A DNA stretch of 58,391 bases, taken from positions 71,883 through 130,273 of the forward strand of contig CAZEMQ010000001.1 of NCBI GenBank assembly GCA_964513435.1. The letters are read 5' to 3'. Within the stretch, counting starts at the first letter, position 1. Every line of letters begins with the position of its first letter. The position numbers and the translations under genes were made by a program. The stretch comes from an uncultured Muribaculaceae bacterium. Lineage in GTDB: Bacteria; Bacillota_I; Bacilli_A; RF39; UBA660. The notes beneath the pieces are model-generated. The model worked only from the letters and a program-made list of their open reading frames with translations, was not told the DNA's origin and did no database searches. Positions 1 through 58,391 of this stretch are shown one piece after another.

Positions 1-212
1 TTAGATATTAAAGTACCATTATATTTATCTATATTTAATGTTTTCTTTAAATACGGCTCGGAATTTGCATTAGGTAATTCATCTAAATGTGGAAATCTAT
101 TGTATTTATCTAAGAAATTTCTACAAACCGCGTCTAATATAGTTTCCTAAATACCAGACTTATTTTTCAAAGTCTGATATTCAGGAAAATTTTTATTTAT
201 ACATGTTAACAT
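1..212 (-). CDS. hypothetical protein, 5' part only (continues past window start)
   Basis: ATG at 212-210 overlaps the TAA (208-206) of the upstream giant gene by 7 nt. The frame stays open to the window edge (MLTCINKNFPEYQTLKNKSGI-TAG-ETILDAVCRNF...) with one in-frame TAG. Confidence 0.5.
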
Positions 213-2284
213 GGATTCATTTTATTTTTAATAAGACAATCTAATAAATCCTTATCTACTTTCTTAATACCATTTTGTTTTATAGTAGGAATTTTCGATA
301 TTCCTAAATCTAACTTATTACTATCAACAGCCACATTCATTAATTGTCCGGAATCTATATCATATTCTATTCTTACAGCATATTGTTGATCACCATCCTA
401 CAAATTATAATTTATCGTTTTAGTAGGACTATCAATTCTTCCTGTTTGAAAGTAGTTAGTATCGACATCAGATATTTGAAATTCGTATTTACCTATAATG
501 TTTTGATTCTCATAATCATCATAAACATCATCTTCAAAATCCTATCTACTCAATTTTCTCATTAACTATACTTTTCTAGTTAATGGATTCCTATACCAAA
601 TGTTAGTAGAATAAGATTTATAAGGACTATCATACGGAGCTATATATGGAATAATTTCATCTAAGTCTATATTCTTTAAACTTATATCGGATTTATCAAT
701 AGCTGCTTCAAAATCATGAAAATTCTATATTTGTCCAGATGTCTAAAAATCTTCTAATATAGGAACTAATGATTTTTCATTTAATCTCCAACTATCTGCA
801 ATCATTCCGTAATAAGTAAATATATCAAGTAAAGGTATTGATGCTATACTATAATTCTATAAATTACCATCATTATTATAATTACTTACAGTATATTCAT
901 ACGAATATTTATTTAATTTATTAAATTCAGACTTATACGAATTAAGTAAAGCTCTTTCTGGATTTGTTCTAGGTAACATATTTATCGGAAGAGTATATAC
1001 AACAGTCGGATTTTTGGAAACAGTATTAGTAATTATATCATTATTTAAATCTCTTATAAATCTATTATCACTGATTGGATCAAACTATACATCTTGTTTA
1101 ATTTTACCCATTTTCAAATCTGGAATAATTGTATTTTCGACAAACATTCTAAATGTAGCATCACCCCAATCAGTTCCTAATTTAAAAGGAGTATCTTGTG
1201 TTAAATCATACTAGTTTCCATTATTATCAAATGCTTTATTGCCTTTTGGAATTATTACCTGTATGTTATTATGTCTCATCCAAGTTTTACGTAAATAATC
1301 ACCTACATACTTACTTATTCCATTAATTATTTTATTTTCATCTTTATAATTTATATCATTACTTAACTATAAAGATAAAGCTCGAATTGTTCTAAATTTA
1401 AAAGACTATTCTTCCTCTGCTAATGCTGTAGCTAGTGTTTGTACATATCCTAAATAATGAGAAACTGTAGAAATGACATCTAATACATTTACTGTATCTT
1501 TAACCTCTTCATATTTCTATACCATAGCTTCTCTATACTGTTGATTAAAAGCAAATCTTTTTAAATCTATTATATCAGCTTCATCCTTTGTTTTGTTATA
1601 AATAACTCTTTCTATATTATTAATTTGTCTAATAAATCCAGATAAATCTGTTTTTATTCCTTGATTTAGGCTTAGTATCTATCCTAATGTTCTAAATTCA
1701 GCTGCTCCATTTGCGAGAATTTTTAAATCATCCATAATTCCTTCATTCTTAGAAGCAAGATCTAAATTTTTAGTATATTCTTCTATAAAATCTATTAACT
1801 AGTTATATACTTCATTACCATAAACAGAATTACTTCTATATGCTTTTCTCAATTTTTCTAACGATTGTAATTTACTCTATAATGTGGCATTACTTTTTGC
1901 AAATATAGCTATCGCTTGATTAAATGGTAACTATTTTCCATCTTTATCTTTAATCCAATTTTCCTATTCTAAGAAACTTTGTCTAAAGAAATTTAATGGA
2001 GATATATCTAAACTATTTTTATCTAAATCTCTAGTAATATCAAATTTAGATAAAAACTTATTTGGAATTTTATCAAAATAATCAAATACTTGATCAATAG
2101 AACTATATGATTCAGTTTGTAAGAATACATTACTTTTTGTCAAAGAAGCTAACATTTTACCAACATCTGACATTAGTAATTTAGCTATATCTTCAAACTT
2201 CATTCCAATTGACAGTCCATATGTGTACATACTTATTGTACTTGCTGTTGCATTTAATTTGGATAACTATAATTCTTTAGCATT
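206..2284 (-). CDS. giant RNA-polymerase-like virion protein, exon 3 of 3
   Basis: Starts after the intron 3' splice site (..gacaaaattG|AATGCTAAAGAA). 2079 nt = 693 codons ending at TAA 208-206. In frame with track ORF 1964..2230. In the hand-checked lines (1801-1980) the only in-frame stops are TAG. Confidence 0.7.
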
Positions 2285-3770
2285 CAATTTTGTCTCTGAT
2301 ATATCGTTTCCACATATCATCTTTAGATTTCTCTAAAGTTCAGACTATATCATCTATGTAAAATATTTACACGCCTGGCACTTCGATTCTACTTAGAATC
2401 TACTCTACTAAGTTCTATTGTAAATAGCTTTTCGATAGTCGTTACTCTTTCCTCCTAATAGGAGACTTAGATCGGGATTATCCAATCTTTAATCTTATTA
2501 CCATACATGAGTAATTAGTTCATCCATATTTATATTACTATAAATACTTGGTAATTAAAGCTCTAAGGACTTTCCCCGAGTTCACCAGGTTTTATACCGA
2601 CTCTGCTTTTAAATCATTAATAAATTTAAGTTTATAATACATTGACGGGATTATATAAGGAAAAATTAATTTTTCAAAATCAAACCTAGATTTTTCAGAA
2701 ATATATATAACAAAATAATGTTTGTTCTTTTGTTTAGTACAAGATATATTCCATTTATCAAACATCCAATTAACTAAAAGATCTACTTCATTTTCTGTAA
2801 AACCATTAGTTGCTAGTGTACCACAATATGTTCCATCATCCATAAACCAAAACGCTAATGCTATTGGATTATTTATTTTACTTAAGAATTCAGATGTAAT
2901 AGTTTTAATTCCATTTGGATATAATAGATAATAAATATCATTAAATAGTTTATGAGATTTACTACTACCTCTCCATGTTTGATAAATTTTCCCAGTTCTT
3001 TTATCTGGAGATGGTGTATATAATTTATAATTTCCCATAAACTCTCCTAGAATTTTAACTTTTTCCATAAATAATTCTTCCTGTTTAATAGAATGTACAA
3101 TGCGTAAATTAGCATTCTTCATGGATTTAGTAAAATTAATCGAAGAATCTCCTAATAAACTTCCTAATATAAATTGTTCTTGTTCATTAGATAATTGTAT
3201 ATCTTTTTCTGAAAAATAATTATTTCTAGTAAATCGTCCTGCATTTTCTTCACGAGTTCTATAAGATTTTATTGTTGTTTCTTTAACTCCGAAAAAATTA
3301 GCTATCTCTAAATCAGATTTACCTTCATTCCAAAGTCTTTCAAAATCTTCCTGATTTATTTTCTTTTTCAAACGTTTTTCAATACCTAATTTACTAAGAT
3401 GATAACCTACAGTTCTTTCAGAAAGGTTTACTATTTTTCCTATTTCTTTACAAGTTTTTCCTTCTAGATATAAATTTTTTATTTGTTCTTTTTTACCTAA
3501 AAGTTTATCAACTTTTAATTTAGGTTCTTTATGACTTTTTCCTTTTTTTAATCCTAATTTTTGCAAACGTTTTGTAATAGTATTCCTATCACAATTCATT
3601 ATTTCTGCGATTTCTTTTATCTTTTTATTTTCATCAAGGTATAATTTTTTAATTTTGTTTTCATCAAGATTTAATTTACTCATAGCTATTATTTTAATTA
3701 TTATTCAATAATAGCATTTTTCTTAATGCTTTCAAAATAATTTCTCTTAAACTTTCATTTATACACGAAA
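2285..3770 (-). mobile_element. group I intron carrying a LAGLIDADG ORF in the P1 loop
   Basis: Minus-strand core elements: gtgaactcggggaaag (P3/P4-like), ggataatcccgatc, gtaacgactatcg (P7 5' strand), gatatagtctgaac (P7 3' strand, 2338-2351), then a P9 hairpin ctttagagaaatctaaag. P1: exon ACCGAU (3776-3771) pairs with IGS GUCGGU (2601-2596), ending in U.G. Removing the intron joins ..LSALLSLSTD|NAKELQLSKLNA.. in frame. Confidence 0.75.
2592..3683 (-). CDS. LAGLIDADG homing endonuclease with three N-terminal HTH repeats
   Basis: 363-aa intact ORF with no TAG. Two LAGLIDADG-type motifs (FILGSLLGDSSINF and LAFWFMDDGTY). Three repeated HTH modules at the N terminus (..IKEIAEIMNCDRNTITKRLQKLGL.., ..CKEIGKIVNLSERTVGYHLSKLGI.., ..LEIANFFGVKETTIKSY..). 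Lies inside intron 2285..3770. Confidence 0.85.
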   Translation of the reverse strand: MSKLNLDENKIKKLYLDENKKIKEIAEIMNCDRNTITKRLQKLGLKKGKSHKEPKLKVDKLLGKKEQIKNLYLEGKTCKEIGKIVNLSERTVGYHLSKLGIEKRLKKKINQEDFERLWNEGKSDLEIANFFGVKETTIKSYRTREENAGRFTRNNYFSEKDIQLSNEQEQFILGSLLGDSSINFTKSMKNANLRIVHSIKQEELFMEKVKILGEFMGNYKLYTPSPDKRTGKIYQTWRGSSKSHKLFNDIYYLLYPNGIKTITSEFLSKINNPIALAFWFMDDGTYCGTLATNGFTENEVDLLVNWMFDKWNISCTKQKNKHYFVIYISEKSRFDFEKLIFPYIIPSMYYKLKFINDLKAESV

Positions 3771-4748
3771 ATCGGTGCTTAAACTTAATAATGCTGATAG
3801 TATTATAGCAGCATCATAATCATTATCAACTTTTGCAAGAGCTATTAAAACATCATCGTTGATAATACTATTTATATTTTTAGTTCTAACGTTTGCTAAC
3901 AAGTTATACCTCTTACCAGAAATAAGTTTATTAAATAATAATCTTTTCTATTGTTCACGAGTACCATGATTCAGAATATAATTGTAATACTATGTTAGCG
4001 CAAAAAATGTCTTTAATCCAACTGCACATATTCCAATACACTATTTACCAACTTGATTATCATTAATAGATTGATTTTTATTTAAGAAATTACCAGAAGT
4101 TCTAGTCTTAATTTCCTCATTTTCTAAAGAACGATTTCCAACGTCTTTTAATGGTCCAGTTGTACCATCTACAGATGTCTACGCTTGTATTAAATTAACA
4201 GGATCAATTATACTATCGTACATTCCTTCCATAATCTAATTATTAATAATATGATTCAATTTATCTGAACCAACATTATCATAATATGAATTATGCTAAT
4301 TAATAATATCTCCTAACTTTTTAAACATTCTTTGAACTTGTTCTTCTGTTTCTAAATTAAATCCAGATATTCTACTAAATTCAGTTATTCGATTAAATTC
4401 AGAAATAAACTATCTAATAATACTTTGATCAGGAATAATTAAATTCTAGTATTCTTTTAATAACTAACCTAACGATTCTATATCAGATGCTCCATGTAAA
4501 TTTAATTCAACATTTACGTCATCTTCAGATTCGTCAAAATTAAATAAATAACCATATTTATTAAATATATCTAATACATCATTTAAATTATTAGATTCTA
4601 TAAGTTTTACATTCCTTCCAGTAGGAATTGGAAGTGTTTTAGATGCTAGTAATTTATCAACAGATGTTATATCAGCATAAGGAGACCAAAGTTGTAGTAA
4701 ACCATTCTTATCTATACTAAATGTAGCAAAATTTCCTGCGTCTATATC
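3771..4748 (-). CDS. giant RNA-polymerase-like virion protein, exon 2 of 3
   Basis: 978 nt = 326 codons, starting GAT ATA GAC GCA GGA (DIDAGNF..) and ending ..AGC ACC GAT. Open apart from TAG codons. Both ends are defined by P1/IGS pairings of the flanking introns. Confidence 0.75.
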
Positions 4749-5112
4749 CGTTTATACCCTAAATTTTCATTTAGGAACTGACTATATCTTCACATAATTA
4801 ATCACCAATTATGTGTCTCGCGCTTCCACTTAATAAGCGTACTCCTTTACAGGATAGTCGATGAACTTTTATCTTTATGCAATCATTTAAAATCGCACCT
4901 AAGATACTTAGCTGCGGATTGTCCAATTTCATACACTTTTTACTCTATCAACAGTAGTTAATTGTTGTCATTAGATATATTTCTATTCTAATTTAGTATG
5001 TATAAACTTAAGGAGTTTCCCGCAATTCACGAGATTTAACGACTACAATATTATTTTATTAAGCTATTATACTTAAAAGGTATAAATGTCACTCTATAAC
5101 GGTATAGAGTCA
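4749..5112 (-). mobile_element. group I intron, ORF-less (364 nt)
   Basis: P1: exon GACUAU (5118-5113) pairs perfectly with IGS GUAGUC (5046-5041), ending in U.G. Core: gtgaattgcgggaaactcc, ggacaatccgcagc, gttcatcgactatcc, gatatagtcag (4778-4788), P9 hairpin cctaaatgaaaatttagg, then omega-G at 4749. Without splicing, exon 1 runs into TGA three nt past the splice site. Confidence 0.8.
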
Positions 5113-8100
5113 ATAGTCTGAACCTTGTAACAGTATCTGATATGTAGATACATATGCGTTATTTATATCAGGATTGTCAAATGCAACGACTCTCATTGGC
5201 ATGTATGATTGCATAGACTGTGCTGGAATTCTAGCTGCAACTACATCTAACGATCTCAGAAAAGATGTATGTTTAGCTCTTCCCATCCTAATTATATAAT
5301 TATCTTCTGGTAATGTTTTATAATTATCTAAATTTATAGAATGAAATTCGTTGTTAGCATTTATAATATCTAAAGATTTTCTTCCATTTTTTGTTAAATA
5401 CCTTCCAAATCTCTTTGCTGTAGTATTACTTGATTTCTTTAAACTTGAAACTATCTATGTTAATAATGATGGACGTGTAACTAAATTATCAGATATTTTT
5501 ATGGTATCATATGATAAATTATTTATATAAAAATCAATATCGTCAGATACAATAACTTCATTACCTAAATTATCTGTGTAGATAGTAGTATCTGAAGTTA
5601 TTTCATACATATCATCCCCATTAGAATCCTATCTAAATATTCTTCCATCTTCATCTGTTCTATATATTATATTGTTTAACTTCTATAGATTAGAATTGGG
5701 TAAAAATCTAGTGTTAAGAAGATATATATGATTTCCATTAGATCTTTTAAATTCTATAGAATACTGATTTGGCTAAACTTTAGTTGATTGATTTAATAAA
5801 TACTATTTTATAAAGAAATCTTTATCATTCATAATAGTATGTAAATCGTCAAACTCCGTTAATCCAAATACAGTAGCAAATATTTTTGGAAGAATTACTT
5901 CATAAGCCTATCTAGATATAGAATTTCTATTTACGGAATAATATGTTCCATCAATTTTAACTTTATTAGTTCGATCTAATAATTCAATAACTTGTCCAAG
6001 TATGTTTATATAATTATTACCGTTTACAGTGATTCTTTCACCATTAAGAACAATTATATTTCCATCACTTCTACCTAATAGAATATTTACAACTGAAGCA
6101 AATTTATCAAACCACAATGGTGTATTCTCATAAGTATCAATAAAATCTCTTAGCTGCTATACTTTATCCTAGTACATTGGAGATAAATTGAACAAATCAC
6201 TCTACAACACACGTCTTATAAGTCGTTCTAATTGATTTATTACTTCTGGAACATTGTCAAGAGTTATTTCTGAAACAGTATCTGAATAATTTGAATACAG
6301 TTCATATAATCGCTGTATATTCTCTGGGATATTTTTCCAATTATCTCTTAGTTCAGTTAGTTCAAACAAATCCTACGCAGAATCTAAGTCCCATAATTGA
6401 AAATTACTACCATCTGTAGTAGAAAATCTAACATTATATCCAGCTAGATCTCTTCCTTCTTTTACATTTTCCACTACACTTATTACTATTCCATCCTATA
6501 TTTGTTTTTTCAAATTTTTATATTCCTGTGCAGTTCTTATAAGTACAGAATTAGTAACTGCTTCAAAAGTTAAATTGGTACTACCATCTTCTAATTCTTC
6601 ATTAACCGGAACCAAACTTGTAACATAATACGTCCTTCCTAGTTCTAGATTAGATATATTATTATCTAATCTTTTCAAAGCCATATCGTTTATACGGGTT
6701 TCATAATCAAAATCACTTTCATTTTCGAGCTAAGAGTATGTATTACGCATTGCTTCGTGCATCAATACAAAATGTTCCCATTCTTCATAAGATTTAAAAT
6801 CTCGATCTAAGGGCTTACTATTTCTCCAATTTTTCCATGTTTTTTCGTTAAACATCTAACGAAGTAATTCAGTATCAATTAATACTCTTCCGTCATAAGG
6901 ATTTTGTACTGCTACAGGTTGTTCATCAACAGTAGAAACTAACGAATTATAAGGAACACGTTCTATCTGCATTCCCATAAATTCCTACATATTAGGATTG
7001 TATAAAAATCCAGAATCATATATAGGAACTTGTTGTCTTTGAAGTTCTTCTAATTCTATTTCAGGATTAGTGAATGATTCTAATTTTCTATCCCCGTATA
7101 ATTTATATATATTATGTGATGGAGTAAGAACTGCAAGTAATCCAGAAACTTTCTATCTTATACCAGTTTTAGTTAAATAAGAAGTTATAGTAGATAAAAC
7201 TTTTGCATGAATAGTATTATCCGACAACGGCATCAATACTTTAGAATATTTTATTTCCTAACCTTCTCTAGCTTTTTTAATTAAGTCTCTAGCTATAATT
7301 TCTGCAAAATTGTTACTATTTGAAGTTTTATTTCCGAAAGCCTTTATAATAGACTTTACCATAACTTCCTATAGTTTATTAATAGACTATTCTGAACCAT
7401 CTGTAAATAATTCTTTTACAGCTTCAAAATGGTCTTTAGTATTTACTTCTGTTGCTTGTTTTAAAACATTGTATAAATCCATTGCAACGTCAACACTAAA
7501 TCCCCTAGATGCACAAGCAGATATTACCTAAGTCATTAGTGATACATCAGATTCATCAGCATGATGTTCTTTATCTAATTGAATTCCAGATTGATACATT
7601 GATATTTTTTGTATATCATAATCAACATTATCAAAGTATCTTTTAGCTGAATTCATATTAGCACCTCCTTGTTTGATAGCTCCAGCTGTAACCACATAAT
7701 GAACATCTGTGTGTTTTAATGGCTACCACAAATCATCCTAAGTTTCTACATTCTCATTAATTACATCACCTATACTATTCATTGCGATAACTACATTTTC
7801 TATAGAGGTATTTGAAAATTGTAATTTACCATTGACCATTTCCATAGAGTTCTATCCTCCGAATAGATTCCAAAGAGCGTAGTTAGTATTTATTGAGTGT
7901 TGTTCTGAAAATTCATTACCAATTGTATTTCCACTTATAGAAACTTCTTGTATTGCTACATTATATTCATTATTTCCTAAAGATGTTATATTATTTAATT
8001 TATAATATTTATCACCTCTTTTAAAATAAATATCATTGTAGACTATTTTATCGCCTTTGTAGTTAGTCGTTATATCTAATATGCTAGGAGATCCGTCTTG

Positions 8101-11100
8101 TCTTAACCATACATGATTTGTCATTTTTCTCATCATTGTTTGCATGAATTTTGAGTTTCTTATAGTATCATTAGTAAGACCAAAACCTGCGCATTTTATT
8201 ATTCCCGCTACTCCTAACTATTCTTCTTTAAAATGTACAAATAATTTCTTTGTTATACCAGCTCTCGCTCCTCCAAGAGAATTATTTTCTAATATTACAA
8301 TAAAAGGATTTACAAACACAGCTCCGTCAAACGGTTTTATAGACGAAACAGTACCATTTATCGTTCCTTGCTCATCTTTTATATCCTCTATTACCGCAAC
8401 ATTATAATCTTTGGGTATTCCTTTTAATAAATTTAATAAAAATGGATGCATTGCGGCGGTAAATGATACATTACGTTTATGCTAAGCATTAAATTGTGCT
8501 GCTTCTTGTACTAGTACATCATTAGAACCACTCTTCTAAGGATGTGCTACGAAAGAGCCAACAGTACTATTCATAAACTCCTATGTAAACAGATATTCTA
8601 ATGTGTTATACCATTCAAATAGAGGATTTAACTTTACATTAAGTTGATTTAATTCCGAATCAAGATCAATTCCATATTTTATTAAATCGTTTGTTGAGGT
8701 AATATTTATTCCTCGCACTTTTGCTAATATTACATCTCCAGAACTATTAATCCATTCTCTATAATTATCTCGAATATAACGTAATTCTGGCTACAATGTG
8801 TTAGAAGTGTTAATCCTAAATCCTTCTTTTAACATTGTTTTCAACAATTCTCTATTTTTAGCGTTCCAGAAATTTCCTTCTGATGGAAAATCAACTAAAA
8901 GTTCAGGATTATTAGCAAGAATAATACTATCTGGCTTAAATCTAGCAATCTAAGCTAGTATTACATCATTTGTTGCTAAATTTCCTTTATTACTTTTATA
9001 ATGTACTTGATCAACAATAGAAATAGGATTCAATCTATGTTGTTCATTATATTTACGAACAAAATATTTTATGAAATTGACAGGATTATCACCATACTAT
9101 GATAATCTAACTTGATTTATAAAAAACCATTCATTAAAGTTTACAAATCCATTTGTAAAATCGTTACCTAAACTTTTAACATCAGGAATGGTTTGAGATA
9201 TGTAGTTCTCTAATGTACGCCAATCGTTCGTAATCTAATTAGCCATATTTTCATAGAATTTCCCAAGTTCATTACTAATAAGAACTCTTAATTCAGGAAT
9301 GGATAAATCACGAACACGTTTAGTTATTTCATTACCGAGAGTTACCTCAGCATTTAAATTTATTACTATTTTCCCAATTGTACCTTTATCAGAATTAACA
9401 GATGGAAGAAATGCTACGATACCATTTCCAAATGGATATTTACCTTCTCTTTCTATTAATCCTCCTACAAAATCATATACTATTTCATAGTAAGTTAATT
9501 CTGAAGGAGTCATTGCTGTAATCTACTTAGAATTACCATTTGAATCGTAAAATTCTTTGGTTGTATATATTTCTTTTAATATTTCTGGATTTTGTAATAA
9601 TATAAAATGTCTAGACGCTGAATTTATTGACTTTTCTTGTAGTTCAAACTAACTTTGTACAGCTCCTAACAATCTACTTTGGGTCTACTAACTTTGTCCA
9701 TTACCTTCCCCATCTCTCACTATTGTAGAAGTAGTTACTCCTTGATAATTTGACTTTGCTATAGCGATGTTTCTCAAAGTTGGAATATCATTTCCATGAA
9801 CTAAGTTTAGTTCATCAAGAGCGTAATTATAACTAGGTGCATTTCTACCATATACGGATTTAATTATTCTATCTTTATCTATTGCATCACTAATTATTTC
9901 ATTAGAAACAAACTAGTTAAAGATTACTCTAGAAGCAAACTATAATAAACTTCTTGATAGGTTTGTTTTACCTTCAAATTGTTCAAACAAAGCATTACTA
10001 AAGTCAGAATCATTCTCTATTCCTAATCTTAAAATAGTATCTATGAATGGTAAAACTTCTTCATAAATTATACTATAACTAGTAGGAATACCTTCTACAG
10101 TAATATTTACATCACCGCTACCAGCAAATACTTGTACTGTTATGTTAGTATTAGGAATTGTAAAATATAGAGAACTTAACTTATGATTACTATCATACTA
10201 TGGATTTATATCTAATTCGTTTTTATAATCATCCCATGATTTTATTAGTCTTTTACTATTAGATGCATTTATTGTCTGTTCTATAGAACGTTGTACGTTA
10301 TTTACACTCTAATCTGTTAAAGTTCTTGTCTATACTAAACCATCTTGATCACGATAGTACTAAATATATTTTACATTAAATATAGAATCGGCAGTTTCAG
10401 CAATAAAACTGTAATAATCAGTATCAAAATCACCAGTAGTTAGATTATATAAACTATTAGATCCATTGAATATTCCGTATGATAAAGACCATAGTTTATT
10501 TAATTCGTTACTTGTAAAATTATCATATATTGTGTTATTATAAAGGTCTTTAAAATCAGAGTTAGTCAATATTTCAAACACCGAACTCAAATATTTTCTT
10601 GGATTTTCTCTAATTGTAGCAATAACATTTTTTAAAGATTTATTATATAATACGTCCTATGTTTTTTTACTTAAAGAATCCCATAAATCCTAATTATTAA
10701 AAATAAATTCATCGTTAAATATTATATTAGAAGTATTACTATTAAAAGCTAAATCTTTAATTTTAGCTATAATATGTTGAAAATCAGAAAAATGTAAAAG
10801 CTTTTCTCCTATTTGAGAATTACTATCCCATCTAAGTAAAGGTGTTGTATTTATTGCCAATCTTGTTATAGAATCAGCTTCTTCTTCAACATTTATATTT
10901 TCGTTAGTCCTCCAAGTAGTAGTAACTTTAGCTGTTTGAGCAGCTATTTGATATTTGTTTTCACCTGTTTTAATATTAAAATCTTTTATCTAAATACTTT
11001 TACCTAATAATAAAACAAGATAAGTGTCAAAATTATCAAGAATTACTCTTGCGTTATACGCTTCCAGTCTATTTCTAGCCTAAATTTTAGAATTATCATC

Positions 11101-11877
11101 TGACATATTACTATTCATAGTATTATATAACTATCTAAGCGTATCAGAATCAATTATATTTAAATAGTTATCCAATAATGGTTTTATTAGTTCCAATACT
11201 CCTGTATATTGATTATTTTCATTATACAATTGTGGATTCTTTAATGCTTCTCTGACATTATTGTCTATATGTAAATTAGGAGCTTGTCTTACTATCGACC
11301 AAATATAATTACAAATTTTACTAAGTAAATATTCTTGATAAATTCTAATATTTTGATTTAACTCAGAATTATTTCTAACAATACCTGTTTTAGCATTCTA
11401 TATAGATCCTCTATTTATAAATAAACAATCAAATAGATTTCTATTTGCCGTTCTAGTTGCAAATTCCTAAACTTCTTTAGCTAATCCATAAGCATTATCT
11501 AGAAAATCAGAATTTGCATCGGATCTTCTTCTAATTTGTTCAGGATTGAATATTCTATCATCACTAGTCTCTATAGAATCATTTATCTAAATATTCTTAA
11601 TGTTTGCAGTAATGTTATTAATAATATTTTCCGTAGATAAATAATCAGGAATTTGTGATGTTATACCATATCTAATTGCTGTACTATTTAATAACTATGC
11701 TACATCTACTATATTATTCTATACATCATATTTATCAGTGATTTCATTAAATAGATTCTTAACGTTAGCTTTTAGCATGGATGCAGACCAGTGGTCTTTA
11801 AGACTGCTCCTAAAGACCCTAGCTGCCATATTTTTAATCTATTTTAATGACTGATCGTCTATATTACATTTATTCAT
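5113..11877 (-). CDS. giant RNA-polymerase-like virion protein, exon 1 of 3 (spliced total 3,273 aa)
   Basis: ATG 11877. Six track ORFs (10360.., 9235.., 8218.., 7852.., 6496.., 5908..) all share its frame (offsets are multiples of 3). Hand-checked lines (5161-5520) contain only TAG as an in-frame stop. Ends ..QGSDY, which joins to DIDAG.. and gives DYDID, resembling the DxDxD metal-binding motif of crAss-type/QDE-1-like two-barrel RNA polymerases. The RNAP identity is an inference. Confidence 0.7.
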
Positions 11878-11878
11878 A

Positions 11879-14800
11879 TTAGAACTTTATTTTAATATTA
11901 ATTGGACAATTATCTGTTTGTTTCTAATCATCATGTGATCTCTCTATTTCAATCAATTGATTTATAATATTTCTTTGGAAATCAGTAAGATTATTATTTA
12001 ACATACTCTGTAAATCGGTTATTCTATCTTCACCTATATAATCCATATTATTCAATTTCTCTAAAAATTCATCGAGAGTATTGCTTTTAAAAAGATCTTC
12101 ATAATCAAGATCATAACTGAATAATTCTTCTAACGCTTCTCTTGCAGAATTCATGTATTCATCAAAATTATTCTCATTTACTATTAAAGCGACAGGTTCT
12201 GATATAGATTCGTCATTAGAAATCATTGTTAATTCTGAATTTTTAGAATCATATTCAGCATTATAAGATACACCGTCTATTTCAAGATTAAACTAAAATA
12301 CTCCATTATTATCAGATAAGGAAGAAATATCTGTTATGTTTCTATTATTAAATATAATATTTATACGTCCTTTCAAAGCATCGTTTCTTTTACTTATAAC
12401 AACATTACCGTTTATAATAAATGCGATATTATCAGAATTTTGATTTATTGTTTGAACGGCTAATTCATTAGCTTTATTTATTGACTAATTTTCATATAAA
12501 TTACTTAGATCTAATCCTGTTTTCTATTTTATTTCAGATAATATATTATTTTTAGTTATTTCTTCCTATGATATTTGTGTATCTAAGTCAGATCTTCCAT
12601 TTCTCATATATTTATAACCGTCAATGACAGTAAATGAAAATCGACCATCTGCACTTTGTCGTAAACTACCTAAAAACTGATTAACTAACCACGATATGTT
12701 ACCTCTAAATACATACGAATCAATTTTTCCATGAATTTTAAATGGTTTATTATCTATACTATAGTTATTACCCTATTCTATAACATAAAATTGACCTATT
12801 TTCTATGGATTATTTCTAGGTATATAAGAATCGTATCTAACTCCATCTATTCCAGATCGTAACAATATAGATTTGATCATATCTAATCCAGATTGATTAA
12901 AAGTATATAAAACTTCCCCATCAATTAAAGCGTTAAGTGTATTTCTATTATACACCACAGACATTAATATTCCATCAAACAAACCTGATAAACTTCTAGG
13001 TTTAGATGAAATTTCATTCCAAACTGCAGTTTCGTATAGTTTATTTTTCTTAGAAATATTATCCGGAAGAGAATCTATTTCCTAAATAGCTTGATCTATC
13101 TTAGCTACTATATTAGGCATTCTCTAACTCAAATACTATCTAAATGAATTATCCTTCATAAGCTCTTTCATTAACTTATATGAGGTAAATAACGTTCCTA
13201 TACGTTTCACATTACCCTATTTACTAAATATATTTTTTATATTTTCAATATATTTATCAATAGATGCTTTAGGAGGCATAACATACATTAATTGCACTTT
13301 CTTAGGAGTATCTGGATCAGTAGATTGTTTAATAAAGTATTTAATTATTTTTAAATCCGAGTTTAATGATTTATCAAAAGAAACAAGAACAAAAGGATTT
13401 CCAGCTTTTACTAACTTTACAGAAGTACCATCTCCACCATCAACTTCTCCATTTAAAGATACCATTACTTTACTAGTAATAGTTACTTGAGGATTTGTAG
13501 CAAACTGTGATACTGTAGTCCATTCTGATTCAGGATTACCATTATCATAATGAAATCCCGGAGATCCTTGATAATATCCTCTATTTGTAACAAATTGTGG
13601 ACCTAATGATTCAAGATCTTTTGCTATAGTCCAATTAGGATCGTGTACAAAATGAATACCTCTGAATGTAAAATCATATAATTTAAACAGATTAATTAAA
13701 TCTTGATATTGTACATTTCCATCAAATTTTTCAATCAATTTTAATGTAATATCGTGTTCAGACATATTATCTGATTGTAATCGTAGATATTCATCATAAA
13801 CTTCTTGAAATACCTTTTTACCATTTCCATCGCTTATCTACATTAATGTAAAAGGGGAAGATGTTGCAAGTAGTGGTATTTCTAATAGGTCGCCATTCTA
13901 TTTTGTTCCAATTATTGCTACTAATGACTTGTGATGCCATTCTTTACTACGAGTATCAGAAGACCCGTTATATTCTGTAGTTTCAGAAATTCCTTTACTA
14001 AAACGACTTACTGTACCCTCTACAAACTCCTAATTATTCTATTTATTACGATCACTAGGTCTAGGAGAGCTTTTTAAAGCAAAAGTAATATAAACTCCTT
14101 TTAATTTCAAATAATTAGAAACTCTATCTATTAACGTCGACTTATCTTTAATGTTGAATAATAAACTTCTTATATTACCTAACTGTTCTAAATATAACTA
14201 TTTTGTTTTTATTCCTTTACTCTATAATAAATCTATTTTAACTAATCCATTAATGCTATCTATTCTTGGATTATCTTCCCAATTTGTTGTTCCATTGGGA
14301 ATTGGATTGCCATTATCATCAAATAAAACACCCGTTTCAAACGTATTAAATGAGTGTAATAACATATTGATCCCTATAGTCTCTTGTTCTATAACTGGGT
14401 TAACATAAGACTAAGGAAGAGTAAGATCTTCAGAAGATAAATCAAGCTCTCCTGAATATTCTAGATCACCAGTAGTATCATTATCTGTTATAGGTGCAAG
14501 ATTACCACCATAATCATATCCATCTGGCTCAGTTTCATTTTCATATTCCTAAATAACTTCTACTATACCATTAATATCGCTTCTTTGATACTGTTTAATC
14601 TCAAATCCATAATTGTTAGTTGTATCAAATGTATTAATAAGTAACACATGATATTGATGATTTCCATCCTATGATAGCTTTATTCCTACAATTACACCAT
14701 ACTAATTATCATTAAGTCTAATTATAGTACCATATTTCAAGTCAGAATTGATATCGTTTGAATCCAGTCCTTCATCTGTTTTTGGACTCTATATTGCTAT

Positions 14801-17800
14801 TTTTCTTGCAGCTTCGGCTGCTGGTTTATTAGTGATATTATCATAAGAAATAATTTCTAATGGAGTAGATTGTATAATTTCTGCTATTTTCCTTTGTTTA
14901 GCTTCTAAGATTTCCTTATCTGGATTATTTATTTGTTCTGACCTAATAAATTCATTTATAAGATTATCAATATCTTGTATAGAAGTAGCTTTATTTATCG
15001 AATCAATCAATATCTGTTTTCTACTATCAAATGTACTTGTTTTCTCAGGTGGTGTTGGATCGGTTCCTTCACTTAATCCTTCTTTTTTTACAATAGATGA
15101 TTTTACTGATATACCTGTCTATGTTCTAGGAGTATAAGGTATAGCTTTTCCATCATTAGCAATTTTATCTAATATTTCTTTTCTTGCTTCAGAATACTAG
15201 ATAATAGAATCTCTATTTATTTGTTCACTAACATTACTATGAACTCTAACAGATCCAAATTTAGGACCAATATCAACAGGAATAATTACTATAGAACCTT
15301 GCTGTGCTCTAGTCATTCCTGTATATATATCTTTTAGATATATATCTAAAGCATTCTGTTTAGTATTACTATCAGAATCAACAAGTTTAGCATTTGGCTA
15401 TGCTTCGATTATATAATATTGACCCTCATCTCCATGAGAACTTCCTCCTTCTTTGAAATCAATATATTTAGAATACTTCTCAGAAGATAATTCCTTGAAT
15501 AAAGGTGATGTTTTATCAGAATAAATATAACCTATTTTCTATCCTTCTTTTAAAGTATCAATTAATTTATCAACTTTTTCTAATACAGACTAAACAATAC
15601 TAGCTTTTGCTGTAGTTACTTTATCCTAAGAAACGGTATCATCTTGTATCTCATAAATAACCACTTGATCTCCGTATAATCCAGAATCATCCTCATAATA
15701 CTCAAAATCTATCCTCTAATCTGTTGGGCTTTGCATATAAGCCTATAATTTTTCCTAATTTCTAGTTTTAATTACATTATCAGTTCTCATTGAAACTGAC
15801 AATTTTGGAGATCTAGCAAAATTAGTTCTTTCTAAGTTAACGCTCCAATTAAGAGGTTTAGATGATTTTAATTCTATACTATGTGCCCCGACTATACCAG
15901 CTTGATCAAAGTCTCCAGCTACTAATACAGTAATACCATTTTCTTTAGCGAAATTATTAATCTAATCCATATCGTATGAAGTGAATTTCTATACTTCGTC
16001 TATTATTATAAGACTAGGTGGATTAGACATTTTTTTAACAGATTGTGATGAAACTACTTCGTTCTAATCAGATACTGTAAAATCTGATTTAGGAATAATG
16101 TAATATCCAGTAATAGGATCTATAGAATATTCTGTCCACTGTGGATTTATTTCTTTCATCCAACCTTGTCTATCATACGATTTAGCATTCTAATCAGTTA
16201 AACCAACATCTTTTAATAATTTCTAAGCATTAGAAAATCCAGAACCGTGTACTACAGAAACAGATTTTAATAAAGATGGATTAAATTTCTGTAACATTTT
16301 TAATGTTACTTTGAATACAGCTTGACTTTTTCCTGCTCCTGGAATTCCTTCCGTTAAAGTTGTATTAGAATATCTTGGAACAGTTACTATATTTAACACA
16401 TAATCGGCAAATTCATCAGATGCCATTCTTGTATCTCTATTTAAAGATCGTAGAATAGTCTCTCTTTCCTGAACTGTTTTATTTTTCCAATCATTTACTA
16501 CCGATCGTCTGTATGCTTCAAAGAATTGTGTAAATATATTTCCATTTAAGATACTAGCATAATTATTATATACAGCAAGTTCTTGTGAAAATATAGGCAT
16601 TATTGGATTTTCCGAATTTAACTCTATAATCTATTTATATTGATTATAAAAATCAGATGATTTTATAGCAGCTCTAGATGCCAACCACCATAATATAGTA
16701 TTATCATCTAATGAAGTAGATCCTTCATTCAATAAACCGTTAGCTAAAGTATATAATTGTAATCTTTTTGGATTTATAAATTCTTGTAATTTATTTATGT
16801 CGTTTAATTTATCCAAATTCTTCTGGAAGAAATCATATATAGCGTCACCTAATTCAATACTTTCTCTTTCAAAGTCTTCTTTCTAACTTTCAGAGACTTC
16901 TTTAGAATCAGATTTAGATATTTTATCATGTAACTATAATCCATTAACTATAGTTTGTAGTTCTAATATTCCATTCCAAGATTTCAATTCATCGTCATCT
17001 CGAATTTGTACAATATTTCTAATTCTATTATATATCAAAAGATCTGTTGTAGTAGCTATTCTATTCTATTTTAATATTTTCTATCCTTGATTTATTCTAT
17101 ATAAATTTCTAAGAAAGACTAACCTATTAAGATTTAAATTAATATCAGATAGTATAGTATCGGCTGTATCTTTATTTATTTCTGCCAATTTAGGACGTTT
17201 ATCTTCTAGTTTTTCAGAAATTTCATTTAATGTAGCATTATATCCATAATAATCATCAATGTCAGCAGAATCAGTTCTTGCAGCTAATACAGCTGCTTTA
17301 TACATTTGTAATGTAAATATAGCATTGTTGAGGTCTGATACTAACTATTCACCTATATTAAATTTAGAAATATTATCAGATACATCTTTAAAATAAGTAT
17401 CTAATCTATTTATCAATTGAGTGATATTTATAGGATCTTGACCTGTAGATATAGATATTTCATCAATGTCCTAAGCGAATAAAGTATTATCTAACTTTTC
17501 TACTTTATCACGTAAATTTACAAAAGTATCTATTTTTTCCTACCAATACATCATAGGTTCACTAGGCTCAAACTGCATTTCTGGGAGTTTTCGTTCTTCA
17601 TTAGCATATTCTGCCTAAGATATAGCGATAAGATTATTCAGTACTCTTGTAATTTGATTTTTTGTTTCTGTATTAATAAAACCTCTATTTACAATAGGAT
17701 CTATATATTTAGAAATATCTCTAATTAATACATTAGAAATCGCAGCTTTATAATTATAATTTAAATCCTTAAGTTTAGCTTCTTTTTCATCTTTAGATAA

Positions 17801-20800
17801 GTTTGGGTCTAATTCTGCTATCTGCTTTTCAATATTTTCTATCTCAGACATATCAGATTCAGTTCCAAATGCTTCCACTAGAGCTCTTTTCAAAGATACA
17901 ATATTATCAATAGTAGTAGCTTCATTTAACCACATATTTATTACTTCAGGAGCTGCGTTTTTAGCAATATTAAAACTAGTAGATAAATTTGTAATTATAG
18001 AAGATAACTTCTTACTATCTTCTAAATTATCTAAATATCGCTTATCTATTTTTTGCAAAACTCCTGTTAATTTCTATGCGAACTATCTAAACGTAGCAGA
18101 TACTTCACGTATTTTATCTCTTCCATCAGAAACTTTCCAATTATTATATGCTTCCTATGCAGCAGCCTTATCTTTTTCTGTTAATTCAGACCATTTCTTT
18201 CCAAAATGTTTTTCTGCAAACAACGGAAGAGTTGTTTCTGTAAATAATCCACTAAGAGTTTCTGTCATTTCAAATAAAGCATCTGCGACAAACTCATAAG
18301 AATATTTACCATCAATTAAATCCTATAACTCTTTTCTTTTATTATTTAGTTCTTTTACAACTTTGTCATACTATTTTTTATCATCTTCGGAAAGTTTATT
18401 TCTTCGAGCTTCTAAATCAGTAACAACCCCATCGTTGTTTGTATCTTGTGCTTTATCAAGTATTAAATTGGAATTATTTGTTAATCTTATTACTTCTGAA
18501 ATTAAATTATTAAATCTATTTAAATAAGCTCCTGCCATAGTCGATTTATGTAATACAGCAAAACGTAAATCTCCTAATGTTTGCTTATTTAAAAAAGAAT
18601 CATCAGATAAATTTGCTCCATTAGCATCCAATATATTCTGAATTAACTGGACTTGTGCTTTAATTGCTCGTTTAGCGTATAAATCTTGATTATTTTCTTT
18701 AGTCCCAGGAGCAAATATAAGTTGTCCATCTTGTTCCTATACTTCTGTAGCTGATAAATATGGATTTCCTATTTCTACTTTGTCTAAAGACTTTAGAAAA
18801 TTATTACCTTCTCCATTTCTAAGTAAATAGACTAACTATTCAACAGCTTGTTGAGAAGTCATATTACTTAACGAATTAAACGCTTTATAATTAAGACCAA
18901 GATTTGCTAATCCACCACCAATCGCACCACCTATCAATGACATTCCATATCTATCAATAATATCAGAAGTGTTCCATTCCCCTGTTAAAGGATCGTATCC
19001 AAATGATGTCATTCTAGCGTCACTACCTGATAACCACTAAGATAAATTAAAACATGCCTTTGAAAAGTCAGCAAGTATTTCTTCACTAACTTCTTCAAAA
19101 CCTTCTCCAACACCTGCTGCAAGAGTTGCTTTCATCGTCTTAGCTCCAGTAGCATATTCTGCATTAGCGATACTCTTTCCAACTTTAAATAATTCTTTAG
19201 CATATTGTTTTTTACCCTCTTTAGGAAGAGTTTTCAACATATTACCAAACTGCTATCTAAGTTGTATTGTTTCTTCATTTAAATTCATTAATGCTCTCTG
19301 AATAGCTTGATACCTATATCTATTAGCTCTTAGCTCAGGAAGAACCCATTCACCTAGACCAGTATTTAATAAAGCGTATTCTCCAGCAGCGTATCCTAAA
19401 GTTAGTAATGCAGCGTCCATATCAGAAGCACCTGCCTATTTAGCTTCTCCATAAGTGTCGCCTACTACAATGGCAGTCATGTACCCTTTGCTTAATATTT
19501 CTCCTAATTTATTATATCCTTTTATGAAAGAATCTAACTACGATTGAGCATTAAAAGTATCGCTTATATTTAAGCTCTATTTTAATCTAGTTAATTTAGC
19601 AGCCTCTGAAGGATTCTTTAATAGTTCTTCTATTTTAAGTTGATTAAATTTTTTATTTGCGTTCTGTAGTTCGGCTAGTTTTGCAGCTTGTCCTTCTTTA
19701 GTCATTAAATTAGAACCTGTGACTAAATAAGGAAGTTTTTCAAATATAAACCTTTGTTCAGCAAGCTAACCCATTACATCACCAATAAGATTTATAAAAT
19801 TTTCCCAACACCACGTATGTTCTTGTGCATATTGTGTTCTTGCTGTCTATCTATTAAATGATTTGGATAAACCTTCAATTTCATTTAATATAGGCATATC
19901 GTCACCAGCAAGCATTTTCATAAATGTTGCTCCTACACCAGCAAGTTGTGTAGCAATACTTAATCCTCTTACCCAAGGACCTATTCCAGAAACAAACATT
20001 GTTCCAACTAAAGCTGCATTTTTTAATACATTTGCTACAGGATTCTACTAATTTAAGTCATCACTATCAAAAAAATCAAATTTATTCCAGAAAGACCCAT
20101 CTGTGGTAAGAACATTCATTTTATTTAGAACGCTTCTTCCGTATACATCACGTCCGTCTAATTTCTCATAAAAGAAATTTCCTTCGTTGTCTAATTTAAG
20201 ATCACCTTTCTTGTGTTCGACAGTTTGATTAGTAATTGGATCTATGTGAGTTCCGTCAGAATCGTATTGAGCTAATACTAAAGTATCTAAAAGATGTCCA
20301 AAAAAAGAATCATTAGGAGAATCTTCCCATATAGCATTTTCTAAATTATCCCCAGCTGTAGTTGGATTAGCAAGTACTTTATTTGATTGTGCAAGTTCAT
20401 CTATAGATTTTGTAGGTTCATCTACTTTTCCAAATGTAACCAAGTTAAATGTCTATTGATAAGGATTAGACATTTTAAACTATTGAAAATCTGGTTCAGT
20501 ACGTTTCTATTTCTATGGAGCAAAAATATTACTTCTATGATATGATGTAATATTTTTTACAGAATCATTGTAGTTTGTATCTGCTAGATTGTTATAGTAA
20601 ATAGTAGCTACATCATACGCCTTATTAAAAGAATCTTCATTAAAGTTTCCAAACTAATCACTAAATTGTTTTCTCACCCATTCATCATTTTTATATTTTT
20701 CTTTATTTTGAATAGAAGTATTTTTAGCATTTAGTCCGTTTATAATCATAGTATCGAAAGATGCTTGAGGGTTATCAAGCATCTCTAAAAATAAATCATG

Positions 20801-20815
20801 TTCTCTATTTTCCAT
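11879..20815 (-). CDS. giant virion protein (2,978 aa) with an embedded SF1/RecD-like P-loop NTPase module
   Basis: ATG 20815 to TAA 11881-11879 = 8937 nt. Ten track ORFs (20048.., 19037.., 18371.., 17615.., 17081.., 16631.., 16223.., 14789.., 13217.., 11924..) are all in one frame. A hand scan of 13766-14791 found 11 in-frame TAG and 0 TAA/TGA. Motifs: GIPGAGKS (16348-16325), LIIIDEV (about 16015-15995), VLVAGDFDQ (15928-15902). Confidence 0.8.
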
Positions 20816-20817
20816 AA

Positions 20818-22635
20818 TTACTAAATTTTTCTACCACTTTTCCAAGAAGAACGTTCTTGTAGAATCTAATCTTGTGTGTCTAACTGAAATATTTCAGATC
20901 CTTTCATTTTTTCTCCCGATGTTGCTGCTACATAGCTTTCCTATATTGGAACCCATAATGTACCAGAATAATAATCTTCATTAGGATTACTAAATTTGGA
21001 ATCTTCTGAAATTTGTCTCAAATTATCTACAAGAGTTCCGTCTTTAATTTCTTTTAATAACGGATTCTTATTAAACCAACCTAATCCTAACAGTTTATTA
21101 TTAACAGCAACATTAACTACTCCAAAACGTCTCCATTCGTTAGTTAAATCTCCGTTAGAATTATAAGGAGCTGTTAAATTATATTTTTGATATATTTTAT
21201 TAATATTTTCGTAATTCTATTTTATTTGTTCCGGACTATTTAAATTAATTCCAAGTTGTCGTATTTCCTTTTCAGCATCCTATTTAGCTTTAGCTTTAGT
21301 AGGAGAAGTATCTGGAACGATAGATCCGTCTCTATTATAGGCATCTAAATCTATCGGATAATCTACTGAATTTATTCTTCCGTCTAATAAAATAACACCA
21401 TTGAATCCAGCAGGATTAATTCCAACTCCACCAACTGTAACATTATTTAAATCTAAAATAGAAGAATATGTACCTCTTGTAACATCTTGAAAAGTACTAT
21501 TTGCTCCCAATGGATTATCATCTTTGTCAGTAAGTGGTAATGTATTTACAATTACTTGATAAGCATGATTAGTTCCAGAATTTATTACAAAATTACTTCG
21601 TACACCAGCTCCAGCTAAAAATTTTGCAGGAGTTCCATATATTTTAGAATCTAATACGCCACTACTACCATCGCCAGAAGAACTAGACGAACTTTTAGGA
21701 ATTTGAGCTTGTACGGATTTAGAATATTTTAAATTACCAGCTAAATATTGTCCGACTAATTTTGTAGTAGCTTGTTCTTTATTTGGATCATTTAATTTTA
21801 TAGATGCCCATGTTTTAATTCTATCAGGAAGAGCTGTAGTTAAATAATTAATCAAACTTTTAATTTGTTCAGAATTAGTTTCTTCACTTACTTTATAAGT
21901 CCCGTTATTTAAAGATTCTAAAAATTCAGATTTTTGTTCATCTGTCATTCCTTCTACAATTTGTAATCCTTCTAACGCTTCTTTATTAGAAACTGAAGTT
22001 TCAGAATATTTAGTACTTCCTAAAGTTACTTTAGCCTATTCAATTAAATTTTGAAATTCTTCATATCCAGTACTATTATTTATAATATCTAATATAGATT
22101 GATTGAAAGATAAAGAAGGATCATATTTTCTTAAATTGGCTAAATTAGACACACTTAACAATTGATAATCATTAGGATTATCGTAATACTAATCTAAACT
22201 TACATAAGTTAAGTCTCCTTTATTATTTTGTGCAATCAATCTGCCATCTAATGAAATTGCTGGTTCAGCTAATGAACCATTTGCAGTAGCTCTTTTAATC
22301 GCTTCCTAATATTCTTTATAATTCTGATTAGCCACTCTTATTTGATATAAATTTTCAAGATAAGTAGTAGCTAAATCTCCAGTATCCAGACCTGTTAATT
22401 TAGTCATCTGAAAAGTGGCAGTTAATTTAGACACAATTTCATTCATATCATTTGGTAGTCCATCTATATCTTTAATCATATTAAAAAAATCTTTCTATGT
22501 TAATTCTCCAGTATCACTTTTTGAACTAGATGAAGATTGTCCAGTGGTAGTTGGATTTTCCCATTGTATAGGAACATACGTTGTAAAGAAAGATTCAAAA
22601 CTACCACCTGTCTAATATTTAGGTGTGATTTTCAT
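20818..22635 (-). CDS. virion protein (605 aa), function unknown
   Basis: ATG 22635 to TAA 20820-20818, which is immediately preceded by an in-frame TAG. 1818 nt, in frame with track ORF 21280..21948. Several internal TAG codons, no TAA/TGA. Confidence 0.75.
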
Positions 22636-22674
22636 CTTTGATTATTTTATTTATTAAATTCATAACATTAGGTT

Positions 22675-25449
22675 TCAAAATACCCCTCTCTTAGAATTAA
22701 GAATCTAATTATAAGATTTGACAACACCACTGTAAGGATTTGTATAATACCTTCCAGATGCTATATTATATAAATCGTACTAATATCGTCTTTTCAATTC
22801 ATTTACTTTGTCAATATAATTCTAATCCTATAACATTGAAGATGTAGTTGCATCTGGATTTTGTTCTTTATACTGTCTATTAAGTGTTTGAATTGCATCC
22901 GAATACAAATTTTGTGCATACTAAGAAGATGTATTTTGTTTTAATGCTTTATTTTCAGCAAATCTTGTTCTAAGCCTAGTCTCAACCCCTTGTAAGTAAT
23001 TATCAACAGAACCCCAATTAGATTTAAGTCTCTATGCTTCTATTTGTGCTTTTTGCCAGTTAGATTCATTTATAGCCGCTCTATTTTTATTAGCAACATC
23101 AGTTCTCCTAGCAACATTATCTTCCTGCCTTTTAAGAGCTTCTTCTTTAGTTCTTTTAATTTCTTTATCATCTGCTAAGAATCCTTGATATTCAAGATCT
23201 CTTGCTTGTCTATTAGCATCAAGATTTCCTGCTAACTATAAGGATGCATCTGAAGTAAATGGTCTAGCAGCTTGCCTTCTTAAATCAGCAGCCTGTCTAT
23301 TTCTAAACTACATTTCACTAAATGCTCCAGTAACAGGAGAATACAACTCATAAGTATTTAATAAAGTAGGTTTAGTGGCTTCTGTTAATGTTTTTGCTAC
23401 CTTATTATTTGTTCTTAAAGATAAAGCCATCCTTCCTACTCCTAATAAATCTGGATATAAATCAGATAACCACCCACTTGAAGTAAACGAAGGATTATTT
23501 TCAGAAGTTTCAGTCAATGAAGGATTTACGTATGTATTGTTTGTAACATCTTCTACAGGAGTTTCTATAGGAGATTCTATAGGAGATTCTGTATCAAATG
23601 CTCTATATCCTTCAATTGATGTATCATTAGTTGGAATCCACTATCCTCGTCCAGATTTATCACCCTCGGCTTTATAATAATAAGCACCAGTTGCACCTTT
23701 ACTTTTCCAATATTCTCCCCAATTTCCAAAATTAGTTAACGCTGAGTCAGTTAAAGATGCTACTCTACTATAAGTTTGTAATCCTAAAGCGTTATCAATA
23801 TAAGCTGTATTTACATCCTAATTCCACCTATCTCCAGTACCCATTGGATTAGTAGGTCTTGTAAAACTAGCATACTAATAAGCCACTCCATTTTGTCTAT
23901 TGTTATAATCATCATTAGAATTACCAAATAACGTATAATTAAAAGTATTTCCTGCATTCTAATAGCCTGTATTAAACGCACGTACTTTATCACTACCTAA
24001 ATACGTTTTAGAATTCTGGTAATCATTAATTCCAGCTGAATATCTAGTGTTAACGTTATTTTTCACAAAATCGGCGTATCTGTTTAAATCTCCGTTAAAC
24101 ATAGAATTCATTTGAGCAATTACTTTGGGATCTAAAAAGAACCTATTAAGATAAGTATTATATCCAATATCTGGATTACTACCTCCAGCATATATATTAC
24201 TAAAAGAAATTCCGCTTTGTGCTTTTAATACTCCTCCTAATTTATGTTGAGAAATAGTAAAAAACTAGTCATACCAATCATTATCTTTATTCATCCATTC
24301 TTCAACCATCTACTTCTAAAAGAACGGAATACTATCCCTGGATGCTTTTCTCATTGTATTGTTATTGCTATCCCATAAATAAACTGCTCCTTTATTTTCA
24401 CTATCTGTAAGCTAAGGAATATAATATAACCCTTGATTATTAGAATCAATTAAAGTTAACTCTCCTCTGTTTCTTAATGTATTTAGTATAGAACTTATTA
24501 TCATTCTGTTAGAATAATTACTAGAAGACTAATCTCCATTTATTAATGTATTTAGTACTTTAGTTAATTCCTTAGAATCATATTGACTTGCTTTCTTAAC
24601 AAAAGAATTTCCAGCTTCACCATAATCTTCATTATCAACTAAAGAATGCCAAGAACTGTCTCCCGTAAAAGTTGGGTAAAGTTCTTGATACCATTTTACA
24701 AAATCGTCAATATTATACTACGGAGTTTGTGTCTATTGTTGTCCACTGTTATCAGAAGATTGCATTCTTCCAGTATAAAATACTTTTTCCCAAGGTACGT
24801 CACTGTAAGCTCTACTTAAAGCATAGTAGTCTCCAGCATCAATAGTATTATCTACAATAGATTGATATGCAGCTTGTAAAATACGTTTTTGATTTTCGTC
24901 AGTAGTATTATCAATATCTTCCTAAATTAAAGGAAGTAATATTGCCGCTCTTCTTGTTATTCCACGAGTTCCAGTCTCTTCATCAAATAAATCATTATCA
25001 GCAAAATAATAATAATTTGGATTAGTATCTGTATTAAATATTCTTTGTAATAATGATTGACTAGGTGTAGTTTTTTTACTCGATGTACTATTTTCTGAAG
25101 TATATTCTTTAGATTTTCCTAACTATCTTCTTAAAAATGAAGCTGCTGCTCCATAATAATCATCTTTATCAGAAGTCTATCTATTGCCTTCAACATCATA
25201 ATATATATTATTTTCATATCTTCCTCTAGAATCAACAAATCTGCCATTTTGATAACTTATAGAGTTGTCTCCATAACCAGATAATAAATTGTAAATAGCA
25301 TCTCTAGTTCTCTATCTATTTTCATCACCTTTAATGGAAGATAAATAAGAATCTATATTATTTTCTACAGCTCTCTATAAGTCTGTGTATAAGTATTGTT
25401 TACCTAAGTAATTATATAATTGTGGATTTTCTTCCTATAATGTAGCCAT
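22675..25449 (-). CDS. virion protein (924 aa), function unknown
   Basis: ATG 25449 to TGA 22677-22675 = 2775 nt. I translated the whole gene by hand: many in-frame TAG, no TAA/TGA. In frame with track ORF 23308..23517. C-terminal half is coiled-coil-like (..EALKRQEDNVARRTDVANKNRAAINE..). Confidence 0.75.
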
Positions 25450-25460
25450 ATTAGTTTATA

Positions 25461-25496
25461 ATAAAAAGGGAACATATAATTTGTTTATATGCTCCC
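25461..25496 (-). terminator. rho-independent terminator
   Basis: Minus strand: GGGAGCATATAA-acaaa-TTATATGTTCCC followed by TTTTTAT. It lies 16 nt downstream of the TAA of gene 25512..25823 and just upstream of ATG 25449. Confidence 0.6.
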
Positions 25497-25511
25497 ATCT
25501 AAGTTAATAAA

Positions 25512-25823
25512 TTACTTCTTAATTTTCCGAACTAACGTTCCACCTTTACGATATACAGGTTCTTCCTGTGGCTCTTGTGGTGTCCCACCTTGCATTTGTT
25601 GTACAATTTCAAGAAACATCTATGCACCCTGTGCTAAGAGTTGACAATCCTGGTTCTACAAACCTTGCGCAAACATCTGAGCGAGCATCATAATAGGATC
25701 TTGTTGTCCTCCTTGTTCTGGAGATTCTACAGGAGCGTTGTTTACTGCAGGATCTTCAACCGGCATTGTCCCACCTGTTTGGAATTTACGTGTTTTTTTG
25801 TTTTCTTTTGGTGTAATTTTCAT
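25512..25823 (-). CDS. small Q/P-rich protein (103 aa)
   Basis: ATG 25823 to TAA 25514-25512 = 312 nt, with two in-frame TAG. Visibly more GC-rich than its surroundings. MKITPKENKKTRKFQTGGTMPVEDPAVNNAPVESPEQGGQQ... Confidence 0.6.
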
Positions 25824-25900
25824 AATTTTTAATGTTTAAATTTAAACTTGTGATAATTACAAAATTATATAATTATTTAATCTATTCCAAATATAGAATA

Positions 25901-26494
25901 TCAATCTTTATTAGAACTATCTGACGATTTAACGTATTCTGCTGGACGATTATCTTGTCCGTTTAAAACCTTAAAAATATATCTCCCTAATGATTTATAA
26001 TCAGATTCTTTTTTTGACAAATCTGCTTTTTTAGCTTTTTTGATTAAAATTCTAGTTTCTCGTCTTGAAATAATTCGTTCTCCACCCCACAGTTGCATTT
26101 GAGTAGATCCGTCCTATGCTAATACTTTCATTACAGGAGAACTATCTTTAATGTCATCTTCAAATTCTAATTCATCTCCAGTTTTTATTCCAGAATTAGC
26201 ATTAACTTCTAATACATAAACTGTGTCTGGGACTGTAACTAATCCTTTATCGTTAGGTTCTCTTGTTATTACATAAGTTACTTCTTGATCATCATTCATA
26301 AATATCTAATCAAGAGGTATCTATGTATCTTTCATTGTCATAGAAGAGTTTTCAGATTCATCAAAACAAAACAACATTCCTTCATTTTCTGGAAGTTTAG
26401 ATATTCCTTGTAAGCCTTTCCTCTTTTCTTCATCAGTTTTAGCTACTTGAATCTTATATTCTTTATCTCCTATTTTAATTGTTGCTGTTTCCAT
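25901..26494 (-). CDS. DUF192-like protein (197 aa)
   Basis: ATG 26494 to TGA 25903-25901. Merges track ORFs 26114..26299 and 25901..26098 through TAG codons. The motif order typical of DUF192/COG1430 is present: ..KRKGLQGISKLPENEGMLFCFDE....MTMKDT-TAG-IPLD-TAG-IFMNDDQEV....TVYVLEVNANSG.. Confidence 0.65.
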
Positions 26495-27305
26495 TTTGTT
26501 TTGTTGCTATTATTTCATTAGACTCTTTTATCAGCTAATCCCACACTTGTTGATTAAAGTTATCATAATCTTTTTTAGATGGTTTTGTCTCTTCAGGATT
26601 AACTGTGTAATGTTTACCAACAGCATTAGCTACTTTTTTTGCAACTTTTCCTAAATTCTATTCAATTCTAGATCTAGCTCTTGTTACAGGTAAACTTGGA
26701 TCATAATTATCTCCTTGTGTCATTGCACCTAAAACATTTCCGCCAATATCAGTAATAAAAGGAATAGCCCAAGAATAAGCATATGCCTTTCCAGCACGTC
26801 TTACCCATTTTCCTTTATTTATGGGTGTTTTAGGTTTTTTATCTTTACCTTTACTCTAATTATCTTGATTAGAGTTATTTGTCGTAGTTTGTGTATTATC
26901 TGTAGTAGTATTTTCAGTTGCCGTTTGTGTATTGTTAGTTGTATTTGAATTAGATTTTGTGTCACTAACTGCGGCAGCCATTGTGACTATACGTTGTAAA
27001 TTTTTTAAAAATGTAGGAATTTTTGTTATCTTACCAATAGGTAAGATTCCAGATATATCTGGTGCTATCAATCCGGGATTTTCATTAGCATTGGCTGTAA
27101 GTTTATAATACAAGCCTTTAACATAATCGGATAATTCATCTGCATTATTTAAATAATAATCACCTAATTCTCTACGTCTTTTATTCTCAGCTTTATTTGC
27201 TTCAGCTTCAGCTACTCTTCTTTGAAACCATTCAGGAGCTTCTATTATATTTGTATCTAAACCAGTTTGTGCTTTAATTGGAATTGGTTGCTTATATTGT
27301 ATCAT
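26475..27305 (-). CDS. virion protein (276 aa) with an N/T-rich low-complexity linker
   Basis: ATG 27305 overlaps the upstream TGA (ATGA). TAA at 26477-26475, overlapping the next gene by 20 nt. 831 nt, three in-frame TAG. Confidence 0.65.
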
Positions 27306-29668
27306 AATAACTCCTATGTATTATCAACAGTATTATTTAATAATTCATTTGTTAACATCTATCCAGCTTCTAAAGCTGCTTTTTCTTTTTCCTTCTAAGA
27401 ACTACTTTCATTATAATATATTTTATATAAACGTTCAAGCTCTTTAGTTACTTCTAAACGTAATATTACTTCAGATCTCTCTATTTCAGCTTGTTGTTCT
27501 CCGTTATTATCAACTACAGGAATACCTTTCTTAGTTATTCCATCCACATCCATGTGATGTTTTCTAGCATGAAGAGCACCTTCTGGAATTACGTTAATAG
27601 AACCTCCTTCTTGGAATTTTTTAGATTTAAAAAAGCCACTCCATCCTTTTTTATATCCATATAGATTTCCATTTTCATCTTCATCAGATATTGTAAAAAG
27701 TTCAGCTTCCTCAGGAGTCATTATAAGAAAATCATTTTTATCAATAGCTCTTCTATAAGCATCTTTACCATAATGCTTTAAATTACCATCGTCATCTTCC
27801 ATGATTTCTGCATATACAATAGCATTTCCATTATCATCAGTACTCCAAGTCATATAATGAGTTCCACGAGCTTTATTTCCTTCGTTATCAATAAACTCAA
27901 TATCTCTTACTGGTTCAGACATCCTTTGAATAAATCTTGGATTTTCCTTTTTGGCGTATTCTATAAGTTCTTCTAATGTTCTAGATTTTTTATTTGTTTT
28001 TCCACCTTTTTGAAAAAATTCTATATTAGTTTCTTCTATAGGAATTATTTCAGTAAATTTATTTATATTACCTCCGTTTTTAAACTACTATGTATTATTG
28101 AATAAATTAATAGGAGTTATTTTTGTAACTTCATATGAAGTTTGTTTTTTAGGAGATTTTAAAATCTATTTAACTTGCTACATCAATTCTAATGACATTC
28201 CTGACTTTCCAACCCTAACATTAGCCTACGAATAACCTCCTTGTAATGCAAATGCTCTTCTATTTTCATTAATAGCAGCTGTAGACTGTTGTATATTAAA
28301 TCTATTGGTAGCTGTATCTGCAATATCAGACATTACATTTTGTTGTCTTTTCGCCTCTGTTATTTCACTATTTGCTTTTTGTCTAGCTTTATTACTGAGT
28401 AATCCATATTTTTTACCACTCTTAGTAAGAGCATCATCCACAGTTGACGAAGTTCCACTATAAGATGAGCCTACTGTTTCAAATGCTTGTTCATTCTTAG
28501 TAATAGTCTCTGCTTTTTTACCTCCAAACCCATTTATCATTCCCATAGGAGTCATCTACATGAAAGAACTACCTAAGATAGCGTCGGCAGTTGTATTATG
28601 TGTAATAATGCCATTAGCTAGATAAGTGTGATCATTATCTGCTTGTAAATTATAGACAGTCTATACTCCTATTGGAATTATAGATTTTATCGGGACTTGT
28701 TCTAATTCTTTAGTAATATTACTAATTGTTCCAACAATTAAATTTGAATGTAAATTATTGGCTTGAACAAATTTCCAACCTTGAGAAGTTAATATGTATA
28801 TAGGATGATCAAAACTACAATCTAAAACAATCCCATTCTATAATTCAATTCTAACACATTCTTTCTATCTTGGTTCTATTATATGACTAACTATCTAAGG
28901 TCTTATTTCCTTAGTGTTTTCATTCCACCCAATTATACCATCTTCTGGCTTTAAGTCTTCTATATTAATAATATCACCGTTTGCTGTAAATACTTTAGTT
29001 CCAGCACATACGCACATCCCATCAGTACCTCCTCCTAATTTATTAACAACATTACCTACTAATTTATTAGCTTTCATAGCTAAAGATGCAATTGTTCCCC
29101 ATCCAGGAACCACAGCTATTGCGTCTGAAATTGCGTCATAGGCTGTATCTAATCCTTTTGTTATTGCTCCTTTATCTCCAGAATATTCACTCTTTCCTCC
29201 AGCTGCTGCCGTAAATGCATCGTTAGCTGTATTCAATGCAGCACCCCAAGTACCAGAATTTTTTCCAAAAGTAGAATTATTGAATTTATCTGAAAATGAT
29301 ACCTTTCCCTCAGGAAGAGATTTAGAAAAAGACTATAAATCTTCATTTAGAGAATCAATACTGACAGTAGGAGTTACTGATGTTGGTTCAATTGTAGCAG
29401 AAGTAAGTTGATCCCACTAGCTACCATAAGTTCTATTCATTAATTCTGTAGATGATTTAGTTTGATTCTATATCGGAGTTGCAAAATTTTTAAATTCTTG
29501 TGCATAATTAGGAACTGCTCTGGTAGCAAGATCAGAAGTATCCTAATACAAAGCAAGATTATAATTAGGCTACTACGCCGCAGAATAACCATAAATTGTT
29601 GCTGCAGGAGAACTAGTTAAACTAAGAAAAGATCCACTTTGATGTTTTGGTATTAATCTTTTAAGCAT
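27302..29668 (-). CDS. virion (tail/cargo-like) protein precursor containing a mini-intein (788 aa; 648 aa after protein splicing)
   Basis: ATG 29668 to TGA 27304-27302 = 2367 nt. Track ORFs 28895.., 28226.. and 27395.. are all in frame. Hand scans of 27901-28228 and 28595-29014 found only TAG as in-frame stops, including two TAG-TAG doublets. Confidence 0.8.
28595..29014 (-). mobile_element. mini-intein (Hint domain, 140 aa, no endonuclease domain)
   Basis: N-terminal block A CVCAGTKVFTANGDIINIEDL begins at Cys codon 29014-29012. Block B LDCSFDHPIYIL (TxxH-type). C-terminal blocks F/G VYNLQADNDHTYLANGIITHN are followed by the +1 Thr (28594-28592). Exactly 420 nt, in frame. Contains four in-frame TAG. 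Confidence 0.85.
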
Positions 29669-32600
29669 AACTTATTGAATATAAAGTTTTAATAGCATAT
29701 ATAATTGCTAATTTGTTACCTGTATATCTTATTCTAATCTTTATCCATTTATCTTTGACTTTAACTTCTTTTATTTGTGATTCTTGCCAATTCCAAGTAA
29801 CATATCCTCTGCCATCGTCAGTTTCAAAACTTTCTGGAACTTCTATATTATTTGTAAGAACTTCATCTGGTATTGGACTCTATCCAAGTTCTACTGGTAT
29901 TTTAGTAGTTGAATTACCATCTAAATTAGTCCATTCAGATTCATTCTTGTAGACTACGTTTATAGGATTAATCTAAACATACCACTAATCTTCTTTATAT
30001 TGCATGTTTCCTCTAAGTCTACCTTTATTTCTAACATCAACAGCTTTAGAATGATTCCATATACGATACTCATCTAGATTTTCATATCTGACTATCTCAC
30101 CACCAGCTAACGCAGAAAAGTCTTTAGTAGATATATTATCTTTTAAATGATAGTAATCCTCTATTTCGTTTATAGTGTCCTGTCTAGAATAATATAAAGG
30201 CATTAATGTAGATTTATCATAGTAGCCATCTATTGAATTTCCATTAGAATCCACTAAAGGTCTATGAACAGATTCTAATTCAGTATAATCAGAATCATAA
30301 GTAATATCACATCCATTATATTGATATAGTTCTTTAGTGGCTTCCTATCTTATATACATATTTTTCTTATCCTTAGCAAAATCATAACAATCTCCAATTA
30401 TTTCATAATGAAAAGATTCAGGTTCTGCATTATTACTAATTATTTGTAGATTATCAAATATTTTATGTACATTCTAATCTGCAACTACTACAAATTCAAA
30501 TTCAAATGGATGTTGTTTTCCATACCAATATGTTGGATATATATCGTCTGCAATGTCGATAATTCCTGCTTGTCCGTGTTTCCAAAAATCTGTAGTTAGG
30601 AACTACATATTATATTCTGGAATTATCGCTACAACAGATTCATAATATCCAGCATCTACATAAGTTCTATTTGTAAATCCTGTAACATAGGCTTCTCCTA
30701 AATCTACATCCTCCACTCCTGTGTAAGCCACAGATATGTTAGCTCTAATATTTAGAAGTAATACCACTTTGTCAGGATTCTTCTAATTTTCCTAAGTTAA
30801 CCACTACCTCCTACCTCTATCATCTTTTACAATATTTCCATCTTCATCTCTTTCATAAAATTCAGATGTAATATCATCATAATTACCTGTAAAAGTAAGT
30901 GTATCTCCGTTAATATTAAAGTTTTTATAGTTACCATAATTATCTCTAACTAATTCATAACTTATCTCTACTACTACATTATCTCCTGTGGGGAGGGTTC
31001 TATTACTTAAATGTAAAGTAGTAGAAAAGTTATTTCCAGATATTATATTATTTTCTAAGGTTACTCCATCAGAAAAATCATTATCATAATGACTTACTCC
31101 TAATTTAGCAATCCATTTAGATGTGTTTCTATCAAAACTAAAATACTAATTATATATATTTTCAGAATAACTTGGAACCCAACTATAAAAAGTTATCCAT
31201 TGCTACTAAAGTTCGTTGTAACATAAATTCCATACTCTTTCTTCAAATCCATATAGATTATCATAAAACGTAAACATTACATCACGTTTAAACTTATTAT
31301 AGTGAGATTTTACATTACGAACTCCGATTATAGGTTCTAATTCACGTTCTGTTAGTGATATATTATTATTAAGAAACTCTTGAACTTTAAAATCTGATAT
31401 ACATTCAAACTCAGATCCATTAGTTCTCCATATTTTCTTAGCAACTGTATCAACACCGTATACAGCATTAGGTGTTTTTATAACAGATTCTCTCCATTGA
31501 CTACCGTATGTATCAGATAATACATTTGGATTTTCTGGCAATACATTAGAAGTATTAATATAAACGTTTCCACCACTACCTTCTCCTGCAATAGCTCTTT
31601 CATTAACTGGAATTATCGCTACTCCATGTTCAAAAACACATAATAAATTTCCTCTAAATTCTATTATTTTAGTAATTGAACCATAAGTTTTAGGATAATC
31701 TCTATAATGTGTTCCTTCAAAGGTTCTAAATCCATTTTGAAAAGCGTCTTGAACCTAAATGTTAGAATATGCTATTCTATTACTAAATTCATTCTTAATC
31801 CAAGGAACGTCAGCTACTTCAAAGTTAACTCTTTCAGAGAGAGATTTCTCATACCCTTTATTTATACATAATGCTTCTGGAATTTTATAGGTTCCTTTAG
31901 TCATCATAGAATAAAATGGATAGAACCCTCTAGCATGTCCAAACAAAGATACTTCGTCTGCGTTGGAATCGTCAATATTACGAATATTCAAATTGTGTGT
32001 AGATCTTACTACTAATGTGATATACATTCCTAATCTTACAGCATTAACATCACCTAAGTTAATTTCATCAAAACTATCGGTTTGAACAACCTCATCTTCT
32101 ACTTCGTAATGATCTTTCCAACAATCTGGATCAACTATATCATCATTAGTTGGAGAAGTAGGATCTTGGAAATTTCTATTTATTCTGTGTGTAAATTGAC
32201 ATATATAACAATCCCCTCTATAAACAGGGGTATTTAAATCATTCCATTCACTATCAATAGTATTTAACCACCAAGTAGTATTACTTAAATCATATCTATC
32301 TGAAACAGCATAAAATCCCGATTTATCATTATACCTAATCTGAAAGTAATTATCAAGTTGTGATACAGTATATCCTGGAATTTTTATATCAATAAGTTCT
32401 CCAGAGGCATCGTATCCTGTTATGCCTATATATGGCCCATAACTACCTCTAAGTAAATTGGTAGCTTCTTCTGTAAGATTTTCTTTTCCTATATATTCAT
32501 ACCTAAATGCTTCTTCAGCTTCACCGGCTCTTGCTGAGAACATATTATCTCCAATCGCAACTAACTTAGTATTATCCTCTACACCAATAACTTTAACAGA

Positions 32601-34535
32601 AGTGTAACCTTCAGCTTTATCAAAACTAAAAGATTCTGGATAAAAATGATAACTACTTCTTGTAAGATAGTTAGTAGTGCCACAATTCCTAACAACAAGT
32701 TCCGTAGATGCGAATAGCGTATTTAAATAAGATGAATTAATATCATATTCAGGACATATTGCGGCCATAGGACTCACTTGTTGATTTTCTAATTCGTATA
32801 TTCTTCTTTCAAAATCATGATCAAGCTCTCTACTATCATCGTCATCTTCATCCTAAGTTAAGAAACTTTCAGTAATATAAGTCATTTCACCTTCGTCATT
32901 TATTAACGGCAATACTGGTGTATTACTTTCTTTATCAATTCCAATTGTATATGCTTGACAAAGAGTAGTTGGAATTCTTTTCTGTCTTACAAAAAAGAAC
33001 CCTTTTATTCCTAATGTATTCTATAAATAATCAAGAGTTTCTTGTTTTACATAAAACTAAATACCTATTACTGTGCTAAAATCAGAACAGTTAATCTATA
33101 TAACACCTTTAGCATTTTCATAATTTACAACAGTATTATAAGAAACATCATCGGAACTAGAATCATCTACAATTCTATAATACTATTCGTCATAATTTAC
33201 ATATACTCTATTTTCATCCTCATCAAATAGCTCTACTTGCGTATAATCATTTTGTGTAATATCTGTAGTAAGAACTCCCCCTCTAACATTAAATACATCA
33301 GTTAATGTATTATCAGATAATATAAACACTACTCCAAATCTATACATCTCATCATCCCAGTAACCTACTTTATTATAGATATAAGAAGTATCATAATAAG
33401 TATTAGATGTAGAGCCAGTATAATCCACACCTAACTGGTCAACATTATATTGTTCTGTTGTATCAATTATAGGAAAAAATCTTAAAGCACAATCTGCTAA
33501 ATCTTCATAAGGAATTTTAAGTTTATCAACATTAGCTAAAAATAACATATTCTGTGCTACATCTTGTGTTTCAGCAGAACCATATACTTGAAACATAAGA
33601 TTTATTTCGTCTACTGATATTTCAGTAGTATCTTCATATCCAGATATTGTTAAGGTTGTTCCTCCACTTTCAGCTAATATATATTTCTAATTTATTTTAT
33701 ATGCAGAGACAGTTGCATTTTCATCTAAATCAGATGTAGATTTAGTATAATATATTACTATTTTAGTATATCCGGGGTCAGTATTGGATATTACAAAACG
33801 TACCTATTTATAACAGTTTTCGTCTCTAAAACCACCTCTAACAGAGTCTGCATTATTTCCTATAAATAAAGAAACCAATCCAGATTCCGCTATAAAATCT
33901 GATTCATTTCCATCTTCGTCTACATATTTAAAATAGAAGTGATAATTACCAACACTTAAATTACCTCCATATAATATTCCGCCAAATTTAAGTCTCGGAA
34001 TGGTTGTTGTTTTCTTATATAATGATGTATCTATATCAAACTAATCTCCTTGATCATATATGTTAGAATCATTATTTCCTTTTCTATTACATACTTGATA
34101 TTTATTTCTCTCTGTAGCACTAAATCTAGAATTAATAAGCCTAGGAGGATTTAAGCCATCATTTATTATCAAATTAACGGAGTTATCATATGACCACTAA
34201 GGAGTTAGATTAACTGGATTATTAAGACTAAAACTTAATTCATCAGTTTCAAAATCTACAAGCTGTCCTTTTTGATATACTATAGGTTGAGTTTCTGTTG
34301 CAGGTATTAAATCAGACCACGAATTTGAACTTGAAGCATAAGATTCAAATTGTGCTTCAGTTATTCCGATTTCATCACAGAATTCAGATATTTCCAATAA
34401 TTTATTCTTATAATAAATCATTGTGTGATCCAACCTATAGTTATAAAAAGGATTATATTCATAAACTAAATTTCCTTCAGTTGGAGTAGTTTTTACTGCT
34501 ACTCCAAAGGAAAATGTTTGGTTTAATTGCTACAT
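29661..34535 (-). CDS. large tail-associated structural protein (1,624 aa)
   Basis: ATG 34535 (second codon is TAG) to TAA 29663-29661 = 4875 nt. Track ORFs 34197.., 33183.., 31755.., 31206.. and 29985.. are all in frame. The tail role is inferred only from size and position in a crAss-like structural module. Confidence 0.75.
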
Positions 34536-34537
34536 TG

Positions 34538-37500
34538 TTAATTAACATTATTAATTTGTATAATGTTCGTAATTGCTATGTTCTATTCTTCCTGTCTACC
34601 TAATATTGTAGTTAACTGATTAGATGAATACCCAGAACCAACAACTACCTACACTTTATCGTCTCTTATTCTTATACTATGAACAGAATTACTCATTGAG
34701 TTTAATGCTGTACTAGAAATTCCGTTATCCTATTTTAAATATGATATAACATTCATATCAGAATCATATATGTTAGCTGTTGAAAGAACATCATATTTAT
34801 AAGTACCATCTACAGAATTATAATATAATTGTTTATTTGTATTGTATAACTCATCAATAAATTCCTAATAACTAACAGATCCAGATAAAGTTATAGTTAT
34901 AGTAAAATCCTATTCAGGCTCATAACGTAAATTATTCGGATGCTAATCTGTATTTTCTAATTTTACTCCATTTATTGATAAATACATTGTACAAGAAATA
35001 TCAAATGGAATATTAACAGTCCAAGTATAATCATCCCAATATAGAGCTTTAGCCCATTCCATTACAGTAAGTGTATCTGAAGTCTTAGTAAACTTATAAT
35101 ATTTAAGCATTGGAGATGCAGCATATTCATCATTATTTGTTTCTATGTGTTGACGTTCAACACCAAAAGGCTTATATGTACCAGTTAAAGAATCCTCTAC
35201 ACATTGACCTGTATAAGGTACATCATACCAACTTGAAGTATAAGCTCCAGATTTACCATACGTAAACAATACTGCATCCGAATTATTATTTCTAAAACAA
35301 TACAGTAGAATTACACCTGCAGTAGCAGTATCTCTAATACCATAAGATCTTTGATATGTAAGTCTACCATCTTCACCTCCAGTTACATCTCCTTTTCCAA
35401 CAATAGTATATGCTCCGTCACCTTCAGTCGTATCTGCAGCTACTGCAAATTTAATAATTACAACATCATAAATATCCAAATAATTCTATACATTCTGGTA
35501 AGCTATAGGATAACCTGAGAATACATTTGTAACACGTGAATCATCGCCCCAATTATCGTAGTTACTTCTTTCACTTTTATCGACTCCTATGTAATCTCTA
35601 GCAGTAGCTAAACAACATCCTGAATCATGCCCACCACTAAAAAGCATCCATAAAGTTATGTAGCTTATAGGTTCAAAATTGTATTCTATTGTAAGATTAG
35701 TTTGATTAGAGTAATCAACTAATATAGGAGCAAAAACACTTAATAGAAGTGTACTACTAATAGTATTATCGTCAGGGTCTACAGATACATATACAGTAGG
35801 ATTAAAATGTATATCTTCAATAGTAGACGTACTAGAACTATTACCATTTGTAACAGACGTTTTAGAAGAGGTATTAGATGTATTTACAGTGCCAACTGTA
35901 GCATTAATATCTTCAAATTCTACAGTAAATGTACTATTATCGTTTACACTTCCTATTAAATTAAATGAAAAGTCATTTGAATATTCATAATCAGCAGTAT
36001 ATAGTACTTCTTCTCTTGTTGTACCTTGTATAAACGAACTTATCGAATCACCATTCGTTAAAACCTAGGAGTTATTACCTATTTCTGATTCAAAATTAGT
36101 ATATCCAAATATATAAGGTCTATAAGTCTATATAGCATCTTCTAATACTATATTCTTATAGTCGTTTTCAATATCTTTTGAGTAATAGTAATCATTAAAC
36201 AAATTACTAGTGTACATAAATCTATAATATTCTATGTACTTTTCATCATTATAATTAATGATAATCTTTACTAAGTATAAAGAATAATTTTCTAATTTAT
36301 TAATACTTTCAGTAAAGTTACCAGAATATGAACTTTGATTATTAACAACATGAGTATAGTAAGGATCTATACTTGGAAAATCAATACTTCCACTACTTAT
36401 CGCCTCTGTAGATTCTTCATCTGGTTCTTCCCATGTTGGAGTTTCATCAACTTTATAAACACCTCTATTATAATCTACATTTATATAATTAGAACATATC
36501 CAATCATAAATTTCTTGAGTAAATTCATAGAATTCAAATGTAACACTTTTTATTTCTTTATTTCTTTCAGGATAAGCATCTAATCCCCAGTTTAAAGTAA
36601 TATTATTTGAGTTCCAATAATAACGATATTCTATTAAATCAATTTCACCAGTACCTAACTTAGATATATCTATTGAAAATGTAGTAGCTAAATATGCAAG
36701 ATACCCAAAAGGCATTCCTGGATATACTGTAAATTCAACAACGCCTTCTGCATCTGCATTTAATACAATAGGAGTTGTCAATAAAAACTAATTATCACTT
36801 CCATTATTATATCTAGCAGTGGTAATACCATCATTTGTTGCATAATCTGGAGCTTCATCATCATTAGATGGAGCTGCATCTACATAGTAAGGTGTATAAA
36901 AAGTTGTATTCTAATTATTCATAATATCATTATCAACTCCTACACCACTCGATTTAGGATAATCATAAACTACAATTTCGTTAGTTGTATTTACCGCTGC
37001 GTCACAGTCTACTCTTACAGCATATAAGTTTATTTTATCCTGTGCACTTTCATTATCATAGTTCCAATTTAGAAATAAATATATATTCCATTGATCATCA
37101 ATTTTAACGGCATCCCAAGTGACATCAAACTGTTCAATAACTTCTAATTCGGCAAGAATTGCTAATTTACCACTCACATTAGAAATTACTACATTGTAAT
37201 TAGAATTAATTAGATTTCTATATTCATCTAAATCTATTTTTCCATTAGTAGCTGTTATCTTATCACTAAGAATATAGTAATTATTATCTTGCCATACCAA
37301 TGTATCATTCAAGTTAGTAATAGTTCCATCATCCTAAACAAGTACTACATTAAACTTTAAGTATCTAGGATAAGCATCGGGATTATAGTTTCCAGCCTAT
37401 TTAGCACTTATATAATTTACAGATTCTAATTGCTCACAATATATCTAAAATTTATCACCTGGATTTAATTCTTTATCCAATAATATTAACTTCTTAGAAG

Positions 37501-37879
37501 GAGTTGCAATCATTCCATTAGAATCATAAAATTCTAGTGTGTCTAAAATCTTTTCTGTTTCCCCTAATTCATCAGTAGTAATATTTCTTTCAGGAGAAGG
37601 AAAGCTCCCTATCTAACACTTTCCAATAAGAGGGTTGTAGGAAACAATGTATATTATTCCTCCTAGTTCGGTAGTTCCCAATGGTACATATCCTTCTGGG
37701 AGATATGCTGTCTCAACTCTACCATTACCCATATCATTCTACAAAATGTACTCATTACCATTAAAAGTAATAAGAGTAGCATTTAAAGCATTAGTTAATA
37801 CGTTATTAGGAGTGACTAGAGGATTGAGATCCATTATTAATCCACCATCAAAACTATTTGCTGCTTCAGTCTTTTTCAT
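34538..37879 (-). CDS. large tail-associated structural protein (1,113 aa)
   Basis: ATG 37879 (ATGA overlap with the upstream TGA) to TAA 34540-34538 = 3342 nt. Track ORFs 36911.., 36128.. and 34943.. are in frame. TAG-rich. Confidence 0.75.
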
Positions 37880-38910
37880 AAAAATTCATATTCATTAGTA
37901 AGAGTCTATATATCACTAAATTTAAGAGCATTTCTAATTAAAATTAGTTCTGCTTTATCTGTTACTAAATTCTAAACAAAAAATTTACTTTTAATTCTAG
38001 ATATATATGGAATTCTAAAAATATATTTTTTACCATGTTCACATATACGACATTCATCGAATATCTAATAAACCATTACAGGTCCAAATTCAAAATATTT
38101 TCTACGTCTACCTTTCTTCTTTATCTGTGATAAGTATTTATCATATTGATTATCAGTTAATGCAAAATAATAATAACCATCCCATTCTAATTTCTTTCTT
38201 CTATATAATACTCTTAACTTTATAGCTAATTTTCTTACATAATACCGAAAGTGAACTAACGGATCTGATCTCAAATTACCAATATAACTCCAAAATTTGT
38301 TGTCTCTTATAAGAGTATCTCCACCATAACTATTATGTAAATATAAAGACCTCCATCCAAATTTTAAAATTCGTTTTATATCTTGCTTAGATATACTAGG
38401 AAATAATGAATACATCTATTCATAATAATCATTTATTTTTTTATCGTATTTACTATCTCCATATTGCATTCCGTTGTTTATATTATTAACTAATTCGTTA
38501 ATATGTTTCTTATCTATATATACAGTTTTTGTTCTAGGAGTTCCTTTTCTATACATATAGAAAGTTATACACGCTCCTGTAAAATTTGATTTAAAAATAT
38601 CTAGATCTTTAAGTAATCCTAACTACCTTTTGATTTTAAGTTCATCTCCAGAAAATCTTCGTACATTCATTTTACATCTTGGTACTCCATTTAACGGAAG
38701 CCAAAAAGTTACATTATTAGTAATTATATCATCAATTACGATTTTATAACATTCCTTAAATATCCTTTCTGTTAGTCTATGCCTATGTTCATCATTAAAA
38801 AGTTCTTTACACTATTTACAAGTTGTTTTAAGTTTCTTGAGAGGAAAATTATCAAATAAATTTCCAAGTGAAAACGCACATCCAAGAGCATATCTATGTG
38901 TATCACTCAT
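37876..38910 (-). CDS. hypothetical basic protein (344 aa)
   Basis: ATG 38910 to TGA 37878-37876 = 1035 nt. In frame with track ORF 38065..38415. I translated it by hand; the only internal stops are TAG. Confidence 0.7.
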
Positions 38911-39598
38911 ATAACTTCAAAGATCTATTATGACTCTTTCTATTCCAACTTGTCTTAGCATCCAATACCTGATCCCAAGTATTTTGAGACATATAAGTAT
39001 CGGTTCTAGCCTAATCAGCACGTATTAACCACTATTGTCTTAGTGTTTCTGCCAAATTTATTATATTAGCATTATTAGTCATCATTCCTTCTCTGAATTT
39101 AATTACATAAGCACAGTAAGTAGCCAATGCCATAGCTTCTTTATCAGTTATTTCTGGAAGTCCATCATCATCGAGTATATATCCTTTGTAAAGAATATTT
39201 ATTCTTCCATGAGGTTTATCAAAATATAATTTATTTCCTACCTATTCATATTTTATAAACTTACCAGAAGCGTATAAAGGATGTCTAAATGCTTTTCTAT
39301 GCTCAATATACGATTCTATAAATGCTGAACGTATATCTCCATTAGGAGTATCATTAGTACTCCAAGCCCATTCCTCAAAATCTGTAGTTACAGCTTCAAT
39401 CTAATCTACATTACAAGGAAGCTCTATTCCTTTTTCACAATTATCTACACAAGTACTATATCTATACAATCTAGTACGTTTATTACCTATATATTTCCAA
39501 CCTATTATTGCAATTTCTTCCCAATCGTCCTCCTACATTTCAATACCATACATAGTATTCATAAGAGTCATCGCATAATGAAAATTATTGTATTCCAT
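38903..39598 (-). CDS. hypothetical protein (231 aa)
   Basis: ATG 39598 to TGA 38905-38903 = 696 nt, with an 8-nt overlap onto the next gene. Five in-frame TAG. Translated by hand. Confidence 0.7.
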
Positions 39599-39614
39599 AA
39601 TTAGTTTTTATTTA

Positions 39615-40307
39615 TTATCCAGGCATATATTCCTGAGTGTTAGGATAATTAGAAGGAGATAATTGTCTATAATATCTAACTAGTTTTTCTGTTAATCTCC
39701 TTTTTACTTCATTATCAATAAATGTAAGATTGTAGTCTTTATTTTCCATGCAACATTCATATTGTTCCAACTATCTAACATCTTTAAAAATAGCTGTAAT
39801 AGAAATACTATTTAATAACGGAGCATTAAAAACAAAACAATCATACATTCCATTTTCATTAGGAGTTGTATCTATCCAAACATAAGGTTTATTTTTACCT
39901 CTTTTTCTATATTTTCTATATCTAAATGCTGTTGAAGATGTATAAACTACGAAAGGTAACTATCTATCTGTTGAACCTACATAATCAACTGAAAGATTTC
40001 CAAAATCGTTGAACAACTATGGAATTTCAAAATGAGCTATAGGTGGTTCTGAACAAATATCACTAAAGTTACACATACATCGTTCTATATTTTTACAGTC
40101 TATTGGAATACAGTTTATAGATATGTATAAATCTTTTAAAGGTAAAATTCCTTTTAAAGAATATTCTTTTAAAACTTGAAGTCTCTCTAATACTACAGAA
40201 TCTTCAAGCTATTCCATAGACATACTAAGATTAGTATGATAACCTCTTAATCCAGAAACAACATCGTTTCTAATAGCAGATGCTAGTTTTTCTATTTGAT
40301 TAGCCAT
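39615..40307 (-). CDS. hypothetical Cys-rich protein (230 aa)
   Basis: ATG 40307 to TAA 39617-39615 = 693 nt. Four in-frame TAG. Translated by hand. Confidence 0.7.
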
Positions 40308-40311
40308 AATG

Positions 40312-40839
40312 TTAAATTATTATATTTATATTTTCAGGAAGTGGAGGTAAGTCGACATCTGATTCAGAATCTAATACAGAATTATCTCTTTTAAGTATAA
40401 AAAATTCTATTAAATTTGAATTAGAATCATATACATAACATTCTTCTCTGGCTGTACAATATTTATCAGTTTTATGTTTTCTTAATTCCTTTAATATTTC
40501 TTTTATATTCTTGTTAATATCAACAACTTTGACATCAAAATTTGTACATGGAATGTACCTTATTTTTAAACAATTTGAATCATTATATTTAGGAGAATGT
40601 TTTACAAAATTTGAGTGTTGAAAAAAATTCTCATTATTATAAGTCAAATTTAAATCTTGTTTAAAAGTAAAAAGTTCTATTAAATTAAGATTTTCATCAT
40701 ATATATAACATTTATATGTATCATGGTCACACATGTTAGTTTTATATTTTCTTATTTCTTTTAAGAACGTTTCCTTATTCTCAGAAACGATACTATATGT
40801 ATGATTAGAAAACTTTTCTATTTCTAAATGTTTTATCAT
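40312..40839 (-). CDS. small protein made of two tandem homologous halves (175 aa), TAG-free
   Basis: Intact track ORF. The two halves align: ..KETFLKEIRKYKTNMCDHDTYKCYIYDENLNLIELFTFKQD.. versus ..IKEILKELRKHKTDKYCTAREECYVYDSNSNLIEFFILKRD... ATGA overlap with the upstream gene. Confidence 0.75.
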   Translation of the reverse strand: MIKHLEIEKFSNHTYSIVSENKETFLKEIRKYKTNMCDHDTYKCYIYDENLNLIELFTFKQDLNLTYNNENFFQHSNFVKHSPKYNDSNCLKIRYIPCTNFDVKVVDINKNIKEILKELRKHKTDKYCTAREECYVYDSNSNLIEFFILKRDNSVLDSESDVDLPPLPENINIII

Positions 40840-41906
40840 TGGTCATTTGAAATTAACTAATTTATAAATAAACCCATAGGGATTGTATAATACTATCCAG
40901 TAATAGCTTCCCAAAATCCTTTTCTTGCTTCTGGAGTATCTTTGATAAAATCAACGATACTTTCTTTTTCAATAGCTCTAGGATCATTTTTAATGTTTTT
41001 CATTAACTATTTAACTACATCATCTCCTGGATAGATAGATCCCGGTTCAATGTTCATTCTTTGTCCTAATTCAAATAAATTAGCAGCAGCTTCGTGAGAG
41101 TCTGATACATAATCATATCCTTCTAGTAAATTTTCTGGGATTTCCGATCTAGGTTTAAATATTTTATCAGTTTTATATTGATAGAATTTGGATGTTCCTT
41201 TTACCCTTTTAAGAAAATCTTGATAATTTTCTCCGTCTCTAATTGGTTCAGCTATCCCAAGTCGTCCTCTGTGTATTATTTCATGAAAAGTAGAATTTTC
41301 AATATCTGGACTATATAGATTTATTTCTAAAACATCTTTTGTAGGATCTGAATTTGGACTAATTCTAGCTCTCCATGTTTCTTTAGGTATAACTTCTATT
41401 TTTGGATGTATTTGTGTATTTACACGCTAACTACTAGTAACGTTAGGTGAGAAATCTGTAAATCCTAATCTTTTTGCTTCTTCTAAGTTAGACTAATCTA
41501 CACGCTATCTTAAATTTGATGAAAAGTAATCTTGTGCTTTTTTAATCCCATCTTTTACTTCCTATGCTATTACAGACATATCCCAATTTTTGTTTTTTAT
41601 GTATTTTTTAGATACTATTTCTCCTATTGGTAACGATTGTAATGTTTCTCTAAATCCTTTAATATAAGTAATTGGATGTCTAAGAAACTTATAAACACTT
41701 GTAATATCAGCACCTAATGTCGGAGCGGTTAATCCAGCATCTGCTAAAATTTCTAAATTTTCAGCTAACTATTGTGACGCTTTGCTTGGTTCTTGAATCC
41801 AATTTTTATTATCGTCTTGTTTCCATCCACTTGCTGTCATAACTGAGGGACTTTCAGCAACAGCTCCTCCAATTATAGCATTTTTAATTTGTTCTAACCA
41901 ATCCAT
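40836..41906 (-). CDS. HExxH-motif protein (356 aa), possible zinc metallopeptidase
   Basis: ATG 41906 to TGA 40838-40836 = 1071 nt. Seven in-frame TAG. Contains ..NSTFHEIIHRGRLG.. (about 41290-41265). It is the first gene after the strong terminator at 41913-41951. Confidence 0.65.
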
Positions 41907-41912
41907 ATACTT

Positions 41913-41951
41913 AAAAAATAAAGGCGAAGGCGAATAAAACGCCCTCGCCTT
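41913..41951 (-). terminator. rho-independent terminator
   Basis: Minus strand: AAGGCGAGGGCG-ttttatt-CGCCTTCGCCTT followed by TATTTTTT. A GC-rich 12-bp stem in an AT-rich genome, 13 nt after the TAA of 41964..43112. Confidence 0.75.
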
Positions 41952-41963
41952 GTTAAATTAAAA

Positions 41964-43112
41964 TTATTCAGTAACTTTTAAACCATCCGAAGATACAGTC
42001 AATGATGTTCCATCAAGTTTAACAGATACTTCATTATCTGTAATATTGATACCATCACCAGCAGTTAGATTATCTTGTTTTTCAGTTTGTAATTGCTCAA
42101 CAGTTGTACTCAAAGTATTAACCGTGCTATTCAAATTATTAACTGCATTGGTCAAAGATTCAATATCATGTGCAACAGAATCAAGACCTGGACTTCCATA
42201 ACCATCTACTGTATTAATAGTACCTATAGTAGCTAATGCAGCTTCAAACTCATCAGAAACAGTCTGGTTAACATAGAATACATGAGTAGTTCTAGATTTT
42301 ACTAAATCGCCTACAGCATTGTCTCCAAGAATACCTCTATTAACACAATAATGAATAGTATATTGATTATACTTAGCACCTATAATCGGAGCTTCATCTT
42401 GGTTAAGAGCAAGCCAACGAGTACGTTCGTAGGTAGGCAAACGTAAATTATGCAACAAGAACGGATAAGTACCAAAGCCTTCTTTTCCTACAAAATATGC
42501 TTCCGAGGTAGCAGTTACAGCATCATTAGAATCAACTTCTGTGATATCTTCTAACGATCTAACTACGTTATATTCACCCATACCATAATAAGCATCTCTA
42601 TCAAGTTTTTCAATATTTAAAATTTTAAACCTTTGATACTCATCGGTAGCTTCTATCGTGATATAAGTACCACTATTAGAAACATTCAACAATTTCCTAT
42701 TATAGACCATAATTTCGTACTTATTGATGGTCTTAATTAATTTTTCAGCAGTTGTAGCTGCATCTGTATCCCAAATAAAATCAACTGATAAAGGTTTACC
42801 TTTCCATTGAAGATCATTAGCATACAAAGAGCTTTGAGATGCTTGAGAGATACCAAGATAAATGTGTAATCTAAATATATCTCCGTCTGTTCCGCTCAAC
42901 TGTGACAAATCAATAGTCACTTTAGCAAATTCAGCATCATGTGCTTCTGCTTTATAAATAACATGAACGTTATTGGCAAGGAACTTGTTTACTCTTTTAA
43001 CATAAAAACTAGCAGGGTTAGTTCCATCTGCTGCCTGTGCTGACCACAACGGTTTACCTGTTGTGAAATCTCTGTTTGAATTAATTACGGTTGTTGTTGT
43101 AAATTGAAACAT
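41964..43112 (-). CDS. abundant-type virion structural protein (382 aa), auxiliary-capsid or head-fibre-like, TAG-free
   Basis: Intact track ORF with ATG and TAA. C-terminal coiled coil (..LTNAVNNLNSTVNTLSTTVEQLQTEKQ..) followed by short fibre-like repeats (GDGINITDNEVSVKLDGTSLTVSSDGLKV). Followed by a strong terminator. The role is inferred. Confidence 0.8.
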   Translation of the reverse strand: MFQFTTTTVINSNRDFTTGKPLWSAQAADGTNPASFYVKRVNKFLANNVHVIYKAEAHDAEFAKVTIDLSQLSGTDGDIFRLHIYLGISQASQSSLYANDLQWKGKPLSVDFIWDTDAATTAEKLIKTINKYEIMVYNRKLLNVSNSGTYITIEATDEYQRFKILNIEKLDRDAYYGMGEYNVVRSLEDITEVDSNDAVTATSEAYFVGKEGFGTYPFLLHNLRLPTYERTRWLALNQDEAPIIGAKYNQYTIHYCVNRGILGDNAVGDLVKSRTTHVFYVNQTVSDEFEAALATIGTINTVDGYGSPGLDSVAHDIESLTNAVNNLNSTVNTLSTTVEQLQTEKQDNLTAGDGINITDNEVSVKLDGTSLTVSSDGLKVTE

Positions 43113-43127
43113 AATTTAAAAAGTTAT

Positions 43128-44147
43128 TTAACCTTGTTGAGGTTGGGTTTGGGTTTGTGTCTATTGCTGAGCTGGATTGGCAATAGACTGTGTAACTACA
43201 GTATTAGTTTGCAATCTTGGATCAGCAGTGTTCTCCATCACCAACATTGTCAGCTCATTGATAATCTCCTAACATACATAATCTGGAAATTCCATAATCT
43301 ATGATGTATCTTCTGTAAGATCTACTTGCTCTTGAGTTAATCTAATTATTTGTGGAGTTTTAATATAATCTATCATTACTGCCTATAACTCAAAGACGGA
43401 TGAATCTCGTCCATATCTAATTTCGCACCTAACTGATGAAGAATTACCATATCTAACTCCAGCTTCTTTTTCCACTATAGATTTATTTGTAAATCCTGTA
43501 AGATCAATAGTTCTAGGTAAATTAGAATTAGGCCCAGTAGTTAAAGAACTTCCAGATCCAGGATCTACTTCATAGTCAGATTTAGTATCTGTACCTACTG
43601 TATTTCTATTAAGAACAGTTGTTGTTTCTATAGGATTAGTAGGTAAATCTACAGATGTATTTAAATTATGTATATAATAATAAGGTCTTTCCGGAAGAGG
43701 TCTATTATAAAAATCATTTAATACAATAGACCACGAATCAGCAGTAAGTCTTCTTGCAGCAAACTGTACATAATCTCCAGCGTTATAGCATTTAAATCTT
43801 TTGTTTAATTTATACACACATATACAGTTTAAAATATGTAGATAATCAAGAGGTAAATATACTTCATAAGTTGCTCCAAACAACGAAGCACTTCCAGTTT
43901 TCCAATTAGAAGTATCAACTCCACTTATGGTAGAAGTAATTTGCTATGGAATTAAGACAGTTGTAGATTTTAATACTCTTATGTCATCGGTAGTTTGCTA
44001 ATTAACATCATATATATTATATCGTTTGTTAATATATTGATTGATAGCTTTATTAATGTAGTAGTTAAAGTCCTATAGCAACATACTAGGTGCGTTTACT
44101 TTGCTTAGTTCTATTAACATACTTTCAAACACCTAACGGCTTGTCAT
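43128..44147 (-). CDS. head-associated protein (339 aa), possibly connector/adaptor-like
   Basis: ATG 44147 to TAA 43130-43128 = 1020 nt. Extends track ORF 43383..43883 at both ends through TAG codons. Q/T-rich C-terminal tail (..AQQ-TAG-TQTQTQPQQG). The function is a guess from position. Confidence 0.65.
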
Positions 44148-44190
44148 GTTGTGTTATATTTAAAAGACTATTTTGTAATATATTTTGGTT

Positions 44191-45048
44191 TTATTTAGAT
44201 TCATAATAGTCTGGGTAAGTATCTTTTTTAATTAACTCTAAAACTTTTATGTTTTTTGGGTCTTGCATCCAAGCTATAACTGCATCATCTGTTGCTCCAA
44301 GAACAATATTATCTGCATACAGATATAATTTATTTTTAATGTATATAATTTTCTTTTCTCTGGCTTCTATAAACAAAAGTCTAAGAGATATATCATCTCC
44401 TGTATAAAGATTGATTATTTTTTGAGGATCTTTACTAGCAATACGAAGAAGAAAATCTAATACATCTGCTATAGGTTGATTACGCATATCTTTACCTAAA
44501 ATTCTAGCCATATTTAGTTGACCTTCGATACCACGAGGGTCATCATAGATAAATGATTCAGCTTTATGAACAAGTTGTTTACGAGAAACCCTTCTTTGTG
44601 TATCTAATCCAGGTTTATCTATATATAATTCAGCTACTCCATTACGTCCTGGTCTACTTCCATGAGTTTTAGGTCCGTCTATAACAAAATTACCTTGTGC
44701 GTCTTTTTCGTCTCTACTTTTAGCTATCAAAGGACAATTCTCAATCGCTTCCCATTCAGCTTTTTCCCAAATATCATCTAAATTGTATGTTTTGCCATTC
44801 TGAATAACAAATATTTTGTTTTCAGGAAAAAACGCTGCTCTTCCTTCTGAATAATCGTTTCTTTCCTTTTCACTCATTATCATATCACCTTGTGAATTGA
44901 CTCTTTTTATACAACTAGGAAACTGTCCCTATTTATTTTTACAAGGTTGAATATAATATTTAATGTTTGCTTTATCGTAGATGCTTCTTAATCTAATAAT
45001 TCTATCATCAAAAATAATATCAGTTTTTGTTACTTGTTTCTATGCCAT
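44191..45048 (-). CDS. hypothetical protein (285 aa)
   Basis: ATG 45048 (third codon is TAG) to TAA 44193-44191 = 858 nt. Extends track ORF 44191..44883 upstream through a second TAG. Confidence 0.7.
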
Positions 45049-45064
45049 ATTAATTCATTAACAT

Positions 45065-45109
45065 TAAAAATATTAAAACTTGACAGAGGAGAGAGAAGTC
45101 TCCTCTGTC
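45065..45109 (-). terminator. rho-independent terminator after the capsid-type gene
   Basis: Minus strand: GACAGAGGAGA-cttc-TCTCTCCTCTGTC followed by AAGTTTTAATATTTTT. Begins about 33 nt after the TGA at 45144-45142. Confidence 0.75.
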
Positions 45110-45141
45110 TAATCTATTTTTCTTTAATTTTATATCTATTA

Positions 45142-45267
45142 TCACGCTTCGCGTAAAATTACGCTACGATGTGGTGTAAAGCAAGCTATACCACAATATG
45201 ACATCATTACTAATCTGGAACCTGCTACATTGCTAGCTACTTCTCCTGAAGTCTTGCCATCGTATCC
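45142..45267 (-). CDS. putative major capsid protein, exon 12 (last)
   Basis: Follows the intron 3' end ..gataacacattG|GGATACGAT. 126 nt encoding GYDGKTSGEVASNVAGSRLVMMSYCGIACFTPHRSVILREA, then TGA and a terminator. More GC-rich than the flanks. The other two frames either read through the terminator hairpin or stop early. Confidence 0.65.
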   Translation of the reverse strand, partial: GYDGKTSGEVASNVAGSRLVMMSYCGIACFTPHRSVILREA

Positions 45268-45351
45268 CAATGTGTTATCGTGTAGCTTTTTATCTACACT
45301 TCTATAACTTACTTATTCGTTATAGTTCAGCATATATTTTTATCCTATATA

Positions 45352-46056
45352 TTATATTGTATAGTTAATTTTTTGATTTTGTTTAAGCTGTTCTATTTCT
45401 TTTTGCATTATTTTTATCAACTTATCTTTTTCTTCGTCCCTACGTTTTAATTCTTCAATATCTTCACTGTTTTGTTCAATTAACCATAATGCAGCTTGTC
45501 CACATTTTTGTAAATTAAATAACTTTAATTCTTCTGGACATCCTGTTTCTAAATTGCGTTTAGATTCTTTAAAGATTTGAAGAATTTCTTTCTTAGTTAA
45601 ATTTTTATTCAATCTATAAATAGTATCTTCAGAAATGTTTAACTTATCAGCAAGTTCTTTGTTACTTAATGATAATTTTCCGTAAGGTTGTATATCTTTA
45701 AACATATATTGATAACTTGCAGCTATATATGCTTTTTCAGAAAAAGATAAATTTGGATTATCAATGAATTCTAAATAAAATTTATCAAATTTAATTACCT
45801 TTTTAAAGAAATAGTAATTAGATCTACCTTTCTTTTTTACCGTAATGTACTCACATCTTATTAAATTATCTATTGCTTTTCTAATTGTATTGATGGCAGC
45901 ACCACTACGTTTTGATAATGTAGCTAATGATGGATAACATTCATGTTGCTCATTATCATAGCATTTTAAATATAAATATACAAGTACATCTGCCGGTTTT
46001 AATTGCGCTTCTTCTGTCATTTTTGATGGTAAAATAAAAAATTGTTCCTCTTTCAT
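45352..46056 (-). CDS. winged-helix/HTH DNA-binding protein (replication-initiator or regulator-like), 234 aa, intron-encoded, TAG-free
   Basis: ATG 46056 (the track ORF starts 12 nt upstream at a TTG). The N terminus matches the usual HTH_36-type pattern (FFILPSKM..LKPADVLVYLYLKCYDNEQHECYPSLATLSKRSGAAINTIRKAIDNLIRCEYITV). A second HTH (LSNKELADKLNISEDTIYRLNKNL) and a C-terminal coiled coil follow. I see no nuclease motif. Confidence 0.8.
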   Translation of the reverse strand: MKEEQFFILPSKMTEEAQLKPADVLVYLYLKCYDNEQHECYPSLATLSKRSGAAINTIRKAIDNLIRCEYITVKKKGRSNYYFFKKVIKFDKFYLEFIDNPNLSFSEKAYIAASYQYMFKDIQPYGKLSLSNKELADKLNISEDTIYRLNKNLTKKEILQIFKESKRNLETGCPEELKLFNLQKCGQAALWLIEQNSEDIEELKRRDEEKDKLIKIMQKEIEQLKQNQKINYTI

Positions 46057-46132
46057 AAATCGTATCAATTAATATATTATGCACAAATATATCAATCATA
46101 ATTCAATTTTTGAAATTAAAAAAATGTTAAAA

Positions 46133-46215
46133 CGCAAATTTGATATGATTCAAGGGCAAATTTAATACGACCAACCGCAAATTTAATATGGTTCGACCGC
46201 AAATTTAATATATAT
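46133..46215 (-). repeat. four iteron-like direct repeats (period 21-22 bp) upstream of the HTH gene
   Basis: Minus strand: TATTAAATTTGCGGtcgaacca / TATTAAATTTGCGGttggtcg / TATTAAATTTGCCCttgaatca / TATCAAATTTGCGTtttaaca. The GCAAATTT cores start on the plus strand at 46134, 46156, 46177 and 46199. An almost pure A/T tract with TAAGTATAG repeats lies immediately next to them (46205-46250). Confidence 0.7.
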
Positions 46216-46433
46216 ATCTATATTTAAACTATACTTAATATCTATACTTAAACGCTTCGCGAATCAAAAAATTTTAAATAAGGATATTGGACACTCGTGG
46301 AGATATTATATTTATTCAATCTCTATGCGTTACACTACTTAAATACCTTTCGCAATTATTTAAGTTAGCACGGTATTTTCATTTCAGAATCCACCGTTTT
46401 TTGCCCAATTCATTAATAACATTACTGTTATTA

Positions 46434-46786
46434 AGGGCAGAATGTTCTACCTACGCCTGAAAGTTTATTAGTAGTAAAGTCTTGACCCATAAGGGCAACT
46501 TTAGCGATAGCTGGAGTTCCAGATGTTTTATCAGCGGTAAGGTCGATACATACACCATAACCTTTATCAGGATATTCACGAGTCAATGCTCGATCAACTA
46601 CGAATGAAACCTGATTTCCGGCATAAACATACGAATCAAAGGTATTTCCTACCTTAATATAACCACCTTCACCACGATTAGCAGATTTTGAGTACATGTA
46701 AGTACCATCTGTTCTATAATTAGCAAGATATTCACCAAGAACTGTATTTATATCTTGCCATAATTTGCGGTTGACTACAAAAATCC
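46434..46786 (-). CDS. putative major capsid protein, exon 11
   Basis: Follows ..agaataacataattG|GG ATT TTT GTA. 353 nt (2 nt + 117 codons) ending TGC CCT| at 46434. The 12 N-terminal residues and the stop codon of track ORF 46431..46820 are intron sequence. Confidence 0.65.
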
Positions 46787-47946
46787 CAATTATGTTATTC
46801 TGAAACTTTAATAGTTTCAATTCTTATACTTTCGTATAAGTTCAGACTATATCATTATCTTATAATGGTTTAATGTTAGAAGTGTTACCATAAAAATATC
46901 TCCATCTATATCCTCCACATCTTTTTTGTGTTCCTTTAATTGCAGCTATGATATTTGCACTAGATTTAATTCCATTTGCATCAGCTGCTTCTTTAATTGA
47001 AGAATAAGATTCTAAAAAGATTCCTTTGTCATTATATTTAGCAACAGGAGATAAATGATTATTGTTTTTAGGAACAAATTTATTTTTATATGACCAAAAA
47101 TAACCGTATGCTTGATTAGATTTATTATTACATACATTCCAAATAGATGTTTTTGCTGAAATGCTATTTTCAAATTGTTTAGATGCTTCTACTATTGATT
47201 TCCAACATTTGATTAAATTACCTTGTAAATCGAACTAATACACCGATTTCTCTTTTTTCTCAACTGGAGATATATCACTCATATCGTCATTAAAATACTT
47301 CCATTGATAATTTCCGCAGTATTTAGAATTTCCAGATAAGTTTTGTTTTATTGAATTTAAATTTAATGCCTATGATGCTTCTTTAATTGAATCCCACACT
47401 CTTATAAACTTACCTTCTAAAGTGTACTGCGCTATTTTTCTAGAATGCTCATATTGAGATATAATTCCTCCAACTGAAAGATTATAAGTATCTGTTCTTT
47501 TAACAAAATCAATATTTACTATTTCAGCTTCTTTCGCATAAGCTAATTTTTTTCCTTCTTCTGTATCTGGAAATATATATAAAGTTTCTCTTTTAAAATT
47601 TTCATAACCATATTTCTATACAGCTTTCGGAAATCCTTTTATTTTCTTTTTTCTATCTTTTTTTGTAACACCACATCCAATATATCCATCAAATATATCT
47701 GGGTTAGTCCTATGCACCCCTACATAGATTTTACCATTAATTAAATTAGTAGTTTTATAAACTATATATTTCATAAGATATTAAACGTTTAGTCGTTGAA
47801 CATTCTTCCCTTTCGGAAGCCTTTGCTGCTGATTGTCTAATTCTCTAATTTTTAAACATTTATGTTTAGAATTACTTCTTACATTGTAGTTTAGAGACTC
47901 TAAAGATTTCCCAGCAATTTGAATAATTTATTTTTACAGCTTTTTC
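46787..47946 (-). mobile_element. group I intron I carrying a GIY-YIG ORF
   Basis: Core: aaattgctgggaaatc, agacaatcagcagc, gttcaacgactaa. The ORF follows, then gatatagtctgaac (46845-46857), P9 hairpins and ataacataattG. The 5' splice site is placed by codon phase at GCAGCTT| (47947); ATAGCTT| (47956) is also possible. The P1 candidate AAGCUGU gives U-A rather than U.G. Confidence 0.6.
46860..47774 (-). CDS. GIY-YIG homing endonuclease (304 aa) with three in-frame TAG
   Basis: ATG 47774 to TAA 46862-46860 = 915 nt. MKYIVYKTTNLINGKIYVGVH..FDGYIGCG..YNLSVGG, then repeated C-terminal W.S..EA....GY.W-type DNA-binding modules. The track misses it because of the TAG codons. Confidence 0.75.
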
Positions 47947-48112
47947 AAGCTGCCCAAGCTATTTTTGTTAACTTGTTGCCGGTATCTGCCTATGCTTTAT
48001 CAGCCATATCATTCATTATCATGTTGAACAATACAAGATTAGGTTTACCAACGTAACAATATTTATTAGCAGCCGCTTCTATTTGGGGAATCGCCCCTTC
48101 GCCTATATAAAT
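47947..48112 (-). CDS. putative major capsid protein, exon 10
   Basis: Follows ..acatagagaaatattG|ATT TAT ATA GGC. Reads IYIGEGAIPQIEAAANKYCYVGKPNLVLFNMIMNDMADKA-TAG-ADTGNKLTKIAWAA plus a final T that completes a TGG codon with exon 11. The 3' boundary is uncertain by 9 nt. An alternative P1 (GCUGCU/GGCAGC) would shorten the exon to 45 nt but breaks the frame with exon 11. Confidence 0.5.
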
Positions 48113-49462
48113 CAATATTTCTCTATGTTACCATAGAAGCTTAGACTATATCTTTAACTTATATATTCAAATATAAAACCTTTTGAAGATTTTCTTTCTT
48201 TTCTACAAACTTTTTGACAACTGGGAAATACTTTTTTGCATTCAGTTACACTATCCCAAATTTTTATCAAATTACGATTTAAATCATATTGAGCCACTTT
48301 TATAGCTTTTAAATTTTGTTTATTATAAGGTTCAATAGACTTAGATTTTATATAACTCCATCTATATCCTCCACAAGTTCTGTTATTTTTTATAGCTCTA
48401 ATAATATTACCATGACTTGTTTTAGGAGTATTGTTTATGGCATCTTTTATAGATTTATATTCTTTATCAAAAGTTCCATTTAACAAATATCTATAAACAG
48501 GAGTAATATTAGTTAATAATTTACCAGATTTTTCTTCAAGTAATTTGGTAATATCTTCATCTGCTCTGAGAAAATAATAACCACAACATGTAGTTCTATT
48601 AAATACAGAATTTGATATAGAATCTCTAGGTATATCTAATTTCAAAGCAGCTTCAGAAGCATTTTCAAAAGTATTTAATAACATTCCATCTTTATTATAT
48701 TGAAATACATATCCCCTAGAACTTAATTTGTATTCTGAAATATTAATTTTACTAATATCTGACCAAAACGAATTATTAAAACTTCTTTTATCTTTAATGC
48801 ACATTGCAATTCTATCTTTATTTATATTGTATGTAGTAGTAATATCTTTAATAGAATTCCATGTTTTTATCAGATTTCCGTTTAGATCAAATTCGTAAAT
48901 TGTTTTTGACATTATTGGAGGAATTTGTCCACCTGCTATCATATTGTAAGTATCAGTTCGTTTTACAAATTCTTCTGTTACTAACCACGCTTCTAAATCT
49001 AAAGCATCTTCAAGATTATCGAATACTTTTAAAGTATATCTATAAAAAGCAGACGTTCCGTACTTTAAAATAGCTTTATGTAAATGTGTTTTTCCTTTAT
49101 TATATGAACTAGGTTTATTAATATAAGCCCCACATCCAATATATCCATCAAATACTTCAGGGTTCTCTGTTTCGTGTACTCCAATATAAATTTTATTGTT
49201 TATTTTGTTTGTAGTTAAATATACTATGTATTTCATAAGTTTTATACTTTACTTTAAGTTATTTCCCATTTCCATCTTATAGATGTACGATTAAAAATCT
49301 AGTCGTTGAACTTTCTCTACAACTACATTATTAATGCTTGTTTTACGTAGAGTTTAGCTGCTGATTGTCCATAAATAGGAGTTCCCAGCAATTAAAGAAA
49401 TTAATTATTAATAGGTTTTCACCTATCTGACCCATTTATTAAACGGCGATTCTTAATTCCCC
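48113..49462 (-). mobile_element. group I intron H carrying a GIY-YIG ORF
   Basis: P1: exon GACCU (49467-49463) pairs with GGGUC. GNRA hairpin ATAGGTgaaaACCTAT. Core: taattgctgggaactcc, ggacaatcagcagc, gttcaacgactag. The ORF follows, then gatatagtctaag (48141-48152). Confidence 0.65.
48154..49236 (-). CDS. GIY-YIG homing endonuclease (360 aa), TAG-free
   Basis: Intact track ORF: MKYIVYLTTNKINNKIYIGVHETENPEVFDGYIGCG...YNMIAGG, plus three C-terminal repeat modules. Occupies the P8 loop of intron H. Confidence 0.9.
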   Translation of the reverse strand: MKYIVYLTTNKINNKIYIGVHETENPEVFDGYIGCGAYINKPSSYNKGKTHLHKAILKYGTSAFYRYTLKVFDNLEDALDLEAWLVTEEFVKRTDTYNMIAGGQIPPIMSKTIYEFDLNGNLIKTWNSIKDITTTYNINKDRIAMCIKDKRSFNNSFWSDISKINISEYKLSSRGYVFQYNKDGMLLNTFENASEAALKLDIPRDSISNSVFNRTTCCGYYFLRADEDITKLLEEKSGKLLTNITPVYRYLLNGTFDKEYKSIKDAINNTPKTSHGNIIRAIKNNRTCGGYRWSYIKSKSIEPYNKQNLKAIKVAQYDLNRNLIKIWDSVTECKKVFPSCQKVCRKERKSSKGFIFEYIS

Positions 49463-49533
49463 AGGTCTTCCAGTATCAGGATCACTTATTGTGCTCTTTC
49501 CATTGACATCCACCGAGCCTTTATTGAGCAGTA
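49463..49533 (-). CDS. putative major capsid protein, exon 9
   Basis: Follows ..gattaatatattG|TA CTG CTC. 71 nt. Its first 2 nt complete the codon started by the last T of exon 8. Reads LLLNKGSVDVNGKSTISDPDTGRP. Confidence 0.55.
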
Positions 49534-49787
49534 CAATATATTAATCTTATGTTACCATAAAATTCAGACTATATCTTCATTTTATATCCTATTACCGTTT
49601 ATAAAATGCCTCCCTTTTCCACTTACCTGTGTACTCTACTTGTTTATTCACTAATATGTTTCTTATTAGTTATACTTTCGATAGTCGTTGAACTTTACAT
49701 GAAAATTTTCATGTATTAGCTGCTGATTGTCCACCTCTGGAGTTTCCAGCAATTAAAGAGGTTTATACAGAGCTACTGTTACTCAGA
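49534..49787 (-). mobile_element. group I intron G, ORF-less (254 nt)
   Basis: P1: exon ACAGGGU pairs with IGS GCUCUGU (7 bp, ending in U.G). Core: ttaattgctggaaactcc, ggacaatcagcagc, gttcaacgactatcg, gatatagtctgaa (49563-49575). Confidence 0.7.
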
Positions 49788-49968
49788 ACCCTGTGTTCAT
49801 AGCGTACATAAACGTATCAAGAAGTTCTTTCTCTTTCTTCAACATTTTATATACACCTTCATGTTTTGTATGATCTTTATCATCAGATATACTCATGAAT
49901 ACATTCTCTTGAATAGCAAACAAGCTAGACCAGCTAGCATCAGCACGGAATGTAGTCATGTAATTACG
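49788..49968 (-). CDS. putative major capsid protein, exon 8
   Basis: Follows the P9 hairpin cttatatgaaaatataag and ..tattttttG|CGT AAT TAC. 181 nt encoding RNYMTTFRADASWSSLFAIQENVFMSISDDKDHTKHEGVYKMLKKEKELLDTFMYAMNTG plus 1 nt. Corresponds to track ORF 49783..49971 without its TTG start and its TGA. Confidence 0.65.
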
Positions 49969-51362
49969 CAAAAAATACTTATATTTTCATATAAGATTAG
50001 ACTATATTTTTAATTTTCCTAATGAAATTTAAATACATAACCTGCTGTAGTATTTGCTAATCCCCTAAGTACTCTATTTATACAAGATACTTTAGCATTA
50101 AACTCCTTTGCAGATTGTTGTACTGAATCACAAGTTTTAATAAAATTTCCAAGTTTATCATACACATCAACTTTCTTTTTACGGTTTTTATTTACAACAG
50201 GTTCTATCTTGTCAAATTTTTCTAATTTAATTTGATAATCCTTGTATAAACCATTTCTTCTATTAATTACATCATGTACAGAGCTATTAGATTTGACATT
50301 CATAAATTTCATCAATTCTTTTATATCTTTAAATTCCTAAAGATATTCTCCTGATAACGTATATAAATAAAATTTTTTATTTTTTAAAGACTACTTTGGT
50401 TTAGGTTTAAACTCGTCATATAATTTAAAAGAATAATAATATGATTTATTAACTAAATTAAATCCTTGAATTGCAGTTATTAAACTAGAAGTAGTCATTT
50501 CTTCATATTTTGCAGCTTCTGTAAGTGAAGCAAACTCCTATAATAATTTTCCATTTTTATTATATTTATATACTTTCTTTTTAGGAGTATGTTTTGAAAA
50601 ATTCTGAACGTCTATTGATTTATCTCTACTCCAATAATATCCAAATAAAGTTTCTCTAAAATGTATAGCATTTTTTACAGCTTGTTCAGAGCAATTGAAA
50701 AACTATATAACGTCAGAATCGTGTTCCCATTCTTTAAGTAAATTTCCTTCTAAATCGAATTGATTAACGGGTAAATCACACCTATACTCTGCTCCTCCTT
50801 CAATCATATTGTAATTTGTATCTAACTGTATAAATTCTCTAGTTACTAATTCCTTTTCTTTTAAGAGAGCTTCTTCTCTTGTATCGTAAATATACAAAAT
50901 ACTTCTAGAAAATTTATCAGTTCCGTATTTTTTAACTGCATACTAAAAAGCCGTTTTTGGTTTCATGTACGATGATGGTTGATTTATGTATACATTACAT
51001 CCTATATAACCATCAAATTTATTTGGATCTATCGTTCCATGAACTCCGATGTAAATTTTATTATTAACTATGTTTGTTGTACAATATACTATATATTTCA
51101 TATAAAATTATCCTCTCTTTCGGTTAATTACCTACCTATATTAATATTTAGTCGTTGAACTTTATACAATCTATCGTAATTTACGATCCTCGTATTGTAC
51201 TTTAGCTGCTGATTGTCACATAATAACAATTTTTCAAACATTCACGTCTATCTTTACAAATTACGTTGTAGTATTGTTATCTTTATGATATTTTAGCAAT
51301 TTAAAGGATTTGTTTAGAAAGCATTTTAAGCTGCTTTCAAAGAGACACCGTAATTTATTAAA
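49969..51362 (-). mobile_element. group I intron F carrying a GIY-YIG ORF
   Basis: P1: exon AGAGACAU (51370-51363) pairs with IGS GUGUCUCU (8 bp, ending in U.G). Core: aaattgct with an extended P5 insertion, gacaatcagcagc, gttcaacgactaa. The ORF follows, then aatatagtctaa (49996-50008). Confidence 0.7.
50010..51101 (-). CDS. GIY-YIG homing endonuclease (363 aa if the last TAG is read through) with 5-6 in-frame TAG
   Basis: ATG 51101. Track ORFs 50703..50897 and 50019..50315 are in frame. 1092 nt to TAA 50012-50010, the same length as paralogue 54203..55294. If the TAG at 50021-50019 terminates instead, the protein is 360 aa. Confidence 0.75.
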
Positions 51363-51404
51363 TGTCTCTCTACCTGAGACTAAAATTTACTATAGCCCTC
51401 TTCC
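51363..51404 (-). CDS. putative major capsid protein, exon 7
   Basis: Follows ..attagagtaaacG|GAA GAG GGC; the same taaacG ending is seen in intron 4749..5112. 42 nt encoding EEGYSKF-TAG-SQVERH. Confidence 0.5.
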
Positions 51405-52734
51405 GTTTACTCTAATATTTCTATCAGGACTGACTATATCATTAACTTTTTAACTTAAATACTTATATGAATAACCTTTTTGTGTTTTATTTGTACCATT
51501 AAGTACTTTCCATACAGAAGTACCGTTCTCTTTTTCTGCTGCTGTCGCAGATTCGTATATTTTTATTAAATTTCCTTGTAAATCATACTTTCCAACGCTT
51601 CTCTTTTCATTTTTCTTTTTACAAGCGTATTTCGGCAATTCTTCTAAACTCCATAAAAATCCGCCTTTACATGTAGACTTTTGTTTTAAAGATTTAGATA
51701 TATTTGAAGTTGGATTATCACGTTCAGCTTCTATTTGAGAATTATATTTTTGAATAAATTTTCCTGTTTCACCATTATATTTACAAATAGATCTTCCTTC
51801 AACATATCTTAGTCTAGCTTTAGAATAATTGTCGTCTTTTACTTCACAAAAATAATATTTGTCTTTATAAAGTATTCCAAATATTCTACAGTTTTTAATA
51901 GTAATTATATTAATTTTTAAAGTTTTACTAGCTTGTGTTTGATTATCAAATTCATACAACAAAGTACCCTCTTTGGAATATACGTATATGGGAATCTGAT
52001 GATTCAAACCTAAATTATAAGTACTAATGTCTAATTTATCAAATTTAAAATTAGTCCATAAATAATTTTTTCCTTTAGTCTTTAAAGCGATAGCATGATT
52101 TATTAATGAATGATGACAATTCATTTCTACAGATGCTTCTTTTATACTACTATATTCTTTAATGAAATTTCCTTCTAAATCATATTGATAACAAGGAACT
52201 ACAATATAAAAATTATCATCAATTCCTCCTAAAATCATGTTATATACATCATCTCTTGCAAGAAATTCTTCATTTACAAGTTCTCTTTCTAAGTTAGATG
52301 CTTCTTCTAAACTATTAAAAACCGCTAATGTTTTTCTTCTGAAGTTTTTAGGTCCATATTTCTTTACAGCAAACTGAAAATGAGTTTTAGGATAGTTGTA
52401 GGTATTCGGTTGAGTAACTAAAACTCCACATCCAATATACCCATCGAATACTTCAGGATTTATAGTTTTATGTACTCCAATGTATATTTTTCCATTAATT
52501 AAATTTGTTGTTTCATAAACTATATACTTCATATTTATTTAAATTTTAAAGTTATTTACCATTTCCATTATAAAATAATGTACGCCTTGCGGCTAGTCGA
52601 TGAACTCCTATAAAGTACTGTCTCATATCAAACTAGTTACTAAATAAAAGCTGCTGATTACCATATATTTCTACTTAGGCTTCCAGCAATTAAGTAAATT
52701 TGCTAAGCAACTCACGCTGCTAAGATCCGAATTG
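51405..52734 (-). mobile_element. group I intron E carrying a GIY-YIG ORF
   Basis: P1: exon CUGAGU (52740-52735) pairs with IGS GCUUAG (one internal G.U, ending in U.G). Core: ttaattgctggaagcc, ggtaatcagcagc, gttcatcgactagcc. The ORF follows, then gatatagtcag (51430-51441). Confidence 0.6.
51450..52532 (-). CDS. GIY-YIG homing endonuclease (360 aa), TAG-free
   Basis: Intact track ORF: MKYIVYETTNLINGKIYIGVHKTINPEVFDGYIGCG...YNMILGG, plus C-terminal repeat modules. Confidence 0.9.
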   Translation of the reverse strand: MKYIVYETTNLINGKIYIGVHKTINPEVFDGYIGCGVLVTQPNTYNYPKTHFQFAVKKYGPKNFRRKTLAVFNSLEEASNLERELVNEEFLARDDVYNMILGGIDDNFYIVVPCYQYDLEGNFIKEYSSIKEASVEMNCHHSLINHAIALKTKGKNYLWTNFKFDKLDISTYNLGLNHQIPIYVYSKEGTLLYEFDNQTQASKTLKINIITIKNCRIFGILYKDKYYFCEVKDDNYSKARLRYVEGRSICKYNGETGKFIQKYNSQIEAERDNPTSNISKSLKQKSTCKGGFLWSLEELPKYACKKKNEKRSVGKYDLQGNLIKIYESATAAEKENGTSVWKVLNGTNKTQKGYSYKYLS

Positions 52735-52782
52735 ACTCAGATAATTCAGGCATAGCGACCGATTGGAACGTACAGGTGTCAC
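52735..52782 (-). CDS. putative major capsid protein, exon 6
   Basis: 48 nt encoding VTPVRSNRSLCLNYLS if the 3' splice site is ..aagtagccaG|GTG. The alternative ..aagtaG|C (52786) together with the alternative start of exon 5 (54156) also keeps the frame. More GC-rich than the flanks. Confidence 0.4.
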
Positions 52783-54118
52783 CTGGCTACTTAAATAATA
52801 TTTATTTAAAGACTATATCATTAACCTATGTTTTAGGTCAATACTCGCTTCAATCTATTATTTTAAATACATATCCTTTATGTGTTTTATACTTTTCTTG
52901 AATACAATGTGCAACACCTCTTCCCCATACTTTAGAACAAGCATTTAATGATGGGTAAGTATCAAGTAAATTCCCATCTAAATCGTATCTCCCAATTTTT
53001 TTTCGTTTGTTTTTAGGAGGTGCATTATATATTTCTAATTTATCTAAACTCCACATAAAACCATTATCATCAACTTTTTTATTTTTAATAAACTTAGTTA
53101 TATTACTATAAGGATTTGCTTTTTCTGCTTCTAACTGTGTATTATATCCTTCTATAAAATTACCATTATAATCATATTTATAAACAGGTCTGTTTTTAAT
53201 ATAGATAGAATTTGCAATATCATAAGAATCAGCTTCAACAAATGAACATATGTACATATCTTTTATTATATGTCCAAATCTAGCAGATGTTCCAACATCT
53301 AGACTTACATTTAATCCCATAAATTGAGCAGCTTTTGTTAAACTGTCACAAGTCTTTATAAACTTTTTAGTATGGGAATCATAAATAGAAACTTGTATTG
53401 GTTTATTTCTTTCTGTATTACTATAACCTTCTAATTGAAGTTTATTTACTTTAAAATTTGTCCAATAACAGTTTTTAATTTTTATATTATATATTATAGC
53501 TTCTCTAATCGAATTAGGATTACAATGTACAGATTTGGCAGCTTCTTTAATACTCTCATATTCTGTAATAAAATTTCCTTCTAAATCATATTGATATGTA
53601 ATGATACTTCTATACTCCTGAAGCTCTCCGCCTATAACCATATTATATACATCATATCTACTTAAAAATTCCTCATTAACTAAATGTTCTTCTTCTTTAT
53701 AAGCGGCTTCTGCTGTATTAAAAACGGCAAGAGTTTCTCTTTTAAAATTTTTAATTCCAAATTCTCTTACTGCCTGTTGCATTTTGGTTTTACCTTTTTG
53801 ATAAGTGTATGGTTTATAAATCCATATCCCATTACCTAAATAACCATCAAATTCATAAGGTTTATCTGTTTTATGTACTCCTATGTAAATATAACCGTTT
53901 ATTAAATTAGTAGTTTTATAAATTATGTATTTACTCATAATAAATTTACTCCTTTCGGATAGTCGTTGAACGTTATTTTAAATTTAATTTAAAAGAATTG
54001 CTTCCGTGTTAAAATTTTAGTTTAAAATCTTCGCTGCTGATTACCTTTAGGGCTTCCCAGCAATTCAAGTATTTGTTTGTATAGTTATTACTAACTATAG
54101 GATGCTAGTTTTTGGTTA
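52783..54118 (-). mobile_element. group I intron D carrying a GIY-YIG ORF
   Basis: P1: exon GGAUGU (54124-54119) pairs with IGS GCAUCC (ending in U.G). GNRA hairpin ATAGTTAgtaaTAACTAT. Core: gaattgctgggaagccc, ggtaatcagcagc, gttcaacgactatcc. The ORF follows, then gatatagtcttt (52810-52821). Confidence 0.6.
52850..53938 (-). CDS. GIY-YIG homing endonuclease (362 aa), TAG-free
   Basis: Intact track ORF: MSKYIIYKTTNLINGYIYIGVHKTDKPYEFDGYLGNG...YNMVIGG, plus C-terminal repeat modules. Confidence 0.9.
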   Translation of the reverse strand: MSKYIIYKTTNLINGYIYIGVHKTDKPYEFDGYLGNGIWIYKPYTYQKGKTKMQQAVREFGIKNFKRETLAVFNTAEAAYKEEEHLVNEEFLSRYDVYNMVIGGELQEYRSIITYQYDLEGNFITEYESIKEAAKSVHCNPNSIREAIIYNIKIKNCYWTNFKVNKLQLEGYSNTERNKPIQVSIYDSHTKKFIKTCDSLTKAAQFMGLNVSLDVGTSARFGHIIKDMYICSFVEADSYDIANSIYIKNRPVYKYDYNGNFIEGYNTQLEAEKANPYSNITKFIKNKKVDDNGFMWSLDKLEIYNAPPKNKRKKIGRYDLDGNLLDTYPSLNACSKVWGRGVAHCIQEKYKTHKGYVFKIID

Positions 54119-54169
54119 ACATCCGTCAACATCAAGAATGGTATCGTAGTTATTATCAATTAAACGAAC
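54119..54169 (-). CDS. putative major capsid protein, exon 5
   Basis: 51 nt encoding VRLIDNNYDTILDVDGC if the 3' splice site is ..gggaaatataG|GTT. The alternative ..gtttaattG|ATA (54156) is frame-compatible only when paired with the alternative start of exon 6. Confidence 0.4.
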
Positions 54170-55443
54170 CTATATTTCCCAATAATCCATAAATAGACTA
54201 TATCACTTATTATATTTAAATATATAATCTCCAAAATATCTATCACCTTGTTGAATATTTTTAATTTTAGATGAAGGAACTTTATATTTTTCTCTAACTT
54301 CTTTAATCGAATTTAAAGTTTCTATAAAGTTTCCATATTTATCGTAAATGTTTATTGTAATTCCTCTACCTATTCGTTTGTTTGGAACTTTTTCAACAGG
54401 TTTTATGGAAATATAAAAGTCTTTATACCAGCCATTATTATTATAAATTATATGGTTCATATAATCCCATGAATACAAATTTATAACATTCATAATTTCT
54501 TTGCCTTTGTACTGTCCTATATAAACATTATCAACGGTATATACATAAAATACCTCTGACATATAATTTCTTCTTGGCTTTGGGATAAACTAGTCTATTA
54601 ATTTATTAGAAACATAATACTACTTCTTAATAAGTTTCTAATATTTAATTGCACGACTTAATTCTCCAGTATCATAATTTATATATCTAGCACATTCTGT
54701 TTGTGATATAAATTCTTTTAATAATTTTCCATCTTTATTGTATAAATATATAGTATTAGTAATATTTTTGTTAGAATATTCACTAATATCAATTGTAGGA
54801 GATGTTGACCAATAAGAATCTAAAAACGCACACTTATTTCTTTTTGGACCATCAAATCTTGATCTAGGATAACCATAAAATTCATAGCAATCTTCCGAAA
54901 TATCCCATTTTTTAATTAAATTTCCATCGTAATCAAATTGATATAAAGGTTTATATCGTTCTTCGTATTCTCCTCCTAATGTCACGTTATAAGTGTAACT
55001 TTGTGTTATAAATTCTTCAGTTACAATTTCACGTTCTTTGTCGTATGCTTCTTTTGCTGTATCGTAAATAAATAAAGTAGTTCTTTCAAAAGCATCAACT
55101 CCATATTTTTTAACAGCATACTAAAAAGGAGATTTTGGATATTTATAAGTACTAGGCTATTGAATCTTTACTCCACATCCAATATATCCATCAAAAATAC
55201 TTGGATTTTCTGTTTTATGTACTCCTATGTAGATTCTATTAATTCCATTAATTTTAGATTTCTTATTTATAGTCAAGTATACAATATATTTCATAATAAT
55301 TCAGTTTTTCAATTATTAAATAATCTACACCTCACGGTTAGTCGTTGAACGCTGTTGTCATCACAACCACGCTGCTGATTACTAATTAGTTTCCAGCAAT
55401 TTAAAGAATTTATTTTAAAACGAGACAATTAATTGGGATTTTC
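54170..55443 (-). mobile_element. group I intron C carrying a GIY-YIG ORF
   Basis: P1: exon AAACGAGAU (ends at 55444) pairs with IGS GUCUCGUUU (9 bp, ending in U.G). Core: aaattgctggaaac, gtaatcagcagc, hairpin gttgtgatgacaac, gttcaacgactaacc. The ORF follows; its TGA overlaps the P7 3' strand (TGAtatagtcta, 54196-54205). Confidence 0.65.
54203..55294 (-). CDS. GIY-YIG homing endonuclease (363 aa) with five in-frame TAG
   Basis: ATG 55294 to TGA 54205-54203 = 1092 nt. Merges track ORFs 54638..54985 and 54203..54562 (same frame) with an N-terminal part hidden by TAG codons at 55159-55157 and 55123-55121. MKYIVYLTINKKSKINGINRIYIGVHKTENPSIFDGYIGCG...YNVTLGG. Confidence 0.75.
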
Positions 55444-55566
55444 ATCTCGTTTCCGAATTGGTCTTGACACACATTGACATTGTTGTTTGGTTTTATCAAT
55501 TCTAAAGATGTCATACTTCTGGAAGTAGTTCTCTTTAAACGCCATTGTTATTTCTGATCCGTTTTC
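55444..55566 (-). CDS. putative major capsid protein, exon 4
   Basis: Follows ..aagataacataattG|GAA AAC GGA. 123 nt = 41 codons encoding ENGSEITMAFKENYFQKYDIFRIDKTKQQCQCVSRPIRKRD. The 3' end is set by the 9-bp P1 of intron C. A splice site 6 nt downstream (..GAAAAU|) is a weaker in-frame alternative. Confidence 0.55.
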
Positions 55567-56490
55567 CAATTATGTTATCTTACGGGCTTTTTATCCCATA
55601 ATTCTTATACTTTACCATTGTATAAGTTCAGCATATATTTTCATCCTTTAAAGGATGTTGAGTACTCGTGGAAATATTATTTCAATTTCTATGCGTTACA
55701 ATAAATAATATTTTGGAAATTTATAATTCATTGATGGAATTAAATTATAATATTTGTCTAAGAATTCCATTATTTTTAAAGTACCTTTTGTTGAAATATA
55801 AGGTCTATAACCATAATTAGGTCTATCTTCATACTTATAATGCTTATACATACGAAATTCTACTTCGAAGATTTGATTAAATTTATTAGTAATTTTTATT
55901 AATTCTTCTAAAGAAAAACTTTCTAAACATAGAGTAATTCTAAATTGAGTTGGAATTCCTTGTTTATTATATTTAATTCTTAAACATCCATCATCTAAAT
56001 ACATTAATAAAAAAGTAAATTCTGTGAATTTATTAATATATTCGTCAGGAACTATTTTTATACGTTTATTATTTTTAGTAATATAAAGATCTTCTCTTAA
56101 TTGAGTTATCCAGTCTGTTCTATTTGTACTTAATCTATATAATAAATACGTTTTATCTTTTGTAGTTTTATTATGTGGTTTAATTGTACATTTACAGTCT
56201 GGCAGCAATTCAAAAAGTTCTTTTTTGAATTGTAGATAATCTAAATTCTTACTAGTATGAGTAATTTCACAGGAAGAACGACCTTTTGGAGTTCTCTGTT
56301 TGTTAATAGATCCGTCTGCTAATATTGTTCCTAATAATGCAGATTTTATTTCAAATTCGTTATTAAATAATTCTTTTAAGTTCATAGACTTTCTATTTTA
56401 TATCAAAAATATTATTTATCTCGGTATTATCCTTTAAATTTTTGGAGGACTTCACCGATTTTACTCAATTCAATACGTTATTACTAACGT
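55567..56490 (-). mobile_element. group I intron B2 (variant P7 subclass) carrying a LAGLIDADG ORF
   Basis: Starts with a GUAA-capped hairpin ACGTTAgtaaTAACGT, then ttgaattgag and TCGGT..ACCGA. The ORF follows; its TAA lies inside the P7 5' strand (ttgTAAcgcatag). Then P8 catcctttaaaggatg, P7 3' strand atatatgctgaac (55626-55638), P9 hairpins and ataacataattG. Confidence 0.6.
55696..56385 (-). CDS. LAGLIDADG homing endonuclease (229 aa), TAG-free
   Basis: Intact track ORF with two LAGLIDADG-type motifs (SALLGTILADGSI and FLLMYLDDGCL). Confidence 0.85.
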   Translation of the reverse strand: MNLKELFNNEFEIKSALLGTILADGSINKQRTPKGRSSCEITHTSKNLDYLQFKKELFELLPDCKCTIKPHNKTTKDKTYLLYRLSTNRTDWITQLREDLYITKNNKRIKIVPDEYINKFTEFTFLLMYLDDGCLRIKYNKQGIPTQFRITLCLESFSLEELIKITNKFNQIFEVEFRMYKHYKYEDRPNYGYRPYISTKGTLKIMEFLDKYYNLIPSMNYKFPKYYLL

Positions 56491-56559
56491 AAGGGGCGAA
56501 TTTTCACCCGTTTCAGCAGGAACTTCTGCGAATTCTACGTGTTTGATGTTATTTGTCTC
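56491..56559 (-). CDS. putative major capsid protein, exon 3 (69-nt micro-exon between two introns)
   Basis: Lies between a complete standard intron core (B1) and a complete variant core (B2). Reads ETNNIKHVEFAEVPAETGENSPL in phase 0 and is more GC-rich than the flanks. The start could instead be 56556. Skipping this exon would also keep the frame, so it needs RNA evidence. Confidence 0.5.
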
Positions 56560-56769
56560 CGAATTTAGACTATATCATTTACTATGATTTAATATTTGTA
56601 ATTAAATATACAATATATTTCATAATAATTCAGTTTTTCAATTATTAAAAAAATAATTTACAGATTTCTCCTAGTCGTTGAACGCTGTTGTCATCACAAC
56701 CACGCTGCTGATTATTTTATAAACTCCCAGCAATTTAAAGAATTTAACGAGATCAAGACATAATTATTC
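56560..56769 (-). mobile_element. group I intron B1, ORF-less derivative with a GIY-YIG remnant (210 nt)
   Basis: P1: exon GAGGUU (56775-56770) pairs with IGS GAUCUC (one internal G.U, ending in U.G). The core from the P3 strand through the hairpin gttgtgatgacaac and gttcaacgacta closely resembles that of intron C. It keeps only ATGAAATATATTGTATATTTAATTACAAAT.. (MKYIVYLITN..) of the endonuclease gene before gatatagtctaa (56566-56577). Confidence 0.6.
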
Positions 56770-56961
56770 AACCTCCCATTCAAACACCATTGAACTACTC
56801 GAAATATCAAATTTACTAGGTGTTTCTCCTTTGTAAAAGACATTTCTCAAACCATCTGTGATGAAATTTAAAGTGTTATCAGTGTACATTCTGGCTACAA
56901 CACCAAAGCGATACGGTTTAACGCCAATATACTTACTCCAATCTTCAACTGTTTTTGTGTC
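56770..56961 (-). CDS. putative major capsid protein, exon 2
   Basis: Follows ..aagataacattttG|GAC ACA AAA. 192 nt = 64 codons encoding DTKTVEDWSKYIGVKPYRFGVVARMYTDNTLNFITDGLRNVFYKGETPSKFDISSSSMVFEWEV. Corresponds to track ORF 56764..56964 without its TTG start and its last 2 codons. Confidence 0.65.
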
Positions 56962-57215
56962 CAAAATGTTATCTTATAGGCTTTTTATCCTATAAATCAT
57001 ACAATTTATCATTTTGTATGGTCAGACTATATTTTACTTATAATAGTTCCTGTTTTCGTGTTAATATTATTGGTAGACTCCTCAATTATTAGTCGTTGAA
57101 CCTTTCTTCTTACCTTTATGTCATTCAGAAGATTTGGCTGCTGATTATCCCATAGTTAGTTGCCATAATGATGGACTTCCAGCAATTTACAGGATTTTAT
57201 ATGGGCAACACGTTC
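56962..57215 (-). mobile_element. group I intron A, ORF-less (254 nt)
   Basis: P1: AUGGGU (57221-57216) pairs with IGS GCCCAU (57206-57201), 6 bp ending in U.G. Core: aaattgcttggaagtcc, gggataatcagcagcc, gttcaacgactaa (57103-57092), atatagtctgacc (57033-57021). Two P9 hairpins (atacaa..ttgtat and atagg..cctat). Confidence 0.75.
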
Positions 57216-57221
57216 ACCCAT
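57216..57221 (-). CDS. putative major capsid protein, exon 1 (ATG GGT only)
   Basis: ATG GGT is the only start that is both in phase with exon 2 and ends at the P1-defined splice site. An in-frame TTG 45 nt upstream (57266-57264) would give a 51-nt exon 1 instead. Confidence 0.45.
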
Positions 57222-57282
57222 AGTGGGTATTCTACTTGTAAAACTTGCAACTAACATATTCTTTCAATAAATAAAAATTAAA

Positions 57283-58284
57283 TTAAATTTCATCTAAGTC
57301 GTCATAATCAGTTACTTTATTTGATTTATTTTTATATACGACATTAGATTTGTTTCCATCTCTACCATCTTCTAATCCTTTCTCATAACTTTGTTTTCTA
57401 ACATTACTTATTTCTTTTTGAAAATATTTTGTAATATCATCTAAAACTTGTTTACCATTTAAAGTAAACCAAGCAGCTTGTACGAGAATTTTGGGATCTG
57501 ATAATGCTTTAGCAAAATAATTATTTCCAGCACTATCCACTCCTGTAATGAATTCATACAATTCGTCTTTATCATCATCTTCTAAGTTTAAATCATAACC
57601 AGAAAATTCTGTAAAGTCTCTAATTTCATTTTCAATCTAACTTGCAAACTAATTATACTATTGTCTAGTTTGTTCTTCCTGTTCCAATTGAGCCTATTTC
57701 ATATTTTCAGCTTCTAGATCTTTATACTCTTTTCTAATTGCCTGTATCTATTTAGCAAATAATGTTTCATTAGATTTGGCTCTTTCTAATGCTTCTTTGG
57801 CTTCATCTTCAGTTACATTACCCATTCTACTTATAAAGTCGTAAACAAATAATTCATCATCACTATACTGATCGACTTCATACTAATATTGCTAATCTTT
57901 TATACTTTGAATGTAATTATTTATGCTACTTTCCTAAATATATTGTATATATTCTGCTGGCGTTAAACCGCTTTCTCTGATAGCATTTATTAAATTTGTC
58001 TCATCATTATCTAAATCTACATCTGATTCTACAGTAGATTCTAATATGTTAAAACGTTCATTATCATCTAAATCGTCCCAACTTCTTTCTTCTATATTTC
58101 CATCTTCATCTTCAAACTTAATTTTAGATTTATCTTCTATTCCTCTAGCTCTTAACAACTAAGTAATAAAATCATCAGATTTTTCGTTGTCTGGATCGTT
58201 ATTTCCTTCAGAACCTAAATTTTGGTCATCTTTTATAACGTCCAATTCATCATCAAATTCAAAAACATCATTTCCTATTTCCAT
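57283..58284 (-). CDS. highly acidic coiled-coil protein (333 aa), scaffolding-protein-like
   Basis: ATG 58284 to TAA 57285-57283 = 1002 nt. Track ORFs 57934..58158 and 57283..57561 are in frame and are joined through TAG codons. D/E-rich N terminus and heptad-like middle (..KEYKDLEAENMK-TAG-AQLEQEEQTRQ..). Lies immediately upstream of the capsid-type gene. The role is inferred. Confidence 0.7.
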
Positions 58285-58391
58285 ACATTACTTTTTAAAT
58301 TATTTATGATTAAAATATTAATTTCAAGGTGCAGGGGTTATTTTCATAATAAACACTAAAGAATAATATCTTGGTGGTTTTATTGTTATTG

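What the first reader, a model, noticed from the sequence alone, without database searches (positions are those of the whole stretch)
4749..5112. An intron splits the candidate catalytic DxDxD motif of the giant RNA-polymerase-like protein
Exon 1 ends ..CAA GGT TCA GAC TAT and exon 2 begins GAT ATA GAC GCA GGA. After splicing the protein reads QGS-DYDID-AGNF. The 5' splice site has a perfect 6-bp P1 (GACUAU/GUAGUC). The 3' site follows a P9 hairpin and an omega-G. The junction is in phase 0. A D-x-D-x-D loop is the metal-binding signature of two-barrel RNA polymerases, including the virion RNAP described for crAss-like phages and the QDE-1-type DYDGD. The unspliced message stops 3 nt into the intron, so no active-site-containing protein can be made without splicing. 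Insertion at the most conserved codons is the classic footprint of homing. Here it also supports the functional assignment of a protein of more than 3,200 aa.
Basis: partly seen in the sequence, partly recalled or inferred. Interest (0 to 1): 0.7.

Follow-up and report, generated by a model that had tools for sequence, protein, structure and literature searches.

The report
Self-splicing intron splits phage RNA-polymerase active site
A 364-base self-splicing (group I) intron sits exactly inside the codons for the metal-binding Asp-x-Asp-x-Asp loop of a giant gut-phage RNA polymerase, which explains a gene disruption that earlier work on these phages had left unexplained, but it is a new example of a known phenomenon.

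Summary
Window 5112..4749 (minus strand) is a group I intron: Rfam RF00028 scores 80.1 bits, E 1e-20. The exon sequence GACUAU pairs with the internal guide GUAGUC, ending in a U·G pair. The intron ends in G, and a 5-bp P10 helix aligns the 3' exon. Intron-less homologues align without a gap across 5113|4748, and 97 of 120 homologue clusters carry a contiguous QGSD[YFM]D[VI]D. In 19 introns at this site, P1 pairs 6/6 and changes together with the Tyr/Phe codon.

With TAG read as Gln and a second intron (3770..2285) removed, the product is exactly 3,273 aa. DYDID (aa 2254-2258) aligns with the experimentally essential 1361-DFDID-1365 of the crAss-like phage phi14:2 RNA polymerase gp66 (PDB 6VR4). 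hhalign gives 91-95% probability, and 6VR4 is the top hit in a search of the whole PDB (E 0.014). Structure prediction failed for the catalytic core, so there is no fold-level confirmation.

Relatives carry the same intron with a LAGLIDADG homing endonuclease; the window's copy has no ORF.

Yutin et al. 2021 reported the DxDxD motif disrupted in Zeta-group RNA polymerase genes and proposed unknown expression mechanisms. This intron supplies an ordinary one. It is a new member of a known kind, of moderate interest.

The parts
5113..11877 (-). Exon 1 of the giant RNA-polymerase gene (aa 1-2255). It ends ...QGSDY, where D2254 = GAC 5118..5116 and Y2255 = TAT 5115..5113. The last six bases, GACUAU, form the 5' strand of P1.
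   Evidence: The frame is open only if TAG is read through. It is colinear with P0005 aa 1-2248. The database protein P0001 equals this exon alone.
4749..5112 (-). Group I intron 1: 364 nt with no ORF. It starts with an in-frame TGA (5112..5110) and ends with the terminal G at 4749.
   Evidence: RF00028 scores 80.1 bits, E 1.1e-20. The minimum-free-energy fold recovers P3, P4, P6, P7.1, P8 and P9, with z = -4.4. Homologous introns occupy the same site in 18 other loci.
5041..5052 (-). Internal guide sequence. AAUAUU (5052..5047) pairs with the 3' exon GAUAU to form P10. GUAGUC (5046..5041) pairs with the 5' exon GACUAU to form P1, ending in U·G. It lies 66 nt into the intron, directly 5' of P3.
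   Evidence: P1 pairs 6/6 in 19 of 19 introns at this site. Exon TAT goes with GUAGUC, and exon TTT with GAAGUC or GGAGUC. P10 is 84.7% paired, with two pairs changed on both sides, and 0 of 500 shuffles reach the observed covariation score.
3771..4748 (-). Exon 2 (aa 2256-2581). It begins DIDAGNF (GAT ATA GAC at 4748..4740) and ends ...LSLSTD.
   Evidence: Colinear with P0005 aa 2249-2584. Junction sequences are shown.
2285..3770 (-). Group I intron 2 (1,486 nt). It carries a 363-aa HTH + LAGLIDADG homing-endonuclease ORF (3683..2592) in the P1 loop. Its guide GUCGGU pairs with exon ACCGAU. It splits the invariant LSLATD|NAKEL block.
   Evidence: The core 2621..2321 matches RF00028 at 37.5 bits, E 3.3e-8, below the gathering score. 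The ORF matches phrog_11023 (LAGLIDADG homing endonuclease), E 1.4e-12. Junctions were set by homologue alignment. Six homologue clusters end at the same site.
206..2284 (-). Exon 3 (aa 2582-3273) plus the stop codon at 208..206.
   Evidence: Colinear with P0005 aa 2585-3272. The assembled coding sequence gives 3,273 aa with a single terminal stop.

Best explanation
The window comes from a large, TAG-recoded gut phage with the traits of the Zeta group of crAss-like phages. Its 3,273-aa homologue of the crAss-like phage RNA polymerase gp66 is encoded in three exons.

The first interruption (5112..4749) is a group I ribozyme without an ORF, inserted in phase 0 between codons 2 and 3 of the catalytic GSD-Y|D-I-D loop.

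Inferred mechanism, from the standard group I pathway:
1. The exon end GACUAU pairs with the guide GUAGUC to form P1, with U·G at the cleavage site.
2. A free guanosine attacks after U5113.
3. The adjacent guide bases AAUAUU hold the 3' exon GAUAU in P10.
4. The freed exon 1 attacks after the terminal G at 4749.
5. The ligated message reads ...QGS-DYDID-AGNF.

Without splicing, translation ends at the TGA that opens the intron. That gives a 2,255-aa product with only one of the three metal-binding aspartates. A second intron must also be removed.

The intron descends from a mobile element. Relatives carry the same ribozyme at the same site with a 234-aa LAGLIDADG endonuclease in a peripheral loop. 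The window's copy has lost the endonuclease and part of P6, and it persists because it still splices.

Shown here: ribozyme identity, junctions, covariation of the guide with the exons, restoration of the motif, and homology of the motif to gp66 DFDID. Inferred: actual splicing, endonuclease loss by deletion, RNA polymerase activity and virion packaging.
For: Ribozyme: the Rfam match is 80.1 bits, and the fold z-score is -4.4 with the core helices recovered.

Junction: the tblastn alignment of intron-less homologues breaks exactly at 5113|4748. 97 of 120 homologue clusters have a contiguous QGSD[YFM]D[VI]D, and 20 of the other 23 end exactly at QGSD[YF] (18) or read a few residues further into the intron (2).

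Guide sequence: P1 pairs 6/6 in 19 of 19 introns, with a compensatory change tied to the Tyr/Phe codon. P10 also covaries, and 0 of 500 shuffles reach the observed score. In L011 and L015 the P1 loop is only 10 nt, which is a textbook P1 hairpin.

Mobility: LAGLIDADG_2 ORFs lie inside the same intron in L001, L002, L004 and L005. The window's intron is 88-90% identical in nucleotides to the L001 intron, while the flanking exons are 59-75% identical.

RNA polymerase: hhalign gives 94.6% and 90.7% probability. 6VR4 is the top PDB hit, E 0.014. GSD[FY]D[IV]D is conserved in 32 of the 37 gp66-family proteins recovered, with GGDYDID in one more. Whole-length hhalign gives weak matches in the same order along both proteins. 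gp66 DFDID is catalytic (bioRxiv 10.1101/2020.03.07.982082).

Context: Zeta-group traits are described in PMC7886860. Homologue contigs are 165-178 kb, and TAG is recoded.
Against: - There are no RNA or protein data, so splicing is inferred.
- The P1 loop of the window's copy is long (66 nt, two hairpins). That is unusual, though both hairpins covary among relatives.
- Rfam aligned the first hairpin as P1, which cannot be right given the reading frame.
- Whole-window Rfam scans did not report the intron.
- Homology to gp66 is remote. Single-sequence and whole-length profile searches of the PDB found nothing, and the PDB-wide E-value of 0.014 is borderline.
- Both AlphaFold models had pLDDT below 50 across the catalytic blocks, and Foldseek gave no significant hit.
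Confidence: 0.87

Rival explanations
1. The gene is expressed in pieces, or through an unknown non-splicing mechanism such as ribosomal bypassing, separate polypeptides that assemble, or RNA editing. Yutin et al. 2021 suggested something of this kind for disrupted Zeta-group RNA polymerase ORFs.
For: PMC7886860 proposes 'additional, yet unknown expression mechanisms' for these genes. Gene callers report exon 1 as a stand-alone 2,255-aa protein (P0001).
Against: The interruption is a full-scoring group I ribozyme whose guide sequence covaries with both exons. Exon 2 has no start codon near its 5' end: the first in-frame ATG is at 4328, 140 codons downstream. Separate pieces would split the aspartate triad 1+2 across two chains. 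A 364-nt gap is far longer than the known bypass of about 50 nt in T4 gene 60 (my own knowledge).
Confidence: 0.03
2. The intron is a decayed, non-splicing relic, and the polymerase gene is a pseudogene in this phage.
For: The copy has lost its endonuclease ORF and a P6 extension that relatives retain. No expression data exist.
Against: All 3,273 codons across the three exons are free of TAA and TGA. P1 and P10 match this phage's own exon sequence. The Rfam score equals that of the other full-scoring group I intron in the window, at 49545..49817 (80.1 against 80.7 bits). All invariant catalytic residues are retained.
Confidence: 0.05
3. The intron is real, but the protein is not an RNA polymerase, or DYDID is not its metal-binding loop. 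In that case the D-x-D-x-D is a chance motif in a structural giant protein.
For: No Pfam, PHROG or single-sequence PDB match was found. The fold of the core could not be predicted. Two other D-x-D-x-D strings occur in exons 1-2 (DFDTD and DNDYD; exon 3 was not scanned).
Against: Only this motif is invariant across the family. It sits within RIPxQ...GSD[FY]D[IV]D, the same block and spacing as in gp66. hhalign gives 91-95% probability, and 6VR4 is the best hit in the PDB. Isoleucine or valine at position 4 is the crAss-specific signature (bioRxiv 10.1101/2020.03.07.982082). Further blocks match in the same order, including the bridge-helix and trigger-loop region.
Confidence: 0.05

Closest known systems
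Group I introns with homing endonucleases in phage genes (T4 td, nrdB and nrdD; Bacillus phage SPO1 DNA polymerase; Bacillus phage AR9 RNA polymerase subunit gene), recalled from my own knowledge. AR9 is cited as reference 28 in PMC7886860.
   Same: It is a self-splicing group I ribozyme inserted in phase at highly conserved catalytic codons of an essential enzyme. It has extra hairpins between P7 and P3', as in subgroup IA. It is present in some related phages and absent in others. Relatives carry an endonuclease ORF in a peripheral loop.
   Different: The host gene is a single-chain, two-barrel crAss-type RNA polymerase. The window's copy has no ORF. There is no P2, and the guide sequence abuts P3 behind a P1 loop that varies from 10 to 67 nt. 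In intron 2 and in the L006 intron that loop holds the whole endonuclease gene.
Disrupted RNAPB' DxDxD motif in Zeta-group crAss-like phages (Yutin et al. 2021, PMC7886860)
   Same: The same kind of phage (large genome, TAG recoding, many introns) and the same observation: the polymerase ORF breaks inside DxDxD. LAGLIDADG 'intron-encoded endonuclease maturase' domains are drawn in the transcription gene block.
   Different: That study found introns through their protein domains. It left the breaks within motifs unexplained and proposed 'yet unknown expression mechanisms'. Here the break is resolved to the base as a group I intron without an ORF, with guide-sequence covariation and a predicted spliced product.
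phi14:2 gp66 virion RNA polymerase (PDB 6VR4) and Neurospora QDE-1
   Same: It shares the GSD[FY]D[IV]D catalytic loop preceded by RIPxQ. Blocks matching the gp66 bridge helix and trigger loop follow in the same order. It is a single giant polypeptide in a block of giant genes.
   Different: It is about 1,100 aa longer than gp66, and sequence identity is detectable only around the catalytic blocks. gp66 has no introns. Similarity to QDE-1 was not tested here.

Membership tests
Group I intron (Rfam RF00028) | Covariance-model match above the curated gathering score | tested here: met
   80.1 bits against 50, E 1.1e-20, full model 1-253, at 5116..4758. Whole-window scans did not report it.
Group I intron (Rfam RF00028) | P1 helix between the 5' exon end and an internal guide sequence, with U·G at the splice site | tested here: met
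   GACUAU pairs with GUAGUC. P1 is 100% paired in 12 distinct sequences and has a compensatory AU to UA/UG change.
Group I intron (Rfam RF00028) | Terminal G at the 3' splice site and P10 pairing with the 3' exon | tested here: met
   All 19 introns at this site end in G. P10 is 84.7% paired, with two pairs changed on both sides.
Group I intron (Rfam RF00028) | Removal restores a continuous, conserved reading frame | tested here: met
   The tblastn alignment breaks exactly at 5113|4748. 97 of 120 homologue clusters have the motif uninterrupted.
Group I intron (Rfam RF00028) | Guanosine-dependent self-splicing | not testable with these tools
   This needs an in vitro transcript with GTP and Mg2+, or RNA from infected cells.
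Mobile (homing) group I intron | Homing-endonuclease gene encoded within the intron | tested here: not met
   The window's intron 1 holds no ORF. The same intron in L001, L002, L004 and L005 holds a 234-aa LAGLIDADG_2 ORF. The window's copy is best described as an endonuclease-less derivative.
Mobile (homing) group I intron | Present in some homologous genes and absent in others, at one site | tested here: met
   20 homologue clusters end at QGSD[YF] (18 exactly, 2 reading a few residues further into the intron), 3 end two codons upstream, and 97 are uninterrupted. There are 13 further cases in IMG/VR contigs.
crAss-like phage single-chain RNA polymerase (gp66 / 6VR4 type) | Catalytic DxDxD loop with Ile or Val at position 4, in the GSD[FY]D[IV]D context | tested here: met
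   The window has QGSDYDID. The gp66 family has GSD[FY]D[IV]D in 32 of the 37 proteins recovered, with GGDYDID in one more. Ile/Val at position 4 is described as crAss-specific in bioRxiv 10.1101/2020.03.07.982082.
crAss-like phage single-chain RNA polymerase (gp66 / 6VR4 type) | Profile-level homology to gp66 around the catalytic loop | tested here: met
   hhalign gives 94.6% and 90.7%, E 1.2e-6, against the full-length gp66 family profile. 6VR4 is the top hit of the PDB, E 0.014.
crAss-like phage single-chain RNA polymerase (gp66 / 6VR4 type) | Second double-psi beta-barrel, bridge helix and trigger loop in the same order | tested here: inconclusive
   Weak matches fall in the same order: 1097-1278 with 856-1011 (E 0.12), 1521-1581 with 1176-1237 (E 0.39), and 2420-2618 with 1473-1649 (E 0.003).
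crAss-like phage single-chain RNA polymerase (gp66 / 6VR4 type) | Two-barrel fold | tested here: inconclusive
   The AlphaFold2 models have pLDDT below 50 over both catalytic blocks. Foldseek found nothing with E <= 0.001.
crAss-like phage single-chain RNA polymerase (gp66 / 6VR4 type) | Mg2+-dependent RNA synthesis and packaging in the virion | not testable with these tools
   Biochemistry and virion proteomics are needed.
Zeta group of crAss-like phages (Yutin 2021) | 145-192 kb genome, stop-codon reassignment, very high intron density, polymerase ORF broken at DxDxD | tested here: met
   TAG is recoded. The window holds at least five group I matches. Homologue contigs are 165-178 kb. Placement by TerL or capsid-protein phylogeny was not done.

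The most novel reading that the evidence does not exclude
Small group I introns without ORFs, invisible to searches based on protein domains and even to filtered Rfam scans, may be the whole explanation for the 'unknown expression mechanisms' proposed for Zeta-group RNA polymerase genes. The catalytic centre of this polymerase would then be a target shared by several intron lineages. At least two unrelated introns hit the DxDxD codons, at D[YF]|D and at QGS|D. A third splits the counterpart of the gp66 trigger loop. Production of any active polymerase would then depend on two or more ribozymes, which might also act as a timing or host-state checkpoint.
Probability: 0.4. Interest if true: 0.55.

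Novelty: new member of a known kind. Interest (0 to 1): 0.42.

Why it matters
The result turns an annotation puzzle into a base-exact gene model. The polymerase of an abundant but uncultured gut-phage group can now be written as one 3,273-aa protein, and the catalytic assignment gains independent support. It shows that introns without ORFs are missed both by domain-based intron searches and by default Rfam filters in AT-rich phage DNA, so intron loads in these genomes are probably undercounted. The covarying guide and exon sequences give a simple rule for finding and splicing the same intron in other genomes. It does not reveal a new mechanism.

Tried and rejected
- Single-sequence phmmer and a whole-length family profile against the PDB gave only chance hits.
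- PHROGs and Pfam found nothing for the polymerase.
- tblastn against 50,697 phage records gave only two short matches, both in unannotated records.
- hhalign of the whole-length family against the single gp66 sequence found nothing.
One covered 1,089 aa spanning both conserved blocks, the other 650 aa from the motif to the trigger-loop region. Both gave pLDDT of 25-45 over the catalytic blocks, and Foldseek against the PDB gave nothing with E <= 0.001.
- Cluster look-up for source names returned none.
- The paper search failed on all four attempts, so work later than 2021 could not be surveyed.
- An alternative junction (5112|4747, giving DYYID) was rejected. It lacks U·G in P1, and homologues have D at that position.
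- An intein was rejected because the insert has in-frame stops and matches the ribozyme model.
- Rfam's own P1 assignment (the first intron hairpin) was rejected because it would place TGA in the exon.

Full report
**Genetic code and gene model**

The window is 28.7% G+C. Under the standard bacterial code it has almost no long ORFs. If TAG is read through, a series of very long minus-strand ORFs appears, while TAA and TGA remain stops.

One frame runs 11877..5113, a second 4748..3771 and a third 2284..209. tblastn with TAG as Gln shows that the intron-less homologues P0005 (3,272 aa) and P0004 (3,307 aa) align in the same order over the three pieces. The breaks fall exactly at 5113|4748 and 3771|2284. 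Joining the three pieces gives 3,273 codons, 77 of them TAG, with a single terminal stop. DYDID is aa 2254-2258.

**Is the interruption a group I intron?**

The sequence reads ...CAA GGT TCA GAC TAT | TGA CUC ... AAACG | GAT ATA GAC GCA GGA. Searched alone, 5116..4758 matches Rfam RF00028 over the whole model at 80.1 bits (gathering score 50), E 1.1e-20. Both whole-window scans missed it, probably because of the speed filters in this AT-rich DNA. The minimum-free-energy fold recovers P3, P4, P6, the extra hairpin after P7, P8 and P9, with z = -4.4.

GUAGUC at 5046..5041 pairs 6/6 with the exon end GACUAU, with U·G at the splice site. The six bases just 5' of it (AAUAUU) pair with the first five bases of exon 2, forming P10. 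The last intron base is G.

**Comparative test of the junctions**

Of the 120 homologue clusters listed, 97 carry a contiguous QGSD[YFM]D[VI]D. The other 23 are truncated: 20 stop at QGSD[YF] (18 exactly, 2 reading a few residues further into the intron) and 3 stop two codons earlier.

I fetched DNA for six of the truncated clusters and found 13 more cases in IMG/VR contigs by searching for a conserved core string. That makes 19 introns at the D[YF]|D site, counting the window.

- All 19 have 6/6 P1 pairs and end in G.
- Where the exon codon is TAT, the guide is GUAGUC. Where it is TTT, the guide is GAAGUC or GGAGUC.
- P10 follows the D-I or D-V codons of exon 2.
- In the formal count over 12 distinct sequences, P1 is 100% paired and P10 84.7% paired. 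Three pairs change on both sides, and 0 of 500 shuffles reach the observed covariation score. Shifted registers pair in 25-58% of cells.
- The P1 loop ranges from 10 nt (L011 and L015, an ordinary P1 hairpin) to 66-67 nt (the window, L001-L003 and L005).
- Rfam aligned the first loop hairpin as P1. This is wrong, because it would put TGA inside the exon.

**Mobility**

In L001, L002, L004 and L005 the same intron is about 1,100 nt and holds a 234-aa LAGLIDADG_2 ORF. The ORF lies between the hairpin after P7 and the 3' strand of P3. The copies in the window (364 nt), L003 (404 nt) and L027 (300 nt) have no ORF.

The window's ribozyme is 88-90% identical in nucleotides to that of L001, whereas the flanking, highly conserved exons are 59-75% identical. 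This fits a mobile element that has lost its endonuclease here. Strong structural constraint on the ribozyme could contribute to the same pattern.

L006 carries a different intron two codons upstream, at QGS|DFDVD. Its guide GGAACC pairs with exon GGUUCU, and a 303-aa LAGLIDADG ORF sits in the P1 loop. The motif is therefore targeted by at least two intron lineages.

**Is DYDID the catalytic loop?**

Direct searches found nothing in the PDB, PHROGs or Pfam.

I took gp66 of Cellulophaga phage phi14:2 from GenBank KC821624 and confirmed that it is the protein of PDB entry 6VR4. I then collected its family. Of the 37 proteins recovered, 32 have GSD[FY]D[IV]D and one more has GGDYDID.

- Comparing motif-centred regions of the two families with hhalign gives 94.6% probability, E 6.4e-8.
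- A 142-column profile of this family plus the more divergent IMG/VR lineages, compared with the full-length gp66 family profile, gives 90.7% probability, E 1.2e-6. It aligns RIPAQSMQS...GSDYDID with RIPNQGQSS...GSDFDID at gp66 1314-1379. In those IMG/VR lineages exon 2 begins DIDK[AV]Y[IV]MG, close to gp66 DFDIDKMYVM.
- The same profile searched against all 177,635 distinct PDB sequences returns 6VR4 as the best hit, E 0.014, at that motif.
- An HMM of the whole protein picks the same block in most gp66-family members.
- Whole-length hhalign gives weak hits in the same order along both proteins.

In gp66, 1361-DFDID-1365 is the Mg2+-binding motif, each D-to-A change abolishes RNA synthesis, and Ile or Val at position 4 is the crAss-phage signature (bioRxiv 10.1101/2020.03.07.982082).

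Fold-level confirmation failed. Two AlphaFold2 models were confident only in peripheral domains, and Foldseek found nothing significant.

**The second intron**

Intron 2 (3770..2285) splits the invariant LSLATD|NAKEL block. Its 3' core matches RF00028 at 37.5 bits, E 3.3e-8. GUCGGU next to P3 pairs with exon ACCGAU. Its 363-aa ORF is an HTH + LAGLIDADG endonuclease. The best whole-length hhalign segment (E 0.003) aligns the junction D2581|N2582 with gp66 D1612|N1613. That position lies inside the gp66 trigger loop, residues 1598-1636. Six homologue clusters are interrupted at the same place.

**Context and novelty**

Several traits match the Zeta group of crAss-like phages described by Yutin et al. 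2021 (PMC7886860):
- TAG recoding;
- at least five group I matches in 58 kb;
- many endonuclease genes;
- homologues on human-gut contigs of 165-178 kb.

[quoted passage not shown] It suggests "additional, yet unknown expression mechanisms", and its introns were found through endonuclease domains.

The present case shows that at least this disruption is an ordinary group I intron without an ORF, which that method could not see. The phenomenon of a self-splicing intron in catalytic codons of a phage enzyme is well known. This is therefore a new member of a known kind that clears up a specific open point.

I could not survey the literature after 2021, because the paper search failed each time.

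Noticed in passing
whole window, e.g. 11877..206 (-): TAG is used as a sense codon: there are 77 in-frame TAGs in this one gene, and all long ORFs need TAG read-through. TAA and TGA remain stops. No tRNA gene, and so no suppressor tRNA, lies in the window.
   Followed up: partly
window 3770..2285 (-): A second group I intron (1,486 nt) in the same gene. An HTH + LAGLIDADG endonuclease ORF (3683..2592, no TAG codons) sits in its P1 loop. It splits LSLATD|NAKEL, which aligns with D1612|N1613 in the gp66 trigger loop.
   Followed up: partly
window 4749..5112 compared with whole-window scans: The 80-bit Rfam match to intron 1 is not reported when the whole 58-kb window is scanned, either at the gathering threshold or at E <= 0.01. 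It appears only when about 700 nt are searched alone. Intron counts from routine scans of such AT-rich phage genomes are probably too low.
   Followed up: yes
window ~46400..57200 (-): Six ORFs of about 300-365 aa begin MKYIVY..TN..N.KIYIGVH; the one scanned matched homing-endonuclease families (GIY-YIG-like by the motif, not tested). There is also a LAGLIDADG ORF (56385..55696) and three group I matches (49817..49545 at 80.7 bits, 49402..49261, 47922..47785). They lie between short open segments of an unidentified host gene, which appears to be split into many small exons.
   Followed up: partly
L006:10231-11532: A different group I intron (1,302 nt, 303-aa LAGLIDADG ORF in the P1 loop, guide GGAACC) is inserted two codons upstream, at QGS|DFDVD. 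The homologue clusters P0103, P0114 and P0120 end at this site.
   Followed up: partly
window 5112..5041 (-), and L010-L027: This intron family has no P2. The guide sequence sits directly 5' of P3, and the P1 loop is the variable region: 10 to 67 nt, two covarying hairpins in the window, and whole endonuclease genes in intron 2 and in L006.
   Followed up: partly
L010, L011, L014, L015, L017, L027 (IMG/VR contigs of 78-175 kb): More divergent polymerase lineages carry the same intron at the same site. Their exon 2 starts DIDK[AV]Y[IV]MG, closer to gp66 DFDIDKMYVM. They serve as bridging sequences between the Zeta-type protein and gp66.
   Followed up: partly
homologue P0008 aa ~2225-2335 (window exon 2, roughly 4530..4200): In the second AlphaFold model, the confidently folded domain about 70-180 aa after the motif drew several LAGLIDADG endonuclease structures among the weak Foldseek hits (I-CeuI, I-CreI, I-OnuI and others; E 2-10, not significant).
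   Followed up: no
window 20815..11879 (-): The upstream neighbour is another giant gene (2,978 aa) whose stop overlaps the start of the polymerase gene. Its counterparts in related loci show a weak AAA_30 hit. Further giant genes follow up to about 37.9 kb, resembling the crAss 'transcription / virion protein' block.
   Followed up: no

What the first reader, a model, noticed from the sequence alone, without database searches (positions are those of the whole stretch)
28595..29014. A 140-aa mini-intein in a virion protein that itself needs TAG read-through to be made
Within the 788-codon gene 27302..29668 there is a textbook Hint domain. It starts at Cys (CVCAGTKVFTANGDIINIEDL), has a TxxH-type block B (LDCSFDHPIYIL), and ends VYNLQADNDHTYLANGIITHN, followed by the nucleophilic +1 Thr. 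It has no endonuclease domain. The insert is exactly 420 nt and in frame, and the extein junction would read ..KLGGGTDGM|TTADAILG... The intein has four in-frame TAG codons, so both the host protein and the protein-splicing element can be produced only under the reassigned code. Inteins in phage structural or ejected proteins are uncommon; replication and nucleotide-metabolism genes are the usual hosts.
Basis: partly seen in the sequence, partly recalled or inferred. Interest (0 to 1): 0.7.

Follow-up and report, generated by a model that had tools for sequence, protein, structure and literature searches.

The report
Mini-intein in crAss-like phage cargo-block protein
A self-excising protein element (a 140-residue mini-intein) really does interrupt a late gene of a gut crAss-like phage that reads the TAG stop codon as glutamine, but inteins in these recoded phages are already published, so this is a well-documented new example and not a new kind of thing.

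Summary
Gene 27302..29668 (788 codons, 19 in-frame TAG, TGA stop) carries a 420-nt in-frame segment at 28595..29014. It encodes a canonical class-1 mini-intein: Cys1, block B S-F-D-H, block F/G VYNLQADNDHTYLANGIITHN and +1 Thr. Pfam Intein_splicing scores above its cut-off. An AlphaFold model superposes on the Ssp DnaB and Mtu RecA mini-inteins (TM 0.82-0.88).

Intein-less homologues run straight through the junction (..GTDGM|TTTDAILG..). Other homologues carry a 376-aa allelic intein with a LAGLIDADG endonuclease at this site, or independent minis of 136-139 aa. One homologue has a second intein about 25 residues upstream. Two phages 98% identical in DNA differ by exact presence or absence of the full intein. 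The mini-intein is under purifying selection (dN/dS 0.19).

The phage is crAss-like, probably zeta group, and the host gene lies directly after the muzzle-protein gene. That is the position of crAss001 gp45 (cargo protein C1), but homology to gp45 could not be shown.

Yutin et al. 2021 already reported dense inteins in these phages, including inteins containing TAG codons. Verdict: a real, well-supported new member of a known kind, of modest interest.

The parts
27302..29668 (-). Host gene: 788 codons, 19 in-frame TAG (=Gln), TGA stop. Its start overlaps the muzzle gene end by 8 nt and its stop overlaps the next gene's ATG (ATGA).
   Evidence: identical to database protein P0001
29015..29668 (-). 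N-extein (218 residues), ending ..KLGGGTDGM. Contains the hydrophobic segment AIAVVPGWGTIASLAM.
28595..29014 (-). Class-1 mini-intein, 140 residues (protein residues 219-358), HINT fold, no endonuclease domain.
29012..29014 (-). Cys1 codon (TGC), the first nucleophile. It is part of block A CVCAGTKVF, whose C-V-C start is kept in all 71 allelic inteins.
28805..28816 (-). Block B S67-F-D-H70 (C-S-x-D-H-P in all 71 alleles).
28703..28729 (-). Approximate scar (residues ~96-104, TISNITKEL) where the ~236-residue LAGLIDADG endonuclease domain of the 376-aa alleles is missing.
28595..28657 (-). Blocks F and G: VYNLQADNDHTYLANGIITHN, with penultimate His139 and terminal Asn140.
28592..28594 (-). +1 Thr codon (ACA), the second nucleophile and first residue of the C-extein.
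28895..28897 (-). In-frame TAG (intein residue 40). It aligns with Gln in all aligned alleles: TAG in L011, CAA/CAG in L013.
28865..28867 (-). In-frame TAG (intein residue 50), in the conserved EPRQKEC motif.
28838..28840 (-). In-frame TAG (intein residue 59), a variable position.
28661..28663 (-). In-frame TAG (intein residue 118), in the invariant IGxQTVYNLQAD motif; CAA/CAG Gln in L011 and L013.
27302..28594 (-). C-extein (430 residues plus stop), starting TTADAILGSSFMQMTPMGMINGFGG, the most conserved and hydrophobic motif of the family.
29661..34535 (-). Upstream neighbour: crassvirus muzzle protein (1624 aa). It fixes the genomic context.
   Evidence: PF25731, E=9.8e-36

Best explanation
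The segment is a bona fide class-1 mini-intein inserted in a late, TAG-recoded gene of a crAss-like (probably zeta-group) phage. The precursor is translated only when TAG is read as Gln.

Inferred splicing steps, from the established class-1 intein pathway:
- Cys1 undergoes an N-S acyl shift, helped by block-B His70.
- The Met218 acyl group is passed to the hydroxyl of Thr+1.
- Asn140 cyclises, helped by His139 and the block-F Asp and His, and releases the 140-residue intein.
- An O-N shift leaves ..GTDGM-TTADAILG.., the sequence seen in intein-free homologues.

The element descends from a 376-aa intein with a LAGLIDADG homing endonuclease. That intein is still mobile at this site among related phages. 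The window copy has lost the endonuclease, so it is immobile, inherited vertically, and kept only because the host protein needs splicing.

The host protein occupies the position of crAss001 cargo protein C1, directly downstream of the muzzle gene. It is probably a packaged, ejected protein. The intein sits next to its most conserved hydrophobic motif.

Shown: the anatomy, the insertion polymorphism, the purifying selection and the recoding. Inferred: the splicing itself and the cargo role.
For: - Sequence: the quoted residues, 4 TAG codons and +1 Thr are all present.
- Profiles: Pfam Intein_splicing scores 40.3 bits against a cut-off of 35.8. The PDB matches are inteins apart from one BIL domain, which is the best hit; the Spl DnaX, Mtu RecA and DnaB inteins follow.
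- Fold: the AF2 intein domain has pLDDT 70-88. Foldseek gives 1.7e-11 and TM 0.82-0.88 to the Ssp DnaB, Mtu RecA and Npu DnaB mini-inteins.
- Empty sites: seven standard-code homologues (L001-L007) read LGVGTDQM|TTTDKILD with an exact 140-residue gap. About 45 of the top 120 homologues read GTDGM|T(T/S)TDAILG.
- Alleles: 62 homologues carry a 374-376-aa intein with two LAGLIDADG motifs (PF14528) at the same site. Others carry 136, 138, 139 or 270 aa.
- Catalytic residues: all 71 alleles have C1, C-S-x-D-H-P, HN and +1 T.
- Mobility: L008 (empty) and L013 (occupied) are 98% identical over about 15 kb and differ by an exact 1128-nt indel. Of 35 extein mismatches, 14 cluster within 150 nt 3' of the site.
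- Selection: dN/dS is 0.19 for the intein and 0.18 for the C-extein, with dS about 1.
- Recoding: coding fraction is 0.93 against 0.29. TAG aligns with Gln codons. TAG makes up about half of the Gln codons in both intein and extein.
- Context: Ring_2, Ring_1, the muzzle gene and DUF192 surround the gene, with the same synteny in relatives. In crAss001, gp45 follows the muzzle gene gp44 and is cargo protein C1.
Against: - No experiment shows splicing.
- In the context of the full protein, the Pfam intein score (26.5 bits) is below the cut-off.
- The best PDB sequence hit is a bacterial intein-like domain (2lwy), not a true intein.
- Block B has Ser where most inteins have Thr.
- The cargo-protein identity rests on synteny only. 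Pfam crAss_CARG1 does not hit, hhalign probability is below 1%, and Foldseek of the intein-free model finds nothing.
- No suppressor tRNA lies in the window, so the decoding agent is unseen.
Confidence: 0.9

Rival explanations
1. The Hint domain works as a cleavage-only autoprocessing module, like bacterial intein-like (BIL) or pretoxin-HINT domains. It would cut the cargo-block protein into two fragments and not ligate them.
For: The best PDB sequence hit is the C. thermocellum BIL domain (2lwy, E=6.6e-8). PT-HINT scores 27.5 bits against a cut-off of 27.7. Some homologues carry a precomputed PF07591 annotation. Packaged phage proteins are often matured by proteolysis (general knowledge).
Against: C1, His-Asn and +1 Thr are invariant in 71 of 71 alleles. 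Intein-free homologues are contiguous exactly at the junction, in the most conserved motif of the family. Allelic copies carry a LAGLIDADG homing endonuclease, and there is a presence/absence polymorphism between 98%-identical phages. Both are hallmarks of mobile inteins, not BILs. The top Foldseek hits are true inteins.
Confidence: 0.04
2. The element is a splicing-dead relic that stays in the mature protein as an extra domain.
For: The homing endonuclease has been lost. No experimental data exist. Block B has Ser instead of Thr.
Against: Every catalytic position is intact. dN/dS is 0.19, equal to that of the extein, at dS about 1. The insert splits the family's most conserved motif. Ser at block B is shared by all 71 alleles, including the endonuclease-bearing, evidently mobile ones.
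Confidence: 0.04
3. The region is not translated as one protein. The TAG codons would be real stops, and the gene a pseudogene or a set of short ORFs.
For: There are 19 in-frame TAG codons, and no suppressor tRNA lies in the window.
Against: Window-wide coding fraction is 0.93 with TAG as sense against 0.29 with the standard code. TAG aligns with CAA/CAG Gln in relatives. There is strong protein-level conservation and purifying selection across TAG codons. TAG recoding in crAss-like late genes is published.
Confidence: 0.01

Closest known systems
Canonical class-1 mini-inteins (Ssp DnaB, Npu DnaB, Mtu RecA delta-endonuclease splicing domains)
   Same: They share the HINT fold (TM 0.82-0.88, rmsd about 2 A), a length of about 140 aa, Cys1, a block-B His, block F, His-Asn at the C-terminus, a +1 nucleophile, and insertion in a highly conserved motif of the host protein.
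   Different: Sequence identity is only 22-25%. Block B has Ser, not Thr, and residue 3 is an invariant Cys (C-V-C). The +1 residue is Thr. The host is a phage late or cargo-block protein, not a replication or repair enzyme. Four in-frame TAG codons mean it can only be made under code 15.
Inteins of crAss-like phages described by Yutin et al. 2021 (PMC7886860), e.g. Hint-Hop inteins in Delta-group TerL containing TAG codons, and up to 3 inteins per Zeta-group genome
   Same: Same virus order and same combination of intein plus TAG reassignment in one late gene. Homing-endonuclease and intron density in the window is also high.
   Different: The host gene here is the one directly downstream of the muzzle gene, not TerL. 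The main text of that paper does not name this host; its supplements could not be read. This copy is an endonuclease-free mini-intein.
Mycobacteriophage inteins (Kelley et al. 2016, PMC5050341)
   Same: They are phage-borne inteins with multiple insertion sites in one protein and a mix of full, mini and empty alleles. They include a structural host, the portal protein.
   Different: All host proteins in that survey bind nucleic acids. The host here has no recognisable enzymatic or nucleic-acid-binding domain, and its most conserved part is a hydrophobic Gly-rich motif.
crAss001 gp45, cargo protein C1 (Bayfield et al. 2023, PMC10172136; Pfam crAss_CARG1)
   Same: The gene position is the same, immediately after the muzzle gene and before the RNAP-block genes. 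The size class is similar. Both have a hydrophobic Gly-rich segment in the N-terminal third, recurrent [FY]xxGG motifs and a mostly low-confidence or disordered prediction.
   Different: No significant sequence, profile or fold similarity was found. gp45 has no intein.

Membership tests
Intein (class 1, HINT superfamily) | HINT/intein splicing-domain sequence signature | tested here: met
   PF14890 gives E=3.6e-10 and 40.3 bits against a cut-off of 35.8 on the isolated segment, and 26.5 bits within the full protein. PDB phmmer hits inteins at E of 1e-6 to 1e-8.
Intein (class 1, HINT superfamily) | HINT fold | tested here: met
   The AF2 intein domain has pLDDT 70-88. Foldseek gives E=1.7e-11 and target TM 0.82-0.88 to mini-inteins.
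Intein (class 1, HINT superfamily) | Cys/Ser at position 1; block B (T/S)xxH; penultimate His and C-terminal Asn; Cys/Ser/Thr at +1 | tested here: met
   C1, S67-F-D-H70, H139-N140 and T+1 are present and identical in 71 of 71 allelic inteins. Block B uses Ser rather than Thr.
Intein (class 1, HINT superfamily) | In-frame insertion in a conserved host protein, with intein-free homologues contiguous at the site | tested here: met
   There is an exact 140-codon gap in L001-L007, an empty site GTDGM|TTTDAILG in about 45 of the top 120 homologues, and an exact 1128-nt indel between 98%-identical phages.
Intein (class 1, HINT superfamily) | Homing endonuclease domain, or descent from an endonuclease-bearing allele | tested here: met
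   The window copy lacks it. Alleles of 376 aa at the same site carry two LAGLIDADG motifs (PF14528), and the window sequence aligns on both sides of the deletion.
Intein (class 1, HINT superfamily) | Demonstrated protein splicing (excision plus extein ligation) | not testable with these tools
   This needs expression of a TAG-to-CAA recoded construct, or virion proteomics for the junction peptide.
Bacterial intein-like (BIL) / pretoxin-HINT autoprocessing domains | Hint domain without a conserved +1 nucleophile and without a homing endonuclease; an integral part of variable proteins and not a mobile insertion | tested here: not met
   +1 Thr is invariant. Endonuclease-bearing alleles and empty sites exist. 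PT-HINT scores 27.5 bits, below its 27.7 cut-off.
Crassvirus cargo protein 1 (crAss001 gp45; Pfam crAss_CARG1 PF25725) | Match to the portal-binding CARG1 domain (gp45 residues 424-555) | tested here: not met
   gp45 hits PF25725 at 2.3e-66, whereas host-family members P0095 and P0127 give no Pfam hit even at E<=10. hhalign probability is 0.3-0.6%. The PDB profile search and Foldseek find nothing.
Crassvirus cargo protein 1 (crAss001 gp45; Pfam crAss_CARG1 PF25725) | Gene immediately downstream of the muzzle gene, upstream of the virion RNAP block | tested here: met
   Window order is Ring_2, Ring_1, two uncharacterised ORFs (344 and 1113 aa), MUZ, host gene, and so on to the 2978- and 2255-aa ORFs. 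In crAss001 the order is gp43, gp44 (MUZ), gp45. Relatives show the same synteny.
Crassvirus cargo protein 1 (crAss001 gp45; Pfam crAss_CARG1 PF25725) | Presence inside virions and ejection into the host | not testable with these tools
   This is known for gp45 only.
Crassvirales, zeta group (Yutin et al. 2021) | [quoted passage not shown] | tested here: inconclusive
   MUZ, Ring_1 and Ring_2 hit Pfam. Relatives' contigs are 170-186 kb. The window has one intein, at least one group I intron above the Rfam cut-off, and about 7 homing-endonuclease ORFs. TAG is recoded. Only 2 unannotated GenBank phage records match. No phylogenetic placement was done.

The most novel reading that the evidence does not exclude
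The intein may be more than a parasite. It may act as a conditional safety catch on a membrane-active ejected protein. Both known insertion sites (GTDGM|T and PGWG|T) fall in or beside the two most hydrophobic, most conserved segments of the host family, so the precursor would be inert until spliced. The invariant Cys1-Val-Cys3 could form a redox trap that times splicing relative to assembly in an anaerobic host.
Probability: 0.06. Interest if true: 0.65.

Novelty: new member of a known kind. Interest (0 to 1): 0.3.

Why it matters
- It is a cleanly documented intein whose whole life cycle is visible in one phage protein family. There are empty sites, endonuclease-bearing mobile alleles, a partly decayed allele, several minis, and a second ectopic site.
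- The host protein is outside the usual ATPase or nucleic-acid-enzyme repertoire.
- About half of the Gln codons in both the splicing and endonuclease domains are TAG. The element can therefore work only in genomes that read TAG as Gln, which should confine its spread to recoded phages (inference).
- For annotators of crAss-like genomes, it marks a recurrent, predictable insertion point in the gene after the muzzle gene.
- As a small, cysteine-dependent mini-intein with Thr+1, it could also be a candidate for protein-engineering tests.
- It does not change any current understanding of inteins or of crassviruses.

Tried and rejected
- PHROGs on the host protein and 10 neighbours returned nothing useful.
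- tblastn of the spliced host and of the 382-aa ORF at 41964-43112 (tried as a possible capsid protein) against 50,697 GenBank phage records found only two unannotated 'Bacteriophage sp.' records.
- Pfam and a PDB profile search on the intein-free family found no family.
- The AF2 model of the intein-free homologue P0052 had mean pLDDT 38. Foldseek against PDB and BFVD found nothing significant.
- Tests for homology to crAss001 gp45 by hhalign and BLASTP were negative. The best non-significant alignments fall repeatedly in gp45 456-517 and 113-160, which is suggestive only.
- A database search with gp45 returned only relatives of at least 96% identity, so it gave no bridge between the families.
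- No tRNA was found in the window.
- An exact look-up of the window protein's contig found no record.
- A local HMM found no second related Hint domain in the window.
- Full-text paper searches failed every time. DOI look-ups and the supplement search of Yutin 2021 also failed. I therefore could not check whether this specific intein host has been listed anywhere.
- Considered and rejected: a group I intron instead of an intein. The insert is in frame, has Hint motifs and gives no Rfam hit.
Full report
OBSERVATION

The + strand translation of 27302..29668 is full of stops, so the gene is on the minus strand. It has 788 sense codons and 19 in-frame TAG codons, and it ends in TGA. The start ATG is at 29666-29668 and overlaps the end of the upstream gene. 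The TGA stop overlaps the ATG of the next gene.

It runs from CVCAGTKVFTANG to VYNLQADNDHTYLANGIITHN, with four in-frame TAG codons, and is followed by Thr (ACA). The only corrections are the strand and block B, which reads S-F-D-H, not T-x-x-H.

GENETIC CODE

With TAG read as sense, ORFs of at least 150 codons cover 0.93 of the window. With the standard code they cover 0.29.

In an alignment of the host gene with three relatives, codons opposite a TAG are TAG 66 times, CAA/CAG Gln 39 times and Lys 21 times. Two of the four intein TAG codons are informative. Residue 118 lies in the invariant IGxQTVYN motif and residue 40 in PQ(T/I)I. Both face CAA/CAG Gln in a relative.

TAG supplies about half of all Gln codons in intein and extein alike. 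This also holds in an allele that bears an endonuclease. No tRNA gene lies in the window.

IS IT AN INTEIN?

- **Sequence profiles.** The isolated segment scores 40.3 bits on Pfam Intein_splicing (cut-off 35.8, E=3.6e-10). It falls just under the PT-HINT cut-off. A phmmer search of the PDB finds a BIL domain as best hit, then the Spl DnaX, Mtu RecA and DnaB inteins, at E from 1e-8 to 1e-5.
- **Predicted fold.** An AlphaFold2 model of the precursor, built with 26 homologues, folds residues 219-358 as an all-beta domain with pLDDT 70-88. The exteins are mostly below 50. Foldseek superposes the domain on the Ssp DnaB, Mtu RecA and Npu DnaB mini-inteins, with E as low as 1.7e-11, target TM 0.82-0.88 and rmsd about 2 A.

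THE DECISIVE TEST: IS IT AN INSERTION?

- Seven standard-code homologues read ..LGVGTDQM|TTTDKILDSKFMKLTP.. without interruption. These are GenBank MT835470 and six IMG/VR contigs of 108-183 kb. The window protein aligns on both sides with an exact 140-residue gap.
- A large-database search gave 1754 hits. Among the best 120, about 45 have the empty site GTDGM|T(T/S)TDAILGSSF.
- Another 62 carry a 374-376-aa intein at exactly this site, with two LAGLIDADG motifs (PF14528). The rest of the occupied sites hold 136, 138, 139, 140 or 270 residues.
- The window's 140-aa copy and the 139-aa copy of its closest relative, P0002, share one endonuclease deletion. The 136- and 138-aa minis have different boundaries. 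The 270-aa copy is a half-decayed endonuclease.
- One homologue, P0035, carries a second, similar intein about 25 residues upstream, at PGWG|T.
- All 71 site-a inteins keep C1, C-S-x-D-H-P, His-Asn and +1 Thr.

MOBILITY AND SELECTION

Two phage contigs are 98% identical over about 15 kb. One (L008) has the empty site and the other (L013) has the 376-aa intein. They differ by an exact 1128-nt indel. Of the 35 extein mismatches between them, 14 fall within 150 nt 3' of the site. This looks like a co-conversion tract from homing, although immunising changes to the endonuclease target would give the same pattern.

Between the window and its nearest relative, the mini-intein has dN/dS 0.19 at dS about 1. 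The C-extein has dN/dS 0.18. The endonuclease-free element is therefore old, inherited vertically and maintained as a working splicing domain.

Across the broad family, about 10 of the 150 best representatives carry the intein. That family numbers 1619 clusters at 50% identity with E<=1e-3.

CONTEXT

Pfam identifies several neighbours on the same strand:

| Window coordinates | Pfam family |
|---|---|
| 39615-40307 | CrAss_Ring_2 (22.3 bits, below the 27-bit cut-off) |
| 38903-39598 | CrAss_Ring_1 |
| 29661-34535 | crAss_MUZ, muzzle protein (E=9.8e-36) |
| 25901-26494 | DUF192 |

The host gene follows the muzzle gene directly. Downstream come ORFs of 276, 197, 103, 924, 605, 2978 and 2255 aa. 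Relatives show the same synteny.

In crAss001, the gene after the muzzle gene (gp44) is gp45. Bayfield et al. 2023 show that gp45 is cargo protein C1. It is present in both capsid and tail barrel, has a predicted N-terminal transmembrane helix, and is proposed to be ejected first and to help form the trans-envelope channel.

I could not demonstrate homology between the host family and gp45:

- Pfam crAss_CARG1 hits gp45 at 2.3e-66 but not the host family.
- hhalign gives a probability below 1%.
- A PDB profile search and Foldseek against PDB and BFVD find nothing.

Some resemblances remain. They are position, size class, a hydrophobic Gly-rich region in the N-terminal third, recurrent [FY]xxGG motifs, and a largely unstructured prediction. 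'Virion or ejected protein' is therefore an inference from synteny.

The two most hydrophobic 19-residue windows of the family flank the insertion site. The second intein site of P0035 lies inside the upstream one.

WHICH PHAGE?

Several features match the zeta group described by Yutin et al. 2021:

- Relatives' contigs of 170-186 kb.
- Almost no matches among GenBank phages.
- TAG recoding.
- A dense load of selfish elements in the window. This includes a group I intron at 80.7 bits, further intron pieces flanking GIY-YIG/NUMOD1 ORFs, about seven paralogous endonuclease ORFs, and a LAGLIDADG ORF.

No phylogeny was run.

MECHANISM

From the established class-1 pathway:

1. An N-S acyl shift at Cys1, assisted by block-B His70.
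2. Transesterification to the Thr+1 hydroxyl.
3. Cyclisation of Asn140, assisted by His139 and the block-F residues.
4. An O-N shift.

The product is ..KLGGGTDGM-TTADAILG.., which matches the empty-site homologues. The anatomy and the evolutionary behaviour are shown. The chemistry is inferred.

COMPARISON WITH WHAT IS KNOWN

The element is an ordinary class-1 mini-intein in fold and motifs.

Kelley et al. 2016 found mycobacteriophage inteins in TerL, nucleases, methylases, primase and portal proteins, all of which bind nucleic acids. A host with no such function is somewhat unusual but not unprecedented in kind.

I could not check whether this particular host gene has been listed. The supplement search and all full-text searches failed.

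RIVALS

- **Cleavage-only BIL-like processing.** This is disfavoured by the invariant +1 Thr, the empty sites and the endonuclease-bearing alleles.
- **A dead relic.** This is disfavoured by intact catalytic residues and purifying selection.
- **Non-translation.** This is disfavoured by the coding statistics and conservation.

VERDICT

This is a new member of a known kind, with interest about 0.3. The most novel reading not excluded is that the intein acts as a conditional switch on a membrane-active cargo protein. I give that about 6%.

Noticed in passing
window 46800-49850 (-): Rfam finds a group I intron at 49545-49817 (80.7 bits, above the cut-off). Sub-threshold intron pieces at 49261-49402, 48121-48231, 47785-47922 and 46823-46918 flank GIY-YIG/NUMOD1 endonuclease ORFs at 46860-47774 and 48154-49236. 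These look like endonuclease-bearing group I introns splitting a gene whose exons I did not reconstruct.
   Followed up: partly
window 50010-55294 (-) and 46860-49236 (-): Six paralogous ORFs of about 300-363 aa start MKYIVY..N..IYIGVH (GIY-YIG type). They lie at 46860-47774, 48154-49236, 50010-51101, 51450-52532, 52850-53938 and 54203-55294. Some have no TAG codons and others have 3-6, an unusually dense run of homing endonucleases.
   Followed up: partly
window 206-4328 (-): The 363-aa ORF at 2592-3683 has LAGLIDADG-like motifs (LGSLLGDSS, FWFMDDGT) and no TAG codons. It sits between ORFs 3759-4328 and 206-2353, which look like pieces of the giant RNAP-block gene. This is probably another intron or free-standing endonuclease insertion. 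Rfam found no intron there.
   Followed up: partly
window 20818-29668 (-); L015 16987-19515 (crAss001 gp45): A short motif of the form [KF]-x-x-G-G recurs. It appears at the N-termini of several cargo-block proteins (KYQTGG in the 605-aa ORF, KFQTGG in the 103-aa ORF, KHQSG in the host) and inside the host (FKNGG, FQKGG, FQEGG). crAss001 gp45 has FDTGG, FAEGG, AFGG, NEGG and FAYGG. It could be a packaging, processing or interaction motif and is unexplained.
   Followed up: no
homologue P0035 (1286 aa; not in window): This homologue carries two closely related LAGLIDADG inteins in the same protein. One is at the usual GTDGM|T site and one about 25 residues upstream at PGWG|T, inside the other hydrophobic segment. 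This looks like an ectopic transposition of the same intein lineage.
   Followed up: partly
L008 10601-10750 vs L013 7729-7880: Between an empty-site phage and an intein-bearing phage that are 98% identical, 14 of 35 extein differences cluster in the 150 nt just 3' of the insertion site and none in the 100 nt 5' of it. This resembles a one-sided co-conversion tract.
   Followed up: partly
window 41964-43112, 48154-49236, 51450-52532, 52850-53938, 2592-3683 (-): TAG codons are unevenly distributed. Several ORFs have none, including the 382-aa ORF at 41964-43112 and several endonuclease ORFs, while neighbouring late genes have dozens. This hints at genes expressed before or independently of recoding.
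   Followed up: no
window 25901-26494 (-): A DUF192 (COG1430) protein (E=2.2e-21) is conserved in the cargo block of this phage and its relatives. It has no counterpart in the crAss001 gene order at that position.
   Followed up: no

Follow-up and report, generated by a model that had tools for sequence, protein, structure and literature searches.

A crAss-type major capsid protein gene apparently split into 12 exons by 11 group I introns

How can a phage capsid protein be encoded by a locus that consists mostly of introns? The question is raised by a 12,116-nt locus (57257-45142, minus strand, as are all features located below) in the 58-kb stretch of DNA analysed here (58,391 nt), referred to as the window. 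A sequence-only reading of this DNA had proposed a single crAss-type major capsid protein (MCP) gene with 12 exons and 11 group I introns. The match to PF23898, the gapless exon junctions and the intron cores bear out this proposal, and the locus is very probably a 12-exon MCP gene of a crAss-like phage, split by 11 group I introns, with TAG read as glutamine in this late gene. Introns occupy 10,685 nt (88.2%), in agreement with the earlier estimate of about 88% of a 12.1-kb locus.

The exons measure, in order, 42, 192, 54, 123, 69, 51, 42, 181, 71, 142, 338 and 126 nt, giving a spliced frame of 1,431 nt (476 codons) and a product of 476 aa rather than the 475 aa predicted earlier. By tblastn, an uninterrupted homologue maps onto the locus as 11 colinear pieces, and the refined product aligns with 28 uninterrupted homologues without a gap at any of the 11 junctions. 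The best of these homologues share 85% identity over 100% of its length, and one such protein is annotated 'major capsid protein' in nr. No exon contains a frameshift or a TAA or TGA stop before its end, and dN is 0.127 with saturated synonymous sites. Each insertion sits inside a highly conserved patch of codons.

Exon 1 (57257-57216, ATG...GGT, MLVASFTSRIPTMG) is probably 42 nt long, the upstream in-frame peptide being conserved in 27 of the 28 homologues; the 6 nt assigned to it previously are its last two codons, and the intron position after GGT stands. Exon 2 (56770-56961, 192 nt), located by tblastn, ends at the junction FEWEV|ETNN. It is followed by a 54-nt micro-exon 3 (56559-56506, ETNNIKHVEFAEVPAETG), which is gapless against homologues, ends in T and is preceded by an intron ending in G. 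Exons 4 (55444-55566, 123 nt) and 9 (49463-49533, 71 nt) are placed by tblastn and gapless homologue alignment, and exon 5 (54187-54119, 69 nt, DYWEIQVRLIDNNYDTILDVDGC) is colinear with homologues. Exons 6 (52789-52739, 51 nt, QPGDTCTFQSVAMPELS) and 7 (51362-51403, 42 nt, EEGYSKFQSQVERH) come next, the latter being the smallest internal exon. Two exons end in phase 1: exon 8 (49788-49968, 181 nt), with the codon T|TA split at 49788/49533 as read before, and exon 10 (48112-47971, 142 nt), whose split codon T|GG is real but lies at 47971/46786 and not at 47947. The resulting exon 10/11 join, DTGNK|W, matches homologues without an 8-aa insertion, and the GVG|GYDG junction of exon 11 (46786-46449, 338 nt) agrees with them without an extra RTFCP. 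Exon 12 (45142-45267, 126 nt) includes the TGA stop, 33 nt past which lies the hairpin predicted after the gene, a terminator-like 11-bp stem with six G-C pairs (45109-45082). The T run behind it is weak (AAGTTTTAAT); two terminator-like sites were seen, one per strand, against 0.1 expected.

The sequence-only reading overstated its boundary accuracy: it misplaced seven of the 22 splice boundaries, and its exons of 69, 51, 48, 166 and 353 nt become 54, 69, 51, 142 and 338 nt in the refined map. Compared with every uninterrupted homologue, its exons added LNS, EN, E, LTKIAWAA and RTFCP and lost LDVDGCQP, and its boundaries left two introns without a terminal G and one exon without a terminal U.

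The predicted spliced product is a crAss-type MCP. The refined version matches PF23898 (Crass_capsid) at 48.2 bits (cut-off 27) over residues from several exons, and phrog_11589, 'major head protein', matches as well. The gene order, from a scaffold-like gene through the MCP to three downstream genes, is that of MT835470.1. A structure was modelled for an 85%-identical homologue rather than for the spliced product; its top seven PDB matches are phicrAss001 capsid chains (E 3e-10 to 2e-8), the model being poor (pLDDT 51, TM about 0.3). No second MCP-like sequence was found in the 58-kb window.

All four in-frame TAG codons, in exons 5, 6 (as the first codon), 7 and 10, fall at conserved positions where homologues have glutamine, and TAG is read as glutamine on the strength of this comparison. 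A further 14 TAG codons in three homing endonuclease genes (HEGs) of the introns are also at glutamine positions. No suppressor tRNA was found within the window. The sequence-only reading had counted TAG only twice and missed the recoding.

The eleven intervening sequences have the sequence features of group I introns. All are preceded by U and end in G, and they fall into two families. Family A comprises nine introns, I1, I2 and I4-I10, which are related in sequence and have the classical P, Q, R and S elements in the correct order, with ORFs between R and S. The motif GTTCAACGACTA occurs in nine copies on the minus strand of the locus (at most one mismatch); with up to two mismatches the whole window holds 15 matches against 3.3 expected, and none of 100 shuffles reached 15. 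The P4 and P7 helices are identical across the nine copies, which leaves no covariation signal. The second family, B, consists of I3 and I11, whose core differs from that of the other nine. Eleven copies of four core motifs had been claimed, which holds for family A and fails for I3 and I11; uniformity was thus overstated too. In family B, 97.3% of cells are paired as against 30-43% in slid controls, with P3/P7 treated as a pseudoknot, and compensatory changes on both sides occur in 40 of 61 pairs; for example, P3 is TTGGGC/GTCCAA in I11 and TTGAGT/ACTCAA in I3. I11 resembles I3 over its first 14 nt, and the 3' domain of I1 resembles those of I3, I10 and I11. Both families have an extra P7-P3' helix, typical of phage IA-type introns. 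At least two further introns lie elsewhere in the 58-kb window.

The U.G-ended P1 helices of I1 to I11 measure 7, 6, 4, 10, 6, 4, 11, 7, 5, 5 and 3 bp, and at least 5 bp is reached in eight of 11 introns compared with 15% of all T positions of the locus. P1 is weak in I3, I6 and I11, whose boundaries are set chiefly by colinearity with homologues and by the U/G rule. A covariance-model search, proposed earlier as a check, placed only two of the 11 intervals above the gathering score of Rfam Intron_gpI (RF00028), namely I8 (49534-49787, 254 nt, no ORF; 80.7 bits, full-length) and I1 (56962-57215, 254 nt, no ORF; 55.8 bits, P1 included in the alignment; P1 TATGGGT/GCCCATA). Sub-threshold matches were obtained for I2 (56560-56769, 210 nt; 26.6 bits, E 1.3e-4), I7 (49969-51361, 1,393 nt; 19.4 and 19.6 bits), I9 (48113-49462, 1,350 nt; 43.4 and 33.6 bits) and I10 (46787-47970, 1,184 nt; 35.5 and 24.9 bits). 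In the last of these, P1 is CAAGT/GCTTG, and the hairpin formerly taken for the P1 of exon 10 is better read as P2. Rfam gave no match to I4 (54188-55443, 1,256 nt), I5 (52790-54118, 1,329 nt; P1 GGATGT/GCATCC) or I6 (51404-52738, 1,335 nt; R element GTTCATCGACTA). Most intervals therefore fall short of the model, formally the outcome that the sequence-only reading had named as a refutation. These misses are attributed to ORFs of 0.7-1.1 kb that split the model; for family B, represented by I3 (55567-56505, 939 nt; P1 GGGT/GCCC) and I11 (45268-46448, 1,181 nt), RF00028 gave no match even to an ORF-less relative.

ORFs are present in eight of the 11 introns. Seven are homing-endonuclease ORFs, six of them GIY-YIG-like and one LAGLIDADG, and the eighth encodes a helix-turn-helix (HTH) protein. 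The LAGLIDADG ORF of I3 (56385-55696; PF03161, 83 bits) lies in the P6 region. GIY-YIG-like ORFs are found in I4 (55294-54203, with NUMOD1, 363 aa, five TAG codons read as Gln, between P3' and P7'), I5 (53938-52850, 362 aa, no TAG), I6 (52532-51450, 360 aa), I7 (51101-50010, 363 aa, six TAG), I9 (49236-48154, with NUMOD1, 360 aa; PF07453 at 52.8 bits and phrog_314, 'homing endonuclease') and I10 (47774-46860, with NUMOD, 304 aa, three TAG). I2 matches the 5' half of I4 at 87% identity and retains 13 codons of a former GIY-YIG-like ORF (MKYIVYLITNIKS, then a stop). The P8 loop of I11 holds a tandem repeat (22 nt x 3.6, 46133-46211) and the HTH_36/DnaD-like ORF (46056-45352, 234 aa; Pfam, PHROGs), in which no nuclease domain was found with Pfam or PHROGs. 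The nearest relative of the I6 HEG (50% identical) occupies the same site in the relative L133, as does the closest relative of the I9 HEG.

Several known systems resemble this locus in part. In phage T4, td, nrdB and sunY have one intron each, and I-TevI and I-TevII are GIY-YIG enzymes; here, eleven introns interrupt a 1.4-kb coding sequence with exons down to 42 nt. Fungal mitochondrial cox1, rich in group I introns (up to about 18 in Agaricus bisporus), is likewise a single conserved protein gene acting as a reservoir of endonuclease-bearing introns with micro-exons between them. The cox1 introns are organellar and mostly LAGLIDADG-bearing IB-type, whereas the present gene is viral, and a late-expressed capsid gene must be spliced during infection. 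The IA2 subtype makes up >50% of viral group I introns (PMC11835236); as in these and in T4, endonuclease ORFs are looped out of the ribozyme core and the extra P7-P3' helix is present, the IA-type likeness being drawn from this helix. Jug jumbo phages of gut Bacteroides/Phocaeicola also have many group I introns (mean 18.5 per genome) and split essential genes, with splicing confirmed by metatranscriptome reads for 37 of 76 predicted introns (Sci Adv 2026, PMC12880540). Their genes are in two to three fragments, most of their introns are short (about 206 nt) and ORF-less, and they use no alternative code (PMC12880540), in contrast to the 12 fragments, eight ORF-bearing introns of 11 and recoded TAG found here. 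The closest parallel is the Zeta group of crAss-like phages, with 145-192 kb genomes and an 'unprecedented density' of introns, whose capsid genes contain several group I introns encoding endonucleases (Yutin et al. 2021, Nat Commun, PMC7886860). Relatives of the window MCP lie on contigs of up to about 213 kb, the longer ones mostly 145-197 kb. The published Zeta-group capsid example has five ORF fragments and uses no alternative code in this gene; intron-type domains occur in three of its four interruptions, and the maximum per whole genome is 14 introns (PMC7886860). Multi-intron crAss-like capsid genes are therefore already published and this locus is an extreme case, its 11 introns being more than double the only published count for a phage gene that was found. 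The term 'extreme' used in the sequence-only reading holds against the literature but less so against databases, where unpublished relatives probably carry about nine introns.

Does any one genome carry all eleven? Intron presence is polymorphic among relatives (0 to about 9), the introns are paralogous repeats of the kind where assemblies break, and searches of IMG/VR and JGI metagenomes yielded no exact match to exon 7. An assembler might thus have taken the intron-plus path at every bubble among strains with subsets of introns, leaving no genome with eleven. This is hardly credible given Logan contigs from two runs (SRR7039262, SRR7039258) that match the window at 100% identity over 56636-55630, 55307-51341 and 49956-46351. 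They end inside introns, yet these independent assemblies join I2-E3-I3, I4-E5-I5-E6-I6-E7-I7 and E8-I8-E9-I9-E10-I10-E11-I11. Five internal exons, at 42-71 nt, fit inside one read, which ties the introns on either side together directly; only the bridges across E2 (192 nt), E4 (123 nt) and E8 (181 nt) lie outside the independent contigs, and the worst case still leaves blocks of four introns. It is also very unlikely that the gene is decaying, overrun by mobile elements some of which no longer splice, in a phage that is defective or relies on another capsid copy or a helper. The endonuclease gene lost from I2, the lack of a recognisable nuclease in I11, the short P1 of I3, I6 and I11 and the fact that the window shows only part of the genome could be taken that way. 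Against this, none of the 12 exons is damaged and purifying selection on them is strong, all 11 cores retain conserved elements and U/G boundaries, the 58-kb window offers no other MCP-like sequence, and the identical sequence was recovered from two runs.

For an intact gene with eleven introns, the following mechanism is proposed. The MCP gene would be transcribed into a precursor of about 12.1 kb with eleven group I ribozymes, each of which would cut itself out in the usual two steps: an external guanosine would attack past the U of the P1 U.G pair, and the exons would then be ligated past the intron's final G. Excision of all 11 introns, which we infer from the sequence, would join 12 exons into a 1,431-nt message for a 476-aa HK97-type capsid protein. 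The seven HEGs sit in peripheral intron loops; one is of the LAGLIDADG type, and the other six are GIY-YIG-like with NUMOD1 modules. When relatives infect the same cell, the encoded enzymes presumably cleave capsid alleles that lack the intron, which is then copied in; both the activity of the enzymes and this direction of spread are predictions. Such homing would explain the insertion sites in conserved codons and the same-site introns of relatives. A competitive effect has been demonstrated for one PhiPA3 intron with its endonuclease gp210 (Science 2024, PMC11620839), and a comparable benefit from the seven nucleases here would be speculation. Self-excision may not be the whole account: some introns might fold or splice only with help from a protein, be it the LAGLIDADG protein as a maturase, the HTH protein of I11 or a factor of the host. 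A LAGLIDADG protein is labelled 'intron-encoded endonuclease maturase' in a figure legend of Yutin et al. (PMC7886860), GC makes up only about 27% of the cores, and P1 is weak in I3 and I11, the two introns with ORFs that are not GIY-YIG-like. The sequence itself demands no such factor, and both families have ORF-less members (I1, I2 and I8; L049, L187, L091 and L010), which must splice without a protein encoded in cis. Dependence on cofactors is thus unlikely; if it were true, capsid output would be gated by proteins, and not by RNA catalysis alone.

The locus between positions 57257 and 45142 on the minus strand is supported as the major capsid protein (MCP) gene of a crAss-like phage, interrupted by 11 group I introns (I1 to I11 in transcript order, separating exons E1 to E12). 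The window is AT-rich (GC about 25–33%), its GC skew is negative throughout, and the minus strand carries the long ORFs. MT835470.1, a gut phage scaffold from GenBank, encodes an uninterrupted MCP homologue of 473 aa within the same gene order as the window, namely an acidic scaffold-like protein, the MCP homologue, and three conserved downstream genes. By tblastn, this 473-aa protein matches 11 colinear pieces of the window. The spliced product matches the Pfam family PF23898 (Crass_capsid) at 48.2 bits for a cut-off of 27, over residues 62–281 encoded by exons 2–10, as well as PHROG 11589 ('major head protein'); together with an MCP-named relative at 85% identity, these matches bear out the capsid identity proposed by the sequence-only reading. 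MCP relatives number 436 among 5.8 billion proteins, the best being uninterrupted and 85% identical at 100% query coverage. PF23898 also appears in the precomputed annotation of close homologues, and nr lists one uninterrupted relative as 'MAG TPA: major capsid protein'.

Structural comparison relied on P0001, the 85%-identical homologue, and not on the spliced product itself. Its AlphaFold model is poor (pLDDT 51), but the top seven Foldseek matches are all capsid chains of phicrAss001 (7QOF, 7QOH, and 7QOI; probability 1.00, E 3e-10 to 2e-8). Their TM-scores are only 0.26–0.30, and the next PDB matches are other HK97-fold capsids. The MCP sequence profile gave no PDB match. Relative to the gene of the closest homologue, dN is 0.127 with saturated synonymous sites, indicating that the exons are under purifying selection. 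A tblastn search with an MCP homologue found no second MCP copy in the window.

Exon boundaries were reset to sites combining a U at the exon 3' end, a G at the intron 3' end, and a protein colinear with its homologues. On the minus strand, this places E1 at 57257–57216 (42 nt), E2 at 56961–56770 (192 nt), E3 at 56559–56506 (54 nt), E4 at 55566–55444 (123 nt), E5 at 54187–54119 (69 nt), E6 at 52789–52739 (51 nt), E7 at 51403–51362 (42 nt), E8 at 49968–49788 (181 nt), E9 at 49533–49463 (71 nt), E10 at 48112–47971 (142 nt), E11 at 46786–46449 (338 nt), and E12 at 45267–45142 (126 nt). The refined exons sum to 1,431 nt, i.e. 476 codons and a TGA stop. Removal of the introns restores an uninterrupted conserved coding sequence at all 11 junctions, none of which falls at a gap in the alignment of the refined product with 28 intact homologues.

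The single gene of 12 exons and 11 introns described from sequence alone therefore holds, with corrected coordinates. Seven of the 22 splice boundaries first proposed were rejected, since they added or removed residues relative to all homologues and broke the U/G rule, and the others were kept. When rebuilt, that first model does give an open frame of 1,428 nt, but its product contains the extra segments LNS, EN, E, LTKIAWAA, and RTFCP, and lacks LDVDGCQP in comparison with homologues. Its 6-nt first exon has a genuine exon end but is probably the 3' end of the longer 42-nt exon: the frame stays open over the 12 codons located 5' of it, which give MLVASFTSRIPT, and this peptide is conserved in the family. 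Stop codons occur in frame within 1–20 codons inside each intron; these were dropped as evidence for introns, because such AT-rich DNA would contain them by chance.

Three parts of the window are reproduced at 100% identity in Logan contigs of the sequencing runs SRR7039262 and SRR7039258, namely 56636–55630 (I2-E3-I3), 55307–51341 (I4 to the start of I7), and 49956–46351 (E8 to the start of I11). The only bridges outside these stretches are E2, E4, and E8. An exact search for exon 7 found no match in IMG/VR or the JGI metagenomes, a megablast comparison of GenBank phages with the locus returned just one 46-nt match at chance level, and no existing record was found for the product of the neighbouring gene.

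The introns measure, from I1 to I11, 254, 210, 939, 1256, 1329, 1335, 1393, 254, 1350, 1184, and 1181 nt. Their total of 10,685 nt represents 88.2% of the 12,116-nt locus, in agreement with the earlier estimate of about 88%. They fall into two families. Family A comprises I1, I2, and I4–I10, which harbor in order the core strings P (AATTGCTGG), Q (AATCAGCAGC), R (GTTCAACGACTA), and S (GATATAGTC). If at most one mismatch is allowed, the minus strand has nine copies of the R-type motif GTTCAACGACTA, all at 47.7–57.1 kb; with at most two mismatches, the whole window contains 15 matches against 3.3 expected, a number reached by no shuffle. Where family A introns carry an ORF, it lies between R and S, from just after P3' up to P7' or over it. 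Helices P4, P5, and P7 of this family were recovered by RNAalifold, and the Rfam structural alignment of I1 spans P1–P9. Covariation is uninformative in family A, as the core helices are invariant and the variable peripheral helices were misaligned by MAFFT.

Family B consists of I3 and I11, which resemble each other and lack the family A strings, so that the 'eleven copies' of one core first announced are reduced to nine. A 3' domain ending in ...GATAACAYWWTTG is common to I3, I11, I1, and I10. Relatives of I3 and I11, some of them without an ORF, exist in other viral contigs, and five of these were aligned with the two introns. From this seven-member alignment, RNAalifold recovered P2, P3, P4, P5, P6, P7.1, P8, P9, and P9.1, to which P7 was then added as a pseudoknot. 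With this pseudoknot, 97.3% of cells are paired, versus 30–43% when the partners are slid by 1–3 columns. Both sides have changed in 40 of the 61 pairs, and the observed values were reached in none of 500 shuffles. As judged from these comparisons, family B has the predicted architecture of a group I intron, though it is missed by the Rfam model. A conserved group I core (P3–P8 with the P3/P7 pseudoknot, and P4–P6) was found in both families.

The splice sites conform to the same intron class. The upstream exon ends in U and the intron in a terminal G (omega-G) at all 11 junctions. A P1 helix ending in a U.G pair, formed with a downstream guide sequence that starts in G, can be drawn for each intron, with 7, 6, 4, 10, 6, 4, 11, 7, 5, 5, and 3 bp for I1 to I11, respectively. 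P1 reaches at least 5 bp at 8 of 11 junctions, compared with 15% of the T positions throughout the locus, and it is weak in I3, I6, and I11. Two P1 candidates of the sequence-only reading were set aside: the CAGCTT/AAGCTG hairpin of I10 is better read as P2, and GGGCA in I11 corresponds to the 5' strand of P3, as indicated by compensatory change relative to I3. All 11 introns are predicted to splice.

Set against this is the low yield of the Rfam group I model (RF00028, gathering threshold 50 bits). Over the whole window, a single match exceeded this threshold, at 49545–49817 on the minus strand (80.7 bits), corresponding to I8. In a small search region, I1 also exceeded it (55.8 bits), with P1 aligned on ...UAUGGGU/GAACGUGUUGCCCAUA. 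Permissive scans gave sub-threshold matches in four more intervals (I2, 26.6 bits; I7, about 19 bits; I9, 43.4 and 33.6 bits; I10, 35.5 and 24.9 bits), and no match in I3, I4, I5, I6, or I11. The covariance model, put forward from the start as a check of the group I assignment, thus speaks for I8 and I1 and leaves 9 of 11 introns below threshold or unmatched. This yield likely reflects the sensitivity of the model rather than an absence of introns. Run in E-value mode on positions 1–44 kb of the window, RF00028 found nothing despite a clear ORF-less intron at about 5.0 kb, and it likewise gave no match on an ORF-less family B relative in the viral contig L049. Since RF00028 misses 9 of 11 introns at its curated threshold and gene callers see only MCP fragments, the intron load of gut crAss-like phages, along with their capsid genes, is probably undercounted in a systematic way.

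At least two group I introns are also present in another window gene, at about 5.1–2.3 kb; neither was found by Rfam. One, at about 5080–4760 on the minus strand, has no ORF; its P (AATTGCGGG) and Q (AATCCGCAGC) strands are compensatory relative to the capsid introns, R is at 4855–4866, and S is near 4790. The other, at about 3760–2290 on the minus strand, carries a LAGLIDADG_2 ORF (3704–2595) with N-terminal HTH repeats, and has an S-like string at 2350–2338. A compact family of ORF-less group I introns of about 250 nt, with a GCRTA/TAYGC P7 and a conserved 3' GATAACA...G tail, is widespread in gut viral contigs (L049, 13919–14175; L187, 2718–2952, minus strand; L091, 8787–8986; L010, 14663–14805; L124, 2900–3154); it was invisible to RF00028 even in a 500-nt search. 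In contig L116, a hybrid between these two core families is seen.

The reading frame of the capsid gene contains TAG codons. The sequence-only reading had counted two, its frame when rebuilt contains three, and the refined frame has four, each aligned with a conserved Gln. Readthrough of TAG also gives full-length endonuclease ORFs in I4, I7, and I10 (5, 6, and 3 TAG codons, 14 in total). No TAG occurs in the remaining three GIY-YIG-like ORFs, in the LAGLIDADG ORF or the HTH ORF, nor in the closest homologue gene that lacks introns (L004). The Gln alignments indicate that TAG is a sense codon read as Gln. ARAGORN, run on the 58-kb window alone, found no tRNA and hence no suppressor tRNA. Under the standard code, the gene at 43383–44190 on the minus strand, located downstream of the partner gene in the capsid operon, also looks disrupted.

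Most of the longer introns encode proteins related to homing endonucleases. The ORF of I3 is a LAGLIDADG_2 protein (83 bits). Those of I4, I5, I6, I7, I9, and I10 encode 304–363 aa, and all six share an N-terminal KYIVY...IYIGVH motif. NUMOD1 was above cut-off in three of the four GIY-YIG-like ORFs tested, the one in I4 being below; one of these ORFs matches phrog_314 ('homing endonuclease') with an E-value of 2e-32, and matches to the Pfam GIY-YIG families PF01541 and PF19835 were below cut-off (E 9e-4 to 0.1). Because their mutual identity is 33–45%, the six proteins are not recent duplicates. I2 (56560–56769) matches the 5' half of I4 (55250–55443) with 87% identity, and its endonuclease gene has been cut to 13 codons. 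As the I4 enzyme is closest (48–49%) to enzymes located at the I2 site in the relatives L133 and L138, an ectopic jump from one site to another within this gene is suggested, in either direction.

I11 encodes a different type of protein (within 45352–46211, minus strand), a 234-aa HTH_36/DnaD-like product that matches 'replication initiation protein' PHROGs, in which no nuclease domain was detected. Searched against GenBank phages, this ORF gave only two weak partial matches. Upstream of it, the P8 loop of I11 contains a 22-nt unit (TATTAAATTTGCGG...) repeated 3.6 times in tandem. The repeat and the ORF would form a module inside the ribozyme, either of the iteron-plus-initiator type or of the operator-plus-regulator type.

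Group I introns are known from core genes of the Delta and Zeta groups of crAss-like phages, with up to 14 per genome and a Zeta MCP gene cut into five fragments as an example (PMC7886860). In jug phages, genes are cut into two or three pieces, and RNA reads confirmed the splicing of 37 of 76 introns (PMC12880540). The Zeta group is defined by a genome of 145–192 kb, a position within the Zeta clade, and introns and inteins at high density (Yutin 2021). The window has the intron density of this group; contigs with close MCP homologues are up to about 213 kb in length, the majority of the longer contigs being 145–197 kb. In the literature searched, no phage gene was reported with more interruptions than the PMC7886860 example, which is not proof of priority.

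Among IMG/VR relatives, the MCP gene is mostly intact, and in several it is split. L133 (1188–5079, minus strand) has five introns in its first 277 codons. L209 (474–3060, plus strand), which has an identical 44-nt stretch in common with L133, has four more C-terminal introns near residues 318, 395, 425, and 467. This suggests that their lineage carries about nine introns, assuming that both contigs hold the same gene type. Sites near residues 378/395, 425, and 467, used in some relatives, are empty in the window, and the last of them lies 9 codons before the stop. Multi-intron MCP genes also occur in L003/L138, L124, and L010. In L002 (MT835492.1, 6956–7864), the second GenBank relative, the capsid gene is divided into two or more ORFs about 40 nt apart, which may reflect TAG codons or a small insertion. 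Given relatives with several introns, the window gene stands at the top of a continuum and is not a lone oddity: it is an extreme case of already known multi-intron capsid genes. Adding the sites near residues 378/395, 425, and 467, seen only in relatives, to the 11 of the window brings the count of distinct insertion sites to at least 14 for a 476-codon gene, which makes the MCP gene a good system to study homing-site choice and intron turnover.

A more ambitious reading, which we consider rather improbable, is that this would be the protein gene with the densest introns yet described in a virus or prokaryote, that the capsid gene of this clade would act as an arsenal of seven site-specific nucleases cutting capsid alleles that lack introns in co-infecting relatives, and that eleven ribozyme reactions in series, together with TAG readthrough, would gate the timing of capsid production. 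Interference competition has been shown for one intron in PhiPA3 (PMC11620839). If true, the intron load would be more than parasitism. The gene is also a stress test of self-splicing, with eleven ribozymes per 12-kb transcript and some exon spacers of only 42–54 nt. All eleven would have to fold and react correctly before the phage makes its most abundant structural protein. This poses questions that can be tested: in which order the introns splice, whether paralogous cores misfold with one another, whether exons are skipped, and whether splicing is coupled to translation.

Follow-up and report, generated by a model that had tools for sequence, protein, structure and literature searches.

A group I-type intron in the major capsid protein gene

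The window, meaning the whole 58,391-nt stretch of DNA that was analysed, belongs to a large crAss-like phage of the gut and carries a major capsid protein gene that is interrupted by a group I-type intron of 1181 nt, intron J (45268..46448, minus strand); the exons, the contents of intron J and intron B2, described below, all lie on the minus strand. The limits of J were set by the exon join, by covariation and by nhmmer searches, in which both halves of the intron were matched. The upstream exon (46449..46820) ends in ...NKLSGVG, and the last exon (45142..45267) reads GYDGKTSGEV...ILREA followed by the stop codon. The 5' splice site lies after GGU (46451-46449), i.e. at 46449|46448, and the intron ends in ...CACAUUG, with its terminal G (omega-G) at 45268. 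A join at 46449|46448 gives a capsid protein with GVG|GYDG at the junction, and its alignment with an intron-less homologue (GVGGLDG) needs no gap. An earlier note on this DNA had set the 5' end at 46433, which is 15 nt short of the true boundary at 46448, and the resulting junction puts a five-residue insertion, RTFCP, into the capsid protein. As read from the sequence, P1 (46436..46451) pairs exon GGU and intron AGA with UCU-G-CC around an ACAU loop, and a U.G wobble is formed with the internal guide sequence at the 5' splice site. This P1 design recurs in all five related introns with a settable boundary; at the related locus L001 no convincing P1 or 5' splice site could be defined.

The 5' part of the ribozyme core (46281..46448) comprises P1, P2, the 5' strand of P3, P4-P6, the 5' strand of P7, P7.1 with an "empty" 14-nt loop, the 3' strand of P3 and the 5' strand of P8 (46287-46281). 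The 3' part (45268..45346) contains the 3' strand of P8, J8/7, the 3' strand of P7, P9, P9.1 and omega-G. The core helices P3-P9 follow the canonical order, and the P3/P7 pseudoknot has covariation support. Across P7, P7.1, P8, P9 and P9.1, 98.8% of cells in the covariation analysis are paired, with compensatory changes in 18 of 31 pairs; none of 500 shuffles reached this pairing, and slid controls gave 25-51%. P2, the long-range P3, P4 and P6, which were aligned by hand, are fully paired with several variants in five to six introns. Cutting out an intron of the same type at locus L050 by the same rules gives back a 74-nt tRNA cloverleaf. The Rfam Intron_gpI model RF00028 matches other introns of the same capsid gene (80.7 bits, 49545-49817); with E values as high as 10 allowed, it found no match in J or in B2, and with E up to 1 it found none in the L008, L010 and L050 introns. 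We regard J as a genuine group I-type intron, which is predicted to splice.

Intron B2 (55567..56505), an intron of the same type at another site of the capsid gene (ETG|ENG), serves as the cassette-free comparison. Its L7.1 and L8 loops are small, and its ORF, a LAGLIDADG_2 protein gene (55696-56397, E = 2.7e-23), lies in the P6 region. The homology between the ends of J and this LAGLIDADG-bearing intron, which the earlier note had pointed out, is borne out by 73-76% identity to 55560-55721. So is the large insert in J, where L8 measures 934 nt (46280-45347; previously given as about 936) against 6 nt in B2.

The cassette in loop L8 and its winged-helix protein

The L8 insert (45347..46280) is a Rep/iteron-like cassette, its extent being set by the six nucleotides found there in B2 and by homologous cassettes elsewhere. 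Its left border is a GC mini-hairpin, CGC-GAA-GCG (46253..46261), and similar hairpins (gcgaagcg, cgcguaagcg, gccgaaggc) stand before the boxes in L006, L008, L001, L024, L025 and L214. A candidate DNA-unwinding element (46218..46252) consists of three TAAGTATAG-type boxes in tandem, at distances of 13 and 11 nt, with two TAAGTATAG copies at 46250-46242 and 46237-46229 and a third, with one mismatch (TAAATATAG), at 46226-46218. The tract that holds these 9-mers was previously described as nearly pure A/T beside the repeats; it is 88% A+T, compared with 71% for the window, and abuts the first repeat. Four direct repeats, TATTAAATTTGCGG, which are candidate iterons, occupy 46132..46210 at a spacing of 22/21/22 nt (46210-46197, 46188-46175, 46167-46154 and 46145-46132; two exact, two with two mismatches). 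They lie 76-154 nt from the ATG, in agreement with the four repeats of 21-22 bp spacing that had been noted upstream of it. A promoter-like site, TTCAAA-17 nt-TATATT (46084..46114), overlaps TATATTTG (46091-46084), which is 27 nt before the ATG of the 234-aa gene and fits TAnnTTTG, which we take to be the Bacteroidota (Bacteroides) -7 promoter motif. No perfect DnaA box, TTATCCACA, was found in the cassette, the best site being a single 8-of-9 match at 46085-46077.

The gene itself (45352..46056) encodes a 234-aa tandem winged-helix protein with a long C-terminal helix, assigned a RepE-like fold from profiles and an AlphaFold model. As had been claimed, it is free of TAG, with zero such codons from its ATG (46056-45352). 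TAG is a sense codon in the neighbouring late genes, and given the approximately 2.2% of TAG codons there, the probability of finding none in 234 codons is approximately 0.006. Profile searches gave a match to HTH_36 (E = 1.4e-18) plus a second winged helix; the other Pfam matches were to HTH_24, DnaD_N and generic HTH families, with RP-C only at E = 0.019. The best PHROGs families are replication initiators (O-like and DnaD-like, E of about 1e-14 to 5e-11), which match the N-terminal domain. Neither Pfam Rep_3 nor RepE, pi or RepA chains were matched in Pfam, PDB-sequence and NCBIfam profile searches. The profile run against PDB sequences gave no RepE and RepA_N-type chains only at E of about 2, and the closest solved proteins by sequence are MarR/GntR-type repressors (E 6e-4 to 3e-3). 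By sequence alone, the protein is only a generic winged-helix protein.

The AlphaFold model (pLDDT 84.7) consists of WH1 (approximately residues 13-94), WH2 (approximately residues 105-181) and a long coiled-coil-like C-terminal helix, so that the two winged-helix modules and coiled coil read earlier from the ORF are also what the model predicts. The top 32 Foldseek PDB matches are all F-plasmid RepE54 or Rep-iteron(-DUE) complexes, with E of about 1e-5 over 210-223 aligned columns and moderate TM values of 0.44-0.51. Consistent with the reported absence of a nuclease motif, Pfam, NCBIfam and PHROGs yielded no nuclease family beyond a weak match (E = 1.3e-3) to an HNH-endonuclease PHROG in its non-catalytic C-terminal region, and an alignment of 28 homologues contains no conserved acidic/His catalytic motif.

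Conservation and movement of the module in related phages

The cassette has no DNA or protein match among GenBank phages, and scanning IMG/VR with the single sequence gave no match; homologues were found by a profile scan of IMG/VR. The comparison set consists of 104 distinct related loci from crAss-like phages of 100-200 kb. At least two boxes are present in 84 of these loci, at least three phased repeats in 85 and both in 73, and the layout of boxes, repeats and gene is common to about 70-80% of the set. Among 190 control windows, 5 have at least two boxes and 7 have at least four phased repeats, and given the recurrence in the related loci the layout is thus more than chance. TAnnTTTG lies no more than 70 nt from the ATG in 58 of the 104 loci. 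The phased arrays hold three to five repeats with a modal spacing of 21, and in several relatives (L015, L025, L041) an inverted half-repeat closes the array, an arrangement resembling that of Rep operators. Repeat sequences are alike within an array and vary with the protein lineage, their number and phasing being kept; the box sequence is invariant across lineages and stands in a fixed register to the array (TAAGTATAGTTAG, then the first repeat). Searching the literature for this motif, or for a promoter already described in crAss phages, turned up nothing; the early promoters of phi14:2 have no known motif.

Two other readings of the repeats were rejected. The window's repeat contains TAAATTTG, which fits TAnnTTTG and could make the array a set of tandem Bacteroides promoters; this was discarded because the repeats of other lineages (AATCTGAGAGAA, CCTGCGCAC, TAGCCACAG and others) are without the motif and yet keep number and phasing. 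A role in intron RNA structure was ruled out, the repeats being direct and present in free-standing, non-intron copies.

Most copies of the module are free-standing (L006 and L212-L215 among them), and only in the window's clade is it found inside this intron type. There it occupies loop L7.1 at L001, L004, L008, L010, L271 and L272, three of which share the same capsid site, and L8 in the window. It moves whole, without downstream genes. The earlier note had left open whether the cassette travels with the intron and whether related introns keep the repeats: movement occurs both with and without the intron, and across two loops, several sites and the free-standing copies the repeats are never parted from the gene. 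In the 151-kb genome with L001, L012 and L216, the intron-borne copy is the sole family member found in two collection scans.

At locus L004, in another phage, the same capsid site is occupied by an intron of this type, in which the same boxes are followed by a plasmid replication protein of the RepL family (30.5 bits; cutoff 20.3). The L004 protein P0019, which lies in an intron at that capsid site, combines a GIY-YIG domain (26.8 bits) with a homologue of the 234-aa protein. Identity between P0019 and the window's protein is 54% overall and much higher over the last two thirds of the sequence; the fused gene contains a TAG codon, which the stand-alone gene does not.

The flanks of the module are sense-like downstream at 47 of 75 loci, and free-standing copies head co-directional blocks of small genes. 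When flank skew was used to look for a strand switch, 23 loci were divergent, 19 co-directional and 33 ambiguous, a mixed picture. By-eye reading of the translations indicates that the genes downstream of free-standing copies are small, early-like, uncharacterised and not replication-like. A small-terminase/pac-site reading of the module was ruled out: the gene is TAG-free, heads early-type blocks, does not lie beside TerL and has a Rep-like fold. Together, the comparisons show a conserved unit of GC hairpin, three boxes, four repeats phased at two helical turns, promoter box and a tandem winged-helix gene with a predicted RepE-like fold, and they show that large crAss-like phages carry this unit as a standard feature, usually in free-standing form.

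The module as a probable initiator and origin, and the alternatives

We favour, with a probability of roughly 60%, the reading that the insert is a self-contained iteron-type initiator and origin module, housed as cargo in one of the peripheral loops of a self-splicing intron. The initiator/origin reading was one of those offered in the earlier note and is supported here by the RepE-like fold, the phased repeats, the A+T tract and the initiator PHROGs, from which origin function is predicted. F ori2/repE and pPS10 oriV/repA have the order AT-rich tract, iterons, promoter and gene, and the elements of the cassette follow one another in the same way. Like the iteron plasmids (F ori2/RepE, pPS10 oriV/RepA, R6K/pi and RK2/TrfA), the cassette combines a tandem winged-helix initiator-like protein in the range of about 230-250 aa with four direct repeats at approximately 22 bp, a neighbouring AT-rich tract that contains short tandem repeats, a gene directly downstream and a promoter beside the repeats; inverted half-repeats are present in its relatives. 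It differs from these plasmids in that its protein falls outside Rep_3 by sequence and has an extra 43-residue C-terminal helix, in having no perfect DnaA boxes, and in lying in a lytic phage genome, inside an intron loop, with origin activity that is predicted. Lambda O and ori-lambda, and O-like and DnaD-like initiators generally, likewise pair a phage winged-helix initiator with four iterons by an AT-rich region, and it is the PHROGs families "replication initiation O-like" and "DnaD-like helicase loader" that match the N-terminal domain of the cassette protein. In lambda, however, the O gene itself contains the iterons and its product carries a P-binding domain at the C-terminus, whereas the cassette repeats are upstream of a gene whose product is shorter than O and has a second winged helix and a helix tail.

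As an initiator, the protein would occupy the four repeats from one side of the double helix, perhaps dimerised through its C-terminal helix, and the adjacent AT-rich box tract would then melt, allowing the phage replication machinery to be loaded there. Binding beside its own promoter would also set the protein level. Although its gene lies inside a late gene, the protein may appear before the phage recodes TAG as sense: transcription would start at the gene's own promoter for host RNA polymerase, and translation would meet no TAG. Splicing, with P8 closing across the 934 nt, would take the whole module out of the capsid mRNA and would therefore leave the capsid protein unaffected.

Several observations stand against the origin reading. 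The structural match is moderate, and RepE is without the long C-terminal helix, a feature seen more often in dimeric regulators. By sequence the protein is a generic winged-helix protein, and the cassette contains no perfect DnaA box. Direct repeats shortly before a promoter are compatible with an activator or repressor as well, the invariant boxes may be the promoter of a conserved phage polymerase and not an unwinding element, and the genes beyond free-standing copies are not replication-like. GC skew has no switch at 46 kb, which is uninformative here because skew simply follows transcription.

The main rival, which we consider possible if rather unlikely, is an autoregulated transcription factor, in which transcriptional control would be the sole purpose of the winged-helix protein's binding to the four repeats. 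The targets of a free-standing copy would be its own gene and a downstream early or middle operon; the intron-borne copy would regulate itself alone or act as a roadblock that times transcription of the capsid gene, and a conserved polymerase or factor would use the TAAGTATAG boxes as promoter elements. The position of the repeats directly upstream of the promoter-like TAnnTTTG box fits such a factor, as do the co-directional gene blocks led by free-standing copies, the MarR/GntR-type repressors as nearest solved proteins by sequence, a coiled-coil-like helix suited to a dimeric regulator and the inverted half-repeats, which in some arrays make classic operators. Yet the intron-borne unit has lost all of its downstream target genes, while its boxes, repeats and gene stay intact across seven independent contexts, and a regulator of itself alone has no evident reason to persist. 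Moreover, the full-length structural matches and the PHROGs matches are to replication initiators and not to repressors, a RepL-family replication protein takes the place of the gene behind the same boxes, and three tandem boxes 11-16 nt apart would be an odd promoter design.

The phage group I introns of T4 (td/I-TevI, nrdB, nrdD), SPO1 and Twort are likewise self-splicing elements in essential phage genes, with a gene under its own promoter in a peripheral loop, and I-TevI binds an operator at its own promoter and represses it. J differs from them in carrying an initiator-like DNA-binding protein, with its own repeated sites and an AT-rich tract, in place of a nuclease or maturase, and in that its intron type is missed by RF00028. 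The 234-aa protein might be a homing or targeting factor, i.e. the DNA-binding half of a homing system whose nuclease was lost or acts in trans from one of the many nearby GIY-YIG, LAGLIDADG and HNH genes, with the repeats as recognition or self-repression sites. This is improbable. The cassette does sit where endonuclease genes normally sit, the protein has weak matches to NUMOD1 (E = 0.067) and to the HNH-endonuclease PHROG, and P0019 is a natural fusion of GIY-YIG with its homologue. Such a chimera of Rep domain and nuclease has precedent in ICP1 Odn, an origin-directed, anti-satellite nuclease that joins a replication-initiator DNA-binding domain to a GIY-YIG-superfamily nuclease (PMC8263062); P0019 has the same composition in reversed order, its nuclease being N-terminal, whereas the window's protein has no nuclease domain. 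Against homing, some 100 homologues have no nuclease and mostly stand free, outside any intron, beside the same repeats, the alignment has no catalytic motif, the P0019 fusion is a single derived case containing a TAG codon, and repeats beside the protein's own gene are no homing target in an intron-less allele. A degenerate homing-endonuclease remnant, which the earlier note had weighed, does not describe the protein, which has HTH_36 and replication-initiator N-terminal domains instead.

A decaying or neutral insert, captured from another phage's early region and without present function here, is most improbable: intron loops tolerate neutral insertions and crAss-like phage groups are heavily infested with mobile DNA (PMC7886860), but the ORF is intact and 67-78% identical to its relatives with all conserved positions kept, the four repeats, three boxes and promoter box are all retained, and the intact unit is found in six other intron contexts.

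An extension of the initiator/origin reading is that the only such module of the window's clade is intron-borne and itself mobile, between loops L7.1 and L8 and, as a loaded intron, between GGU-type sites; we consider this doubtful. The GGU-type sites concerned are in the capsid gene, a ferritin-like gene and others. If it is true, a replication origin would be a transferable intron cargo, and initiation at the intron might drive an endonuclease-free spread into co-infecting genomes by fork- or break-induced recombination.

A non-endonuclease cargo is known from fungal mitochondrial rnl introns, whose rps3 shows that group I intron loops can house host-useful genes other than homing endonucleases. 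Those introns carry single protein genes, whereas J carries a protein gene and cis-acting DNA sites as one module; beyond nucleases and maturases, the known cargo of group I introns would then include a protein accompanied by cis-acting DNA sites of its own. The module also suggests that a standard-code gene with its own host-type promoter can nest inside a recoded late gene. The GIY-YIG::Rep fusion in P0019 points to traffic between replication modules and homing endonucleases, and resembles the ICP1 anti-satellite nuclease Odn. Crassvirales are the dominant phages of the human gut. A replication origin or initiator of Crassvirales is not mentioned in PMC7886860 or PMC10136315, nor was one found in a broader full-text search, and the module, present in about a hundred distinct loci, is a concrete candidate for the Crassvirales origin.

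Intron J and its capsid-gene setting

The window DNA has a G+C content of 28.7%, and virtually all of its genes lie on the minus strand. Because reading TAG as a sense codon raises ORF coverage from ~26 kb to 62 kb and TAG makes up ~2.2% of the codons in long genes, the phage is TAG-recoded. A crAss-like phage is indicated by the Pfam CrAss_Ring_1 match of a neighbouring gene on a related contig and by the description of the Delta/Zeta crAss-like groups as intron-dense and recoded (PMC7886860). The major capsid protein gene, at 45 to 58 kb, is split by many introns, including classical group I introns recognised by Rfam (49545-49817, 80.7 bits, and weaker ones close by). Every intron-encoded ORF in the window (1-58391) is TAG-free, against TAG as sense in most genes: the Rep-like gene of intron J, 48154-49236, 51450-52532, 52850-53938 and the LAGLIDADG gene at 55696-56397. 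Among the middle three, only 48154-49236 reads as GIY-YIG, from its N-terminal motif. Other TAG-free ORFs lie at 2592-3704, 40312-40842 and 41964-43115.

As the earlier note had claimed, intron J is homologous at both ends to intron B2 (55567-56505), whose ORF encodes a LAGLIDADG_2 endonuclease (E 2.7e-23); the ends are 73-76% identical. The P8-loop insert is present at the exact position of the B2 hairpin catcc-tttaaa-ggatg and measures 934 nt. The intron-less capsid homologue MT835470 reads ...PGVGGLDGLSSG..., and joining the window exons after GGU (46449|46448) and at omega-G 45268 gives ...SGVG|GYDGKTSG..., gapless against MT835470. The 5' boundary originally placed at 46433 leaves a 5-aa insertion, and in the related locus L004 the equivalent stretch contains a TAA. 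Intron J therefore spans 46448-45268 (1181 nt).

A secondary structure was derived from J, B2 and six related introns of other contigs. In the alignment of the eight 3' halves, P7, P7.1, P8, P9 and P9.1 are 98.8% paired, with compensatory changes in 18 of 31 pairs, a number reached by none of 500 shuffles; sliding the partner strands lowers pairing to 25-51%. In the hand-aligned 5' half, pairing is complete in P1 (U.G wobble at the splice site), P2, the long-range P3, P4 and P6, and each helix occurs in several sequence variants. The helix order and the P3/P7 pseudoknot follow the group I pattern with a P7.1 extension. Rfam RF00028 does not recognise J, B2 or the related introns of L008, L010 and L050, the only test of group I membership to come out negative. 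As an independent check, the same boundary rules, applied to the ORF-less J-type intron (4322-4569) that splits a tRNA gene at L050 (4291-4640; IMGVR_UViG_3300013947_000023), leave a 74-nt cloverleaf with anticodon CUA. By this comparative evidence J is a real group I-type intron. As the cloverleaf arises only after intron removal, a crAss-like amber-suppressor tRNA appears to depend on group I splicing. The L050 intron sits just 5' of the anticodon loop, as do those of L120, L251, L259 and L260. Weak nhmmer matches to both J-type profile halves at 56961-57036 and 56406-56471 (minus strand; E 3e-4 and 1e-4) adjoin a classical group I core element (GUUCAACGACUA near 56680) and may be further or degenerate J-type introns in the capsid gene.

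Cassette elements and protein fold

The cassette, on the minus strand, begins at its left edge with a CGC-GAA-GCG mini-hairpin (46261-46253). Two exact TAAGTATAG boxes (46250-46242 and 46237-46229), the only ones in 58 kb, and a third with one mismatch (46226-46218) lie in a tract of 88% A+T upstream of four TATTAAATTTGCGG-type repeats (46210-46197, 46188-46175, 46167-46154 and 46145-46132), which have 0, 0, 2 and 2 mismatches and are spaced 22/21/22 nt. The 234-aa ORF (46056-45352) contains no TAG (P ~0.006 given local TAG usage). The TAG-free ORF, the four direct repeats 21-22 bp apart and the adjoining AT-rich tract of the earlier note were thus all recovered. There is one cassette copy in the 58-kb window. 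At 46085-46077, directly after a promoter-like TATATTTG, a single stretch agrees with the DnaA box consensus at 8 of 9 positions (TGTGCATAA, reverse complement TTATGCACA), probably by chance in AT-rich sequence.

Consistent with the two winged-helix/HTH modules noted before, Pfam assigns HTH_36 to residues 18-71 (E 1.4e-18) and a second winged helix to residues 130-165 (HTH_24, DnaD_N), and the AlphaFold model (28-sequence alignment), confident at pLDDT 84.7, shows a pair of winged-helix domains and a C-terminal helix of 43 residues. The top PHROGs families, matched by the N-terminal domain with E 5e-14 to 5e-11, are all replication initiators, DnaD-like loaders or O-like initiators. In a search of solved structures the top 32 are exclusively F-plasmid RepE54 or Rep-iteron-DUE complexes (E ~1e-5, 210-223 columns, TM 0.44-0.51), with generic tandem-winged-helix structures ranking below them at E 5e-4 or worse. 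Family members in viral structure databases are named merely 'helix-turn-helix domain protein'.

Conservation and mobility of the cassette

A large protein database yielded 41 homologues, which share 28-78% identity and lie on contigs as long as 183 kb; profile-guided scans found 80 loci in IMG/VR and 55 in metagenomes. Over 104 distinct upstream regions and 190 control windows, at least two AAGTATAG-type boxes occur in 84 regions and 5 controls, at least three repeats phased at 19-24 nt (mode 21) in 85 and 25, and at least four in 52 and 7, respectively. Boxes and repeats together are found in 73/104 family regions and TAnnTTTG no more than 70 nt from the ATG in 58/104. The boxes do not vary and keep a fixed register to the first repeat (TAAGTATAGTTAG then repeat). 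The repeats, homogeneous inside any one array, are lineage-specific (TATCAATTTTGC, AATCTGAGAGAA, CCTGCGCAC, CTCTCGGTCA, TAGCCACAG, GGTTTAAAAATAC and others; 71 different seeds), as would be expected of binding sites co-evolving with the protein beside an element read by something conserved. An inverted half-repeat closes some arrays (L015, L025, L041), as in Rep operators. Judged by these sequence counts, large crAss-like phages share the cassette as a conserved module.

Most copies are free-standing, close relatives among them: P0011 (70% identity) and P0025 (44%) follow a divergent or non-coding region and head a block of small genes, and P0014 (60%) and P0018 (50%) also lie outside introns. 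In free-standing cassettes (e.g. L014, L024, L025, L030, L041, L056, L063 and L075), the box tract is immediately preceded, ~250-420 nt ahead of the ATG, by long stretches of non-coding DNA with runs of G or C (gggggggg) and A/T-rich repeats of the 'aaaaattttt' type. Some genomes carry two cassettes, at times in tandem (L024, ~3700-3900; L050, ~3700-3800; L068, ~3850-3900; L213, 601-1296 and 3001-3702). The paired cassettes differ in repeat specificity, a pattern compatible with two initiator/origin systems, each with its own specificity, in a single phage. IMGVR_UViG_3300013383_000001 (L021 and L046) also has two.

Residence in J-type introns is confined to the clade that shares 71% identity or more with the window protein. 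In six relatives the cassette occupies L7.1, in a ferritin-like gene (L001), at an N-terminal capsid-gene site (L008), in another gene (L010) or at the capsid site identical to that of J (L004, L271, L272), whereas in J itself L7.1 is empty and the cassette is in L8. Thus, the cassette moved relative to the intron, and the cassette-loaded intron has moved from site to site. Of the six junctions that could be defined, that of L010 ends in GCU and the other five (J site of the window, J site of L004, B2, L008 and the L050 tRNA) in GGU, which pairs with a G-CC guide. This hints that the introns choose their sites by P1 pairing (reverse splicing). The intron-borne unit always has the GC hairpin at one end and the stop codon at the other, without the downstream genes of free-standing versions. 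In the 151-kb genome with L001/L012/L216, two collection scans detected no family member besides the intron-borne copy. The unit is, on these comparisons, self-sufficient when transplanted.

L004 (3270-5092; ENA ERZ27260025 k141_4473), at J's capsid-gene site, carries in L7.1 the same TAAGTATAG boxes followed by different repeats, TTGTACACA twice at 21 nt and TAGTACTCTAAAATTTT twice. Behind these lies a 148-aa RepL-family plasmid replication protein (30.5 bits, cutoff 20.3), then a 363-aa GIY-YIG::Rep fusion, P0019, which has a TAG codon and resembles the ICP1 origin-directed nuclease Odn.

A candidate replication origin

F ori2/repE and pPS10 oriV/repA share the order AT-rich tract, iterons, promoter and gene. 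The cassette matches it with AT-rich tandem boxes, four phased repeats, a putative promoter and a tandem-winged-helix gene. Given this order, the predicted RepE-like fold, the self-sufficiency of the unit and the RepL protein of L004, the best reading is an iteron-type initiator/origin module, with a probability of roughly 60%. The protein would then bind the repeats, and melting, helicase loading and autoregulation may follow. Its own host-type promoter and TAG avoidance would allow the gene to be expressed before TAG suppression, and splicing would let the capsid mRNA discard the entire module.

Several results count against an origin: no Rep-family signal was found for the protein (by sequence alone no relation to Rep_3/RepE was detected, and its profile gives only MarR/GntR-type HTH proteins, weakly), the structural match to RepE is only moderate, perfect DnaA boxes were not found in the cassette region and GC skew shows no switch. 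An additional C-terminal helix and repeats close to the promoter suit a transcription factor equally, and a pure transcription regulator is a possible, if clearly less probable, reading. In agreement with the earlier note, no nuclease domain or conserved catalytic motif was found in Pfam, PHROGs or the 28-sequence alignment, and we regard a homing or targeting role as unlikely. A functionless insert is very improbable.

The single components of the cassette are of known kinds. A replication-initiator-like protein with iterons and an AT-rich tract as group I intron-loop cargo in a capsid gene was not found in the searched literature, nor was anything relevant on group I introns or crAss phages together with iterons or origins; the primary crAss genomics paper (PMC7886860) and a 2023 Crassvirales review (PMC10136315) do not mention an origin or initiator. 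The cassette extends the range of group I intron cargo and gives a dominant order of gut phages a candidate replication origin that can be tested directly.

Follow-up and report, generated by a model that had tools for sequence, protein, structure and literature searches.

TAG-free and TAG-bearing sister homing endonuclease genes occupy the introns of a single capsid gene in a recoded crAss-like phage

Why should sister endonuclease genes, all lodged in introns of the same phage gene, treat a reassigned stop codon in opposite ways? The prevailing view is that alternative genetic codes serve phages to time the translation of late genes, and to our knowledge there is little evidence on which genes must escape such a gate. 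The locus that raises the question lies in a 58,391-nucleotide stretch of DNA, hereafter the window, which is part of a 130-kb contig and belongs to a crAss-like phage in which TAG is recoded to glutamine. Reading TAG as a sense codon raises open reading frame (ORF) coverage from 26 kb to 62 kb, and TAG accounts for about 42% of the glutamine-type codons in the long ORFs of the genome, a fraction (0.42) that we used as background. In-frame TAGs occur in conserved genes where homologues carry glutamine, as in genetic code 15; the spliced capsid gene described below has four in its exons, two of which align with Q of a standard-code homologue. Proteomic proof of this code has reportedly been obtained for crAss-like phages in general (PMC9523058). 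ARAGORN detected no tRNA in the 58-kb window, and the suppressor tRNA(CUA) may be located outside it, elsewhere on the 130-kb contig. A megablast search of the region against annotated phage records returned no useful close relative, and tblastn matched only two gut phage records, both unannotated, one of which is MT835470.

The gene that hosts the introns encodes the major capsid protein (45143..57257) and lies on the minus strand, as do all exons, introns and ORFs within it. Using the uninterrupted standard-code capsid gene of MT835470 as a guide, we mapped 12 exons (57257-57216, 56961-56770, 56559-56506, 55566-55444, 54187-54119, 52789-52739, 51403-51362, 49968-49788, 49533-49463, 48112-47971, 46786-46449 and 45267-45143) and 11 introns. 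Predicted splicing at sites where a U precedes the intron and a G closes it, the boundaries predicted by homology for intron C, restores an uninterrupted host frame and yields a 474-aa protein that is colinear with an uninterrupted 475-aa homologue and matches the PHROG “major head protein” family. The six homing endonuclease genes (HEGs) under study, each named after its intron, reside in group I introns C (54188..55443, capsid aa 137/138), D (52790..54118, aa 160), E (51404..52738, aa 177), F (49969..51361, aa 191), H (48113..49462, aa 275) and I (46787..47970, aa 322). Intron G (49534..49787) is 254 nt long and ORF-less. Two further ORFs, both TAG-free, encode a LAGLIDADG endonuclease (55696..56385, inside intron B, 55567-56505) and a winged-helix, replication-initiator-like domain (45352..46056, inside the last insertion, J, 45268-46448).

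Elements of a group I catalytic core are recognizable. In introns C, D, E, G, H and I and in two further ORF-less introns, P, Q, R and S follow one another with no more than two mismatches, and in intron F, Q, R and S alone stand in order with no P element upstream of Q. The Rfam model RF00028 scored 80.7 bits on intron G, the only intron above the gathering score, and partial matches of 15-43 bits correspond to the halves of introns E, F, H and I, split by their ORFs. In all six HEG-bearing introns the ORF follows P, Q and R (Q and R in intron F) and ends at or just before S, which places it in the P8 loop, as the first-pass annotation of this DNA had proposed. These introns are polymorphic, being present or absent among near-identical genomes, and each HEG orthogroup occupies a single capsid site in different genomes, observations that bear indirectly on the site-specific cleavage of the intron-less allele and the homing predicted for such enzymes.

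HEG C (54203..55294) spans 1092 nt and 363 aa, and its TGA stop overlaps the S element of the intron; D (52850..53938) encodes 362 aa, E (51450..52532) 360 aa, F (50010..51101) 363 aa in 1092 nt, H (48154..49236) 360 aa, and I (46860..47774), with 304 codons plus a stop, 304 aa without the last NUMOD-like module. Five in-frame TAGs are found in C (55159-55157, 55123-55121, 54640-54638, 54622-54620 and 54592-54590), six in F (50945-50943, 50705-50703, 50540-50538, 50393-50391, 50339-50337 and 50021-50019) and three in I (47618-47616, 47372-47370 and 47237-47235). There are none in D (seven CAA, three CAG), E (nine CAA, two CAG) and H (five CAA). The counts first read from the sequence, which had given F five or six TAGs, are upheld, and the ORF calls likewise agree with the equal 1092-nt length of C and F. 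None of the six ORFs contains an in-frame TAA or TGA.

Assignment of these ORFs to the GIY-YIG homing endonucleases is moderately, not strongly, supported. The motifs KYI[VI]Y and IY[IV]GV are present, the catalytic invariants Y, Y, G, R, E and N are retained in all six HEGs, and R71, E87 and N103 are invariant in the six and in 50 relatives. PHROG 314 “homing endonuclease” matches every copy; PF19835 SegE_GIY-YIG scores 29.2 bits on the N terminus of F (cut-off 25), and PF01541 is below threshold in four of the six. Three to four NUMOD-type repeats follow as putative DNA-binding modules: PF07453 NUMOD1 is above its cut-off in five HEGs and below it in C (18.9 bits, cut-off 22.8), and PF22083 I-HmuI NUMOD-like is above its cut-off in I only and near it in three others. 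A PDB sequence-profile search gave no match, and Foldseek with a full-length HEG model returned weak domain-level matches only, one of them to the I-HmuI DNA-binding region (probability 0.92); the model aligned to 1LN0, the I-TevI catalytic domain, with a target-normalised TM-score of 0.62 and a non-significant Foldseek E-value. The endonuclease family counts 3251 members.

The TAGs in C, F and I could be read as premature stops in decaying pseudogenes, since the standard code would truncate these ORFs at codons 46-58. The whole genome, however, reads TAG as sense, and C, F and I contain no frameshift. Of their 14 TAGs, 11 face CAA or CAG in at least one orthologue, and at five of them most or all orthologues carry glutamine. 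HEG C shares four of its five TAGs with an 89% identical orthologue at a dN/dS of 0.08. The TAG at 50019-50021, which the first-pass annotation had left as either a stop or a glutamine codon, faces sense codons (GAG, ATT or AAA) in F orthologues of 361-367 aa; we therefore read it as glutamine and place the end of F at TAA 50010-50012. Purifying selection is apparent in both classes, with dN/dS of 0.08-0.14 for C, 0.19-0.21 for F and 0.17-0.30 for I, and of 0.13 for D, 0.13-0.14 for E and 0.08-0.23 for H. Because values over all six HEGs stay within 0.06-0.30, none is a pseudogene. Full-length orthologues are numerous (24 C-type and 28 F-type), and an AlphaFold model of C with glutamine at the TAG positions reached a mean pLDDT of 88. 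The pseudogene reading of C, F and I is thus refuted, and we give it practically no credence; the earlier argument against simple decay holds. Since the first TAG of C, F and I falls within the catalytic domain, active forms of these three enzymes could not be made without suppression, and those of D, E and H could, which agrees with the dependence on suppression originally predicted for the recoded copies.

The split between the two classes is not random. TAG represents 0.42 of the glutamine-type codons in C, 0.40 in F and 0.27 in I, values typical of the genome, and 0 of 26 in D, E and H together (P ~7e-7 against the genome fraction of 0.42). The probability of at least three HEG copies with zero TAG is 9e-4, and heterogeneity across the six is supported by a Monte-Carlo p of 0.02. 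Because C and F are 41% identical and D and E 45% identical, the six are not independent draws and the effective contrast is between about four lineages; glutamine counts per HEG are small (5-15), and H alone (0 of 5, P=0.07) is not significant. Two independent Logan contigs carry an identical C-D-E or D-E, and a colinear contig of 85% nucleotide identity again contrasts a TAG-bearing C with a TAG-free D, so the split is not an assembly artefact.

Such a split could reflect residence time only: D, E and H would be recent arrivals from standard-code phages or TAG-free pools, and C, F and I copies resident in recoded genomes for long enough to drift up to the TAG share of the genome, with no selection on TAG. 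The introns are indeed highly mobile. In divergent phages HEG identity (62-76%) exceeds capsid identity (45-58%), which indicates that introns move between them and leaves room for unsampled standard-code donors, and the same HEG orthogroups and insertion sites are found in standard-code and recoded genomes. TAG-free is also the majority state of every orthogroup, and the F of the window is the sole TAG-bearing member of its own. Yet no close donor was found for the TAG-free copies of the window: D, E and H have their nearest relatives (81-88% aa identity, dS 0.8-0.9) in genomes that are themselves recoded, as copies that are TAG-free or nearly so, and identity to standard-code copies does not rise above 67%. 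All six HEGs have a similar GC content (0.25-0.27). The colinear 85% contig has five TAGs in C, of which four are shared and CAA/TAG has flipped once in each direction; in D, next to C, none of nine glutamine codons is TAG. C and D have been neighbours in one lineage over a dS of ~0.7 and yet keep opposite TAG states. Pairs of TAG-free orthologues in recoded genomes, separated by a dS of 0.9-1.2, have almost no TAG, although CAA/CAG flips are frequent between them (4 of 8 for D, 1 of 10 and 3 of 9 for E). Residence time alone is in our judgement an unlikely explanation.

The dichotomy recurs across the family. A survey of 81 non-redundant HEGs from late-gene contexts of recoded genomes contained 43 without any TAG, when 5.1 were expected from backgrounds estimated with a crude ORF caller; the TAG share of the remainder is near the local background, giving a bimodal distribution with few intermediates. 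Pooled codons amount to 384 CAA, 62 CAG and no TAG in the TAG-free class and to 272 CAA, 60 CAG and 141 TAG in the TAG-bearing class. Retention of CAG with TAG never appearing is hard to reconcile with an absence of selection, and from it we infer selection against TAG in the TAG-free copies. One locus labelled as standard-code (L062) appeared to hold TAG-bearing HEGs; its TAGs are confined to an extension at the N terminus and to the C-terminal edge of the aligned region and are probably artefacts of the read-through ORF caller, one of them probably being a real stop codon. Since artefacts of this type may inflate one-TAG counts, the excess of zeros in the survey is conservative. Nine genomes are mixed like the window, having both TAG-free and TAG-bearing HEGs, and the within-genome concordance of TAG state (0.72, permutation p=0.007) indicates a partly genome-level trait. 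Orthologues of C at 66-77% identity in other recoded genomes have no TAG. Given such flips inside orthogroups and the genome-level component, the individual endonucleases do not have a stable TAG state.

Mobility might shape the pattern in another way, if TAG-free lineages persist by homing into genomes of both codes, being expressed in either, and gain of TAG locks a lineage into recoded genomes, where it then equilibrates, with no role for timing. The bimodal distribution fits this scenario, as does the occurrence of related HEGs at the same capsid sites across codes, for instance a relative of H at capsid aa 275-277 in loci L079 and L099 (66-67% HEG identity, capsids 49%). On the contrary, a search for recent cross-code transfers found no recoded/standard-code pair above 70% aa identity, so that all such pairs are old, and TAG-free HEGs are not closer than TAG-bearing ones to standard-code relatives (p=0.47), which also weighs against recent arrival. 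Furthermore, a core gene of the late block (41964-43112) is persistently TAG-poor in relatives when its neighbour has 40-50% TAG. In these genomes, then, TAG can be avoided by individual genes, and because this gene is not mobile, mobility is not required for such avoidance. We regard code-neutral homing as rather improbable.

The analysis shows that all six HEGs are intact and under purifying selection, each at its own capsid site, that TAG is a sense codon, and that the dichotomy is non-random and recurrent. On balance we lean, with modest confidence, towards the reading that the TAGs of C, F and I are ordinary glutamine codons and that selection holds D, E and H free of TAG. TAGs in C, F and I would have arisen lineage by lineage, probably from CAA through CAG to TAG, up to the normal share of the genome, and these enzymes would be made only while TAG suppression is active. 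Selection would keep TAG out of D, E, H, the LAGLIDADG ORF and the intron-J ORF, where CAG, one transition from TAG, is retained as if TAG were still a stop for these genes; D, E and H would be translatable with or without suppression. A ratchet in which a first tolerated TAG allows others to follow would match the two-state family pattern. Selection of this kind might act through translation before the code switch, perhaps for early action on co-infecting genomes, or through spread via standard-code phages.

The two expression regimes originally suggested for these HEGs are compatible with our data. All six HEGs, however, sit inside introns of a late gene whose own translation requires TAG suppression, so early expression of D, E and H would require internal promoters. 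Upstream regions of TAG-free and TAG-bearing HEGs contained no motif separating the classes, and both classes have the ATG at a similar distance from the R element. E and H have in common a 20-nt motif that is unique to them in the window; among relatives it does not track the TAG class (3 of 23 versus 2 of 29). Since Bacteroidota are the probable hosts, and since the phage possesses an RNA polymerase of its own, the sigma-70 promoter consensus is not applicable. That the code switch acts as a gate between a suppressor-independent class, which selection would keep TAG-free and which could act early, for instance on co-infecting genomes during replication, or under any code, and a suppressor-locked late class, with a one-way ratchet between them in which a first tolerated TAG is rapidly followed by equilibration, is a tentative proposal that we think may well be wrong.

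These sister HEGs offer a natural matched comparison, in which fold, intron position and transcript context are equal and codon policy is opposite. Were the absence of TAG a product of selection, a subset of intron endonucleases would have to function while TAG is a stop. This would imply internal promoters in late-gene introns or regular traffic across code boundaries, either of which would alter the picture of how introns spread and phages compete among the most abundant phages of the human gut. Under the gate proposal, mobile elements of alternative-code phages would be able to evolve their code dependence as a trait that governs both regulation and host range. In practice, a gene caller restricted to a single code for each contig will either cut C, F and I short or annotate the genes next to them wrongly.

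A close parallel is I-TevI of phage T4, which combines a GIY-YIG catalytic domain with a modular DNA-binding domain and whose ORF is looped out of a group I intron. Temporal restriction of its expression provides a precedent for regulated endonuclease synthesis. The HEGs described here resemble it in their N-terminal GIY-YIG-type domain (KYIVY...IYIGV; R, E, N), their C-terminal NUMOD modules and their looped-out position in an intron of a phage gene; they differ in low sequence similarity and in their three to four NUMOD-type repeats, and the gate proposed for them is the genetic code, whereas that of I-TevI is promoter timing and RNA structure. Intron endonucleases also act in competition between co-infecting phages, as in T-even marker exclusion and with the mobile intron of PhiPA3/PhiKZ, and by analogy such competition would supply a reason for early HEG action on a co-infecting genome. 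In the passages of Yutin et al. 2021 (PMC7886860) on the subject, Zeta and Delta crAss-like phages, often with alternative codes, have capsid genes split by group I introns with endonuclease ORFs, and a PolB example has intron ORFs carrying recoded stops. The capsid example given there has four insertions and no alternative coding, unlike the 11 insertions and four exon TAGs of the window, and those passages include no comparison of recoded-codon use among intron ORFs. Borges et al. (bioRxiv 10.1101/2021.08.26.457843) described a group I intron endonuclease enriched in TGA in TGA-recoded Agate phages and proposed that recoded stops block its synthesis until suppression is on, late in infection; the delay of an intron endonuclease by recoded stops is thus already published. 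In those phages as in ours a stop codon is read as sense and recoded codons are used gene by gene. Here a crAss-like phage recodes TAG to Gln and the introns interrupt a late gene, whereas there the host gene is early, and timing is a proposal in both. What our analysis adds is that some of the sister endonucleases of one gene avoid the recoded codon entirely, as do about half of 81 relatives.

Once TAG is read as a sense codon, long-ORF coverage of the window, which has a G+C content of about 28% and carries every long ORF on the minus strand, rises from 26 kb to 62 kb. TAG accounts for about 42% of the Gln-type codons (CAA, CAG and TAG) of these long ORFs, and crAss-specific Pfam families such as CrAss_Ring_1 are present on related loci. 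Together, these observations indicate that the window belongs to a crAss-like phage using TAG as a Gln codon (code 15). No tRNA gene was found within the window. The phage is present in the samples behind DNA runs SRR7039258 and SRR7039262.

The major capsid gene of the standard-code gut phage MT835470 is uninterrupted and encodes 475 aa. Mapping of this gene onto the window revealed a homologue split across 57257-45143 (−). A search for splice junctions, based on a U preceding the 5′ splice site and a G as final intron base, produced 12 exons, some of just 42-54 nt, and 11 insertions. The predicted spliced product of 474 aa is colinear with the MT835470 reference and matches the PHROG 'major head protein' family; 4 of the 15 Gln-type codons of the spliced gene are TAG, two of which align with Gln of the standard-code protein. 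Six insertions (C, D, E, F, H and I) carry a GIY-YIG endonuclease ORF (HEG), one (B) a LAGLIDADG ORF and one (J) a winged-helix ORF, and three are devoid of ORFs (57215-56962, 56769-56560 and 49787-49534).

Rfam identified a single complete group I intron, the ORF-less insertion G (80.7 bits), and partial matches beside the ORFs in E, F, H and I. The core elements P, Q, R and S were located in order in C, D, E, H, I, G and the two other ORF-less introns; in intron F, Q, R and S are likewise in order, and no P element precedes Q. The ORF of each of the six HEG-bearing introns starts 15-75 nt past R, and S begins anywhere from one base before the end of the stop codon to about 30 nt beyond the stop. 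The ORFs are therefore lodged between R and S in the P8 loop, as the first-pass annotation had placed them. HEG C terminates in a stop codon that overlaps the S element (TGATATAGTC, 54203-54212 (−)), and the ribozyme core therefore constrains the end of this ORF.

Insertions B (55567-56505) and J (45268-46448) lack the P/Q/R/S core found in the other nine and have in common the motif AAAATATATGCTGAAC, just downstream of each ORF. The J ORF (45352-46056) is similar to replication-initiator and DnaD-like winged-helix proteins, and within the 160 bases upstream of it (46057-46216) lie four direct repeats of ATTAAATTTGC-like units that look like iterons. J could represent another type of mobile element. 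Outside the capsid gene, a TAG-free ORF for a LAGLIDADG endonuclease that has helix-turn-helix repeats at its N-terminus (2592-3683 (−)) sits between the TAG-rich ORFs 206-2353 and 3759-4328, which may belong to a single interrupted gene.

The coordinates, lengths and TAG counts initially assigned to the six HEGs were reproduced exactly upon recount. TAG represents 5 of 12 Gln-type codons in C and 6 of 15 in F (both 363 aa, 1092 nt with the stop codon), 3 of 11 in I (304 aa), and none of 10 in D (362 aa), 11 in E (360 aa) and 5 in H (360 aa). All six ORFs are free of in-frame TAA and TGA and encode the KYIVY...IYIGV motifs, the invariant R, E and N residues and NUMOD modules. An AlphaFold model of C, with Gln placed at TAG codons, reached a mean pLDDT of 88, and its N-terminal domain superposes on the catalytic domain of I-TevI with a target-normalised TM-score of 0.62, at a Foldseek E-value that is not significant. 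The six ORFs are old paralogues; they are 27-45% identical pairwise, C and F, and D and E, being the closest pairs.

Compared to the genome share of 0.42, the TAG shares of C, F and I are typical, and D and E are each depleted (P = 0.004 and P = 0.003). H alone is marginal (P = 0.07); pooled, D, E and H have 0 TAG out of 26 Gln-type codons (P about 7e-7). Heterogeneity within the six copies alone is significant (Monte-Carlo p = 0.02), and the probability of at least three zero-TAG copies among six is 9e-4. The remaining intron ORFs of the window, two LAGLIDADG ORFs and the J ORF, are also without TAG; together with D, E and H they contain 9 CAG and no TAG, against a background TAG:CAG ratio of about 4.5:1.

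The in-frame TAG codons of C, F and I behave as Gln codons in intact genes. The family comprises 3251 database proteins (E ≤ 1e-10), the best 120 of which include full-length orthologues (59-89% identity) of each of C, F, D, E and H and no I-type protein; orthologues of I (56-72% identity) were found on IMG/VR loci. In codon alignments, 11 of the 14 TAGs lie opposite CAA or CAG in at least one orthologue, and 5 of the 14 occupy positions where most or all orthologues have Gln. The last TAG of F (50019-21), initially read as either a stop or Gln, lies opposite sense codons in orthologues of 361-367 aa and is thus read through. The C orthologue of related locus L093 (89% identity) shares four of the five TAG positions of C, with a dN/dS of 0.08, and dN/dS values versus orthologues range from 0.06 to 0.30 over all six copies, without difference between TAG-bearing and TAG-free classes. 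The early view that these genes are not decaying is thus upheld by the lack of TAA and TGA, these dN/dS values, the TAGs opposite Gln codons and their conservation in L093; no accumulation of frameshifts or other stops was found in the orthologues, which retain the TAG positions as sense.

The split in TAG use is confirmed and is family-wide. From IMG/VR, ENA and Logan we gathered 226 related loci, classified by whether their late genes need TAG as sense to open, and retained, after removal of redundancy at 90% identity, 81 HEGs of the family in recoded contexts. Zero TAG was observed in 43 of the 81 (5.1 expected from local background) and three fall between 0 and 0.25 times background, the others scattering about background. 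Pooled counts are 384 CAA, 62 CAG and 0 TAG for the TAG-free class, and 272 CAA, 60 CAG and 141 TAG for the TAG-bearing class. TAG-free and TAG-bearing copies coexist in nine genome groups, as in the window, and 11 groups are wholly TAG-free and four wholly TAG-bearing, with some genome-level concordance of TAG state (0.72, permutation p = 0.007).

Each orthogroup occupies a fixed capsid site (C at aa 137/138, E at 177-180, F at 191/192, H at 275-277 and I at 322-324), and TAG state differs inside orthogroups. C orthologues of four other recoded genomes have no TAG, the one from L056 has six, of which just one is common with the window, and the window copy is the sole TAG-bearing member of the F orthogroup. 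In distant genomes (L056 versus the window; L019, L065, L200 and others), the HEGs are more similar (62-76% identity) than the capsid proteins (45-58%), so the introns spread horizontally among divergent crAss-like phages. L093 is colinear with window positions 55520-53209 at 85% nucleotide identity, and its C is TAG-bearing and its D TAG-free (0 of 9 Gln codons over 243 codons); the C/D contrast is thus stable over moderate time. Among the near-identical 160-kb crAss-like genomes L007-L016, related loci with protein P0034, the E-type intron is present, absent, or contains a truncated 262-aa ORF, which reveals that, at this one capsid site, introns are still being gained and lost and endonucleases are decaying.

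TAG-free copies may be recent imports whose donors are unsampled. Among the loci compared, no standard-code copy was more than 70% identical to any recoded-genome copy, and TAG-free copies did not resemble standard-code copies more closely than TAG-bearing ones did. Pairs of TAG-free orthologues residing in recoded genomes have a dS of 0.9-1.2, with frequent CAA/CAG swaps and almost no TAG. By comparison, C-type pairs show CAA/TAG swaps at 2 of 11 conserved Gln sites at a dS of 0.72, and at 6 of 10, plus a seventh TAG/CAG site, at a dS of 1.26. Nor is TAG avoidance confined to mobile ORFs: the non-mobile late-block ORF 41964-43112 (−), of 382 aa, is TAG-free with 13 Gln codons, and in many recoded relatives its homologues have hardly any TAG (0/8, 0/16, 0/13 and others), the TAG share of the adjoining gene 43128-44147 being 40-50% in the same genomes. 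Taken together, these lines of evidence speak for selection against TAG in particular genes rather than for simple recency.

Without TAG suppression, C, F and I are not translatable beyond codons 46-58, and D, E and H are; we infer that the latter are under selection to remain so. Hypothetically, D, E and H could be translated ahead of the onset of suppression, or could pass through standard-code phages. The former would require internal promoters, as the capsid gene is a late gene with TAG codons of its own. No upstream motif separating TAG-free from TAG-bearing HEGs was found in the window and relatives. A 20-nt motif, ATGGAAATGG[G/T]AAATAACTT, occurs at 49256-49275 and 52549-52568 (−) and nowhere else in the window (chance expectation about 0.04 matches), 20 nt upstream of the H start codon and 17 nt upstream of that of E; in relatives, the motif shows no specificity for TAG-free copies.

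In the literature consulted on crAss-like introns, homing endonucleases and stop codon recoding, we found no description of a TAG-avoiding class of intron endonucleases, of sister copies with opposite TAG states in one gene or of family-wide TAG bimodality. Intron-rich capsid genes, including an example with four insertions, and alternative coding in crAss-like phages are described by Yutin et al. 2021 (PMC7886860), and gene-specific recoding by Borges et al. (bioRxiv 10.1101/2021.08.26.457843). The two expression regimes originally proposed for these HEGs seem plausible and are partly anticipated by the latter, in which in-frame stops of one TGA-recoded Agate phage are proposed to delay production of an intron endonuclease until late infection.
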